Shown here in pieces: positions 1 to 64,000 of a DNA stretch of 64,000 nucleotides. Under the pieces are notes generated by a model. The model worked only from the letters and a program-made list of their open reading frames with translations. It searched no databases and had not been told where the DNA came from. Each line of letters starts with the position of its first letter. Position 1 is the first letter of the stretch. A program made the position numbers and the translations under genes. The stretch comes from Macrostomum hystrix (Eukaryota > Animalia > Platyhelminthes), in assembly GCA_950097015.1 (NCBI GenBank), contig CATNEN010000001.1:9610001-9674000 (forward strand), in the 5' to 3' direction.

Positions 1-279
1 GCGAGGCCACATTTATTTGGGGCGCAGCCGCGGACGGAAGGTTTGGGGTCTTGTCCTGCCATTTACGCTCTTGAGGGACAACCTCCAAGGCACAGTGAGA
101 GTGTACAGTGCCTGACGATGAGAAAGTCAGGGCAGATGTACACACCTGTGTGAGCGTGTGCCTGCCTATATTGCTCGTATATGTGTGCGCGTGTGCTCAG
201 GAGTCAGCGAAACGGCAGAAGCACGAAATACTGTGCTATTGCCTGCAGCCCTCCTGCAATTATTATTATTATTATTATA
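1..279 (+). mobile_element. tRNA-derived SINE family A copy (5' end cut by window edge)
   Basis: Matches the body of the full copy at 16186-16553 (ggggcgcagccg...cctgacgatgagaaagtcagggcagatgtacacac...cagccctcctgcaa) and ends in a (TTA)n tail. Confidence 0.85.
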
Positions 280-764
280 CAAGATTTGACTCTAGCAGTA
301 GCCTAAACTCTGTGAAGTGATCCGCTAGTTTTTTGAGACGCCAGCACTGGACGATTCGGTGTCAATCGACAGGTAAACAGGTAACAGGTAGCCAGGCTGC
401 TATCGAGATGAAGTCGGCTGGGCCAAGGGTGGCGACAGCATTGCGTGGAGCTATTCAGGTGGCAATGGAGCCACGGCAAGCGGTAGCTTTATTGTTGGAC
501 AGGCGGGCGGTTCAGAAGTTGTGTTTGGTGGCGGCGGCGGCGGCGGAGGAAGCTTCGTCTACGAAGTAGCGAACAATAGGCTGTTAATGGCAGCTGGTGG
601 CGGAGGCGGCTCTTGTTCCACTCGTGACAGTAAATTAATCTAAATAGGTGGAGTTTTACCAAAATGAATCTTCGCATTGGAGGTCGTCAGTGTAAGAGTA
701 GCTCGCAGTGGCTTCACAAAATGAAAGGCAATCAATCTGAGCATTGTACAATTGGGCCAGATGT

Positions 765-990
765 GCAGCCGACAGCACAGCCGCAGCTATTGCGCGTCGC
801 ATCTGAAGGCTGCGTATGGCTGTTCAGTCCATGGAATGCTGGCACCCATTTAACAGCTTGGTGAGCTGAAACAATGTGTCGCTAAGCTAAGTGTCTTGCT
901 TAAGATACAAATTGTTCCAGTGGAGTCAGGAATCGAACCTTCGACTTTCAAGCTGTGAGTCCTGCGATCTAACCACTAAGCTACAACCCA
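765..990 (-). mobile_element. tRNA-derived CORE-type SINE (family B)
   Basis: The minus strand has a tRNA-like head (gtagcttagtggttaga...ggttcgattcc, A/B boxes) followed by a CORE-like gtatcttaagcaagacactt segment. A second copy lies at 44092-44278. Confidence 0.65.
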
Positions 991-2020
991 CTTAGCGACA
1001 CTACAAAGTACGCAATAGAGCAAAGATGCCTGAAATCAGCCAGCCAATCCGCGAGCTGAGCGAGGGCAAAGGGAGAGAGTGTGCGTGTGAACACAGGGAT
1101 CAGCCAATCAGCTCAGAGTGCGTAGCAAGGGTTAGAAAGTTCGGAGAACTGGAGGCCAACCAGCCAGAACCAGCTGACAATGTTGTCCTAAATTATCTAA
1201 CTTGACAATTAGCTTTCAAAGCTTGGAAACATTAATTGCAGGCCTTCCAGGAGAAGCAGGAACCGAAGGCAGCGAGTAGGCAAGCTATCTAATCAATCTG
1301 ATTTGCATTGGAGGTAAAAACGGTCAGCCAGGTTTTAACCAGCTGTGGAAGACTGGCAGCGGGGCCACACACGGAGGCTGTGGTGTAGGCTTGCTTGGCC
1401 CCGGTGAGCGAGGTGGCAGTCTAACCGATCGGCGGCAGCGCCGGAGACGGCCATGGCGACTTCGGCGGCGGCGCTGGCGGCGGCTTCAGCGACGGTGGCG
1501 CCAGCACTGGCGGCGGAAACTGCGGAGGTGGTGGCGTCACTGACGGCGGCTCATTCTGCAATTCCACCATAGCTGGAAATTCAGCTAATGAACACGGCTT
1601 TGTTGTGTTCCGACTCATAGCTCCCTTTGCTGACACCTGCGACTGGTCTATATCGTGGAGAATGAGCTGTTTCCAAGTTGTTTACTGACTTGTTATTTGG
1701 GTTCATATTGTTACATACGAGGATTATTGTAATATACGATGTAGTTGAGACTGACGGAAAAAAGTGCATTTTTCATTTTTAATTTGGCATTAAAAATTAG
1801 CAGGAGCTAAAATTAAAATTCGAATTTTCGCAAAATTGTTTAGCTGAGTAAAACAATTGAATTTTATTAACTTAACGGGCTTGTCGTACGAGCGTACAAA
1901 GGATATTATTAAACAAAAAGGCATTGTATACTAAAAAATACATGCGAGAATCAACAGTTACGAGTAGTACAAAATACTAATATGAAGAAAGCTTTTATAA
2001 TATTTATTATAACGCAGTGA

Positions 2021-2345
2021 GGGATTCTTGGCAGAGCGGTTAACGCGTTTGCCTCTCGCAAGGAGTACCCGAGCTCAATTCCGCGGCGAGGCCACATTTA
2101 CGAGCGTATTTGGGGCGCAGCCGCGGACGAAAGGCTTGGGGGCTTGTCCTGCAATTTACGCTGTTGAGGGCCAACCACCAAGGCACAGTGAAGTGTACAC
2201 TGCCTGACGATGAGGAAGTCAGGGCAGGTGTACACACCTGTGTGAGCGTATGCCAGCGAAATGGTCAGCGAAAGAGTCTGCGAAATGGGCAGAATTGCCT
2301 CCTCGCTGGTCTAGTGTCACTTAATGATAACAGCCCTCCTGCAAT
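2021..2345 (+). mobile_element. tRNA-derived SINE family A copy
   Basis: A-box TGGCAGAGCGG, degenerate B-box, same body as 16186-16553 with internal deletions. Confidence 0.85.
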
Positions 2346-2856
2346 TTTTTAATTACGAGTTATTAGCTCGTATAACACAGTGAAATTTTTTGTTTATGAT
2401 CTTACCCGGATTTGTTTTGGTTTCATTTAACGCGTTATATACTCAGTTCGAATGTACAGTGTTAATAACGACTGAATGTTTATATATTATTATTCGGGGA
2501 CAGGATGGGCAGTCGATGGAATAGCCGTGGCGCATGTTAACGATAGTTTTGGGGTTCGGGGGAGAAGAAAGGAAGAGAGAGAGGCCATAGCCAGATCAGC
2601 AGCAGGGGTTAAGCCCATGGAATCAATGAAGAACCATTGTACCATGAAGAGGTAATTAAGAAGGAGTCTGTTGAAATCTAAATATCGAGAGAAAGATACT
2701 GAAAGGAGTCCTGCCTTGAAGCTACGAGTACAAAGTACGTAACAAACAGATAAACCAGTTTAATAGTAGTTGACATGCGGTTCGATTAAGCAAATTATTA
2801 TAAAACCAGTTAGCCTAAAGCGTTCTGAACGCACTATGGCATTGGGAACTTTTCAG

Positions 2857-4356
2857 TCACTCCTCGACAGGACTTTGTCCCTGAATAACCGAAAATGTGA
2901 TGCCTCTTAAAAGCGGATTCGGATCGAAGATGAAGGTGTTAGCCAGATGGTGCGTAAACTTTCTGTCGACGTCTGTAGAGCAGAAATCGAACACTTTATC
3001 AACCAACTGTTGGTCCAACGACTTGATGTCGTGAATGAGTACGTCCTCTTGCTCAAAGCTGTACTCATGGCGCACATTGTTGAGTTGAGCGTCATCAACT
3101 TCAGCCATGACATTGATGCTTCCAGAGAATTGGCGAAGCATGGTAATCAGCCGATCTTGAGCCACTGAATCCAGGCTATTGCTCATTGAGTAAGTGACTC
3201 GCTTGATATTGTACCTTCTGTGTCGGCTCGCTACCCCATTGATGGCTAGAGACCCTGTGTCGGTTCGCTGTCTATCCTTATTCACGATGATGACTGGCAG
3301 GTTTCCGTCGAGTGAAGACAGATTCTCGAGAATACTGCACACCTCTTCAAAACTAGGACGGGTTTCAGCATTCCAAGAGAGCAGTCTCTCAACCAGGTTC
3401 CACAGACTGGTCGGTATATCGCTAAACACGGATTTGTCTTTGTTAATAACCACCTTAGGGAGCTCGCCAGTCTTATCAATGAGCATTGCGCCGGTGGTTT
3501 CAGCCGGTGGAAGGTCCGGAATATCCGCATCGCACACGGTGAATGCGTTCTCCGGATAGTCTGAGAATGGCAACTCGCGGAAAATGGCCTCGCTTATCAG
3601 GACTCCGAATGAGTAGGCATCGCAAGTCTGGCTGTATTTCACTCTGGCTTCCTGGCCACCACCTCGTGGCTTCCTCAGCTCAGGAGCTCGCCAACGGTCA
3701 GTTCCAACCTTGGGCGTCATGCCTTCGAGATCGATTTCGCGACAAGTATCAAAGTCGCACAGCTTGCACTTTGTCTTCTTGTCGAACATCAACACGTTGA
3801 GGGCTTTTACGTCTCGGTGAATTAGACCTTTGCCGTGAAGGTAGAGTATGCCATCAGCCACCTGTTTCAGCCAGACGAAAAGATGGTCCCTCGTGTAGTA
3901 GACGTTGGTTGCCGGATCTCTAGCTGAGCCGTCTCTGAGGGCGGGCACAATGGGCGTTGAATTCTGCAGCCGGCTGCAGATGAGAAAGTTAAGGCTGCAC
4001 TCTCCGATCTCCATCAGGTAAAACGGAAGGCTGGATGGATCGCTCGTGTCAACGGTGAGGCAGGCTTCATAGACAATCACAATGCTTTCGTGTGACAGAT
4101 CCTTAAGTCGATTGTATTCCATCTCGCATATCGCACTGGGACTCCGCCGATGAGTGCCCCTGGTGATCTCCTTCATCGCCACGTCCGAGCCGCTCGTGAG
4201 TTCCGGAAGCAGGGAACCGTTTTTCCAGTTTTGCTTCAATTTGACGGAATAAATTCGAACGTAATTATTGCTCTGCTGTGAAATGGCGATCTCTTTCTTG
4301 GACTGCATGTCCAAGCAGCTCAGAAGGCTTTGGCTGTCAGAATCTGCGGTGGGCAT
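2857..4356 (-). CDS. Atypical TKL-like Ser/Thr protein kinase (DFD motif) with C-terminal alpha/beta domain; CDS intronless, 499 aa
   Basis: The ORF contains VAMK, alphaC Glu (CEMEY), HRDVKALN, DFD, GTDRWRAPE, CDAYSFG and RP motifs. The first ATG is at 4356 (MPTADSDS); the ORF-track start at 4404 is TTG. Confidence 0.85.
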   Translation of the reverse strand: MPTADSDSQSLLSCLDMQSKKEIAISQQSNNYVRIYSVKLKQNWKNGSLLPELTSGSDVAMKEITRGTHRRSPSAICEMEYNRLKDLSHESIVIVYEACLTVDTSDPSSLPFYLMEIGECSLNFLICSRLQNSTPIVPALRDGSARDPATNVYYTRDHLFVWLKQVADGILYLHGKGLIHRDVKALNVLMFDKKTKCKLCDFDTCREIDLEGMTPKVGTDRWRAPELRKPRGGGQEARVKYSQTCDAYSFGVLISEAIFRELPFSDYPENAFTVCDADIPDLPPAETTGAMLIDKTGELPKVVINKDKSVFSDIPTSLWNLVERLLSWNAETRPSFEEVCSILENLSSLDGNLPVIIVNKDRQRTDTGSLAINGVASRHRRYNIKRVTYSMSNSLDSVAQDRLITMLRQFSGSINVMAEVDDAQLNNVRHEYSFEQEDVLIHDIKSLDQQLVDKVFDFCSTDVDRKFTHHLANTFIFDPNPLLRGITFSVIQGQSPVEE

Positions 4357-4938
4357 ATTTGATAACACCGTCTTATGTGTGACTTGTTTTCGGGTAATGA
4401 GCAAATACCTAATAATAAAATGCTAAATTGTTTCTTACGTATTGCGAAAAATAGTGCTAGTACCAACGGAACCGTTAGCAAAAATACAAAATACCTGTCT
4501 CATCAAAAGGGAACTTCGATGTACACTGCGCTTGTATTGTGACTCGCGCAGGGAAAGACTTTTCTCATTGTCATAGGGCTCACTCACAGTTGGACAGAAA
4601 AAGCTATGGCAGTTTGGGTTAGAGAAATGATAGGGAATGCAGTTGAACGTACAGTTATGGTAACTGCTAACGACTGTGCCTTATCAAAGCAAGCGTACAG
4701 GCAGATTTTCAATTGGTCAATTGGTTTATAGTTTCAGCCGTGATTACCAAACAGAATGCATTGCTATCTTCCTGTACCTACCTACTAAGTACATGTAAAC
4801 GCATTGCTTTCATAGCAAATTATCTACCCGCCTGGCATAAAGCGGCAGGGTAGAATAAATATTGGCGCCATATGGAGTGCAGAAGAAGCACTTCATGGCC
4901 TAGTTAATACTCCATAGCCTCATAGCCTCTCAGATACA
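4357..4938. promoter_or_regulatory. Probable bidirectional promoter / 5' UTR region between divergent kinase genes
   Basis: About 580 bp separate the two ATGs on opposite strands. Inferred from geometry only. Confidence 0.4.
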
Positions 4939-6846
4939 ATGGCCGCTACTCTGCACCGCTGCCTGTCTGTGATTGACAACAGCGAGACGGGCAGGTCACT
5001 GATGGCCCGATCGAACCATCGTATCTATAAGAAAGAACTGCTCGAAAACTGGATACCGGAAGGCCAGACAATGGCTCTGCTAGAGAAAGGCAGCTTTGTC
5101 GCCATGAAGCAGTACTGCGGAACTTCTGATAAGAAAAAGATGCAGGTGCTCTGCAAGAAAGAGCACGAATTGCTGACCAAGTGTAAGCACGAGAATGTTG
5201 TCACTGTGCTGGGAATGCTGCTGGAAGCTGACAGCAACAACCCAGAGAGCTGGCCAGTGATCTTCATGGAGCTGGGCGAATGCAGCCTCCAGTTCGCCCT
5301 CACTGCCAAGAGAAAGTCGACGAATGATTTCACTTATCCTAGCGGACAGTGCGGCTACTCCTGGAGGCATTGCCTGAGCTGGCTGCGTCAGGTGGCCAGC
5401 GCAATGGCCTACCTTCACCAAGAGAACATTGTGCACCGCGATCTCAAAAGTTCTAACGTGCTTCTATTTGAAGGCAAAACTCTGTGCAAGATTTGCGACT
5501 TCGACATGAGCCGATTCTACGATCCGGAGGGCATGACGGTGGACATTGGCACCTGGCGTTGGATGGCGCCGGAGGTTCGCGCCTGCAATTGGCTGACAAC
5601 GGGGACCAATCAGCGACAGTGCTACAACTTCAAGGCCGACTGCTACTCGTTCGGCATTCTCATCTGCGAATGCATCTATCGCCAGAGACCGTTCGACTGC
5701 TACGAGGATCGCCTCTTTCAAAGGCTGGAAATGCCGGACATGCCGGAATGGGACGCTCCCACCGACGGCGCTATGACGCTGATTCGCAGCGAAGGAAACT
5801 CTTGGCGCGTGGAGCTCAAGAAGGAGCTCTCGCACTTCCCTCTGACCAAAAGGCTGTGGAGTTTGACGAAAAGTCTTCTTAGCTGGAGTCCAGAAACTAG
5901 GCCCGAGTCTGACTTGATTGTGGCAAAGTTGGCGATAGAAAGTCCTACATGCAACCCGGATGTCGGTGAAGCTACAACCAATGTTGTGGAGCTGCCGCAG
6001 CTCATGGACCTGGAAGCCGAGGCCGATTCGCTGGAGCCAACTCCAACTGACACCGGCCTGCCAGGTGAAATTCTTTAATGTTGTTTCTAGTGCTTTCATA
6101 GCTGAATAGTCTTGTTTAGCATTTAGCATTGTCCACGGGATATTTAAAATACCCACTTTTGGTTTTTTTGTGTTTCAAAATACTTAAACTATCGCCATGA
6201 AAATCTAGAACACAGGCAAAAATTTTCCGCTGTATCCGATGAAACAACTTCCAGAATCACAAATCACAAAGGCATTGGGTATTTGTAATACCCCGAGGTC
6301 TTTCCCCGGGGTATTACAAAAAAATAGCGTGATCTTTCAACTGTTAAAACTGTACACCTCACAGGCAACGTGATCTGTCTGGCTGTTCCGAGCGTTCGAA
6401 GCGTAGTCAAACTGCGCTACGCGATCACCGTATCGACGGATACCAACCAAAACCAGTTGACGAATGCAGAGATGCAGCGCATACTCGACGTGCTCAAAAC
6501 TCATGCGGACAATGTTGCCAGCTTCTTGGAGGACGATGAAGAAGAAACTAACAATGCCGCCGCCCCCGCCGCGTCGCAGCAAGTGACGGACAGTGTCGGA
6601 GTTGTCTCAGTTCGAGTCCAGAGCCAGTTCAGGTTCACAAACTCTGGCCTCCTGGAGCACGAGATCAGCGGCTCCGATGCGGATGCTTGCCAGCGTGTGG
6701 CCAGCACCTGCAGCCACAAGGAGCAGTTCCTCCAGTGGATGTCCGGCCTGTTCAATAGGGAGCGCGGGCAGAGACGCCTGCGGCTGGTTCGCTTTGAATC
6801 CGTTGACAGCAATCCGACGAGCGGGTTGGCGAGCTTCCGCGCCTGA
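4939..6846 (+). CDS. Atypical TKL-like Ser/Thr protein kinase (DFD motif), 2 exons (4939-6064, 6365-6846), 535 aa
   Basis: VAMK, CKKEH, HRDLKSSN, DFD, GTWRWMAPE and ADCYSFG motifs. Donor CCAG|GTGAAA after 6064 and acceptor ACAG|GC at 6365 join in phase 1 to ORF 6370-6846, which is homologous to the C-terminus of the neighbouring kinase. Confidence 0.85.
6137..6350. repeat. Dispersed non-coding repeat family C with 14-bp hairpin (intronic)
   Basis: 6190-6270 matches the reverse complement of 16630-16700. 6300-6345 resembles 55430-55465 and 62820-62875. Perfect hairpin TTTGTAATACCCCG...CGGGGTATTACAAA at about 6282-6320. Confidence 0.55.
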
Positions 6847-7589
6847 TTGGCCAAGGTCCTGAGCTCGAATCCGTGCCTGTTGTGGTGCGCGCATCTCGCT
6901 TTAACTATTTTTATTGATTTATTCTCTTTTTTGAGAATTGGAATGGCTGGCACACACAGATCTATTTAATCTCAATGATTGTTCAATTTCAGGGTGACTA
7001 ACTTTTTGATAAAAATTGATGTTAAATACTTTTAGCCTAGTTAAACTTTTCGATTTTTCGTTTACTCAAACAGTGAATTTTTTCAATATAATTATTGTTT
7101 AATCATTGATAATATTACTAGCTATGTAACGATTATCAATAAATTCATTGATTCAGACAATTATAAATGTTTCATTTCCCTCCAGGTAGATATTTCATAG
7201 ATATGTTTTTGTATTCCAGTTAGTAGATTTCTAAATTGATCATTAAAAGTTCATGCGAATCTGGACTAAGTATTCAAGATATATTTAATTATGACAGAAT
7301 ATCATTCTCTAATTAATCGTTTATTCATTTTAATTTAAAGGGACACTATCTACATAAAAGTAAGCAACACAATCAAGGACTTAAAATTAATTCTATCTCA
7401 AATACATGCCTACCTGCAATGACAGTGACTGCGAATTGAAAAAAATCTTTTTATTCACTTCTGATCAAACTCATGACGTAAGGGACGCAGATGACATGTT
7501 AGTGAGCAAATTAGTCAACAATGGGAAATTATTGGTTGGTAATAGATTAGGGGTGCAGTGTTAATGGGACACTGATTGATTAATAATAG

Positions 7590-8572
7590 GTAAGTGATTG
7601 GTAATGCGTCAGGGATTGATAGGTAATAGGTCAGTCGGTGTCAGGTAATGAGCCAGTGATTGATTGGTAATAGGTCAGTGATTGATAGGTAAGAGGTCAG
7701 TGATTGATTGGTAATGGGTCAGTGATTGATTGGTAATGGGTCAGTGATTGATAGGTAAGAGGTCAGTGATTGATTGGTAATGGGTCAGTGATTGATTGGT
7801 AATAGGTCAGTGATTGATTGGTAATAGGTCAGTGATTGATAGGTAAGAGGTCAGTGATTGATAGGTAAGAGGTCAGTGATTGATTGGTAATGGGTCAGTG
7901 ATTGATTGGTAAGAGGTCAGTGATTGATAGGTAAGAGGTCAGTGATTGATAGGTAAGAGGTCAGTGATTGATTGGTAATGGGTCAGTGATTGATTGGTAA
8001 TAGGTCAGTGATTGATTGGTAATAGGTCAGTGATTGATAGGTAAGAGGTCAGTGATTGATAGGTAAGAGGTCAGTGATTGATTGGTAATGGGTCAGTGAT
8101 TGATTGGTAATAGGTCAGTGATTGATAGGTAAGAGGTCAGTGATTGATTGGTAATGGGTCAGTGATTGATTGGTAAGAGGTCAGTGATTGATAGGTAAGA
8201 GGTCAGTGATTGATAGGTAAGAGGTCAGTGATTGATTGGTAATGGGTCAGTGATTGATTGGTAATAGGTCAGTGATTGATAGGTAAGAGGTCAGTGATTG
8301 ATAGGTAAGAGGTCAGTGATTGATTGGTAATGGGTCAGTGATTGATTGGTAATGGGTCAGTGATTGATTGGTAATAGGTCAGTGATTGATTAGTAATGGG
8401 TCAGTGGTTGATTGGTAATAGGTCAGTGGTTGATGGGTAATCGGTCAGTGATTGATTGGTAATGGTGATTGGTAATGAGCCAGTGATTGGTTGGTAATGA
8501 GCCAGTGATTGGTTGGTAATGAGCCAGTGATTGGTTGGTAATGAGCCAGTGATCGGTTGGTAATGAGCCAGT
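7590..8572. repeat. 22-bp minisatellite (ggtcagtgattgatWggtaaKR)
   Basis: Direct tandem array of about 40 units downstream of the KYAT-A stop. Confidence 0.9.
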
Positions 8573-8759
8573 GTGGTGGGAAGCAGATAATAGGTTTATG
8601 TCAAAAGTTTATTCACAACTATTCTTTATACCAGGTCATCGAATTAGCAAAGAGGACAAAACATCAATAATAGTTGAAAACAGATTTGCGTCAAATATTT
8701 CAAAGGAAGACAGACAGGCAAGTCTGCGGTTAAAAAAACCGAACCTAACCATTCATAGT

Positions 8760-11700
8760 TCAAACCAATTCCGGTTTCAGCCATCGCAGCAGGCCTTTGC
8801 CAAACTGTTCAATAGTGTCTTCTTCTTTAATAAAGCAGAGTCGAATGAAATTCTCGCCCAGGTGACGATTAGCCGAGCCGTAGAAGCAGGAGCAGGGAAT
8901 TGTGGCCAGCTGTCGCTCCCTGGTCAGCCAGCGGACCAGGCGAGCGTCTCGCAGCTCGCCAATCGGATCGTCCGGACCGCCAGTTGCAGGCGGCGGCTGA
9001 GGCAGGCTTGAGATGTCCACCAGCTGCAGTTGAGTATCGTGAGATCGATTAGGCTGGCAAAATTGAAGGGCTAGGATAAAACACTGCAGACTGTGACGAT
9101 TCCAAGCCTACCCTCCGATGCTTGACCCCATGTTTGAGTTGACCCATTTTTAACTCGACCTTAATCCCAACTCGACCCATTTCTAACTCGACCCACTCCC
9201 AAATTGACCCATTCTTAACTCGACCTATTCCCAACTTGACCCATTTCTAACTCGACCCATTCCTAAATTGACCCATTCCCAACTTGACCCATCCCTAACT
9301 CGACCCATTCCCAACTTAACCCATTTCTAACTCGACCCATTCCCAAATGACCCATTCCCAACTCGACCCATTCTCAACTCGACTCATTTCTAACTCGACC
9401 CATTCTTAACTGACCCATTCTCAACTCGACTCATTTCTAACTCGACCCATACTTAACTGACCCATTCTCAAGTCGACTCATTTCTAACTCGACCCACTCC
9501 CAAATTGACTCATTCTTAACTCGACCCATTCCCAACTCGACTCATTCCCAACTCGACCCATTCCTAGCCCGCCCCATTCCCGACCCATTCCCAGTACACA
9601 CACCACGGCAATCATCAGATCGTCCGTTGCGTATGCTGGCCTAATCTGGGCCGGTGCCATGGGCATCCAGAAAAACCTGGAGGCGCTCTATAGGGTGCAG
9701 GGCAGAGCCTGTCGTATGACGCTGGGCGCCCCACCTTCCACTCCCTTCGAAGGCATGAATGCTTTCCTCAACGCTACACCCATTGACATTTTTATCAAAG
9801 GCGAAGCGGCAAAGTCCACCCGGCGTCTTCTAGATGCGGGGGTCTCCTTCCAGAACGTGCGAGCCTTCCCGAAGCGCTCCCTTCTGCCTCACTCTGACCT
9901 CTGCCTGAAAACTCTGGGCGAGTGTGGAGGGCTCAACATCCTCTCGGACGGGGCCCCGGCCACTTTACTCCGGAGCCACAGGTACAAGGTCAGCATCCTT
10001 CCTCGCAATGAGGTTAAGGATTGCTGGGCTGACCCAGCAGTCCACTGTTACACTGACGGCTCTCTGATGAACGGCAAATCGGGATTCGGAGTGTGCGTCG
10101 CCTCGGGTGGTGAGGTCCTCTGGACCCACTCCCAGCACTGTGGCAAGAGCTCAAGCGTTTTCCAAAACGAAATGCTCGCCATCAGTCTCTGTGCGGCTGA
10201 ACTGCGCCAGAGGCAGCTGACTGGACAGAGGATCTTGTTTCACTCCGACAGTCAAGCAGCTCTCAAGGCCCTCAGCCGCTGCACCTCTCGATCCAGAACC
10301 ACCTTGGACTGCCACACCCAGTTAAACGGGCTGGCGCAGTCTAACAAGGTGGAGCTGCTGTGGATCCCTGGGCACGCCGGGCTCACAGGGAATGAGATGG
10401 CGGACCAGCTTGCTAAGGCTGGCGCAGCCAGCTCCCTGATGGGCCCGGGCCCGGAGGCCCCGATCCCCGTTTCTGTGGTCAACTCTAACATCAACCGCTG
10501 GATGGAGACCCAGCACCGGAGGAGGTGGTCTAGCACCCTGAACTGTCGCCAGTCCAGGGCTGCAGTGCCAACCCCCTCTAGTAATCTGCGTAAAGCCTTG
10601 CTCAGGCTAAATCGCAGAGACCTGGGAGCAGTCACCATGGCCCTCTCGGGACATGGCTGCTTCACCAGACACCGCTACCTCCAAGGCCACGTGCCTGAGG
10701 AAACGTGTCCCTTCTGCTGCTTCGGACGTGAAAACGCCGAGCATTTCATCTGCCACTGCCCGGCCTTCACCCGGGCTAGGCTAAAACATCTCGGGTCGGC
10801 GCCGACCCTAGTCGAAGCCTGCTCGCCCGATAGCATTCCACAGCTCGCCCACTTCCTCCGCGATACCGGCCGAGCTGATTTCTTCCCAGCCTATGGCGAG
10901 GAGGATCGCGCGGCGGGATCGACCGACGGACCACCTTGAGCGGCACCGCCTCGCTGGAGGCCATCGGGCTGCCAGGGGTTAGCGATATGGGCGGCACCGG
11001 CCGCCTCCTCGCTGCGTCCGTCATGGAGGCTCCCTGCCGCTAAGTCAAGTAAGTCAAGTCATTCCCAGCCCGTCCATAACTAGGATCACTCGCCATGAAG
11101 TAGCCGCCAGCCGGAATGTACACAGGCAGGCCGGCAGCTTCCACCAGCTCCGCAAGTCGGTCGCGTTTAGGCAGCAGCTCAGCTGGCAGGGCGTCGAAGT
11201 AGCAGTCGGGCGAGCCGCGCCTGGCCAGCTCGGACTCCAGGGCCAACCCCACCGCCTCCTGGGACGGGAGAAATTCATGGTAGGATAAGTCAACTTGGAG
11301 ATGGGTCGAGTTGGGAATGGGTCGAGTTGGGAATGGGTCAAGTTAGAAATGGGTCGAGTTGGGAATGGGTCGAGTTGGGAATGGGTCGAGTTGGGAATGG
11401 GTCGAGTTGATAATGGGTCAAGTTAGAAATGGGTCGAGTTGGGAATGGGTCGAGTTGGGAATGGGTCAATTTGGGAATGGGTCGAGTTAGAAATGGGTCA
11501 AGTTGGGAATGGGTCGAGTTGGGAATGGGTCGAGTTGAGAATCGGTCAAGTTAGAAATGGGTCGAGTTGGAAATGGGTCGAGTTGGGAATGAGTCGAGTT
11601 GGGAATGGGTCGAGTTGGGAATGGGTCTAGCTGAAGATGAGTCAGGCTGATGATGGGTCAAGCTGATGATGGGTCAGGCTGTCGAAAAAAGTAGGTTAAA

Positions 11701-13841
11701 ATGAACAAAATGTCTGACTAAAACAGCGTCTTAATGCCAAACCTGAGTAGGTGTTGGGCAGGTGTAGCAGCAGTTCCTGTGCACCACCTGCATGTGTTTG
11801 ATCAGCTCCTCGGGTGCAATGGACCAGCCCAGCTTCCAGCCTGTGGCACTGAATGTCTTGCCTGCGCTGCCAATAGTGATTGTCCTCTGCCACATGCCAG
11901 GCAGGGTTGCTATGCGCTGGTGTCGGCTGCCCGGATACACCTTTGGTTGGGGAGGATGAGTTCGGCATTACTCTCATCCACCTGTTCTAATGATCGGTCA
12001 TTACCCTCATCCACCTGTTCTAATGATCGGTCATTACCCTCATCCATCCACCTGTTCTAATGATCGGTCATTACCCTCATCCACCTGTTCTAATGATCGG
12101 TCATTACCCTCATCCACCTGTTCTAATGATCGGTCATTACCCTCATCCACCTGTTCTAATGATCGATCATTACCCTCATCCACCTTTTCTAATGATCGGT
12201 CATTACCCTCATCCAACTGTTCTAATGATGGGTCATTACCCTCATCCACCTGTTCTAATGATGGGTCATTACCCTCATCCACCTGTTCTAATGATCGGTC
12301 ATTACCCTCATCCACCTGTTCTAATCATCGATCATTACCCTCATCCACCTTTTCTAATGATCGGTCATTACCCTCATTCACCTGTTCTAATGATCGGTCA
12401 TTACCATCTAGCTAGTCATTCAAATCAGAAGATAATAGACCGCAAATCAACCCACCAGCCACTCGTAGACCTCATCGCTAAGACAGATAACGTCGTGCTT
12501 GCAGCACAAATCAGCCAGTGTGCTCAACTCGTTGAAGTCGAAAACTTTTCCAACAGGATTATTCGGCGTGTTCATGATTAGCATCTTAGTTCGGGAGCTG
12601 AATGCCGACCTCAATTGGTCATCATCCCAGCGCCAGTCTTGAGCTGATCGACGCTTAGTTGAATTGGCCGAAGGTCGCAGTGGAACAAAGACCGGACGAC
12701 CGCCTGCGGAACGAACCATGGGTTCGTAGCAGTCGAAAAATGGTTCAATAATCACAACTTCGTCGCCATCGTCAACTAGAGATTGAATGGCGGTGTAGAG
12801 GCACATGTAGCCGCCGTTCGAGATCAGAATATTCTCAATGGGATCGATTGCTTGTTGAAGCTCCGTGGTGTACAGCTTGGCCAGGGCGTTTACCAGTCTG
12901 GGGTGGCCCTGCGTTGAGAGACATTTGATCAGTGCCACTCCTCACTGGTCATAGATTAATATTATTTCTTATCTACAAAATCTACTTCTACCTGGCGTCT
13001 ATCTATTTCTCACCTGTCATCTTATATATTTCTCACCTGTCATCTTATATATTTCTCACCTGTCATCTTATATATTTCTCACTTATCTATCTACTCCTTA
13101 CCTGTCCTCCATCTACTTCTCACCTGTTATCTATCTACTTCTCACTTGTCATCTATCTACTTCTGACCTTTCATCTGTCTACTTCTCACTTGTCATCTAT
13201 CTACTTCTGACCTTTCACCTGTCTACTTCTCACTTGTCATCAATTTACTTCTCACCTGTCATCTGTCTACTTCTCACCTGTCATCTGTCTACTTCTCACC
13301 TGTCATCTGTCTACTTCTCACTTTTCATCTATCTACTTCTCACCTGTCACCTGTCTACTTCTCACCTGTCACCGCACCACTTATCTATCAGTTTATCACA
13401 TGTCGTCTATTAACTTCTCACCTGTCCTGCTTCGATTTCTGTACTCAAATAAAGCCGGACTCACATATCCCCTAGTGTACTGATGCAAAAGCGGATTCTT
13501 AGAATTGGCCACATCGGCCAAAGCCTTTGTCACTGAATTTGGCGGCGCATAATCTGGGAAGCCCTGATAAAGTTGAAAATAGAATTCCTTTAATAAATAT
13601 TGATGCAAATAGTTGTAAATCAATCAAAACCAACCTAGTGAAGTCTCACCTGTCCCAAATTTAGTGCTTTGTGCTTCACAGCCAATGCCGAGTACATGAC
13701 CCTAAAATTTACGTTATCAAACAATTTTTTAACAGTTTCTTTCTTTCATTAATCGTTTCAAAAATCCGTTACTGACCATATATTCTCAACATTAGAGAAT
13801 GCTTCAAAGCGTTTAGCAATGCTGAATCTACTTGACGCCAT
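8760..13841 (-). CDS. KYAT3: Kynurenine--oxoglutarate transaminase / cysteine conjugate beta-lyase (KYAT1/3-like) paralog A, 7 exons, 431 aa
   Basis: Exons 13841-13777, 13701-13650, 13563-13465, 12908-12456, 11940-11743, 11258-11094 and 9023-8760 splice in frame (1296 nt). Motifs [58 protein letters not shown] (PLP Lys), GGYFMLVD, IRLCFIK. KYAT1 versus KYAT3 orthology cannot be resolved from sequence alone. Confidence 0.9.
9120..9594. repeat. 16-bp minisatellite (aactcgacccattccc), KYAT-A intron 6
   Basis: Tandem array; reverse complement of the array at 11285-11680. Confidence 0.9.
9595..11060 (+). mobile_element. 5'-truncated non-LTR retrotransposon (I/R1/LOA group): RT thumb end, RNase H, CCHC knuckle; antisense within KYAT-A intron 6
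   Basis: ORF 9659-10939 has RNase H motifs YTDGS, E, HSDS, WIPGHAG.GNEMAD and CPFC...[10 protein letters not shown]. Upstream in-frame [15 protein letters not shown]. 3' tail (TAAGTCAAG)2. TSD (C)ATTCCCAG at 9586-9594 and 11060-11068. Confidence 0.9.
11285..11680. repeat. 16-bp minisatellite (gggaatgggtcgagtt), KYAT-A intron 5
   Basis: Tandem array, inverted relative to 9120-9594. Confidence 0.9.
11974..12405. repeat. 33-bp minisatellite (tcatccacctgttctaatgatcggtcattaccc), KYAT-A intron 4
   Basis: About 13 tandem units with an internal near-palindrome TAATGATCGRTCATTA. Confidence 0.9.
12985..13428. repeat. ~23-bp minisatellite (ttctcacctgtcatctatctac), KYAT-A intron 3
   Basis: Degenerate tandem array; the sense (minus) strand reads GACAG|GTGAGA. 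Confidence 0.8.
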
Positions 13842-14350
13842 TTGCTTGTCGGACTGAAGTGAAAAATTATAACGAAATTCGTGTAACCTACTTGCAGTAG
13901 GATAAATATTAAATAAATTTTATCTGCAAATCAATTACTGAATCAAAACTAAACAGAGCAATCATTTTCTTGGACATGGAGATTATTCTTAGTTGAAAAA
14001 AAACAAGGTTTTTTTAGTTTTAAAACAAATACCGATTCAAATGTGTTGTCAGTTGATGCCATCATAGGATTAACCAGAGATAGGATTAACTGTTAGTAAC
14101 TTATGTAGCTGCAACAGTGAAAAAATGCATTTTATATCATAAGAAATATAAACCAACCATATCCATATTTAATCGTAACTCAAAACGGTCCTCCTTCAGT
14201 TTTTTAAACAAAAATGATAAGATATGAACTTTGTACTTTAATTACTGCACTGAACTTTTGTAGTGTGTACTCTTTTAAACGAAGTTGTCATTCTGTGTTA
14301 AAGAATAACGTTAGCTTTTACATAGTACTCGTACATACAGACACATGCTT

Positions 14351-15690
14351 CTATTGGTAGATTTTGAGACCATCTGACACCCTGTCTATTGGTAGATTTT
14401 GAGACCATCTGACACCCTGTCTATTGGTAGATTTTGAGACCATCTGACACCCTGTCTATTGGTAGATTTTGAGAACATCTAACACCCTGTCTATTGGTAG
14501 ATTTTGAGAACGTCTGACACACTGTCTATTAGTAGATTTTGAGAACATCTGACACCCTGTCTATTAGTAGATTTTGAGAACATCTGACACCCTACCCTGT
14601 CTTCTGGTAGATTTTGAGACCATCTAACACCCTGTCTATTGGTAGATTTTGAGACCATCTGACACCCTGTCTATTAGTAGATTTTGAGACCATCTGACAC
14701 CCTACCCTGTCTTCTGGTAGATTTTGAGACCATCTGACACCCTACCCTGTCTTCTGGTAGATTTTGAGACCATCTGACACCCTACCCTGTCTTCTGGTAG
14801 ATTTTGAGACCATCTAACACCCTGTCTATTAGTAGATTTTGAGAACATCTGACACCCTACCCTGTCTTCTGGTAGATTTTGAGACCATCTGACACCCTAC
14901 CCTGTCTTCTGGTAGATTTTGAGACCATCTAACACCCTGTCTATTAGTAGATTTTGAGAACATCTGACACCCTACCCTGTCTTCTGGTAGATTTTGAGAC
15001 CATCTAACACCCTGTCTATTGGTAGATTTTGAGACCATCTGACACCCTGTCTATTAGTAGATTTTGAGACCATCTGACACCCTACCCTGTCTTCTGGTAG
15101 ATTTTGAGACCATCTGACACCCTACCCTGTCTTCTGGTAGATTTTGAGACCATCTGACACCCTACCCTGTCTTCTGGTAGATTTTGAGACCATCTGACAC
15201 CCTACCCTGTCTTCTGGTAGATTTTGAGACCATCTAACACCCTGTCTATTAGTAGATTTTGAGAACATCTGACACCCTACCCTGTCTTCTGGTAGATTTT
15301 GAGACCATCTGACACCCTACCCTGTCTTCTGGTAGATTTTGAGACCATCTAACACCCTGTCTATTAGTAGATTTTGAGAACATCTGACACCCTACCCTGT
15401 CTTCTGGTAGATTTTGAGACCATCTAACACCCTGTCTATTGGTAGATTTTGAGACCATCTGACACCCTGTCTATTAGTAGATTTTGAGACCATCTGACAC
15501 CCTACCCTGTCTTCTGGTAGATTTTGAGACCATCTGACACCCTACCCTGTCTTCTGGTAGATTTTGAGACCATCTGACACCCTACCCTGTCTTCTGGTAG
15601 ATTTTGAGACCATCTGACACCCTACCCTGTCTTCTGGTAGATTTTGAGACCATCTGACACCTTACCCTGTCTTCTGGTAGATTTTGAGAT
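14351..15690. repeat. 35/41-bp minisatellite with 420-bp higher-order duplication
   Basis: Units ggtagattttgagaccatctgacaccct(accct)gtct. Identical 69-aa ORFs at 14829 and 15249 show an exact 420-bp period. Confidence 0.9.
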
Positions 15691-16185
15691 AAACGTCAAT
15701 CATAGCACTTTAGTACGTTGAGTTTTACTAGAAAACTATTTTAGAGATAGTTTTTGTTAAGCGAACAAAATGTCCTGTTTAAGTATTATACAATGTAACC
15801 TTATTTGCTTCTAATTATCGTGATGTAAAAGGAATAAATGTTCTTTATTGTAAATTAGTATTTTAATATTATATTGCATTTCAATCGTGTATTTTTATAT
15901 TCAAAAAATCAATAAGAAAACAATACTGATTAAACATATAATTAACTATGATGAAGTAAATCTGAAAATATGTGAATAAAAACTGCAATTTAAACACGAT
16001 TAATCAAGTTTGTACTAACTATGGCAACCCATATAGTTTTCCTGCGTTAAATTCAGGAACCATAGACTATACTCTTATTAACCCTTAGACCTGTGACCTT
16101 AGACCACATCGTCAGCCTCAATTGAGTGAGACCAGTAGGCTATTTCAGAGCCCGTGAAATGGTTGTCAGGGAGATGGTCTGGAAG

Positions 16186-16553
16186 GGGGGTCGGTGGCAG
16201 AGCGGTCAACGCGTTTGCCTCTCGCACCAAGGTCCCTAAGTTCGATTCCACGGCGAGGCCTCATTTATTTGGGGCGCAGCCGCCGAGAGAAGGCTTGGTG
16301 GCTTGTCGTGCAATTTACGCCTTGAGGGCCAACCTCCAAGGCACACTGAGTGTACCACTGCCTGACGATGAGAAAGTCAGGGCAGATGTACACACATGTG
16401 TGAGCGTGTGCCTGCGTACAGTATCTGTGTGCGTGTGTGCTCCGGAGTCAGCGAAATGGGCAGAATTGCCTCCTCGCTGGCTGCGGGTCTAGTGTCACCA
16501 AATGATGTGCCATTGCCCGCAGCCCTCCTGCAACTATTATTATTATTATTATT
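16186..16553 (+). mobile_element. Full-length tRNA-derived SINE family A with 12-bp TSD
   Basis: A-box TGGCAGAGCGG, B-box GTTCGATTCC, (TTA)n tail, TSD ATGGTCTGGAAG at 16174-16185 and 16554-16565. Confidence 0.92.
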
Positions 16554-16895
16554 ATGGTCTGGAAGTGCACCAGAACATACCGCATGTACATTATGGTCAA
16601 GGGTCTTAAGTGGATTCTCTCGATCGATGTTTTGTGATTTAGGAAGTTGTTTCATCGGAAATTTTTTGCCCGTGTTCTGAATTTTCATAGCAATTTGTTG
16701 AATATTTTAGGAGATACAGAAAAAAATTTTGAGCATTTGAAATACCCCCTTGGTGTTTCTACCGGAAATAGCTCGCGGTAAATGGTTCATAAATTAAGCC
16801 GTTCCATTAGGTTTTACCATAGACAGTCTCTGATAATAGACAGTCACTACGCCGCTGAATAGTCAATAAAATTTCAGACACATTGGGAAAATTGT

Positions 16896-19800
16896 TTAGC
16901 TTGTTTCCACATTAGCCGCAGCATCAGCCGCTGCCAACGCACTCTCCAAAAGTTTCAAGCCTTCAATAATTGTCTCCGGCTTTTTGTTGAGACAAATTCT
17001 CAGATAGCCGTGCCCAACAGTGGTCCGAAATTCTGCCGAATAAAACAGCGAAGCTGGAATGGCTGCTAGGCTGAAATGGCGAGTGATTGTCTCCACAATG
17101 GGCACGTCTGAAGCGGTGCCGAGTTCAAGCGGTTCAGTTAGAAGCGGCAATAGCCTTGGTGCCACCGGAATCAGCATAAACCACCCGCCATGAGGTAGCA
17201 CGCACGGCATTCCAAGTCGTGACAGCTCAGCCGCAGCCAAATCTCGATTCCTAACCAGATGGGCCTTCAATTCGGCTAGGCATGACGAAGCTGAATCATC
17301 ATCTACAGACAACCCAGCTGGTGAAATCTCTAAGCTGAGCACTCGACCAACAGCGGCCTGCAATAATCCGGAAACGCTATAGATCGCTTCACCTTGCACG
17401 GTGACCACGTGACGGATTAGCGAAGGCGGACCAACGCACCAACCAATGCGCCAGCCAGTGATGTTGAAACACTTGCCCGCACTGCCGATTGTGACGGTTC
17501 GTTCCCACATGCCTGCAGGATGAGACCAACTTGAGACTAGTAGATTTTGAGACCAATCTGACACATTCATCATTGGTTGATTTTGAGACCAATCTGACAC
17601 ATTCATCATTGGTAGATTTTGAGACCAATCTGACACATTCATCATTGGTTGCTTTTGAGACCAATCTGACACATTCATCATTGGTAGATTTTGAGACCAA
17701 TCTGATGCATTCATCATTGGTAGATTTTGAGACCAATCTGATACATTCATCATTGGTTGATTTTGAGACCAATCTGACACATTCATCATTGGTAGATTTT
17801 GAGACCAATCTGACACATTCATCATTGGTTGATTTTGAGACCAATCTGACACATTCATCATTGGTAGATTTTGAGACCAATCTGACACATTCATCATTGG
17901 TAGATTTTGAGACCAATCTGACACATTCATCATTGGTAGATTTTGAGACCAATCTGACACATTCATCATTGGTTGCTTTTGAGACCAATCTGACACATTC
18001 ATCATTGGTAGATTTTGAGACCAATCTGATGCATTCATCATTGGTAGATTTTGAGACCAATCTGATACATTCATCATTGGTTGATTTTGAGACCAATCTG
18101 ACACATTCATCATTGGTAGATTTTGAGACCAATCTGACACATTCATCATTGGTTGATTTTGAGACCAATCTGACACATTCATCATTGGTAGATTTTGAGA
18201 CCAATCTGACACATTCATCATTGGTAGATTTTGAGACCAATCTGACACATTCATCATTGGTTGATTTTGTGACCAATCTGACACATTCATCATTGGTAGA
18301 TTTTGAGACCAATCTGACACATTCATCATTGGTAGATTTTGAGACCAATCTGACACATTCATCATTGGTTGATTCTGAGACCAATCTGACACATTCATCA
18401 TTGGTAGATTTTGAGACCAATCTGACACATTCATCATTGGTAGATTTTGAGACCAATCTGATACATTCATCATTGGTTGATTTTGTGACCAATCTGACAC
18501 ATTCATCATTGGTAGATTTTGAGACCAATCTGATACATTCATTATTGGTAGATTTTGAGACCAATCTGACACATTCATCATTGGTAGATTTTGAGACCAA
18601 TCTGATACATTCATCATTGGTAGATTTTGAGACCAATCTGACACATTCATCATTGGTAGATTTTGAGACCAATCTGACACATTCATCATTGGTAGATTTT
18701 GAGACCAATCTGACACATTCATTATTGGTAGATTTTGAGACCAATCTGACACATTCATCATTGGTAGATTTTGAGACCAATCTGACACATTCATCATTGG
18801 TAGATTTTGAGACCAATCTGACACATTCATCATTTGTAGATTTTGAGACCAATCTGACACATACAACATTGGTTGATTTTGAGACCAATCTGACACATTC
18901 ATCATTGGTAGATTTTGAGACCAATCTGACACATTCATCATTGGTAGATTTTGAGACCAATCTGACACATTCATCATTTGTAGATTTTGAGACCAATCTG
19001 ACACATTCATCATTGGTAGATTTTGAGACCAATCTGATACATTCATCATTGGTTGATTTTGAGACCAATCTGACACATTCATCATTGGTTGATTTTGAGA
19101 CCAATCTGACACATTCATCATTGGTAGATTTTGAGACCAATCTGACACATTCATCATTGGTTGATTTTGAGACCAATCTGATACATTCATTATTGGTAGA
19201 TTTTGAGACCAATCTGATACATTCATCATTGGTTGATTTTGAGACCAATCTGACACATTCATCATTGGTTAATTTTGAGGCCAATCTGACACATTCATCA
19301 TTGGTTGATTTTGAGACCAATCTGACACATTCATCATTGGTAGATTTTGAGACCAATCTGACACATTCATCATTGGTAGATTTTGAGACCAATCTGACAC
19401 ATTCATCATTGGTAGATTTTGAGACCAATCTGACACATTCATCATTGGTAGATTTTGAGACCAATCTGACACATTCATCATTGGTAGATTTTGAGACCAA
19501 TCTGACACATTCATCATTGGTACTAGATTTTGAGACCAATCTGACACATTCATCATTGGTAGATTTTGAGACCAATCTGACACATTCATCATTGGTAGAT
19601 TTTGAGACCAATCTGACACATTCATCATTGGTAGATTTTGAGACCAATCTGACACATTCATCATTGGTTGATTTTGAGACCAATCTGACACATTCATCAT
19701 TGGTAGATTTTGAGACCAATCTGACACATTCATCATTGGTAGATTTTGAGACCAATCTGACACATTCATCATTGGTAGATTTTGAGACCAATCTGACACA

Positions 19801-21638
19801 TTCATCATTGGTAGATTTTGAGACCAATCTGATACATTCATTATTGGTAGATTTTGAGACCAATCTGACACATTCATCATTGGTAGATTTTGAGACCAAT
19901 CTGATACATTCATCATTGGTAGATTTTGAGACCAATCTGACACATTCATCATTGGTAGATTTTGAGACCAATCTGACACATTCATCATTGGTAGATTTTG
20001 AGACCAATCTGACACATTCATCATTGGTTGATTTTGAGACCAATCTGACACATTCATCATTGGTTGATTTTGAGACCAATCTGACACATTCATCATTGGT
20101 AGATTTTGAGACCAATCTGATACATTCATCATTGGTAGATTTTGAGACCAATCTGACACATTCATCATTGGTTGATTTTGAGACCAATCTGACATCGTAA
20201 TATAAAACTTTATATATTTAAACTTTTAACATTGATGAATATCGTTCGCACCTTCAATATTAGCCATTCTCTGTCGCTTTCCATCATCAGCAAGTGCTGT
20301 CCATTCGTACACATCGTCGCTGACGCAGACAACATCGAAGCGCTGACACAACTCGGCAAGCGCGGCCAGCTCCGACCTACTGTACACTTTTCCCAACGGA
20401 TTCTGTGGCGAGTTGAGCACTAGAAGTTTGGTACGATTCGAGAACGCATTGGTCAGTTGGTTGACATCCCAAACCCAATCATTTGCGCTTGTGATATTCT
20501 TGTTATCATTGGCAGGGGGAGGTCGCAGTGATACGAACACTGGTTTAGCTCCGGCAGCGCGTACCATGGACGGATAGCTATCGTAGTACGGCTCAATAAT
20601 CACCACCTCGTCGCCAGGATTAACAAATGCGTTGAATGCGTTGAACAAACAACCCTTGGGAAAGTGTAAATAAAGGCTTATTAAAAACTTTCTCGTGCTA
20701 ATTTAACAGGCAATCGAAGCAAGTTTTTACTTGTAATACCAATTTAATAGACAAGTAGTTTTCTAAAAACACACTTGCCTTCAAAATCCATAAAAATTCC
20801 TAAAATAGCAATGCAAATCCGGAAAAACTACGTAAGAACAAACGAAAAAGCTTTCCGTTTAAATTAAGACTAGACAAGCACACACCCAACCAATCACAAC
20901 GCGCCAATGGGGTACGAAAGCTTCTAACGTGCGATTAGGCGAGGGTAATTAACTATTTAACAACCAATCAGATTTAAAAGGAAAATTTCAGGAATGCTAG
21001 ATAATGGGGTTGTGTATAAGGAAAACAGGGAATGTATTACTACCCAAGTCAGCAGGTTTTCAACCAAAAGTGACTACAGCTAAACGAAATTAAAAAATGT
21101 TTCATAATTTATTGTTTAGTTATATTTTACCTGAGCTCCAACGCCAACAGAAATGCTACCATCAGTTGGTTGAATTTGACGACCGAATTCAATGCTGTAA
21201 ATCTTGGCCAACGCAGATACAAGTTCTGCATGGCCCACCAGAGGTGCATACTGATGCTGTATTGCTGACGCCTTTGGACTTAATCTGGCTTCTTCTAATA
21301 TGGCCTCAAGAGCTGCAGAAACTGCCTCGGGTGGATTGTAATCTGGTGCACCCTGCATCAGAATGGAAGTGCTTGTGGTAATCTACTTTTGTAGTTCAGT
21401 AAAACAATAAATTTCATTTATTTGCTACAAATACTTACTTGACCAAGATTGATCTTTGCATATTTGTCAGCTAAAACTTTGCATGATGACCTGCAGTAAA
21501 ATATAAGAAAAATACTGCTTTGTTTTTATTGAGTAACAGAACTTAAAAATAATGAAATGTAAAAAGACAAAAAACTAACCACAAATTCTTTGTCACATGG
21601 GAGTATCTATTTGCAATCACAAACTTTTCTGATGACAT
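16896..21638 (-). CDS. Kynurenine aminotransferase-like (class I PLP aminotransferase) paralog B, 5 exons, 450 aa
   Basis: Exons 21638-21580, 21490-21439, 21352-21131, 20654-20252 and 17512-16896 splice in frame (1353 nt). Motifs INLGQGAPD, IEPYYDSY, NSPQNPLGK, SDDVYEW, SAGKCFNITGWRIGW, GGWFM, YLRICLNK. Confidence 0.88.
17540..20195. repeat. 36-bp minisatellite (ttggtagattttgagaccaatctgacacattcatca), ~74 copies, KYAT-B intron 4
   Basis: Highly homogeneous tandem array; shares its core with the 14351-15690 array. Confidence 0.95.
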
Positions 21639-22684
21639 TTATTTTTTTATTGAATTTTTGGCTGGAAGTTATAGTAAATAAAAAAGTACAAATTGAAGTC
21701 GGGCATAATATTATGCATACTATTTACTGAAATAAAAATTGTGTAACATTCTTACCCATGAGTTGCACGACAAAAAGTAGAGAAAACATTTATTTATTCG
21801 AGAGTATAAACTACAAATAAAAAATAAAGCTCATAGTTTCTTTATTGTTTCCAGTAATCGAATAGCAAGAAGCTTAAAATGCTACATACATGATACATTA
21901 GGGTTATTTCTATATAATTAGTTTGTCCAAATAGTATTATTTATGCTTAAAGACTGCCTAAAATTAACATGACATAATGTACCAACTTAAATCAATGAAA
22001 TAATTAAGTTGTGCTATTTACTTTTAAAGCAAAAAATAATTTCTGAACAAGAAGAGTGTATAGGGAATAAAAACAAAAAGCCTAAACTCATTTGACTCAG
22101 AAGTCTATGTGTTTCTATTTGATGTCGAAAAAATGATGCTTAACAAAATAACAAGAGCGTTTCTTAAAGAAATGTCTTCGCAATAATAGCTAATTGAATG
22201 CAGATCAAGACTAAAAATTATTGATTTTTCATTCCCAGTAACTATTTGTTAGAGATCTCGCATACGTCTACTATGAATAGTGAATAGGCCTACTATGTGG
22301 ACATGGGTTATGTAAGCAAGTGCTAGCTAAATTAAAATCCATGGCCTAGAAAACTAATCATATTTACAAATTTATTAGGTTATTAAGTTATTTTATATAT
22401 AACAAGAAACTCTCAGTGATGCTTTTTTTAGGTCTCAAATGACAGATTATGGTAAATAAACGTATTCTCGCAAATATTTTACCCGTTTCTCTATCATTTA
22501 TCTTATTCAACGAGGGGCACATAGTATATTCTCGGAAAACTGGTCAAGTTAAATTTGCACACATCTATCACTAAATGTATCTAAATAAATGTTGGACTTT
22601 AGGTACAGTCCTATTGTGAAAATAGTTATTGTATATATTTTAAGTTATTTAATATTTTACATTTTCCCATTACTTCTTTGTTTG

Positions 22685-23400
22685 TTATATAATGCGCAAT
22701 TGGAATTTGCCGACTGTGATCTGCAGGAACTCACCAAACTTCTCTTTAGTCATGCCCTTATCATAAATTTGGTAGTGCACGACACCGACACCTGGACAAA
22801 TGGCCAAGCAGACGGTAACTCGAAGTCCTTTTTGAGTAGCCACTTGCCTGTATACGCGTTCACCACGTCGAGAGCGCCATATTGATCGTCTCATCCATTT
22901 ATTAAAGCAAATTCATCGATGAAAATCTTATAGCCTGATACGAAATCGACAGAACAAAGCCTCTCGCAAAACTCTCTCCGCGATTCGATCACACGAGGGG
23001 AGTTGCGATCTGCAGGGAGATCTCGTGCCAACTTAGTGGGATACACGAGCTCCATCAAGCTTAACGCTGATCGTTTTCTCCGTTACGTGCGGCTTTTCTG
23101 GGAGTTGCTGGCGGAGATTAGCATTCATTTTTTTAGCGTGATAAGCGGATTCGCTTAGATGAGGCCAAGTACGTGGGCCTGCATTTCTCCATCCCACTTG
23201 AATCGTTTGGCTCCCCCCTTGGGCTGCTTTTGAGCGCTTCCGGCCTGACCTCACAATTGTGTACGCCGTTGACCTCTTGACTCCAAGTTGGCGCGCCAGT
23301 TCCACAAAGTCATCCCCATGATTCCACAAGCAGCCTTGATGATACGGTCTCTGTCACTTGCTTACAGTAGAGTACCGACGAGGCTGCTGTTCAACGATAT
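22685..23400 (-). mobile_element. Degenerate Tc1/mariner-IS630 transposase remnant
   Basis: Frameshifted pieces: HTH (ELARQLGVKRSTAYTIV), NANLRQQLPEKPHVTEKTISVKLDG, PADRNSPRVIESRREF, IFIDE (first catalytic D), RSRRGERVYRQVATQKGLRVTVCLAI...F.EFL. Confidence 0.75.
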
Positions 23401-24053
23401 CTTCATCGACTTCTGCTTCAAATTCATCATCGATTCCCTTCTTCTTCCAGCAATTCATCGTCTTCTTCAATCTGATCTTCAGCATTCATATCGTTTCTTG
23501 TTGCGCAAAGATTGCACAGTTATGCAGTGCAGGAAAATAAAAAAATTGATTAATGTAATAAAAATTGTATCTGTGTCAAAAATCTCTGTTGAAATAGAAT
23601 GTGACATTGTTTCCTTTGAAGTTCAAGTTTGCGCGTGCGCGTCACTTGGGGACAATTTAGGCCATAGACAGTCTGAATTGAATTTCTTCTGTTTCAATAG
23701 AAAGGGACTTTGTTTGAACTGAATTTCCGCAAGCGCTGATATTTCTTAAAGTGTTTGAATTGAAGTTTTGTTTGTTTCTTTTGAACTAGACTTTGTTAAA
23801 AATAGGAGGTCAAATGTATGTTACATATGGCTCAGAAAGTGAGTTCAAATTCATCAGCCACTGCCCATGCAGTAGTCTATGGCCGGCTGGCTCAGAAAGT
23901 GAGTTTGATTTCGACAGTTCAAATACACCAAAAAGTATGGTGGCTATATAAGGTAAATTAAGGTAAAAAGTGAGTGAATATGAGGGTGGGTATGAGGTGG
24001 AGGGTTTAAGAGTTTAACTCAATTTGTTAGTAGTGTAAATGAAATGAAGTTAG

Positions 24054-25088
24054 GCGTGCTGCATCTTCTGTGGCGACGGCAGACCGCAGACGCACCCGAA
24101 ACGCCACTTCCTGAGGAGGCACGCGGAGGAGGCTGTGCGCCAATTCCGACTCGAGGATGCCCCAGTCAAGGTGCGGCCGTCCGAGGCATCTTGGGCAGCG
24201 GCGTCAGCCAAGCAGCGTGCCCAGATGGTCTGGCTCTGCCTGACGTGCAGCAACCACACGCGCAGCTCAGCCAACACTGAGCATGTACACGCGTGCCCAG
24301 CCTGCGGCAAGGTGCTGCGTAGGACAGCAAGGCAGCACAGTTGTCCAGCAGTGCCAGCTGTTGTCGCTACCGTTGCTGTGGAACACCAGCAGCCACCGCC
24401 TCCGCAGCAGATGCCACCACCGCCTCCGCAGCTGCCTTCAGAGGCAAAACCAGCTGAATACGAGGCTGGGTCTCTGTTGGCCGAGCTCTACAGCATCGCC
24501 GCGCCCTCCGTTGACGGTCGACAGTCAGCGGCCAGTGCTCGGCTGTCGTCAGCCAGCCGTCCAGCCGTCCGGCGACGCCTATTTGACCCGACTGCGCCGC
24601 TGCTGCTGATGTCCTCACAGGAGGCCCCCGTAGTCGCTGACGATGAGGATGATGGAGACTACGATGTCGGCTTGCAGGAGCTGCTGCCCGGAACCAGCAT
24701 CAGAATGCGGACGCTGCCGACGGTCCAGACGGTGGCAGCAGAGTCTTCCTCTTCGGCTGCCTGTCTGCAGTTGGCGGTGCAGGCCACCAAGGCAGCACTT
24801 TGTCGTCCCAGCACGTCATCGGCTGTGCTGTCAGCTGCACAGAGGCCGCTAGTGAAGCTGGCAGCTACCCGGCCGAGGCAGCGTCGAGCAGCTGCAGCAA
24901 AGTGGACTGCTGCAAAGAGAAGGCTGGCTAATGCCGAATTCTACCGGCTTCGACTCGCAGTCTTCGGGCCAGACCTGCAGGACGATGACAAAGAGACGAC
25001 GGCTTCGCCAAAAAAGCAGCAGCAGCAAAAGCAGCAGAGTCGATGTCGACACTTTCGCACGTCGCCCCCTGTGAAGCCGTGCCACTAG
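24054..25088 (+). pseudogene. Element-borne zinc-finger ORF (CIFC-x9-HFLRRH, CLTC, CPAC...HSC) with low-complexity tail
   Basis: The open frame begins right at the inner end of the left TIR (after TTAG, a possible acceptor) and continues as ORF 24135-25088. No ATG upstream of the finger. Confidence 0.45.
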
Positions 25089-25254
25089 AGCTGCTGCAGC
25101 CGTTGGGTGACCGGCCCAGCATCTCCGCAACGGTGGAACGCCTGCGGGAGCTGTGGTGGAGGGACCCATCGCGGGCCAGGATTGCGGCCAACTTGTGCCA
25201 CCAGCAGCGTTGGCGCGACATAAGTCGCCCTCCACCATTGGCTCCATCCAGCAG

Positions 25255-25821
25255 TCTGTGAGCAGGTTAGCTGCGCAGCTGGAGATGGACAGCCACCCTC
25301 GGCCAGAAGATCTGACGGTAATCTACTACGTGACTGCTGCAGTTGCCCGCAAGTTTCTGCAGAATCGGAGGTGCGACTCCTGCAGAGAGCTCCTTCTGGA
25401 ACAGGAAGAGGTGCTCCCGTTGTAGGCCGATTGGGTGCCGACTGAGGCGTCGTCCTTCTTCGAGCAAATCAACCGAGGAGGTTTGTGCCAGCCAACTGAA
25501 CTGGCTTTCGCCCTAGCTACGCATTACTGGAAAATCTTCGAGGAGATCCGGCGGAAGGAATCCCTTCGCAGGGTTTTCCTGACAGTGCAGCAGCAGCAGC
25601 AGGTGTTCTGTGGGCTCGTGGATGAGATGGCCGACGAAGATATCTTTCTGGAGTCCTTCATGCAACTGGTGACTTGCACACATGGCCACGATGTGAAGGC
25701 AGGCCTGGCCAAGGCTTTTTGCAACTGCATGATGAAGAATCTGGCCAAGAGCTGGAGCTCTCCAGCCGCGAAGGCGGAAAGAAGAGAAAGATCGCCAAGC
25801 TGTCCGGCCTCTCTGCCATGA
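25255..25821 (+). pseudogene. Transposase C-terminal remnant (P-element/THAP9-like pattern)
   Basis: IYYVTAAVARKFLQNRRCDSCRELL...*...FFEQINRGGLCQPTE...CTHGH...FCNCMMKN resembles the YiaGyva..C..C..rGGL..P C-terminal region of P-type transposases. In-frame stop at 25423-25425. Confidence 0.6.
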
Positions 25822-26357
25822 ATTGACATTATTTTTTATTTGCTATTTCCATTTAAAAGTATTTTCTATATTATTTTCTACATAAAATTTAGCATTTTAT
25901 AAAAGCATTTGTGCATTGCTCAGACCTAAATATATGAGGCCTAGGCCTATGTTATCTAATAATGAGGCTGAGATTACTTTATTCATTGCACTAACATCTC
26001 AATTCGAATCGTTTTGGCCACCGATGTGATTTAAGTCGGTCACTAGACCCCCCAAAAAGATCGATTTCCCACTGGTTTCTCATACATTAGTTGGCAATGG
26101 TTGCCACACTAAGGTAGATGCGGGCTGGGCGTTTCCAGTCCAGATTGCTATATATAGAAGTCCCTGATTCATCCATGATCTGAGCGCAGTAGCTTTAAAA
26201 CTTGTGGGACATATTTGTTGTCTATGGCCAAAAGTATGATAGCTACATAGCCTTTTGCTTAGTAGATAATTGAGTTTGTCCGCGAACTTTCTGAACAACC
26301 CTCGTATTATGACACCCTCTCTCATTCAGTTTGGTTGGAACGCAGGCCGTGGACAAT

Positions 26358-28731
26358 ATGCTTCGAGGAGCTCTGCTGCCATTGCTAGCTGGAGGTCGCA
26401 TGAGACGCCATGTAATGCTGATAGCCTTGCTCAGTTTGCTCAGCCTTACCGCTTTGCTTTTTCTAATGCGAAGCAGCAAGATGAGCAGTCCAGATGGAAT
26501 TGTGCGAATATTTCACCAATCTTGGAAGACCACCAAGCTGCCGCCGCGCTTCCACCGCTGGTCGAAGACTTTCTCCACCTGTTTGCCGGGCTGGAAGCGA
26601 AAACTCTGGACTGATGAAGACAACGAGAACTTGGTTGCTAAGCACTTTCCCTGGTTCCTGCCAACCTACAAGAAGCTTAACCAGCCAGTGGAGCGGGCAG
26701 ATGTATCTCGCCTGTTCTACATGTACAAGTACGGTGGAGTTTATTGCGACTTGGACTGCGAGTGCCTTAACCCTTTCGACCACCTATTTGCCAACGTCAG
26801 CTTGGCTTTCGGGGCTATGGCGGGCCACTCAACTGGGCCTGAAGACGAAAGGTAGGAAAATAGTCCAATTTCAAGTGTATTTTGCATCTCATTGTCTAAT
26901 CTCAGTGTCTAATCTCAGTGTCTAATCTCATTGTCTAATCTCAGTGTCTAATCTCATTGTCTAATCTCAGTGTCTAATCTCAGTGCCTGTTTGTCACCCT
27001 GCCTATGCCTGTTTGTCACCCTGCCTATGCCTGTTTGTCATCCTGCCTATGCCTGTTTGTCACCCTGCCTATGCCTGTTTGTCACCCTGCCTATGCCTGT
27101 TTGTCATCCTGCCTATGCCTGTTTGTCACCCTGACTATGCCTGTTTGTCACCCTGCAAATGCCTGTTTGTCATCCTGCCTATGCCTGTTTGTCACCTGCC
27201 TATGCCTGTTTGTCACCCTGCCTATGCCTGTTTGTCATCCTGCATATGCCTGTTTGTCATCCTGCCTATGCCTGTTTGTCACCCTGCATATGCCTGTTTG
27301 TCATCCTGCCTATGCCTGTTTGTCACCCTGCATATGCCTGTTTGTCACCCTGCCTATGCCTGTTTGTCACCCTGCCTATGCCTGTTTGTCATCCTGCCTA
27401 TGCCTGTTTGTCACCCTGCATATGCCTGTTTGTCACCCTGCCTATGCCTGTTTGTCACCCTGCCTATGCCTGTTTGTCATCCTGCCTATGCCTGTTTGTC
27501 ACCTGCCTATGCCTGTTTGTCATCCTGCCTATGCCTGTTTGTCACCCTGCATATGCCTGTTTGTCACCCTGCCTATGCCTGTTTGTCATCCTGCCTATGC
27601 CTGTTTGTCACCCTGCCTATGCCTGTTTGTCACCCTGCCTATGCCTGTTTGTCATCCTGCCTATGCCTGTTTGTCACCCTGCATATGCCTGTTTGTCACC
27701 CTGCCTATGCCTGTTTGTCATCCTGCCTATGCCTGTTTGTCATCCTGCCTATGCCTGTTTGTCATCCTGCATATGCCTGTTTGTCACCCTGCATATGCCT
27801 GTTTGTCACCCTGCCTATGCCTGTTTGTCATCCTGCCTTTGTCGACATTCGTTTGGGATTCATCGATTTTCGCCTATGAGGGCCACGCCCAAGGCACAGT
27901 GAGAGTGTACACTGCCTGACGATGAAAAAGTCTGGATAGTTGTACATACCTGTGTGCGTGCGTTCTCTGGAATCAGTGGAAGGGGCAGAATGGCCACCTC
28001 ACTGGCACTAATAAGAGTCAAGTTTCAGTTAAACGCCTGCATATGTGCATACCCTCTTCAAAAAAAACCTTTTAAATTGTGAGTTCTTAAAACACAGAAT
28101 ATAGAACGTGTATGTATGATTGACAGGCTGACAGGTATGGTGTAAGGAGGTTTCATTTTTCATTGCAATAAGTGTGTTCACGTCGCACGTATTTGAGCCA
28201 CTTCAAGACACGATCAATAAATGCACAATGACACTAACATATGTTTAGGCCCCGTTATTAAGTGTTGTAGCCATGTGTCACTATCCATAGCAGCATACTA
28301 ATAGTTAATTCAATGACCGAATCGCGCCCAGGTACATGGTGGAAGGCCAAATCGAGAACAGTTTCATGTACAGCGTGCCCGGACATCCATTCGTGATGGA
28401 GCTGATCAAACAGGTGGAGCAGAAGCCATTTGGATCACCCGAGGACACAACAGGCCCCTACCTGCTGATGCGGGCTATTAATAAGCGACGAAAATCACCT
28501 GGTGGCATGCCGGCCACCTATCGCGGCATGAAGTACCTGACAATATTTCCGCCGAATTACTTCAATCCGTTCACATGGCTCGGCCGTACCGAGCCCTCAT
28601 GTAAGGACAAGGGCAGATTCACTCGAGATGAAGAGGACCGCTGTCGAGCAGCGTTCAAGAACTCCAGCTTCGTTCTGCAATACCACACTCAGGTGTGGCT
28701 TGCAGGTGGCCAATATGTTAACCATGCTTAA
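26358..28731 (+). CDS. GT32-family DXD glycosyltransferase (SUR1/OCH1-like sugar-binding domain), type II membrane protein, 2 exons (26358-26851, 28332-28731), 297 aa
   Basis: N-terminal TM (LIALLSLLSLTALLFL), IFHQSWKT, LWTDED, RADVSR, YGGVYCDLD (DXD), NSFMYSVPGHPF, TGP. Donor AG|GTAGG and acceptor CCCAG|G join in phase 2. TATA-like TATATATA at 26149. Confidence 0.88.
26890..27838. repeat. 14-bp (gtctaatctcaKt) then 22-bp (tgcctatgcctgtttgtcaYcc) minisatellites in the GT32 intron
   Basis: Two abutting tandem arrays. Confidence 0.9.
27850..28010 (+). mobile_element. SINE family A internal fragment
   Basis: gagggccacgcccaaggcacagtgagagtgtacactgcctgacgatgaaaaagtc matches the SINE A body. Confidence 0.7.
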
Positions 28732-29784
28732 TGTGTACTTGTGTAGCCCAAATCTTATGAGATCTCACTAGTCCTAGCATGAGGGAGTTGAGACACGAAT
28801 TTAAATGGCTACAATGACAAATGAAACTATATTTGCAAGAAATTTGCAATCGGTAGCCTAATTGAACTAGTCATCGATATGACTACAGGTATAAATAATC
28901 ATATGATCATTTTAGCTTGAAAGAGACTAACCTAGATAGACCTGGTCCATTGAGACAAAGTTAACCCAGAAAAAAACATTTCTGTTACATTAAAATATTC
29001 GCCATGCGTATAAACTAGATCAGTGAATGAATTTTCAAGTGACCTAACTTACACTATGTCCCCAATAGTGTAAGTTAAGAGTACGAGTATTAATTAATTA
29101 TGTACTATAATTACAGTGTTGTAATTTTCGTCTTTCTTAATAATCTAAAGTAGTGATTGTCTTCTTCCACGGGTAGGTTCCACGTCACCCACTTGGAAGC
29201 CTAACTTAATTTCATATACACTACATACTAACCAATTGAGTTTAACTCTTACGCTCGTAAACCCTCCACCTCATATACCCTCCTTTTTTGTGTATTTGAA
29301 CTGTCGAAATCAAACTCACTTTCCGAGCCAGCCGGCCATAGACTACTGCATGGGCAGTGGCTGATGAATTTGAACTCACTTTCTGAGCCATATTATACTA
29401 ATGTCTAACAGATTACACTGAAAATCTGAACTGAAATTCTGTTTATGATGCGCCAAAAAAAGAAAGATTTTTGTTGAAAATGTTAATAAAGGCAGCCATA
29501 GAAGAGCCAGCCACCTGTTGTTTTATCGATCTACCAAAATAACAAGCTCAAAAGAAAAACAAAAGATGCTAAAATAACGCTTAGAATTGACAGATTGAAC
29601 AGAACAATACTCAAGCCCCTCTCTAGTAAGCGACAAGAACTTTGTTCGCGACAGGTTCCTTTGAATTGTCAACTAAAAATGGATTGAACGTCGCTTTTGA
29701 GACATAATTTGACACCGGTACAAGTAGAAAGTTTCATTTTTTGTGCCTAACTCGTCTTTCTCTCGTACGAGCTAATAAAGGTTT

Positions 29785-29935
29785 GTGAGCTCGATTGCGT
29801 GGCTAGACCACATTCTATTTGGGGCGCAGCCGCGGAGAGAACGCTTGGGTACGGATGTACACAACTGTTTGAGTGTGTGCTCATGAATCAGTAGGTCAGG
29901 GGAACGGGCAGAATTGCTTTGGTAGGCCACACTAG
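29785..29935 (+). mobile_element. Degenerate SINE family A fragment
   Basis: gagctcgattgcg...tatttggggcgcagccgcggagagaa...gatgtacac...gggcagaattgc. Confidence 0.6.
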
Positions 29936-29944
29936 ACAGAAAAA

Positions 29945-30296
29945 CTCCGTTATTAATCAGGCTATCTAGACCTTCAACTCGCCAAACTGTCGAACCGCTC
30001 TCGTTACCAACCAGCCTCTCGAGGCATGCGCCAGACGAGGCATACGAAAGCGACGTCGGCACGTCTTTGCCGACTATCACCAGCTGGCAAAGCCGACTCG
30101 GTCGCGCAAATATGGCCAGAACACAGTTTTTCTTCTGACAGGCCGACAGACAATGGAACTTTGACAGCATCGGGCTGGACAGCCTGACATCGATGACGTC
30201 ACAGTTCACGGAGGTGTTCAGCAGTAGCGGACTACTCGTCACCAAGTACCGACGTACTTGGTTAGGGATAGTTGGATTCCATGACTGACCGTGAGC
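29945..30296 (-). other. Possible exon/pseudo-exon encoding a PAN/Apple-like Cys-rich module
   Basis: Cys spacing in SKFHCLSACQKKNCVLAIFARPSRLCQL resembles PAN domains. No clear start exon; the frame runs into a SINE fragment. Confidence 0.35.
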
Positions 30297-30944
30297 TGAT
30301 TGGATTAACGATTAAAAGATGTTCTAGTTTAAAAAACTGCACAGGTAGAAAATCATCAGTAATTTAACAACGCTCTCTTATCCGCCATGAGTATAACAAA
30401 CGGCCATAAAAATCCAAATAACGTTTTCATTCAACAAGCTTTACAACAGTGTCTGGTTTAACGTCGGTTAAAAAGTAGCGAGAACTCCTACTCCTACTCC
30501 TAAGAGTGTTCTTAAAATTTTTTGTCTTTCTTGACAAGAGCTCTAAGCCAAACATTTCATCGTATTGAGTGGATCGATGCAGCGAAAAAACTGACCTTGT
30601 CAGGCTGAAAAAGCCAATAACGGATGAAGCCTTAAAACCATGCATGCTTGTTAAATAAAAATTCATAAAATGCTTTTGTCCGTGCCAAAAAATGCTGCGT
30701 TACGCATAAGAGCTCAAGAGCTGCTAGTTGGGTGGCTGACAAAAAATTGAAGATGACTGTGAGGATGTATGACCCTAAGCCTCCATGTGTTTCGAAGCGC
30801 TACTGTTCGTGCGTGTTTCCAACAAGTCTAACTCTGATGCCACTCCAAAAGACATCGCCTGACACAGCTTCCCAGCGAACTGTTCAACCAATAGCAGCAT
30901 GAATCAGCACAACAGCTTCATCAACTTTAACCCATTTAGTTACA

Positions 30945-33900
30945 TCACACACCCATCCTCAGTTCCATCCCACAGCCAAACTCAGTTCCATCCCACACCC
31001 AACCTCAGTTCCATCTCACACCCAACCTCAGTTTCATCTCACACCCAACCTCAGTTCCATCCCACACCCAACCTCAGTTCCATCCCACACCCAACCTCAG
31101 TTCCATCTCACACCCAACCTCAGTTCCATCTCACACCCAACCTCAGTTCCATCCCACACCCAACCTCAGTTCCATCTCACACCCAACCTCAGTTCCATCT
31201 CACACCCAACCTCAGTTCCATCTCACACCCAACCTCAGTTCCATCTCACACCCAACCTCAGTTCCATCCCATCTCACACCCAACCTCAGTTCCATCCCAC
31301 ACCCAACCTCAGTTCCATCCCACACCCAACCTCAGTTCCATCTCACACCCAACCTCAGTTCCATCTCACACCCAACCTCAGTTCCATCCCACACCCAACC
31401 TCAGTTCCATCTCACACCCAACCTCAGTTCCATCCCATCTCACACCCAACCTCAGTTCCATCCTACACCCAACCTCAGTTCCATCCTACACCTAACCTCA
31501 GTTCCATCCCACACCCAACCTCAGTTCCATCCCACACCCAACCTCAGTTCCATCCCACACCCAACCTCAGTTCCATCTCACACCCAACCTCAGTTCCATC
31601 CCACACCCAACCTCAGTTCCATCTCACACCCAACCTCAGTTCCATCCCACACCCAACCTCAGTTCCATCTCACACCCAACCTCAGTTCCATCTCACACCC
31701 AACCTCAGTTCCATCTCACACCCAACCTCAGTTCCATCCCACACCCAACCTCAGTTCCATCCCACACCCGACCTCAGTTCCATCCCATCTCACACCCAAC
31801 CTCAGTTCCATCCCATCCCACACCCAACCTCAGTTCCATCTCACACCCAACCGCAGTTCCATCTCACACCCAACCTCAGTTCCATCCCACACCCAACCTC
31901 AGTTCCATCTCACACCCAACCTCAGTTCCATCTCACACCCAACCTCAGTTCCATCCCACACCCAACCTCAGTTCCATCCCACACCCAACCTCAGTTCCAT
32001 CCCACACCCAACCTCAGTTCCATCTCACACCCAACCTCAGTTCCATCCCACACCCAACCTCAGTTCCATCTCACACCCAACCTCAGTTCCATCTCACACC
32101 CAACCTCAGTTCCATCCCACACCCAACCTCAGTTCCATCCCACACCCAACCTCAGTTCCATCCCACACCCAACCTCAGTTCCATCCCACACCCAACCTCA
32201 GTTCCATCCCACACCCAACCTCAGTTCCATCCCACACCCAACCTCAGTTCCATCTCACACCCAACCTCAGTTCCATCTCACACCCAACCTCAGTTCCATC
32301 TCACACCCAACCTCAGTTCCATCCCACACCCAACCTCAGTTCCATCTCACACCCAACCTCAGTTCCATCCCACACCCAACCTCAGTTCCATCTCACACCC
32401 AACCTCAGTTCCATCCACACCCAACCTCAGTTCCATCCCACACCCAACCTCAGTTCCATCCCACACCCAACCTCAGTTCCATCCACACCCAACCTCAGTT
32501 CCATCCCACACCCAACCTCAGTTCCATCCCACACCCAACCTCAGTTCCATCCCACACCCAACCTCAGTTCCATCCCACACCCAACCTCAGTTCCATCCCA
32601 CACCCAACCTCAGTTCCATCCCACACCCAACCTCAGTTCCATCTCACACCCAACCTCAGTTCCATCCCACACCCAACCTCAGTTCCATCCCACACCCAAC
32701 CTCAGTTCCATCCCACACCCAACCTCAGTTCCATCCCACACCCAACCTCAGTTCCATCCCACACCCAACCTCAGTTCCATCCCACACCCAACCTCAGTTC
32801 CATCTCACACCCAACCTCATGTTCCATCTCACACCCAACCTCAGTTCCATCTCACACCCAACCTCAGTTCCATCCCACACCCAACCTCAGTTCCATCCAC
32901 ACCCAACCTCAGTTCCATCTCACACCCAACCTCAGTTCCATCCCACACCCAAACTCAGTTCCATCTCACACCCAACCTCAGTTCCATCTCACACCCAACC
33001 TCAGTTCCATCTCACACCCAACCTCAGTTCCATCCCACACCCAACCTCAGTTCCATCCCACACCCAACCTCAGTTCCATCCCACACCCAACCTCAGTTCC
33101 ATCCCACACCCAACCTCAGTTCCATCTCACACCCAACCTCAGTTCCATCTCACACCCAACCTCAGTTCCATCCCACACCCAACCTCAGTTCCATCCCACA
33201 CCCAACCTCAGTTCCATCCCACACCCAACCTCAGTTCCATCCCACACCCAACCTCAGTTCCATCCCACACCCAACCTCAGTTCCATCTCACACCCAACCT
33301 CAGTTCCATCCCACACCCAACCTCAGTTCCATCTCACACCCAACCTCAGTTCCATCCCATCTCACACCCAACCTCAGTTCCATCCCACACCCAACCTCAG
33401 TTCCATCCCACACCCAACCTCAGTTCCATCTCACACCCAACCTCAGTTCCATCTCACACCCAACCTCAGTTCCATCCCACACCCAACCTCAGTTCCATCC
33501 CACACCCAACCTCAGTTCCATCCCACACCCAACCTCAGTTCCATCCCACACCCAACCTCAGTTCCATCTCACACCCAACCTCAGTTCCATCCCACACCCA
33601 ACCTCAGTTCCATCTCACACCCAACCTCTGTTCCATCTCACACCCAACCTCAGTTCCATCCCACACCCAACCTCAGTTCCATCCCACACCCAACCTCAGT
33701 TCCATCCCACACCCAACCTCAGTTCCATCCCACACCCAACCTCAGTTCCATCCCACACCCAACATCAGTTCCATCCCACACCCAACCTCAGTTCCATCCC
33801 ACACCCAACCTCAGTTCCATCTCACACCCAACCTCAGTTCCATCCCACACCCAACCTCAGTTCCATCCCACACCCAACCTCAGTTCCATCCCATCTCACA

Positions 33901-35255
33901 CCCAACCTCAGTTCCATCTCACACCCAACCTCAGTTCCATCCCACACCCAACCTCAGTTCCATCCCACACCCAACCTCAGTTCCATCTCACACCCAACCT
34001 CAGTTCCATCCCACAGCCAACATCAGTTCCATCCCACACCCAACCTCAGTTCCATCTCACACCCAACCTCAGTTCCATCCCACACCCAACCTCAGTTCCA
34101 TCCCACACCCAACCTCAGTTCCATCCCACACCCAACCTCAGTTCCATCCCATCTCACACCCAACCTCAGTTCCATCTCACACCCAACCTCAGTTCCATCC
34201 CACACCCAACCTCAGTTCCATCCCACACCCAACCTCAGTTCCATCTCACACCCAACCTCAGTTCCATCCCACACCCAACCTCAGTTCCATCCCACACCCA
34301 ACCTCAGTTCCATCTCACACCCAACCTCAGTTCCATCCCACAGCCAACATCAGTTCCATCCCACACCCAACCTCAGTTCCATCCCACAGCCAACATCAGT
34401 TCCATCCCACACCCAACCTCAGTTCCATCCCACACCAAACCTCAGTTCCATCCCACACCCAACCTCAGTTCCATCTCACACCCAACCTCAGTTCCATCTC
34501 ACACCCAACCTCAGTTCCATCTCACACCCAACCTCAGTTCCATCCCACACCCAACCTCAGTTCCATCCCACACCCAACCTCAGTTCCATCCCACAGCCAA
34601 CATCAGTTCCATCCCACACCCAACCTCAGTTCCATCCCACACCCAACCTCAGTTCCATCTCACACCCAACCTCAGTTCCATCCCACACCCAACCTCAGTT
34701 CCATCTCACACCCAACCTCAGTTCCATCCCACACCCAACCTCAGTTCCATCTCACACCCAACCTCAGTTCCATCTCACACCCAACCTCAGTTCCATCTCA
34801 CACCCAACCTCAGTTCCATCCCACACCCAACCTCAGTTCCATCCCACACCCAACCTCAGTTCCATCTCACACCCAACCTCAGTTCCATCTCACACCCAAC
34901 CTCAGTTCCATCCCACACCCAACCTCAGTTCCATCTCACACCCAACCTCAGTTCCATCTCACACCCAACCTCAGTTCCATCTCACACCCAACCTCAGTTC
35001 CATCCCACACCCAACCTCAGTTCCATCTCACACCCAACCTCAGTTCCATCCCACACCCAACCTCAGTTCCATCTCACACCCAACCTCAGTTCCATCTCAC
35101 ACCCAACCTCAGTTCCATCCCACACCCAACCTCAGTTCCATCTCACACCCAACCTCAGTTCCATCCCACACCCAACCTCAGTTCCATCTCACACCCAACC
35201 TCAGTTCCATCCCACACCCAACCTCAGTTCCATCCCACACCCAACCTCAGTTCCA
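30945..35255. repeat. 23-bp minisatellite (cacacccaacctcagttccatcY), ~185 copies
   Basis: 4.3-kb homogeneous array with extreme C/G strand skew. Confidence 0.95.
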
Positions 35256-35815
35256 CCATACAAAAAAGCAATAAATACAAATGCAAAACCAAATAAAAGT
35301 TATTGGACAAACATAAAAGTTGATTTGTTGATTTTAAAAAGTTTTGTTCGTTTAGAAAAAGAAAAAGAATTTATTGATTTAAGTAAATTGTAATCTACTT
35401 AACAGCAAGACAGGATTATTGACACGGCAAACGATATAACTGTATCTTGCAACCAAATTGGTGTTACCGTTCGCGGCATGAATTGTGTAAATATACTTTA
35501 CAGATGGGGAGTCACAAGGAAAAAACTCCATAGACTATCACACGCAAATGAGAGACAAAGACAGCGGAGACAAGCTATTAAATTTGGTAAAATTTTATCC
35601 GATTGTAGAAACTAATTTCCCTTTAAAATAATTTAATTATAAAGAATCTATTTTAAAAAACTGTCAGAATTACGAAGACATTAATGAGAAAGGAATTATA
35701 AAAAATAAAAAGTAATGATTTAAGGCTTTTTAATTCTATAAGACACAGCTATTTAATTGATTATTTAAACAGCTGTTAGTTAATTAAGAGTTGAATAACA
35801 AAAAACTTTGTTTTT

Positions 35816-38800
35816 TAGGATTAGGATCTAATCTTTGAGGATTAGGATCTAATCTTTGACGATTAGGATCTAATCTTTGAGGGTTAGCATCTAATCTTTG
35901 AGGGTTAGGATCTAATCTTTGAGGGTTAGGATCTAATCTTTGAGGGTTAGGATCTAATCTTTGAGGGTTAGGATCTAATCTTTGAGGATTAGGATCTAAT
36001 CTTTGAGAGTTAGGATCTAATCTTTGAGGATTAGGATCTAATCTTTGAGGATTAGGATCTAATCTTTGAGAGTTAGGATCTAATCTTTGAGGATTAGGAT
36101 CTAATCTTTGAGGGTTAGGATCTAATCTTTGAGGGTTAGGATCTAATCTTTGAGGGTTAGGATCTAATCTTTGAGGATTAGGATCTAATCTTTGAGAGTT
36201 AGGATCTAATCTTTGAGGATTAGGATCTAATCTTTGAGGATTAGGATCTAATCTTTGAGGTTTAGGATCTAATCTTTGAGAGTTAGGATCTAATCTTTGA
36301 GGGTTAGGATCTAATCTTTGAGGATTAGGATCTAATCTTTGAGGATTAGGATCTAATCTTTGAGGTTTAGGATCTAATCTTTGAGAGTTAGGATCTAATC
36401 TTTGAGGGTTAGGATCTAATCTTTGAGCATTAGGATCTAATCTTTGAGGATTAGGATCTAATCTTTGAGGATTAGGATCTAATCTTTGAGGGTTAGGATC
36501 TAATCTTTGAGGGTTAGGATCTAATCTTTGAGGGTTAGGATCTAATCTTTGAGGGTTAGGATCTAATCTTTGAGGGTTAGGATCTAATCTTTGAGAGTTA
36601 GGATCTAATCTATGAGGATTAGGATCTAATCTTTGAGGATTAGGATCTAATCTTTGAGGATTAGGATCTAATCTTTGAGGTTTAGGATCTAATCTTTGAG
36701 AGTTAGGATCTAATCTTTGAGGGTTAGGATCTAATCTTTGAGCATTAGGATCTAATCTTTGAGGATTAGGATCTAATCTTTGAGGATTAGGATCTAATCT
36801 TTGAGGGTTAGGATCTAATCTTTGAGGGTTAGGATCTAATCTTTGAGGGTTAGGATCTAATCTTTGAGGGTTAGGATCTAATCTTTGAGGGTTAGGATCT
36901 AATCTTTGAGGGTTAGGATCTAATCTTTGAGGATTAGGATCTAATCTTTGAGAGTTAGGATCTAATCTTTGAGGATTAGGATCTAATCTTTGAGGATTAG
37001 GATCTAATCTTTGAGAGTTAGGATCTAATCTTTGAGGGTTAGGATCTAATCTTTGAGGGTTAGGATCTAATCTTTGAGGATTAGGATCTAATCTTTGAGA
37101 GTTAGGATCTAATCTTTGAGGATTAGGATCTAATCTTTGAGGATTAGGATCTAATCTTTGAGGTTTAGGATCTAATCTTTGAGAGTTAGGATCTAATCTT
37201 TGAGGGTTAGGATCTAATCTTTGAGGATTAGGATCTAATCTTTGAGGATTAGGATCTAATCTTTGAGGTTTAGGATCTAATCTTTGAGAGTTAGGATCTA
37301 ATCTTTGAGAGTTAGGATCTAATCTTTGAGGGTTAGGATCTAATCTTTGAGGGTTAGGATCTAATCTTTGAGGGTTAGGATCTAATCTTTGAGGGTTAGG
37401 ATCTAATCTTTGAGGGTTAGGATCTAATCTTTGAGAGTTAGGATCTAATCTATGAGGATTAGGATCTAATCTTTGAGGATTAGGATCTAATCTTTGAGGT
37501 TTAGGATCTAATCTTTGAGAGTTAGGATCTAATCTTTGAGGGTTAGGATCTAATCTTTGAGCATTAGGATCTAATCTTTGAGGATTAGGATCTAATCTTT
37601 GAGGATTAGGATCTAATCTTTGAGGGTTAGGATCTAATCTTTGAGGGTTAGGATCTAATCTTTGAGGGTTAGGATCTAATCTTTGAGGGTTAGGATCTAA
37701 TCTTTGAGGGTTAGGATCTAATCTTTGAGGGTTAGGATCTAATCTTTGAGGATTAGGATCTAATCTTTGAGAGTTAGGATCTAATCTTTGAGGATTAGGA
37801 TCTAATCTTTGAGGATTAGGATCTAATCTTTGAGAGTTTAGGATCTAATCTTTGAGGAGTTAGGATCTAATCTTTGAGGGTTAGGATCTAATCTTTGAGG
37901 ATTAGGATCTAATCTTTGAGATTAGGATCTAATCTTTGAGGTTTAGGATCTAATCTTTGAGAGTTAGGATCTAATCTTTGAGGGTTAGGATCTAATCTTT
38001 GAGCTTAGGATCTAATCTTTGAGGATTAGGATCTAATCTTTGAGGATTAGGATCTAATCTTGAGGGTTAGGATCTAATCTTTGAGGGTTAGGATCTAATC
38101 TTTGAGGGTTAGGATCTAATCTTTGAGGGTTAGGATCTAATCTTTGAGGGTTAGGATCTAATCTTTGAGGGTTAGGATCTAATCTTGAGGATAGGATCTA
38201 ATCTTTGAGAGTTAGGATCTAATCTTTGAGGGATTAGGATCTAATCTTTGAGGATTAGGATCTAATCTTTGAGAGTTAGGATCTAATCTTTGAGGATTAG
38301 GATCTAATCTTTGAGGGTTAGGATCTAATCTTTGAGGATTAAGATCTAATCTTTGAGAGTTAGGATCTAATCTTTAAGGTTTAGGATCTAATCTTTGAGG
38401 ATTAGGATCTAATCTTTGAGGTTTAGGATCTAATCTTTGAGGATTAGGATCTAATCTTTGAGGATTAGGATCTAATCTTTGAGGATTAGGATCTAATCTT
38501 TGAGGATTAGGATCTAATCTTTGAGGTTTAGGATCTAATCTTTGAGGTTTAGGATCTAATCTTTGAGGATTAGGATCTAATCTTTGAGGGTTAGGATCTA
38601 ATCTTTGAGGATTAGGATCTAATCTTTGAGGTTTAGGATCTAATCTTTGAGGATTAGGATCTAATCTTTGAGGATTAGGATCTAATCTTTGAGGATTAGG
38701 ATCTAATCTTTGAGGTTTAGGATCTTATCTTTAAGGTTTAGGATCTAATCTTTGAGGGTTAGGATCTGATTTTTGAGGTTTAGGATCTAATCTTTGAGGG

Positions 38801-39443
38801 TTAGGATCTAATCTTTGAGGGTTAGGATCTAATTTTTGAGGATTAGGATCTAATCTTTGAGGATTAGGATCTAATCTTTGAGGTTTAGGATCTTATCTTT
38901 GAGGTTTAGGATCTAATCTTTGAGGATTAGGATCTAATCTTTGAGGATTAGGATCTAATCTTTGAGGATTAGGATCTAATCTTTGAGGATTAGGATCTAA
39001 TCTTTGAGGATAAGGATCTAATCTTTGAGGATTAGGATCTAATCTTTGAGGATTAGGATCTAATCTTTGAGGTTTAGGATCTAATCTTTGAGGATTAGGA
39101 TCTAATCTTTGAGGATTAGGATCTAATCTTTGAGGATTAGGATCTAATCTTTGAGGATTAGGATCTAATCTTTGAGGTTTAGGATCTAATCTTTGACGTT
39201 TAGAATCTAATCTTTGAGGGTTAGGATCTAATCTTTGAGGATTAGGATCTAATCTTTGAGGATTAGGATCTAATCTTTCAGGATTAGGATCTAATCTTTG
39301 AGGATTAGGATCTAATCTTTGAGAGTTAGGATCTTATCTTTGAGGATTAGGATCTAATATTTGAGGATAAGGATCTAATCTTTGAGGATTAGGATCTTAT
39401 CTTTGAGGATTAGGATCTAATCTTTGAGGATTAGGATCTAATC
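35816..39443. repeat. 21-bp minisatellite (ttaggatctaatctttgagNN), ~170 copies
   Basis: 3.6-kb array with an internal inverted repeat GATTAG-gat-CTAATC. Confidence 0.95.
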
Positions 39444-40019
39444 GGCAAATCAGTCTCGATTAGGAGATAGCATTTTAGGTTTGTTGTCAGAACTGTTGTC
39501 AGAACTGTTGTCAGAACTGTTGTCAGAACTGTTGTCAGAAGAAGCAAAATTAACTCTGAGCAATATTTGATTCTAAAATAAAGTTTAGAAAATGATAAAA
39601 TCAGAGCTAAAAACCGAGTAGAGCATCAGACTAGCTGTGTACACATAGTGACGACAATTTTTAACAAAATAAGAAAGATCACAAATAATATGAATTGAAA
39701 TCTTACATGTGAAATGAATAGATAATGTATTTCATTTAGTTCATAGTGCTCACAATAATTACAAATCACTTCGGACTCAAATAATCTATAAAAGTAATTT
39801 AGCTAACAAAAAACCTAACACACGTGGAAAAAAAGACAATATGTTTTGTTGCCAAGGTGATCAAGCAGAAGTTAGACGAATGCAGCCAAAGTTTACATGT
39901 TTTTTCGACTGTCTGAAAAAGTTATAAGGAGAAAGTTAAAAGCTTCTATTATAGGAAGAAAGATGTGATATATTTCCCAGTACTTATTTCTAGTAAAGTA
40001 CGCTCGTAAATATAAAATT

Positions 40020-40990
40020 TTCTTAGAAAATGTAATTGACGTCTAAAAAGTTTTTTACAACACAACAAATTAAATTCTTGAATGTTTCTTAGAAAATCAA
40101 ATCTGACTTCCAATAGGTTTCTAGAAAATCGATTTTGACCTCCAATATTTTTTTAGAAAGTAAAATTTGCCCTTCAAGATGTTTTTTTAGAAAATCCAAA
40201 TTGACGTCCAATATGTTTCTTGGAAAGTAAAATTTGCCCTTCAATATTTTTCTTAGAAAATCCAATTCGACCTCTAAGATGTTTTTAGAAAATCAAATTT
40301 GCCCTCCAAGATGTTTCTTAGAAAATCAAATTTGACCTCCAATATTTTCTTAGAAAATCCTTTTTGACCTCCAAGATGTTTTTTAGAAAGTAAAATTTGT
40401 CCTTCAAAATTTTTTTATAAAGTAAATTAAGCTTAATAAAAATACGTGTATAACTGTCCCCATATTAGGCATCTTTTGGTGAAAATCGGTTGAGCCGTTC
40501 GTGAGAAAATAAATTACAAGCAAGCAAGCAACCAACCATTTTATTTTAAGTATATTAGAATTCGCCCTCCAAGATGTTTTTTAGAAAATCCAATTCGACC
40601 TCAAAGATGTTTTTTTGAAAATCAAATTTGCCCTTTAAGATGTTTCTTATAAAATCAAATTTGACCACTAAGATGTTTCTTAGAAAATCCGATTTGACTT
40701 ACTTGGTTTTTCTTAGAAAATCCAATTTGACCTACTTGATGTTTCTTAGAAAATCCGATTTGACCTACTTGGTGTTTCTTAGAAAATCAAATTTGAGCTA
40801 CTAGATTTTTCGTAGAAAATCCAATTTGCCCTTCAAGATGTTTCGTAGAAAATCCAATGTGATATACTAGATGTTTCTTAGAAAATCCAATGTGATATAC
40901 TAGATGTTTCTTAGAAAATCCAATTTAACCTACTATATGTTTCTGAGGAATCCGAAATGACCGTTTGTGTGTTTCTCAGAAAATCTTATC
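40020..40990. repeat. Degenerate 33-bp minisatellite (aagatgtttcttagaaaatcaaatttgacctcc)
   Basis: ttagaaaatc recurs at 33-bp spacing (e.g. ~40680, 40713, 40746, 40779). Confidence 0.8.
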
Positions 40991-41178
40991 CAATCTAATC
41001 TAACCCAAATCTAATGTTTCTTAGAAAGTTTTGTTAAATCTACAATTTTTTAAATTCGAAATTATTCTTTCAGATGAATGTTTTCTAGAAACTTTAATTG
41101 ATTTAAAACATATTTTTGTTCCGTTGTAGCAATATTAGGGAAATTTAAAAACTTTTTTTAAAAAATGAACTCAAGAAA

Positions 41179-42396
41179 CTACTCACCGGTGTTTCTACTG
41201 TTGGCACCGGCTTGCATCATCATTCGCTCCAGTCGGTGCTTCCTGCTTTTGGACTCGCCGTCGGCGTTGGCGTCCTCGCCAGCTTCTCGGGATCCCTTTG
41301 TTAGCGAGTCGAACAGGAATAGCAGGAGGGAAATGCCTGCGGGTTTGTCCGGGTCGGGGAAATGGGATTATTGGTTTTATCTGGTCATTTTAAGTTCGTT
41401 GGCATCGGTTTTCATAATGTCAACACATTAGGGGTCACATAAGTATAATATAACATAGGGGGGTCTGGCAGATAACTCAAACAGGGGGTCAAATGACACT
41501 AATGTGAAGACAGGAGTCAAATGAATATGAAGTCAAATGACACTAATGAAAGAGTGGGAGTCAAATGACACTAATGAAAGAGTGGGGGTCAAATGACACT
41601 AATGAAAGAGTGGGGGTCAAATGACACTAATGAAAGAGTGGGGGTCAAATGACACTAAATGTGAAGAGAGGGGGTCAAATGACACTAATGTGAAGAGAGG
41701 GGGTCAAATGACACTAATATAAAGAGTGGGGGGTCAAATGACACTAATGAAAGAGAGGGGGTCAAATGACACTAAAATATTAAGACAGGGGGGTCAAATG
41801 ACACTAAAATATTAAGACAGGGGTGTCAAATGAAACTAAAATATTAAGACAGGGGGGTCAAATGACACTAAAATATTAAGACAGGGGGGTCAAATGATAC
41901 TAAAATATTAAGACAGGGGGGTCAAATGACACTAAAATATTAAGACAGGGGGGTCAAATGACACTAAAATATTAAGACAGGGGGGTCAAATGATACTAAG
42001 ACATCAAGACAGGGGGTTCAGCAATAGTCCACAAAGAAACTCACCAGCAATGAAACAGGGCGATATAACACCGAAAGTCCACTGGCTGCTACCCCAGACG
42101 TAGATCTCGCTGAGAAAATGGCCAACAGTTAACAAGAAAGTGGTGATTGTGAGCAGGCGCAGGCACGACTCGTCCGGATTAGCACAGAAGACCAGACGAA
42201 CCAGTCCGCAGAATGTGGTCCACAATGCGAATTGTCTGGATGCCAATCTAGTTACAGCTTGCGGATCGCCTGTATAGACATTTCTAGCCAGCAGGTCGGG
42301 GTTCCAAATGGCCTGGACACCGTTAATCACTGAGATTAGACCAATGGCTCCGATCCAGCCGCGTAGATAGTCGGAGAAGTTTAATAATTTTAGCAT
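41179..42396 (-). CDS. ERG28: Ergosterol biosynthesis 28 homolog; exons 42396-42045 and 41336-41179 (or spliced onward at 41187)
   Basis: LRGWIGAIGLISVINGVQ, VTRLASRQFALWT...VRL, TFLLTVGHFLSEIYVWGS, SPCFIAG are ERG28-like. Phase-1 donor G|GTGAGT and acceptor CGCAG|GC. The 3' end is ambiguous: stop TAG at 41181-41179 overlaps a strong donor G|GTGAGT. Confidence 0.85.
41480..42015. repeat. ~28-32-bp minisatellite (ggggtcaaatgacactaa...), ERG28 intron 1
   Basis: Tandem array with gradually changing unit. Confidence 0.85.
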
Positions 42397-43527
42397 TACT
42401 GAAATTCTGAAATATTTTTAATTTGCAGCAAATTTGCACATCTAAATAATTTTTCTAGATAAAAAATTCAACTTCCTAGAATTTTCCCTAAATCCCTTCT
42501 TTCCACAAGATTTCCCGATATTTTCCTTAAAAATCGTTTTCCTGACATAACTTCCCCATTGCCGACTCTTTCCAGGAAACTTGGCCTTTCACAACATTTT
42601 CCAGGAAACTTCGCCCTTCCTAACATTTTCCAAGAAACTTTGCTTTTCCCAACATTTTCAAGGAAAATTTCCATTCCACAAAATTCTGCACGAAACTTCC
42701 CCATAGCCGACATTTTCCAGGAAAGTTATTATTTCCCGATATTTTCCTTAAAAATCGTTTTCTTGACATTCTTGACTTGACATCTTCCACAATGCCGCCT
42801 TTTTCCAGGAAACTTTCTCTTTGCCGACATTTTCCATGAAACTTCGCCTTCCAAACACTTTCCAGGAAATTTCGCATTTCCTCAGAAACTTTCCGTTCGT
42901 GAAATTTTCCACAAAACTTATTTTTTCCCCTACATATTCGCCCTATGTCCCATTTCTCTACATTTTTTCTAAACATTCAAAAACAAAACATTTGTTAGCA
43001 AAACACCACTTTAAATTTCTTCAAGTCAAATGTAGATAAAGAAAATAACAAGCCAAATGGCAATGCGAACAATTTTCGCAAACAATCTGTCACCTTACTA
43101 AAATATTGCAGCGTAAGACAAGAATGTGCATAATGAGTATATTTAATTATTTATTTGATCGACTTGTTTTAACTAGCACTTTTCATTAAAATCTATGAAT
43201 ATTCGTTGGTTTCTACTATGTCAGTAGGTTAATAAGCACACGACTATCATAAAAAGGAAGTATAGTCAGCAGACGACTAATTTGAATGACTGTAGCCAGT
43301 TAAGATAAATTTGGATTTAAAACAATTTAAAAACAACGATTGTCTTAATCAATTGATGAGAAGCCACTCTTACTAACCAACGTTTTACTCGCCAAATTAT
43401 TCAACTTAGCATTTTTAGAGTCTAACGCATTAGGATTATTAACAGGTTTGCATAACATAACATATATTCCTACATTAGTATGATTTTGAAAATACGATCT
43501 TTCATAGAGGAGTTTAAACTGGCGCCA

Positions 43528-43980
43528 TCAACTCCTGGCCAATCGGGCGATGCCAAATGCAACACCAACACTCAGGGCTGCTGCCCCGCCAATCAGAGCC
43601 AGGCCCAGCAGGCCTTCTCTGCGCCGTTCGGCTTCTATGTCAACGCGAAGTCGTTGAGCTTGCACATTAGAGGGTTCAACTTTAAGAATGCCGTCAATGT
43701 AAGTTAGTGCGTCGTCATAATCTTTTAGTCTGGCTTTGGCTATAGACAGATAATATAGGCAGTCCCGTCTAGCCACCTCGTCTGATGTCTGCCTGTACAA
43801 TGTCTCCAAGAGTTGACAGGCCTGACGAAGGCAGCGATCGTCGCGAGTTCGAGTCAGTGCAGCCGCGTAGGCTAACTGGGTTGGAGTAGATACTGAATGA
43901 CCACTGCGAAATTCGCGTTCAAATAGATCGCGACTGCGTTTGAGTTCCTCTGGTGAAATTTTGTCTTGAAGAGCATTCAT
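43528..43980 (-). CDS. FIS1: Mitochondrial fission protein FIS1, intronless CDS, 150 aa
   Basis: TQLAYAAALTR, RRDCLYYLSIAKARLKDYDDAL, EPSNVQAQRL, EGLLGLALIGG plus a C-terminal TM with basic tail. Confidence 0.93.
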   Translation of the reverse strand: MNALQDKISPEELKRSRDLFEREFRSGHSVSTPTQLAYAAALTRTRDDRCLRQACQLLETLYRQTSDEVARRDCLYYLSIAKARLKDYDDALTYIDGILKVEPSNVQAQRLRVDIEAERRREGLLGLALIGGAAALSVGVAFGIARLARS

Positions 43981-44091
43981 AGCTGCTGCAATTAAGGCAG
44001 CGATTTAAGTTAAACACCTTAATTAACTCAAGCTAGCTTTTAGTAGTATTGCAAACTATACCCAAGAACTGTACTCTCTTTTGATTACAGT

Positions 44092-44278
44092 TGGCAGCAG
44101 AGCCGCAGCTATTGCATGGCGCATCTGAAAACTGCGTATGGCTGTTTAGTCCATGGACTGGAAAGACGCCACACCCACCCTCAATTTCCCCAGCTAATGC
44201 TGGTACCCATTTAACAACTGGGTGAAATGAGCAATGCAGAGTTAATTGTTTAACACTCTAACCAGTCCTACAACCCCA
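44092..44278 (-). mobile_element. CORE-type SINE family B copy (internally deleted)
   Basis: gccgcagctattgc...gcatctgaa..ctgcgtatggctgtt.agtccatgga...ggtacccatttaaca matches 765-990. Confidence 0.65.
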
Positions 44279-44939
44279 TAATTTATGAAGGTAACAACTT
44301 TCATAAATGATTGAGAATGCTATGAGTGAAATACTGTTTAGAATTAATTAAAACAGTTTGGTAAAAAGAACCTACAGGTGGACCTGCTTAACAGTAGAGC
44401 TATCAAGGGAGGGGGGAGAAATCCCCCCTCTGACAATTTTTTTGCTGCACCCGAACGGAACAATGCAAGCACACGAAACTCAAGAACACGGGCCAACTTT
44501 TTGTTGCGCATCTTCTGAAACAAGAAACAAGTCGCCAGCTCTTCAGACCGTCGAGATATTCAATGTTTCTGGCCGAAGGTCCGATTTTTCCCATAAGAGC
44601 TAGTGTATTTCATACACCCCTATACACGAATTTGCACTGCGCCTCAGTGCGGCCTTTCCAGACCTTCAAAATTTATCAGCATGTCACCCGAATGTGCCTG
44701 CATCATCTCCGACTTCGGCGGTCACCGACCTTTATCTAGATCTATCTCTCTTATCTATCTAGACCTTCAAGAGCTACAACAGGTGGAACTAGGCCACTAT
44801 GGACACCCTGACGCGAATTTCTCCAATTTCACTGTTCAAGCCTAACTATTAGGCGCAGCTCAACCACAGGACACCCTCGACTAGTCTGTCAACCAATCAG
44901 TCACCCCCAAAGCATTCAGCTTTTTAGTTCCTCACTAAA

Positions 44940-45965
44940 CTAAAAAGCTTCCTTTTCTTGATATGGAAGTTGATTGTTCGGGCCAGCAACCTACCACTAG
45001 GGTGTTTTGCAAACCCACGTTTACTGGCTCAATGCTGAATTTCAATGCACTTTGCCCAACCCAATGGAAATCTGGTCTGGTTTGGTGTTTGCTTCACAGG
45101 GCTTATGTTGTTTGCAGTTCTTGGTCACTGTTCCATCAGTAAGTCATTTCTCTGACTAGAATCTTTAAATCGAATGGCTATCCATTTGAGTTTGTTAGCC
45201 ATATTTTTAACCAGTTTGTTTCTGAAAAAGTGTCCTGCTTGCAACATGGGAAAGGTTTGGAGAGGGACTCTTCAGTCTCACTGATGATTTTACCATTTCT
45301 TGGATCCGCTTCGATTGATTTTAAAAAGAAGTTAGAAAAGAGGTTGTTTATACTGCTCAATTGCAAAATTAGAGTTGTGATCAGGACTGAAAAGATGGCG
45401 CGCTACGCAAGCAGGGTCAAATCTAGTGTTCCTCTCCCTCTTAAGGCTGTTGTCGCCTATCAATTTCAATGCTCTGTTGATCAGGGTATTTCCTATATCG
45501 GAAAAACGAAATGGCATCTGCACAAAAGGGTGAGGGAGCACTGGCTTGCGTCTTCGGCCATTAAAGACCACCTATTTGTGTGCAAGGCGTGTTATGACTG
45601 TGAGCCTATGCAGTTGTTCAAAGTGATGGATGGATGTAACAACGATAAAAAACTAAAATTGTTGGAAGCTATGTACATTAGGAAGTACAACCCTAGTTTG
45701 AATGTTCAGCTTGTGAGTAAGGGTATGGAGCAGCAACTCAGAAATTTTTTTCTCATTGTGCACTGTGGTGAGGTGGATGCACCCTCTTCACTGATTGGTT
45801 CGTTGTTATAAAAGTTTACAGCATGTACATGTTTCTTCGTTCTTTCTGTTTGTTTTTGTTCACTCAATATTTTTTTGATTCAATTTAAATACATTTTCGG
45901 TTGTGTTTTTCGTTGGTTTGTTTGTCCTGAAGATCTCCGCTTTGGACGAAACATGGTGGCAGTTT
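44940..45965 (+). mobile_element. Penelope-like retroelement remnant (RT thumb + GIY-YIG endonuclease + 3' hammerhead-like motif)
   Basis: KLPFLDMEV...KPTFTG...LLHRAYVVCSS...* (stop 45140)...NGYP, then VVAYQFQCS...YIGKTKWHLHKRVREH...SAIKDH...LLEAMYIRKYNPSLN, all in one frame. Confidence 0.88.
45922..45962 (+). ncRNA. Degenerate minimal type-I hammerhead ribozyme motif of the Penelope element
   Basis: TTGTC-CTGAAGA-(T)CTCC-GCTTT-GGAC-GAAA-CATG-GT-GGCAG. Both core boxes are present and stem I pairs; the UH site and the first stem II pair are mutated. Confidence 0.6.
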
Positions 45966-46618
45966 AAATAGAATCAATGTTTGTTTTGACGTTTGCTTTT
46001 TTGCTACTTTTAAAGCGAGCTACATTACCACAATAATAAATAAAATTAATAAATTTTACTTTTTGTAACACTAATTTAAAAGGAAGCAGAAAATTTTTGG
46101 CACAGCTCCATGTGAATAAAATTGAAATTATTGGCACGGGACCATGGGAAAAAGCTCTGCCAATTTAAAAAGATAGTTTGAATAACTAAATTTTGTTTTT
46201 TAGGCCAACCATTTTTAGCATAAAAAATTGTAAACAGCTTAGCCATGTTTAAATAAATTGAAAACAAATATTTATATGTGGCGGGTAGCACACTCTACCC
46301 CAAACAACTGGCCTCAGACATCACACCACTGTCTGGGTAGATGTGTCACCCCTGCTTGTGCAGTTGCATTGGTTTGCAATCCTCAGTGGGGTTGGGGACA
46401 TGGAGAAGTCCAGCTGGCCTTTATAAGGCTCTTTGTCTTGGGCATAGAGCCTTCACCCCTTTTTGCGAACTCAAATAAACAGCCAACCAACTCGGCAACC
46501 CGCTACATAGGGTGTTTATATATGAAATGCGTGCATATATATATATATATATATATATGATAATATTAGAACAATTAAATACTATGTAAAGCATTTTCTA
46601 AGTTATTTAGAAGCTATG

Positions 46619-46667
<49 letters not shown>

Positions 46668-47254
46668 TGTACACTCAAGAACACAACAGATCAATAATAT
46701 CCACCAAGACTTACATAGTTAAGATGATGAGATAAGGATAGCTAGGTTATAAGTTTTTATTTAATAGCTTGGGGAATAAATTCATGTAGCTAGCTTTGGA
46801 TTAGCTGAACAAAAGTCGAAGAGAGTTTTCATTTTTTCTTAAAGCAGTGAAATTATTAATAAAATGTATGAGTGCTTCACATTATTGCATAATTTATTTA
46901 CTGACTGGTTTCTTCTTAACGACATATAAACACATAATATAAACGACAATAAAAGCAGCATAACTAGCTATGCGGTAATCCAATCTAAGCTAGATGTATA
47001 TTCATATACGAAAACGACAAGAATCACATTTATCTGTTACATTACATTACGTTACAACACATATGTAGTCCTAATGTAATTGTAACAGATTGGAAAAATA
47101 TGTGTGTAAAATCTAGAAGTAAAACAGTCACAGTTCATGGTACACGTAATGTTGTATTTTCATTTGGATGCAAATAATTAAGCCACGCAGCCTCACCGAC
47201 TGAGTGTGGGACTGACTGTCAGTGACTGTTTGGTTGGTCCGTTTTCGTTAAAAG

Positions 47255-47306
47255 CAAGGACCACTAGAAGAAGATATAGTGGTCCTTCTTCTTCTAGTGG
47301 TCCTTG
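47255..47306. mobile_element. 52-bp mini TIR element (P/hAT type) with 19-bp TIRs and 8-bp TSD
   Basis: CAAGGACCACTAGAAGAAG...CTTCTTCTAGTGGTCCTTG flanked by GTTAAAAG at 47247-47254 and 47307-47314. Confidence 0.8.
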
Positions 47307-48005
47307 GTTAAAAGTCGCCTTTTAAATTAGTACGAAGAGTAATCTCGCAAAATACGTTTTTGCAACTACTAAATACAACAAATTAAGATAGTAAAGTAAG
47401 ATAAGTAAAAAGAAAAAAAATGTAAATGTATGAAAAAATTTATGAAAAACTTTATTGTAGCAAAAATTCAATATCAACTACACCAGAAATTGGTGATGAA
47501 GATTTTTCGGTTCTGGTGGATTTCTTACTTGCCCCACCATTTTCCTGCTGTCCAGATTTACCAATCACAACAAAATATATTATGTTCTATCTATAATCTG
47601 TGGTTTTTACCGCAGTGCTTTTCCCTCGAAGGAATCGACCGCCGAGCTTTGTTGCTTTTAGGCTAGAAAATCGTCATTAACAATTGCCATTTAACTTGAC
47701 ATTAACATGATCATTAACATTAATTTAAAAAAATCACTGGCAGCCCACCAGTTACCAGTATTGGTAATTCATATTTCAGATATATGGATAATCATTGCAG
47801 CCAATTTTTATAGCCCAATGGTTGAGCTTTGGGCAAATTCTGACAGAGGCTGGGATCTCGTTAACCATAGACAAAACCAGTTGTAACTAGCGTTCTCAGT
47901 TGAGTGTTTGTGTTTAAATCTAACGCTAGTGATTACAGGTATATATAACCGTAAGTTAGAAAAATCATGCAAAAACTTGTTAATCTTTTGAAAGCTTGAA
48001 GCACT

Positions 48006-50418
48006 ATGGACTTCAAAGAACTCAAAAAATTTGTACATGCGGAAACAGTGACAACAGACGCATCGAGTGCAGGTGTTGGAGCGCCTAAAGCTTCTGCAGT
48101 TGTCAACTTGGAATTGTTGGCCGAAAATTCTGTTTCGAGAGATTCTGCCAATGGCAGTCAGACCACTGTGTTTGACCATCTGATGTTCATTTTTAAACTC
48201 TGGTGGCGCCATTTGACCATGCGAGTTCGCGTGCCCAATGACGATATGGAAGAGCTGCAGAGGAGCTGCCAATTGGAGAAAAGGCAAATTGTGCGACTCT
48301 ATAAACAATTCCGCCTGCTTGTGGACAATCCGTCAAGAGACATACTATGTGTGGTGAGGCTCGGGAGTTTTTATGATGATTATTGGGCTGACTGCGGGAC
48401 GCCACATTTAAAAGGTTTTACGCCTACCTGTAAACAGGTACATAACTCCATACTAGCAGATTGAACATGAAGTATAATAACCATATCTAACACTCAGATG
48501 GCAGTGTCTCATAGGTAGAGAACCGTGTCTAACAGGTAGAGAACCGTGTCTAACAGTTAGAGAACCGTGTTTAACAGGTAGAGAACCGTGTCTAACAGGT
48601 AGAGAACAGTGTCTAACAGGTAGAGAACCGTGTCTAACAGGTAGAGAACCGTGTCTAACAGGTAGAGAACCGTGTCTAACAGGTAGAGAACAGTGTCTAA
48701 CAGGTAGAGAACAGTGTCTAACAGGTATACAACCGTATCTAACAGGTAGAGAACCGTGTTTAACAGGTAGAGAACCGTGTCTAACAGGTAGAGAACCGTG
48801 TCTAACAGGTAGAGAACCGTATCTAACAGGTATACAACCGTATCTAACAGGTATACAACCGTATCTAACAGGTATACAACCGTATCTAACAGGTATACAA
48901 CCGTATCTAACAGGTATACAACCGTATCTAACAGGTATACAACCGTATCTAACAGGTATACAACCGTATCTAACAGGTATACAACCGTATCTAACTGGTA
49001 GACAATCATGTCGAACAGGCAGATAATTGTATCTAACAGTTGATAGTTAATTACAATTTTAACAGGAGGATTTGCAAACCCACAGCTCGTTGCTAGCAGG
49101 CAACCCATTAAAGAAGTACATCTACCGGATGCTATTCTGTAACCGGGAGCAGCTAACCTTTGTTGAATTCGTCAAGAATCTGTCGCTGACACTTTCGAAT
49201 TGCATCGGCTGTCCTCATTTGCACATGGTGAAGTCTATGGCAGAGACTGCCTATTATATGGGCGCCACAAGTCCCAAGGATGTGATCCAGGTGCAGAAGC
49301 TGCTGACCCTATTTAATTGCTTCGATCTGAAAAAAATTGGTAAATTTCTCTTAGCGGATGTCTTAATTTACTTTAATCGTCCAGAATTTTCAAGCATATC
49401 CAGAATCTTGATTCTAAATGCTCACAAATGTACATCTACGAATATGCACATCTACGCATATGTACATCTACGCATATGTACATCTACGCATATGTACATC
49501 TACGCATATGTTACATCTACGCATATGTACATCTACGCATATGTACATTTACGCATATGTACATTTACGCATATGTACATTTACGCATATGTACATTTTC
49601 ACATACGCACATTTACGCATATGTACATTTTCAACATACCCTTGAACATATCCTTGAACAATAGCTGCGTCTGTGCCACAGGCTGCACATACATCTGGCC
49701 CAAGAGTGCATCTAAGAATAAAGTGCAGGGATAAGTGGCCACAGCGGTAAACGTGTTTGCGTCTCGGACCAAGGTCCCTGAGCTCGATTCCGCGGCGTGG
49801 CCACTTTTAGTTGGGGCGCAGCCGCGGAGAGAAGGCTTGAAGGCTTGTCGTGCAATTCACGCCCTTGAGGGCCAACCTGCTAGGCAGAGTGAGAGTGTAC
49901 AGTGCCTGACGATGAGAAAGTCAGGGCAGATGTACACACCTGTGTGAGCGAGTCAGTGAAATGGGCAGCATTGCCTCCTCTCTGGCTGCGGGTCTAGTGT
50001 CACCAAATGCTGTGCCAGTGCCCGCAGCTCTCCAGGCTCGTTGCGGAGACTTAAAAAAAGCAAAAATGTAACAAAACACTCAGGAGTCCTGGACACCAAC
50101 AGTCTGGGCCAGCTGCTCTACGATCTTCTGCGCTGCGACTCGGATTTCAGTGTCAGCAGTCTGGTGCCACCGTCGATGATGAGCCGCATGGTCAATACGG
50201 CCATTGTCAGCGTACACGAACGCTACCCCGGCATCTGCGCCGTCATCTGCGGCCCGGCTAAGGACCGCCAATCCAGCACTTCCGGCCCGTCGTTTTCCAG
50301 TCCTTCGGAGTGGCGCAGATGCAGCCACGAGGGACACAAAATGGTGCTGACTAGAGAGATCTTCGTGCGCGACCAAGAGAACCTGCATCTGGATCAGCTG
50401 CTGGCGATGCGCATTTGA
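48006..50418 (+). CDS. Calcineurin B homologous (CHP/CNB/CIB-like) EF-hand protein, divergent; exons 48006-48353, 49066-49339, 50084-50418, 318 aa
   Basis: EELQRSCQLEKRQIVRLYKQF..DNPSRDILCV|EDLQ...NPL...QLTFVEFVKNLS...KLLTLFNCFDLKKIG|VLDTNSL follows the CHP/CNB pattern. An alternative in-frame donor after 48437 is also possible. Confidence 0.7.
48510..49040. repeat. 21-bp minisatellite (ctaacaggtagagaaccgtgt), CHP-like intron 1
   Basis: About 24 units in two variant blocks; the sense strand carries CTAACAG|GTA. Confidence 0.9.
49428..49630. repeat. 16-bp minisatellite (tacgcatatgtacatY), CHP-like intron 2
   Basis: Tandem units with palindromic CATATG/TGTACA. Confidence 0.85.
49728..50033 (+). 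mobile_element. SINE family A copy (intronic)
   Basis: tRNA head plus full body, without the (TTA)n tail. Confidence 0.85.
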
Positions 50419-50585
50419 TACTACTCAAGCCAGGCTCATGAGTAGTATACATTGGAAATGACTAGAATAATATAGTGCATCTATAAATGCGTAGTTAAAA
50501 TTCTGAGTAATGAAAAAACTAACCGCACTTTTGATTTAATGATTCGATTGAGAACCAAAACAGCCGTTTCACTATTCTTACTTTT

Positions 50586-50866
<281 letters not shown>

Positions 50867-51859
50867 TAAAAAAGGGTCAAATAATTGCATTTAATTAAAC
50901 ATTCAGGACATATTTAGTGCTTCTCAGATCCTCATTTGTCCAGCATAGAACACAGAGCCGTGAAGCAGTTCTCAATGATCTGCTTGCTTTCCCATTGCAA
51001 TCCTCAACCGTGGGTAACGTGATATGCGTGCCGCGCCGAGCACTTGAGAGATGGTGTCGCAACAGACCCATCTAACCTGCCCCTCCTCTTGTTCCATTTT
51101 GCTCCTCTTCCAACCATTGAATTTCTGTAAGTGGGGTTGGTTCGAGAGTCAGGGAAGTTACAGCAATGGTTAGATTCCTGTCTCCATAGGTGTCAATCAT
51201 TGCATGCAGGTCCCATCCAGCTTGAGCTTGTTCATTGATTTTTCTCTTATCTTGAATTCCTGTCTAGTGGAGAAATTGCGGAACGGAGTCGATAATGTGC
51301 TCCGGGTTGGTTCCCCTATAATAAAGTGAAACTAAATTCTCTTTAACCATTTTTTCATCAGGCATTTTTCAAATCCGTCAGTATAGGATCAAGAGTGAGT
51401 GATGCTTGGCTTGCAGTCTAACTCAAACTTTGAGACTCTGTTGCGTAATACTGTACATTGTGCCGATAAACTGGCGCTCATTGTATCCTAGCTGTAGATA
51501 TGCATGCAAATTTTTGTGCCGTATCTGTCGTCAGATTTCTAGCATGTGACATATTTCACAGTTGTGGCAGGAATTTGATCGTACTGATGGCCTGACGCGA
51601 ATAATCCCCGGGAATTGAGATTTGTGCCAGATATTTACTCAAGCTGCAATGCAATCATGCTGACAGATGAAATATTGAGTGCAGTGCATAGATATATAAA
51701 CAGTAACAGTTATATCTGAGCATGGTTGACTGATTGTTTATAGTTGTTGTTGTGAAACTCGCGAATATTTAACTTTTATACACTGATCCACGCCTAAGTT
51801 TGGTTCTCAACATTTTCAGTACAATCGTTTTCGTCTTAGAATAGCTGAGTAAGCTTTTT

Positions 51860-53465
51860 GTCGATGTTTTAGTCGGTTGGTTTCGATGTTTGGTAATCGA
51901 AGTTTGGTTGTCGAAGTTTGGTTGCCGAAGTTTGGTTATCGAGGTTTGGTTGTCGAAGTTTGGTTATCGAAGTTTAGTTGTCGAAGTTTGGTTATCGAAG
52001 TTTGGTTGTCGAAGTTTGGTTATCGAAGTCGAAGTTTGGTTGTCGAAGTTTGGTTGTCGAAGTTTGGTTATCGAAGTTTGGTTGTCGAAGTTTGGTTATC
52101 GAAGTTTGGTTATCGAAGTTTGGTTATCGAAGTTTGGTTGTCGAAGTTTGGTTGTCGAAGTTTGGTTGTCGAAGTTTGGTTATCGAAGTTTGGTTGTCGA
52201 AGTTTGGTTATCGAAGTCGAAGTTTGGTTGTCGATGTTTGGTTATCGAAGTTTGGTTATCGATGTTTGGTTGTCGAAGTTTGGTTATCGTTGTCGAAGTT
52301 TGGTTATCGAAGTCGAAGTTTGGTTGTCGAAGTTTGGTTGTCGAAGTTTGGTTATCGAAGTTTGGTTATCGAAGCTTGGTTGTCGAAGTTTGGTTGTCGA
52401 TGTTTGGTTGTCGAAGTTTGGTTATCGAAGTTTGGTTGTCGAAGTTTTGTTATCGAAGTCGAAGTTTGGTTGTCGATGTTTGGTTGTCGAAGTTTGGTTA
52501 TCGAAGTCGAAGTTTTGTTGTCGATGTTTGGTTGTCAAAGTTTGGTTATCGAAGTTTTGTTATCGATGTTTGGTTGTCGATGTTTTGTTATCGAAGTTTG
52601 GTTGTCGAAGTTTGGTTATCGAAGTTTTGTTATCGATGTTTGGTTGTCGAAGTTTGGTTGTCGAAGTTTGGTTATCGAAGTCGAAGTTTTGTTGTCGATG
52701 TTTGGTTGTCAAAGTTTGGTTATCGAAGTTTTGTTATCGAAGTTTGGTTGTCGAAGTTTGGTTGTCGAAGTTTGGTTGTCGAAGTTTGGTTGTCGAAGTT
52801 TGGTTGTCGAAGTTTGGTTGTCAATGTTTTGTTATCGAAGTTTGGTTGTCGATGTTTTGTTATCGAAGTTTGGTTGTCGATGTTTTGTTATCGAAGTTTG
52901 GTTGTCGATGTTTTGTTATCGATGTTTGGTTGTCGATGTTTTGTTATCGAAGTTTGGTTGTCGATGTTTTGTTATCGAAGTTTGGTTGTCGATGTTTTGT
53001 TATCGAAGTTTGGTTGTCGAAGTTTGGTTGTCGAAGTTTGGTTGTCGAAGTTTGGTTGTCGATGTTTGGTTGTCGAAGTTTGGTTGTCGAAGTTTGGTTG
53101 TCGAAGTTTGGTTGTCGAAGTTTGGTTGTCGAAGTTTGGTTGTCGAAGTTTGGTTGTCAATGTTTTGTTATCGAAGTTTGGTTGTCGATGTTTTGTTATC
53201 GATGTTTGGTTGTCGATGTTTTGTTATCGAAGTTTGGTTGTCGATGTTTTGTTATCGAAGTTTGGTTGTCGATGTTTTGTTATCGAAGTTTGGTTGTCGA
53301 AGTTTGGTTGTCGAAGTTTGGTTGTCGATGTTTGGTTGTCGAAGTTTGGTTGTCGAAGTTTGGTTATCGAAGTTTTGTTATCGATGTTTGGTTGTCGATG
53401 TTTTGTTATCGAAGTTTGGTTGTCGAAGTCGAAATTTAGTTGTCGAGGTTTGGTTATTGAAGTTG
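51860..53465. repeat. 14-bp minisatellite (tcgaagtttggttR)
   Basis: About 110 tandem units. Confidence 0.93.
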
Positions 53466-54204
53466 GTTGTAGAAGTAAAATTCGTTGTCGTTTGCTATGG
53501 GAAATATTTCTTAAAGAAAGTACTAAAGAAAACCTAGTTCACCTTCTTCATAACAATGTTTTTTCGAGCTGAAGCTAGAAAACTTCCAAGTTTCAGAAAT
53601 ATCACGCCGGAGCTACCAGATGTGAAAATATGGAAAGATATTTTTGGAATCGATAATTGGACAGCCTTAGAATATGTGTCCCACTCAGTAACTGTCGCAG
53701 TCCTGTACCCCAATCTCTATGGTGACCCGCCGATCCATGAATTAATGCGCAGCTGCTGGCGCGTCACTGTTATGACGCATCTTTTTTTAACTGGCAAATA
53801 AAGAAGAACAAAAATTTCTTTGGCTCTAAAAGTATTCTACAAGCTGTGCCAAGTTAATTGGATGGGTCTCTGTTTACTTATTTTGCACACCTTGGATAGC
53901 TGGCTAGTGTGTAAGCCAATTAGCAATCTGTTGCCATTGCCTTTCTTTATTTTCATTACGCGCAATTTTCTTCCAGACGTCGCTCTTCAGTGAGAGCTAA
54001 TTATGCGGCACTTAGGCCATCTTTTCCAGCGGGTGTGGTGAAATCTGTGCTGTGCGTGAGCATTAATGACTGTTGCTTGGCAACGAAACTCATATCTGAA
54101 ATGAAACTTACAATTTTAGATACTGCTTAAAATAGGCTTCATTCAATTCGATATTGTATTAGATATTCAATTTCTGTTGTTCCTTACTTCCTACTTCTCT
54201 CCGT

Positions 54205-54850
54205 TTCCATCTCCCTCTCCCTCTCCCTCTCCCTCTCACTTTCGCTCTCCCTCTCCCTCTCCCTCTCCCCCTCTCCCTCTCCATCTCTCTCCCTCTCCCT
54301 CTCCCCCTCTCCCTCTCACTCTCCCTCTCCCTCTCACTCTCCCTCTCCCTCTCACTCTCCCTCTCCCTCTCCCTCTCCCTCTCACTCTCCCTCTCCCTCT
54401 CACTCTCCCTCTCCCTCTCCCTCTCCCTCTCCCTCTCACTCTCCCTCTCCCTCTCCCTCTCCCTCTCACTCTCCCTCTCCCTCTTCCTCTCCCTCTCACT
54501 CTCCCTCTCCCTCTCACTCTCCCTCTCCCTCTCCCTCTCCCTCTCCCTCTACCTCTCACTCTCCCTCTCCCTCTCCCTCTCCCTCTCCCCCTCTCCCTCT
54601 CCGTCTCTCTCCCTCTCCCTCTCCCACTCTCCCTCTCACTCTCCCTCTCCCTCTCACTCTCCCTCTCCCTCTCACTCTCCCTCTCACTCTCCCACTCTCA
54701 CTCTCCCTCTCCCTCTCCCTCTCCCTCTCCCCCTCTCCCTCTCCATCTCTCTCCCTCTCCCTCTCCCACTCTCCCTCTCACTCTCCCTCTCCCTCTCACT
54801 CTCCCTCTCCCTCTCACTCTCCCTCTCACTCCCGCTCTCCCTCTGCCTTT
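54205..54850. repeat. (CTCTCC/CTCTCA)n polypyrimidine microsatellite
   Basis: Direct observation. Confidence 0.93.
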
Positions 54851-55789
54851 CCCTATCTCTGTCCAAACGGAATTCCCTCAATATCTCTAATCTCTCTCTC
54901 CCTTTGCCTTCTTATCGAATTAGCAATTCTCCCAAATGAACTTCTAAAAACTGCAATCATTTTTAATCATCGTACGATTTTCATGGTCCCATATTTGCTT
55001 TCGGTGATTAATCTTGTCTTACCACAAGCAATAAAAATGCCGAAAAAATCTGCTATTAAACCTCTTCCTAAATGCAAAATGCTGCCGGATAAACATTTTT
55101 ATCTTATTTTATTTCTTTTAAATAGAAAAAGGTTGCCCCTAGAATCAACTGGATAGTTTTGACATTATTGCTCGTTATGTTAATTTTTTCATTTTTTATC
55201 TAATGTGGATTCACCATTGAGGTTGGCTCAGTGGAATGTTTGTTGTTCTTGCCACCAGGGTCTTCGACAAGAATCTCAACGATGCTGTGACGCCTGACGT
55301 CTTTGAAAGTCAGTTCATTGTGTTAAGGGGCGGAAAATTTAAGCCAACATTTTGGACTTTCACGAAGATCGATCAATCGGTTGGGAGCGAAGTACCGTAG
55401 TAGTTGAAATGGAATGTGGTCTTTCGTCAGGGGGTGAATAGCGTGATCTTTTCACTGTTGATGTTAACACATGACGACAAATTTCGCATTGTGACGAGGG
55501 TAGAAAAACAGATCTATAAAGGATTTTATAAAGCAAATCCACTCACTCGATCATTCATCAATTCATTATAACGGTTGTGTATTCTACAGCATTGATTTGA
55601 CATGTAACAATAAACTAAGAAAACTAGCGCATTGCCTCGAAATTCTGCATATTGCGAATGTTCAGGTGTGAAAAAATGTTCCTTTTTTGCGTTTGATTTG
55701 GAGAAAATGAAAGAATCTATATTAGAAAAAACATTGACTTCGTCCAATTTTTTTATTCAGCATTGTCCTGAACTTTCTGAGACGCTAAA

Positions 55790-56825
55790 ATTCAGATTCC
55801 CAGAAGTTTCAGGTTCCTTGAAGGTTTCAGGTTCCTTGAGGGTTTCATGTTCACTGAAGATTTCAGGTTCACTGAAGATTTCAGGTTCCCTGAAGATTTT
55901 AGGTTTCTGAAGATTTTATGATCCCTGAAGGTTTCAGGGTCCCTGAAGGTTTCAGGGTCCCTGAAGGTTTCAGGGTCCCTGAAGATTTTAGGTTTCTGAA
56001 GATTTTATGATCCTTGAAGGTTTCAGGGTCCCTGAAGATTTTAGGTTTCTGAAGATTTTATGATCCCTGAAGGTTTCAGGGTCCCTGAAGGTTTCAGGGT
56101 CCCTGAAGGTTTCAGGTTCCCTGAAGGTTTCAGGTTCCCTGAAGATTTTTGGTTACTTAAGGATTTTAGGTTCCCTGAAGATTTCAGTTTCCCTGAATTT
56201 TATAGGCTCCGTGAAGTTTTCAGGTTGCCTTAAGGTTTCAGGTTCCCTGAAGGTTTCAGGTTCCCTGAAGATTTTAGGTTTCTGAAGATTTTATGATCCC
56301 TGAAGGTTTCAGGGTCCCTGAAGGTTTCAGGGTCCCTGAAGGTTTCAGGGTCCCTGAAGATTTTAGGTTTCTGAAGATTTTATGATCCTTGAAGGTTTCA
56401 GGGTCCCTGAAGATTTTAGGTTTCTGAAGATTTTATGATCCCTGAAGGTTTCAGGGTCCCTGAAGGTTTCAGGGTCCCTGAAGGTTTCAGGTTCCCTGAA
56501 GGTTTCAGGTTCCCTGAAGATTTTTGGTTACTTAAGGATTTTAGGTTCCCTGAAGATTTCAGTTTCCCTGAATTTTATAGGCTCCGTGAAGTTTTCAGGT
56601 TGCCTTAAGGTTTCAGGTTCCCTGAAGGTTTCAGGCCCACTAAATATTTCAGGTTTCCTGAAGATTTCAGATTCCCTGAAGGTTTCAGGTTCCCTGAAGA
56701 TTTTAGGTTCCCTGAGAATTTTAGGTTCCCTGAGGATTTCAGGTTCCCTGAAGATTTTTGATTCCCTGGAGGTTTCAGGTTCCCGGAAGTTTTCAGGCTC
56801 CCTGAAGATTTCAGGCTTCCTGAAT
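55790..56825. repeat. 18-bp palindromic minisatellite (gaaggtttcaggKtccct) with ~360-bp duplication
   Basis: Units contain CTGAA-ggt-TTCAG and TTCAGGG-t-CCCTGAA inverted repeats. Block ~55890-56250 is repeated at ~56250-56610. Confidence 0.88.
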
Positions 56826-57524
56826 GTGAAGATAATTCATTTTCCACTTTTACACACCAAGTAATCGCAACGAGAAGAAATGTTGATTTAGTAAAAGATA
56901 AAAGACAAGATTTTTGTGTTAGAAAAAAATGATGCTCATTTTCTGTATAGACTTATACCCAACAATGTTAGTAACCATCTATAGCAGTATGAAATGTCAA
57001 GTCAAGCAATTGCGGATCATTCACAATCCATGTTTGCTATTCCACTCGCTCACATTTTAATGATAGTTCGCTCGAACTGAGTGGGAATACAGAATGCATT
57101 ACTATAAATGTTTAATAATATAGTCGTTATACTAGCGACTGCTTCAGGTGTTTTACCTGTCGGAGCATTCTTTGATTGAAAGGGTTGTGCGTTGTGTGTT
57201 AGTTTGTGTCCACACGCATGTTACAGTGTTAGGCCGATAGCTTGCGCTAGGCTCGTGTTTATTTAGTATGGTCTATTATTCTTTGCCATTGTGATCAATC
57301 TTTCTTAAAGTCGTTTCCACTCGACTATACGTCGCGAATTTGTCGTCCAACTTACTATGCGTCAAAATATTTGTTTTCTCGCGATACCAGTTTGAAGCTA
57401 ACTTTGTTTTACCTATATTATTCTGATTTTAATTTAGCTTTTATAATCACTTCTTTTTTCCATATAACTGTATATGTTCTGCTAAAAGTTTCGAATTAAT
57501 TTTATTGTCTTTTTAGTCTTGTCT

Positions 57525-58610
57525 TAGTGCCTGTCCTATTTGTCTTGTAAGTTGTCTGTCCTAGTTGTCTGATAAGGTGTCTGTCCTAGTTGTCTGATAA
57601 GGTGTCTGTCCTAGTTGTCTGTTAAGGTGTCTGTCCTAGTTGTCTGATAAGGTGTCTGTCCTAGTTGTCTTGTAAGGTGTCTGTCCTAGTTGTCTGATAA
57701 GGTGTCTGTCCTAGTTGTCTGATAAGGTGTTTGTCCTATTTGTCTGATAAGGTGTCTGTCCTAGTTGTCTGATAAGGTGTCTGTCCTAGTTGTCTGATAA
57801 GGTGTCTGTCCTATTTGTCTGATAAGGTGTCTGTCCTAGTTGTCTGATAAGGTGTCTGTCCTATTTGTTTTGTAAGTTGTCTGTCCTATTTGTCTGATAA
57901 GTTGTCTGTCCTAGTTGTCTGATAAGTTGTCTGTCCTATTTGTCTGATAAGGTGTCTGTCCTATTTGTCTGATAAGGTGTCTGTCCTATTTGTCTGATAA
58001 GGTGTCTGTCCTAGTTGTCTGATAAGGTGTCTGTCCTAGTTGTTTGATAAGTTGTCTGTCCTAGTTGTCTGATAAGTTGTCTGTCCTAGTTGTCTGATAA
58101 GTTGTCTGTCCTATTTGTCTGATAAGGTGTCTGTCCTATTTGTCTGATAAGGTGTCTGTCCTATTTGTCTGATAAGTTGTCTGTCCTAGTTGTCTGATAA
58201 GGTGTCTGTCCTAGTTGTTTGATAAGGTGTCTGTCCTATTTGTCTGATAAGGTGTCTGTCCTAGTTGTCTGATAAGTTGTCTGTCCTATTTGTCTGATAA
58301 GGTGTCTGTCCTAGTTGTCTGATAAGGTGCCTGTCCTATTTGTCTTGTAAGTTGTCTGTCCTAGTTGTCTGATAAGGTGTCTGTCCTGGTTTTCTGTTAA
58401 GGTGTCTGTCCTATTTGTCTGATAAGGTGTCTGTCCTATTTGTCTTGTAAGTTGTCTGTCCTAGTTGTCTGATAAGGTGTCTGTCCTGGTTTTCTGTTAA
58501 GGTGTCTGTCCTAGTTGTCTTGTAAGTTGTCTGTCCTGGTTTTCTGTTAAGGTGTCTGTCCTAGTTGTCTGTTAAGGTGTCTGTCCTAGTTGTCTGTCTA
58601 GTTGTCTATA
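57525..58610. repeat. 25-bp minisatellite (gtctgtcctaKttgtctgataagKt)
   Basis: About 43 tandem units. Confidence 0.92.
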
Positions 58611-59199
58611 TCTATGATCAGTCTATCACGACTCATTAGTGTAATACGCTCGTAGTAAGTTTTCTGTCACTCTGTCACGCCTTATCTTTGTGTCAGTCAA
58701 TAAAAAGCTGATTCGTTTGCTCGATCGAAATGTGCAAATTAAAAAAATATTATCTTGGCTAGTACCCACAAGCCAAACTGATCATGTCTGTTCTCTGTTT
58801 GTCTAAGACTAGAGTGAGTTGAAAAAACGCAAAATTTGCTAATAAATTGCGCTTGGTGAAGTAACTAATCAAGAAGCACAAATTTGATATATTTGACTGA
58901 CATTTCAAATTATGACAAGTGCAGAACTATATCTTAACAGTGCTGTCAAGCCCCGTTGTCAAGTCGCACAGTCAAGCAGAAGTAGCAAAACAAAAAAATC
59001 ACATAATCACATACTTACAGTTTAATCAAATCATTTACATTAATTATATATTTATATATTAAGTACATTCGGTATTTTATACACTATGTGTACGCACGCA
59101 GGAAAGAGCAAAGCAAAAGACAAGAAAAAAATGGTTGCACAATTAGTTTTTTAAAACCCTGTGCGAAATTAATCAATTGAGAAGGCTGTACATTTAAAA

Positions 59200-59480
59200 T
59201 GTGGAGTGAGGAGGGGCAGGGAGTGAGGCTGCGAATGTACACTTAGAACTGTGGAGTGAGGAGGGGCAGGGAGTGAGGCTGTGAATGTACACTTAGAACT
59301 GTGGAGTGAGGAGGGGCAGGGAGTGAGGCTGTGAATGTACACTTAGAACTGTGGAGTGAGGAAGGGCAAGGATTGGGGTTGTAGATGTACTTTTTTTAAT
59401 TTTGAATTGAGGAGGGGCATGGAGTGGGTTGTGAATGTACTATTAAGCTGTGGAGTGCGGAGGGGCATGGGGTGAGGATG
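59200..59480. repeat. 50-bp G-rich tandem repeat downstream of the APCDD1 stop
   Basis: gtggagtgaggaggggcagggagtgaggctgtgaatgtacacttagaact, about 5 copies; an inverted relative of 60115-60320. Confidence 0.85.
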
Positions 59481-59729
59481 GCTGTACTGTATGCATGTTG
59501 ACATAATTTACGGTGTAGCTTGTAGGGCAGAAAACTTATGTGGCAAAATTAAAATGAAGATTGACCAGAGAAGTAAACACATTGCGCTAATGAAGAGTTT
59601 AGCATAATGTTGGCAACAACAACTCTATAGTTATTTGAAATTAGTTTCTAAATGTCAATGCAACAGCGAATCTTGTTATATTGGCAATAGCAGGGCGCTG
59701 TCACTTTTAGTTTTAAAGTCTGCAGAAAT

Positions 59730-62700
59730 TTATTTGAGTAGCAAGGACGCACTGACGAGTCCAATCAACAAAAGACCGGTACACGAAGGCCTCACAGCTG
59801 AACTAATTCCGTCTCTTTCTCTGGAATAGCCAGACAATTGTTTGTCCCAGTTGTAGCCGGCCAATTGTCGCTGCTTCTGCTTCTGCTGCTGCTGCTGTTG
59901 CTGCTGTAGCATCAGCTGGCGCTGACTAGGGGAGTCTGCGCAGCGGACAAGGGGCGGCTGGAAACTGGTCGGCCTCTCACCTGGCTGCATCGGTGCCTGG
60001 GTGTTCGGAATGCCGCCAACGTGTAGCCAGGCGCGACCGTCTCTGAGAGACATTGTCATCACCTGGATGACGGTGTTGATCAGGGTTTCACAATTTTAGG
60101 AAAAAATCAATTCTACACCTGCCTCACTCTCTGACCCTCCCACCCTTCGATTCTACAGCCACCTCACTCCCTGACCCTCCCCACCCTTCGATTCTACAGC
60201 CACCTCACTCCCTGACCCTCCCCACCCTTTAATTCTACAGCCACCCCAATCCCCGACCCTCCCCACCCTTCGACTCTACAGCCACCCCACTCCCCGACCC
60301 TCCCCACTCTTCAATTCTACGAGCGTACAGTCAAGCACCCGATCTAGTCTTTCTAAAATCGGCCGTCTCCAAAGCTGACCTGTTCACTTTTAGTCGGCAC
60401 GTGCAGTCTGAGATGATCGCAGCCATTGGTGTTGGTGACGTCCTGAGTTCGATTGATTCGCCACGCTGTTCTGCCGCAGCCGTAGCCGCTGTAGGTGTTC
60501 ATCTGGTCCAGACTGCGCTGATCTCGCGGCGTTATCGACAAGCCCGTGATGAGGAAGTCGAACTGTCTGGCGTCTGTGTTTCTCTCATCCAGGCCTCGAG
60601 TCAAGACTCGACCAGTGGCTGTGAAGCTAAAAAACGGTCGCGTACACAGCGGATCGTGAAAATTGTTGTACGTTCCTGTCCACTGTTGTTCTCCGTCGTT
60701 GTCAAACACCAGACGCCTAGTGACATAGGTGTTCATTGGTCGGCTTTCGCACACTGACGAGACCCATTCACCAGTGGGATAGTCGGACAATAGGGTGCGT
60801 AGTCTGAGTAACACTGGCGGCTTCTTGAGACTGGCGTGAAGGACAGTGTAGCAACCGGGGCAGGGGTCGTTCTGAGAAGTTAAGCACGTTATTGTAGTAG
60901 AGGTTTTCTGAGCGATATTTTTGGCGATAAATTTTTTCAATTTTTCAATATTCGACTGTACCAAGAACGTCGCTATTGTGAGAGTGGAATGTGTCTTCTG
61001 TACCAAGAACGTCGCTATTGTGAGAGTGGAAAGTGTCTTCTGTACCAAGAACGTCGCTATTGTGTGAGTGGAAAGTGTCTTCTGTACCAAGAACGTCGAT
61101 ATTGTGAGAGTGGAAAGTGTCCTTTGTACCAAGAACGTCGCTATTGTGTGAGTGGAATGTGTCCTATGTACCAAGAACGTCGCTATTGTGTGAGTGGAAA
61201 GTGTCCTATTTACCAAGAACGTCGCTATTGTGTGAGTGGAAAGTGTCTTCTGTACGAAGAACGTCGCTATTGTGTGAGTGGAATGTGTCTTCTGAACCAA
61301 GAACGTCGATATTGTGAGCGCCGAATGTATTTTGAACTAAAAGTGTTGATATCATGAGAATCGAATATATATCTCTTTCTAAGTTATTGAAATCGTTCGA
61401 AATTTGTCTGCTCCTACAGCCGTGAACTGATCCCGTAATACCAAAAGAGAATTTTATTTTAAACAGTATTCCAGCGCCACCAATTCGATCTATAAATTCA
61501 ATAAAATATAGGCCTTCAAATGTGATTTCTTTGTAATTGTGACATCTCACACAGCTTCTGACTTTGTCTAATACATGCAAACAGGTATGTGTAACCAAGG
61601 CTTTTTCGATACAAAATCTTAGATTAGCAAAACTCTTTTGCGAACACAGAGGTAGTGATTTTCTGGCTCGACGCTCATACTCGTATTACCAGAATCGACT
61701 AACTTTGAGTCGAAAGACAAATATTTTTGCCGCGTTTTTTCTATCTAGCATTTTCATTTGTGATGTTTTGAAATCCAAGTCTATTTTTCGGTTGGAAAGG
61801 TGAAAAAGAGGTGAGGTTTTTTTTGTCGGCTTCATGATATTAAAATTATTTGCAGGAAGACATTTTAACACTAGTATACATCATTTGGTGAAAGTAGAAC
61901 GAGCAGGAAGCGTGAGACAATTCTAAGAATTCCGCTGACTTCCGAACACACATGTACATCTGTCCTAACTTTCTCATTATCAGGCAGTGTATAGCCTTCA
62001 CTGTGCCTTCGTTGGCGTAAACAGCATAACAAGACACCAAGCCTTCTCTCCGCGCCGCGGAATCGAGCTCAGGGACCTTGGTGCAAGAGACAAACTGTTT
62101 AGTTAGTGTCTTCTGTAATCTGCTTTTGAAATCCAGGCAGGCAGAGGGACCACAGAGAGATTTCAGCGGAAAGCGATACATAATATGCTGTGGTATGGTT
62201 TCTGTCAAACAAAAAAAACTGAAGAAGGTTTCTTTGACAAATTCCAGTCACCAGGCATGAATTTAGAACCGTGAGAATGAAAAATAAGTCTAGCTAAATG
62301 TATCAGTACACAGAATTCTTCTTGGATACGGGAAACGAAGCTGACAAGTCACTCAAGCGGTTGGAAAACTGATTGCTAAAATGTGTCTCAGTTAAGTAGA
62401 AGCTAAGCTAGTGAATTCACTCAATTTTAAAACGGGTGCCTGCACCAGCTGTACACAAACATTGGAAGAGCCAAGAAGTAGCTGCGGCTTTGCCGCTCCA
62501 GCTGCTCATGGATATGAAACACGTCTCAGCGGATCTAGGCATCTCACCTAGATCTCACCTATATAGGCATATTTTATTTCTCACAAAATTTCATTATGAA
62601 ATCAATTCGGCTATCATTGTTAATTATTTTGGATTGATGAAAATGATCGATCATTTTTTCATTTTTGCATCGTTGAATATCCCGACGGTGCTGAAGTCGG

Positions 62701-63278
62701 ACGTCTTTGAAAGTGAGTTCATCGTAAAGGGCGGAAAACTTTGATCCACATGGTGTACTTTTACGAAGATCGGTCATTCGGTTTGGGGGGTATCGTGAAG
62801 TAGGCAGCGGGCTTTCGAAATACCCTCGAGGTCTCTCCCCGGGGTGGAATAGCCTATTCTTTCTACTGTTAAGGGCACAAAGTCTTACATTGGCATCCTC
62901 CAGTGGCGGCTGAAATCCGGATGGCCTGTGCCTGTGCCTCTCCGACATGCTGCTAGCAATGTCACCCAGATGCAGCTGCCTTCGCACTTTGATTCTCTCG
63001 CTTGAAGCAGCATCGGCCAAGCCAATCGCTGTTCCTGTCTCTTCGATTCGCATCAGCAGCAGCTCGTTCAGGTTGAAGCCCAACTCTTTGGTGCAGTCAA
63101 AGTCCCGCAGGACGGATTTTTTGTACTCAACAAAGAGTAGAATGTCGCGCGGTTTGCCAACTTGCCAGGGCTCGCTGTGAAGGACGGCTCTGAAACGGCT
63201 CTGGCAGGCGGGACTGTTTGAGCTAACCCTCGTCTGTAGGTAGGTGGCTGCCATGCTTGTGTAGGGCAACACTGTCAC
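59730..63278 (-). CDS. APCDD1: APCDD1-like Wnt inhibitor, last three exons (63278-62889, 60871-60380, 60062-59730); 5' exons not identified in window
   Basis: LGFNLNELLLMRIE, LHLGDI...RPSGFQPPL, CPGC...PPVL, GEWVSSVCESRP, DPLCTRPFF, QDVTNTNGC..L.L.VP, RPTSFQPPLVRC and a hydrophobic C-terminus match the APCDD1 duplicated domain. All junctions are phase-0 GT-AG. Confidence 0.88.
60115..60320. repeat. 41-bp C-rich tandem repeat in the last APCDD1 intron
   Basis: attctacagccacctcactccctgaccctccccacccttcg, about 5 copies. Confidence 0.85.
60956..61320. repeat. 42-bp minisatellite in APCDD1 intron
   Basis: ctgtaccaagaacgtcgctattgtgWgagtggaaagtgtctt, about 9 copies. Confidence 0.9.
61927..62096 (-). 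mobile_element. SINE family A degenerate copy
   Basis: The reverse complement reads gcaccaaggtccctgagctcgattccgcggcg...gcctgataatgagaaagttaggacagatgtaca...gtcagcggaa. Confidence 0.75.
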
Positions 63279-63416
63279 CTGTGATGGAGGGCGGATTAAA
63301 AGTCTTTGTTAGTTAGAACGACAATTTTTAATACGTTTTTTCATGGGGGCCGGCGAGCATTGGACCAAGACCACAATGGCCTTCTCAAATAAAAAAAGAA
63401 TTTTATTATAAAAAAT

Positions 63417-63783
63417 CGTTTAACGCGTTGCCTCTCGCACTCGCACCAAGGTCCCTGAGTTCGATTCCGCTGCGAGGCCACAATCATTTGAGGCACAGCC
63501 GCGTAGAGAAGGCTTGGGGGCTTGTCTTGCAATTTACGCCCTTTAGGGCCAACCTCCTAGGCACAGTGAGAGTGTACAGTGCCTGACGATGAGAAAGTCA
63601 GGACAGATGTACACACCTGTGTGAGCGTGTGCCTGCGTACAGTATCTGTGTGCGTGTGTGGTCAGGAGTCAGCGAAACGGGCAGAATTGCCTCCTCGCTG
63701 GCTGTGGGTCTGGTCTTACCAAATGATGTGCCATTGCCCGCAGCCCTCCTGCAATTATAATTATTTATTATTATTACTATTAT
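63417..63783 (+). mobile_element. SINE family A near-full copy (antisense to APCDD1)
   Basis: B-box GAGTTCGATTCC, full body, TTA-rich tail. Confidence 0.88.
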
Positions 63784-64000
63784 AACAGGGTTACGAACTT
63801 CAACGAAACTTTGCCTAAACTGTTTTACAGCAGAGTCTAAGCGATGATTTGATGACAAGTCAAAGTCCCCCGTAGCCAGCGGAAACTGCTGGGGATAGAA
63901 AGCAGATGAAAGTGAAATGGGACATTTTTGTAGCTCGTATCTATTCAGCGTTTTCTTTCTTTGACAGAATTTCAGCACGTAGAGGAGTTCCAGCGACGAC

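What the first reader, a model, noticed from the sequence alone, without database searches (positions are those of the whole stretch)
23825..29393. Cargo-carrying long-TIR transposon containing an intact, intron-bearing glycosyltransferase gene
Seen: ~190-230-bp inverted repeats (outer ~105 bp almost identical, each with an internal direct repeat TGGCTC(A/G)GAAAGTGAGTT) end at GG...CC with ATAT on both flanks and diverge at the same inner point. Between them, all on the + strand, are a zinc-finger ORF, a decayed P/THAP9-like transposase tail and a complete 297-aa GT32 gene with its own TATA-like box and intron. Established: Pack-type elements moving host genes are well known in plants and fungi but rarely described in animals; AT/AWWT TSDs fit the ISL2EU or Sola groups rather than P (8-bp TSD). 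Inference: a chimeric non-autonomous element that mobilises or amplifies a glycan-modifying enzyme. This is the best candidate for an undescribed system in the window.
Basis: partly seen in the sequence, partly recalled or inferred. Interest (0 to 1): 0.82.

Follow-up and report, generated by a model that had tools for sequence, protein, structure and literature searches.

The report
Patchwork Tc1-type transposon enclosing a gene copy
A single, non-autonomous jumping-gene shell of the common Tc1/mariner type in a flatworm genome encloses scraps of three other repeats and an intact young duplicate of a sugar-transferase gene, but nothing shows that it has ever moved or multiplied that gene.

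Summary
The described anatomy is real: 117-nt, 97% inverted repeats at 23825-23941/29277-29393 extend to about 231/195 nt, and each arm carries two direct repeats.

**Arms.** They belong to a Tc1/mariner family, not ISL2EU, Sola or P. A profile of the arms finds 48 hits in the genome, 38 of them in 19 inverted pairs. The one 1.63-kb copy I read for ORFs encodes a DDE_3 transposase; that copy and a second show TA at 4 of 4 ends. The window's arms are a unique variant lacking the family's outer 17 nt.

**Interior.** It is a patchwork:
- an internal fragment of an orphan multi-copy ORF ("X")
- the 3' part of a THAP9/P-like element with its own TIR
- 133 bp of another transposon
- a 2.7-kb block holding the two-exon, 297-codon GT32 gene

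**GT32 paralogue.** The block is 93-97% identical, intron included, to a copy on contig C39. That copy lies in unique DNA without these repeats. Both copies are intact, with pN/pS of about 0.3.

**Verdict.** This is a single-copy chimeric element. Capture is plausible; mobilisation or amplification is unsupported. Interest is modest. Earlier scan notes resolved similar cargo claims elsewhere in this genome as nested insertions.

The parts
23225..23816 (.). Left flank: end of another repeat ('B'), a different Tc1-like element; not part of the element
   Evidence: 41 matches in the own genome, many ending at query 592 = window 23816, with inverted partners. tblastn of the Tc1-like transposase hits window 22703-23326 at 27% identity, E 6e-10.
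23826..23827 (.).
   Evidence: Sequence. The two sequenced copies that carry the transposase region (ORF read in one) have TA at 4 of 4 ends.
23828..24055 (+). Left arm of the Tc1/mariner-family ('T') TIR, with two direct repeats at 23828-23857 and 23888-23917
   Evidence: Aligns to family TIRs. Profile R1 hit at E 7.9e-18.
24052..25224 (+). Internal fragment of the orphan multi-copy repeat 'X' (the CxxC-rich ORF), truncated at both ends and frameshifted
   Evidence: 95% over 1177 nt to L052. X copies extend at least 940 bp further upstream in 6 or more loci and further downstream. 19 protein-level matches. No Pfam, PHROG or PDB match, and no hit in the word search of the large protein collection.
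25241..26170 (+). 3' part of a THAP9/P-like transposon: transposase C-terminus with an internal stop at 25423-25425, a 3' non-coding part, and its own terminal repeat at 26135-26170
   Evidence: 94-95% to two copies (C12, C39) and 93% to two shorter ones (C39, C29). L051's 668-aa ORF has THAP (E 1.8e-15) and TNP-like_RNaseH_N (E 5.3e-13). Inverted match of 26135-26170 to the other end of L051's copy. 63 protein-level matches.
26178..26310 (+). Terminal 133 bp of another TIR transposon family ('Z')
   Evidence: 91-97% to 7 other loci, all starting at the same point, plus one inverted partner 4.3 kb away on C39. Junction alignment.
26314..29042 (+). GT32 block: a DNA-level duplicate shared with C39:16758446-16761290
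   Evidence: 97% (166 nt), 96% (500 nt) and 93% (1239 nt) to L050, intron included. No other homology between the 64-kb window and 12 kb of the C39 locus except a common short repeat.
26358..26851 (+). GT32 exon 1: signal anchor and DXD-containing domain
   Evidence: PF04488 at E 2.3e-15. Paralogue alignments end at residues 164-169, near the exon end.
26852..28331 (+). Intron (GT...AG), filled with 13-nt and 22-nt tandem arrays at about 26886-27853
   Evidence: The intron and its arrays are shared with the C39 copy.
28332..28731 (+). GT32 exon 2, stop codon included
   Evidence: PF04572 at E 2.6e-5. No gaps against the C39 copy, 3 amino-acid differences.
29043..29198 (.). 156 bp with no other match in the genome
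29199..29390 (-). Right arm of the T-family TIR, with direct repeats at 29301-29330 and 29361-29390
   Evidence: R1 hit at E 1.9e-17.
29391..29392 (.). Right TA (putative TSD)

Best explanation
This is one single-copy, non-autonomous derivative of a Tc1/mariner-type (IR-DR style) transposon family of Macrostomum hystrix. It sits at a TA site. Its transposase gene is gone, and 5.1 kb of unrelated DNA lies between the arms: an internal piece of the orphan repeat X, the 3' end of a P/THAP9-like element, 133 bp of transposon Z, and a 2.7-kb genomic (intron-containing) duplicate of a GT32 glycosyltransferase gene.

The pieces meet at breakpoints with 3 to about 16 bp of filler. The most likely origin (inferred) is break repair or template switching inside the element, or nesting followed by deletions. 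Either way the gene copy was enclosed; there is no sign of an element that shuttles the gene.

The GT32 copy is intact and has evolved under constraint since the duplication, so it is probably a working paralogue. Its upstream DNA is now all transposon-derived (inferred promoter). Nothing shows that the composite moved after acquiring the gene.
For: Arms and direct repeats.

Family: profile R1 gives 48 hits (150 of about 30,000 candidates scored), with 38 in 19 convergent pairs; 16 of the 19 pairs span 0.9-3.0 kb and 6 span 1617-1633 bp. The L054 copy has a 404-aa ORF with DDE_3 (E 3.7e-15) and HTH_32. TA sits at 4 of 4 ends of L054 and L055.

No transposase remnant lies between the arms.

Patchwork and junctions.

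GT32 block versus C39. The C39 copy has 458 bp of unique DNA upstream and at least 1.2 kb of mostly unique DNA downstream, and no R1 hit within 2 Mb.

It is not a homeologous block: the neighbouring aminotransferase exon has no C39 copy.

Both copies are open, with 9 synonymous and 10 non-synonymous differences, pN/pS about 0.31, one-sided binomial P 0.013.

Single element rather than two: both arms share the same truncated terminus and the same 27-nt and 20-nt deletions relative to the family, and a shared inner stretch that BLAST does not find in the eight family loci compared; a right-arm query including part of it finds only the left arm genome-wide.
Against: There is only one copy, so mobility and the true TSD cannot be shown. 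TA is low-information and the flanks are AT-rich.

The arms lack the outermost 17 nt found in every other family member aligned, so they may not be functional ends at all.

The left edge of the GT32 homology lies 3 bp from the natural end of Z. The block may therefore once have been longer and been interrupted by ordinary insertions.

The direction of duplication (C39 to C1, or the reverse) is not established. No outgroup or second haplotype could be examined. Expression was not tested.
Confidence: 0.55

Rival explanations
1. A true Pack-type Tc1/mariner element. The GT32 block and the TE scraps were captured elsewhere, and the whole 5.6-kb composite then transposed into this TA site using a transposase supplied by transposase-encoding family members.
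For: Arms with two retained direct repeats each, the likely transposase-binding sites. TA on both sides. At least one copy with an open 404-aa transposase ORF (read in L054) is present in the genome, and five further pairs have the same 1617-1633-bp span. Arm identity (95% overall, about 98% in the outer 113 nt) is at least as high as the identity of the GT32 block to its paralogue (93-97%), so capture before arrival is not excluded. The paralogue sits in unique DNA, as a parental locus would.
Against: There is no second copy and no empty site. The termini differ from those of all other members. TIR identity cannot date an insertion, because family members have TIRs only 91-99% alike. No other GT32 paralogue is TIR-flanked: only the window's own copy, of the 51 hits checked, lies near a family TIR.
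Confidence: 0.22
2. An ordinary transposon nest. A T element (or two remnants of one) sits around or beside a resident GT32 gene, and X, P and Z arrived by normal insertion and were trimmed by deletions. The C39 gene would then be the derived copy, or both would come from a plain segmental duplication unrelated to the arms.
For: The region is TE-dense: B, X, P and Z all lie within 3 kb. P and Z each end at a natural terminus. The GT32 homology starts 3 bp from Z's end. Another family member (C7) spans 14.7 kb and includes retroelement ORFs. Earlier scan notes on this genome reached 'nested insertion' for similar cargo claims (unchecked).
Against: X is an internal fragment with neither natural end. 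The P/Z junction has 7 nt of filler and no clean nested junction. Two remnants of a variant found nowhere else in 220 Mb, truncated at the same nucleotide, are unlikely to be independent. The window's copy keeps only 45 bp of the upstream sequence it shares with C39.
Confidence: 0.2
3. Assembly artefact: a chimeric join of repeat-rich reads.
For: Dense repeats and long tandem arrays in and around the region. The paper reports residual haplotype duplication in the assembly.
Against: The assembly is a highly contiguous, polished long-read assembly (42 contigs). The stretch read has no N. The flanks are unique on the right. The two GT32 copies differ by about 3-7% and by a 141-nt indel, so they are not collapsed haplotypes.
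Confidence: 0.03

Closest known systems
Tc1/mariner (IS630-Tc1-mariner) transposons with long IR-DR type inverted repeats, and their non-autonomous derivatives
   Same: The arms align to the roughly 170-nt TIRs of genomic elements that encode a DDE_3 + HTH transposase. Repeated GAAAGTGAGTT-type motifs lie inside each arm, and TA sits on both sides. The name 'IR-DR' and its link to transposase binding are recalled, not tested.
   Different: There is no transposase. The element is 5.6 kb, against 0.9-3.0 kb for 16 of 19 family pairs. The outermost 17 nt of the family TIR are absent. The interior is foreign DNA rather than an internally deleted transposase gene.
Pack-type / transduplicating DNA transposons (Pack-MULEs of plants; Turmoil-1 of C. 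elegans)
   Same: TIR-bounded and transposase-less, with an interior assembled from unrelated genomic pieces whose source-like copies lie elsewhere. Pack-MULEs: PMC5861414, seen as search listing and start of abstract. Turmoil-1: PMC2572040, start of abstract, which states that transduplication of protein-coding genes was then unknown in animals.
   Different: Pack elements are defined on multi-copy or demonstrably transposed elements and mostly hold gene fragments. Here there is one copy, a complete intron-containing gene, and most other pieces are TE scraps. The superfamily is Tc1/mariner, not Mutator.
P element / THAP9 transposons
   Same: The 25241-26170 piece is homologous to the C-terminus and 3' end of elements whose ORF has THAP and TNP-like RNase H domains.
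   Different: It is an enclosed, 5'-truncated passenger with its own terminal repeat at 26135-26170. The outer arms are unrelated to it, and no 8-bp duplication flanks them (the 8-bp rule is recalled).
GT32-type glycosyltransferases (Pfam Gly_transf_sug + Gb3_synth; A4GALT/A4GNT-like type II membrane enzymes)
   Same: Both Pfam domains are above their cut-offs, with an N-terminal hydrophobic anchor and a DLD (DXD) motif. The assignment to CAZy GT32 and the A4GALT/A4GNT comparison are recalled.
   Different: It is one of a very large lineage-specific expansion: 93 exon-level matches in this genome. Donor and acceptor are unknown.

Membership tests
Tc1/mariner superfamily (outer arms) | Terminal repeats homologous to those of elements encoding a DDE_3 (DD[E/D]) transposase | tested here: met
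   Alignment A1 and profile R1. The window arms score E 8e-18 and 2e-17. Six pairs span 1617-1633 bp; the one read for ORFs (L054) carries a 404-aa DDE_3+HTH_32 ORF.
Tc1/mariner superfamily (outer arms) | TA target-site duplication | tested here: met
   TA is present directly outside TGGCTC...GAGCCA on both sides, and at 4 of 4 ends of the two sequenced 1.63-kb copies, L054 and L055. Caveat: the palindromic ATAT equally allows AT or ATAT, and one copy gives little power.
Tc1/mariner superfamily (outer arms) | Same terminal nucleotides as the family (TA|CCTTTTCAA...) | tested here: not met
   Both arms start TA|TGGCTCAG and lack the outer 17 nt present in the 9 other family ends aligned.
Tc1/mariner superfamily (outer arms) | Own transposase gene (autonomy) | tested here: not met
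   tblastn of the family transposase against 23001-30200 gives nothing better than E 0.03.
Pack-type / transduplicating transposon | TIR-bounded, no transposase, interior holds host gene sequence with a separate genomic copy | tested here: met
Pack-type / transduplicating transposon | Evidence that the composite transposed (two or more copies with different flanks, or an empty site) | tested here: not met
   The arm variant occurs only here. The C39 paralogue is not TIR-flanked. Only the window's copy, of 51 GT32 hits, is near a family TIR.
P element / THAP9 (as identity of the whole element) | Outer ends are P-type TIRs with an 8-bp TSD | tested here: not met
   The outer arms are Tc1/mariner-family. 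The 8 nt outside the arms differ. The P-like piece has its own TIR at 26135-26170.
   There is no such transposase in or near the element. The arms are homologous to TIRs of DDE_3 Tc1/mariner elements. The TSD rules of ISL2EU and Sola were not checked against a source.
GT32-type glycosyltransferase | Gly_transf_sug (DXD) domain plus Gb3_synth C-terminal region, open reading frame | tested here: met
   PF04488 at 57.5 bits (cut-off 23) on exon 1 and PF04572 at 24.8 bits (cut-off 22.3) on exon 2, searched exon by exon. No stops in either exon.

The most novel reading that the evidence does not exclude
A Tc1/mariner-derived Pack-type element in an animal that captured a complete, intron-bearing, still-constrained host glycosyltransferase gene and carried it to a new chromosome location. 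It would supply the gene with a transposon-derived promoter, giving a DNA-transposon route to whole-gene duplication in flatworms.
Probability: 0.2. Interest if true: 0.6.

Novelty: new member of a known kind. Interest (0 to 1): 0.3.

Why it matters
If the composite did move as a unit, it would be a rare animal example of a cut-and-paste transposon duplicating a whole working gene. That process is documented mainly in plants. It would also hint at how the very large GT32 family of this flatworm (93 exon-level hits) grows.

As the evidence stands, it is one more chimeric, dead-looking transposon shell. It is a useful annotation point: the GT32 copy on C1 is a young paralogue with TE-derived upstream DNA, and the resident Tc1/mariner family with IR-DR-like ends is now defined. 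It is not evidence for a new system.

Tried and rejected
**Readings rejected**
- ISL2EU/Sola/P assignment of the arms: rejected. See the membership rows.
- Whole-genome-duplication (homeologue) origin of the two GT32 copies: rejected. The neighbouring aminotransferase exon has no C39 copy, and 12 kb around the C39 gene share nothing else with the 64-kb window.
- Retrocopy origin: rejected. The intron and its tandem arrays are shared.
- X as the element's own gene: rejected. X copies extend beyond both breakpoints and are never next to these arms.
- The Tc1-like element in L015 as partner of the C29b end: rejected. It has its own perfect 118-nt TIRs 5 kb away. Only its first 8 or so nucleotides resemble the family terminus.

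**Steps that led nowhere**
- Paralogous empty site: the left flank is a repeat, but it ends 8 nt before the arm, and the right flank is unique.
- Identity of X: Pfam, PHROGs, PDB sequences and one word search of the large protein collection gave nothing. That blank covers only proteins 0.55-1.75 times the query length.
- Dating by arm identity: abandoned, because family TIRs are imperfect.
- Literature on Tc1/mariner gene capture: one search returned nothing specific. No claim of absence from print is made beyond that search.

**Papers and supplements**
- PMC10468722: passages only.
- PMC2572040, PMC5861414 and PMC6710886: listing and start of abstract.
- PMC6431247: listing only.
- Supplements were not opened. 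The repeat annotation of the M. hystrix paper may hold a TE library that names these families.

**Not done:** expression, structure prediction, and the exhaustive representative search.

Full report
**Source.** The window is C1:9,610,001-9,674,000 of a 220,453,370-bp assembly in 42 contigs. Total length, contig number, N50 (13,505,968) and longest contig (35,345,953) equal those in Table 1 of the Macrostomum hystrix genome paper (PMC10468722, passages read; contig lengths). Earlier scan notes also name this flatworm. No relatives of this genome are available to the tools.

**Observation.** The repeat finder gives arms 23825-23941 and 29277-29393, 117 nt and 97% complementary, with weaker inverted similarity to 24055/29199. 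A global alignment has 187 matches and 9 mismatches, with a 46-nt indel and two small ones. The outer 113 nt or so differ at 2 positions. Each arm holds two direct repeats 60 nt apart. Outside the arms the similarity stops at ATAT on both sides.

**What the arms are.** BLAST-type searches find this arm only here, plus four partial, diverged hits. A 28-nt core occurs 6 times at up to 3 mismatches, against 0 for the reversed control.
- Aligning those loci and searching the genome with a sequence-only profile (R1) gave 48 hits at E <= 0.01; only 150 of about 30,000 candidates were scored.
- Of the 48 hits, 38 form 19 convergent pairs and 10 are unpaired.
- Of the 19 pairs, 16 span 0.9-3.0 kb and 6 span 1617-1633 bp. 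One spans 174 bp, the window's spans 5554 bp, and one on C7 spans 14.7 kb.
- Of two 1.63-kb copies fetched, the one listed for ORFs (L054) has a 404-aa ORF with DDE_3 (E 3.7e-15) and HTH_32. Both have roughly 170-nt TIRs (91-99% between arms) and TA at 4 of 4 ends, the repeat starting CCTTTTCAAC.

That such elements favour A-TA-T-like targets is my recollection, not a test. The window's arms are a unique variant. Both lack the outer 17 nt of the family repeat, share 27-nt and 20-nt deletions, and share an inner stretch of about 90 nt that BLAST did not find in the eight family loci compared; a query covering part of the right arm's stretch found only the left arm genome-wide. Two independent remnants would not be cut at the same nucleotide, so I take them as the two ends of one element. 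No transposase remnant lies between them.

**What lies inside.**
- **X fragment, 24052-25224.** It is 95% identical to an orphan repeat X. Other X copies carry 575-656-aa open frames. They run at least 940 bp further upstream in 6 or more loci and further downstream. The window therefore holds an internal fragment, frameshifted near 25040-25090. X has CxxC pairs but no Pfam, PHROG or PDB-sequence match, and no hit in one word search of the large protein collection.
- **P/THAP9-like fragment, about 25241-26170.** This is the 3' part of a P/THAP9-like element. It is 94-95% identical to two copies and 93% to two shorter ones, and about 70% to many more, with 63 protein-level matches. A related 668-aa ORF has THAP and TNP-like_RNaseH_N domains.
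- **Z fragment, 26178-26310.** This is the terminal 133 bp of a further TIR family Z, found at 7 other loci at 91-97%.
- **Junctions.** They carry about 16, 7 and 3 nt that match neither neighbour.
- **GT32 block, 26314-29042.**
- **Unique stretch, 29043-29198.** It has no other match in the genome.

**The GT32 gene.** Exon 1 matches PF04488 and exon 2 matches PF04572, both above their cut-offs. Donor GT at 26852 and acceptor AG at 28331 keep the frame; 494+400 nt give 297 codons plus a stop. Many paralogue alignments end at residues 164-169, next to the exon end at 165, which fits a conserved intron position. The genome holds 93 exon-level matches.
- **C39 paralogue.** One paralogue, on C39, is 93-97% identical at DNA level across 26314-29042, including the intron and its tandem arrays. 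It has 141 extra in-frame nucleotides in exon 1. A 248-nt inverted copy of its exon-2 end lies 1.4 kb downstream.
- **Its setting.** The C39 copy has 458 bp of unique DNA upstream and at least 1.2 kb of mostly unique DNA downstream. It has no family TIR within 2 Mb.
- **Constraint.** The coding differences are 9 synonymous and 10 non-synonymous. pN/pS is about 0.33 for exon 1 and 0.28 for exon 2. The expected non-synonymous share is 0.78, giving a one-sided P of 0.013. At least one copy has therefore stayed under constraint.
- **Not a homeologue.** A neighbouring host exon (aminotransferase-like, 16899-17540) has no copy on C39, so this is a small duplication.
- **No other flanked copy.** Of the 51 best GT32 hits of the 93, only the window's copy lies within 80 kb of a family TIR.

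**Reading.** The structure is a chimeric, non-autonomous Tc1/mariner-derived element enclosing a young GT32 paralogue.
- **For capture:** the fragments are internal pieces joined through short filler, and the paralogue sits in unique DNA.
- **For ordinary nesting:** P and Z end at their natural termini, the GT32 homology begins 3 nt from Z's end, the region is TE-dense, and another family member (C7) has swollen to 14.7 kb and includes retroelement ORFs.
- **Against any claim of mobilisation or amplification:** there is one copy, altered termini, and no other TIR-flanked GT32.

I put 0.55 on 'single immobile composite formed in place or of undatable origin', 0.22 on 'captured and then transposed as a unit', 0.20 on 'plain nest around a resident gene', and 0.03 on artefact.

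**Comparison with the known.** It works like a Pack-type or transduplicating element in architecture. Those are mainly documented in plants (PMC5861414, abstract start). An early animal case is Turmoil-1 of C. elegans (PMC2572040, abstract start). It fails the membership feature that matters, which is evidence of transposition after capture. The arms are members of a Tc1/mariner family by homology but fail the terminal-nucleotide feature.

**Limits.**
- There is no other haplotype or species, and no expression data.
- Genome searches score only the best candidates, so the counts are lower bounds.
- Supplements of the genome paper, which may hold a repeat library, were not seen.

Noticed in passing
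window 22703-23816: The left flank is the end of another Tc1-like element family ('B'). It has 41 genome matches and roughly 230-nt inverted ends, and a weak transposase remnant (27% identity, E 6e-10). It ends 8 nt before the arm.
   Followed up: partly
L052 (C38:33201500-33206499) and 8 other loci: Repeat X has a 575-656-aa open frame with CxxC pairs plus a downstream 361-aa ORF. There are 9 or more loci, 96-99% alike at DNA level over 1.2 kb. It has no Pfam, PHROG or PDB match and no hit in the word search of the large protein collection. It is an orphan, recently amplified element of unknown class.
   Followed up: partly
own genome, e.g. C5:1.31-1.34 Mb, C5:3.27-3.30 Mb, C38:13.77-13.86 Mb: There is a very large GT32-like family: 93 exon-level matches to exon 1, many in tandem clusters.
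   Followed up: no
window 16896-20200 and 30899-35296: Kilobase-scale tandem arrays read open in several frames. The first abuts the last exon of an aminotransferase-like gene (16899-17540, minus strand).
   Followed up: no
window 1-280, 2029-2349, 16185-16551, 49735-50033, 63417-63773, 27866-27956: A dispersed repeat of about 350 nt is present five times in the window. A 90-nt piece of it lies inside the GT32 intron, and it also occurs at the C39 locus.
   Followed up: no
L050/L053 (C39:16762489-16762736): A 248-nt inverted duplicate of the 3' end of GT32 exon 2 lies 1.4 kb downstream of the C39 gene, 98% identical to it.
   Followed up: no
L051 (C39:7354500-7359499): An internally deleted P/THAP9-like element (668-aa ORF, own TIRs) lies directly beside an ORF with FLYWCH and MULE transposase domains.
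   Followed up: no
C7:8551095-8565790 (L018): The closest relative of the window's arms forms a 14.7-kb inverted pair that includes ORFs with RT-thumb and DUF3504 matches. It is a second swollen member of the same Tc1/mariner family.
   Followed up: partly
L015 3276-4886 (C29:5975490-5977100): A young Tc1-like element has 118-nt perfect inverted ends within longer, near-perfect inverted similarity of about 160 nt and a 353-aa DDE_3 ORF. Its terminus begins with the same 8 or so nucleotides as the family described here.
   Followed up: partly
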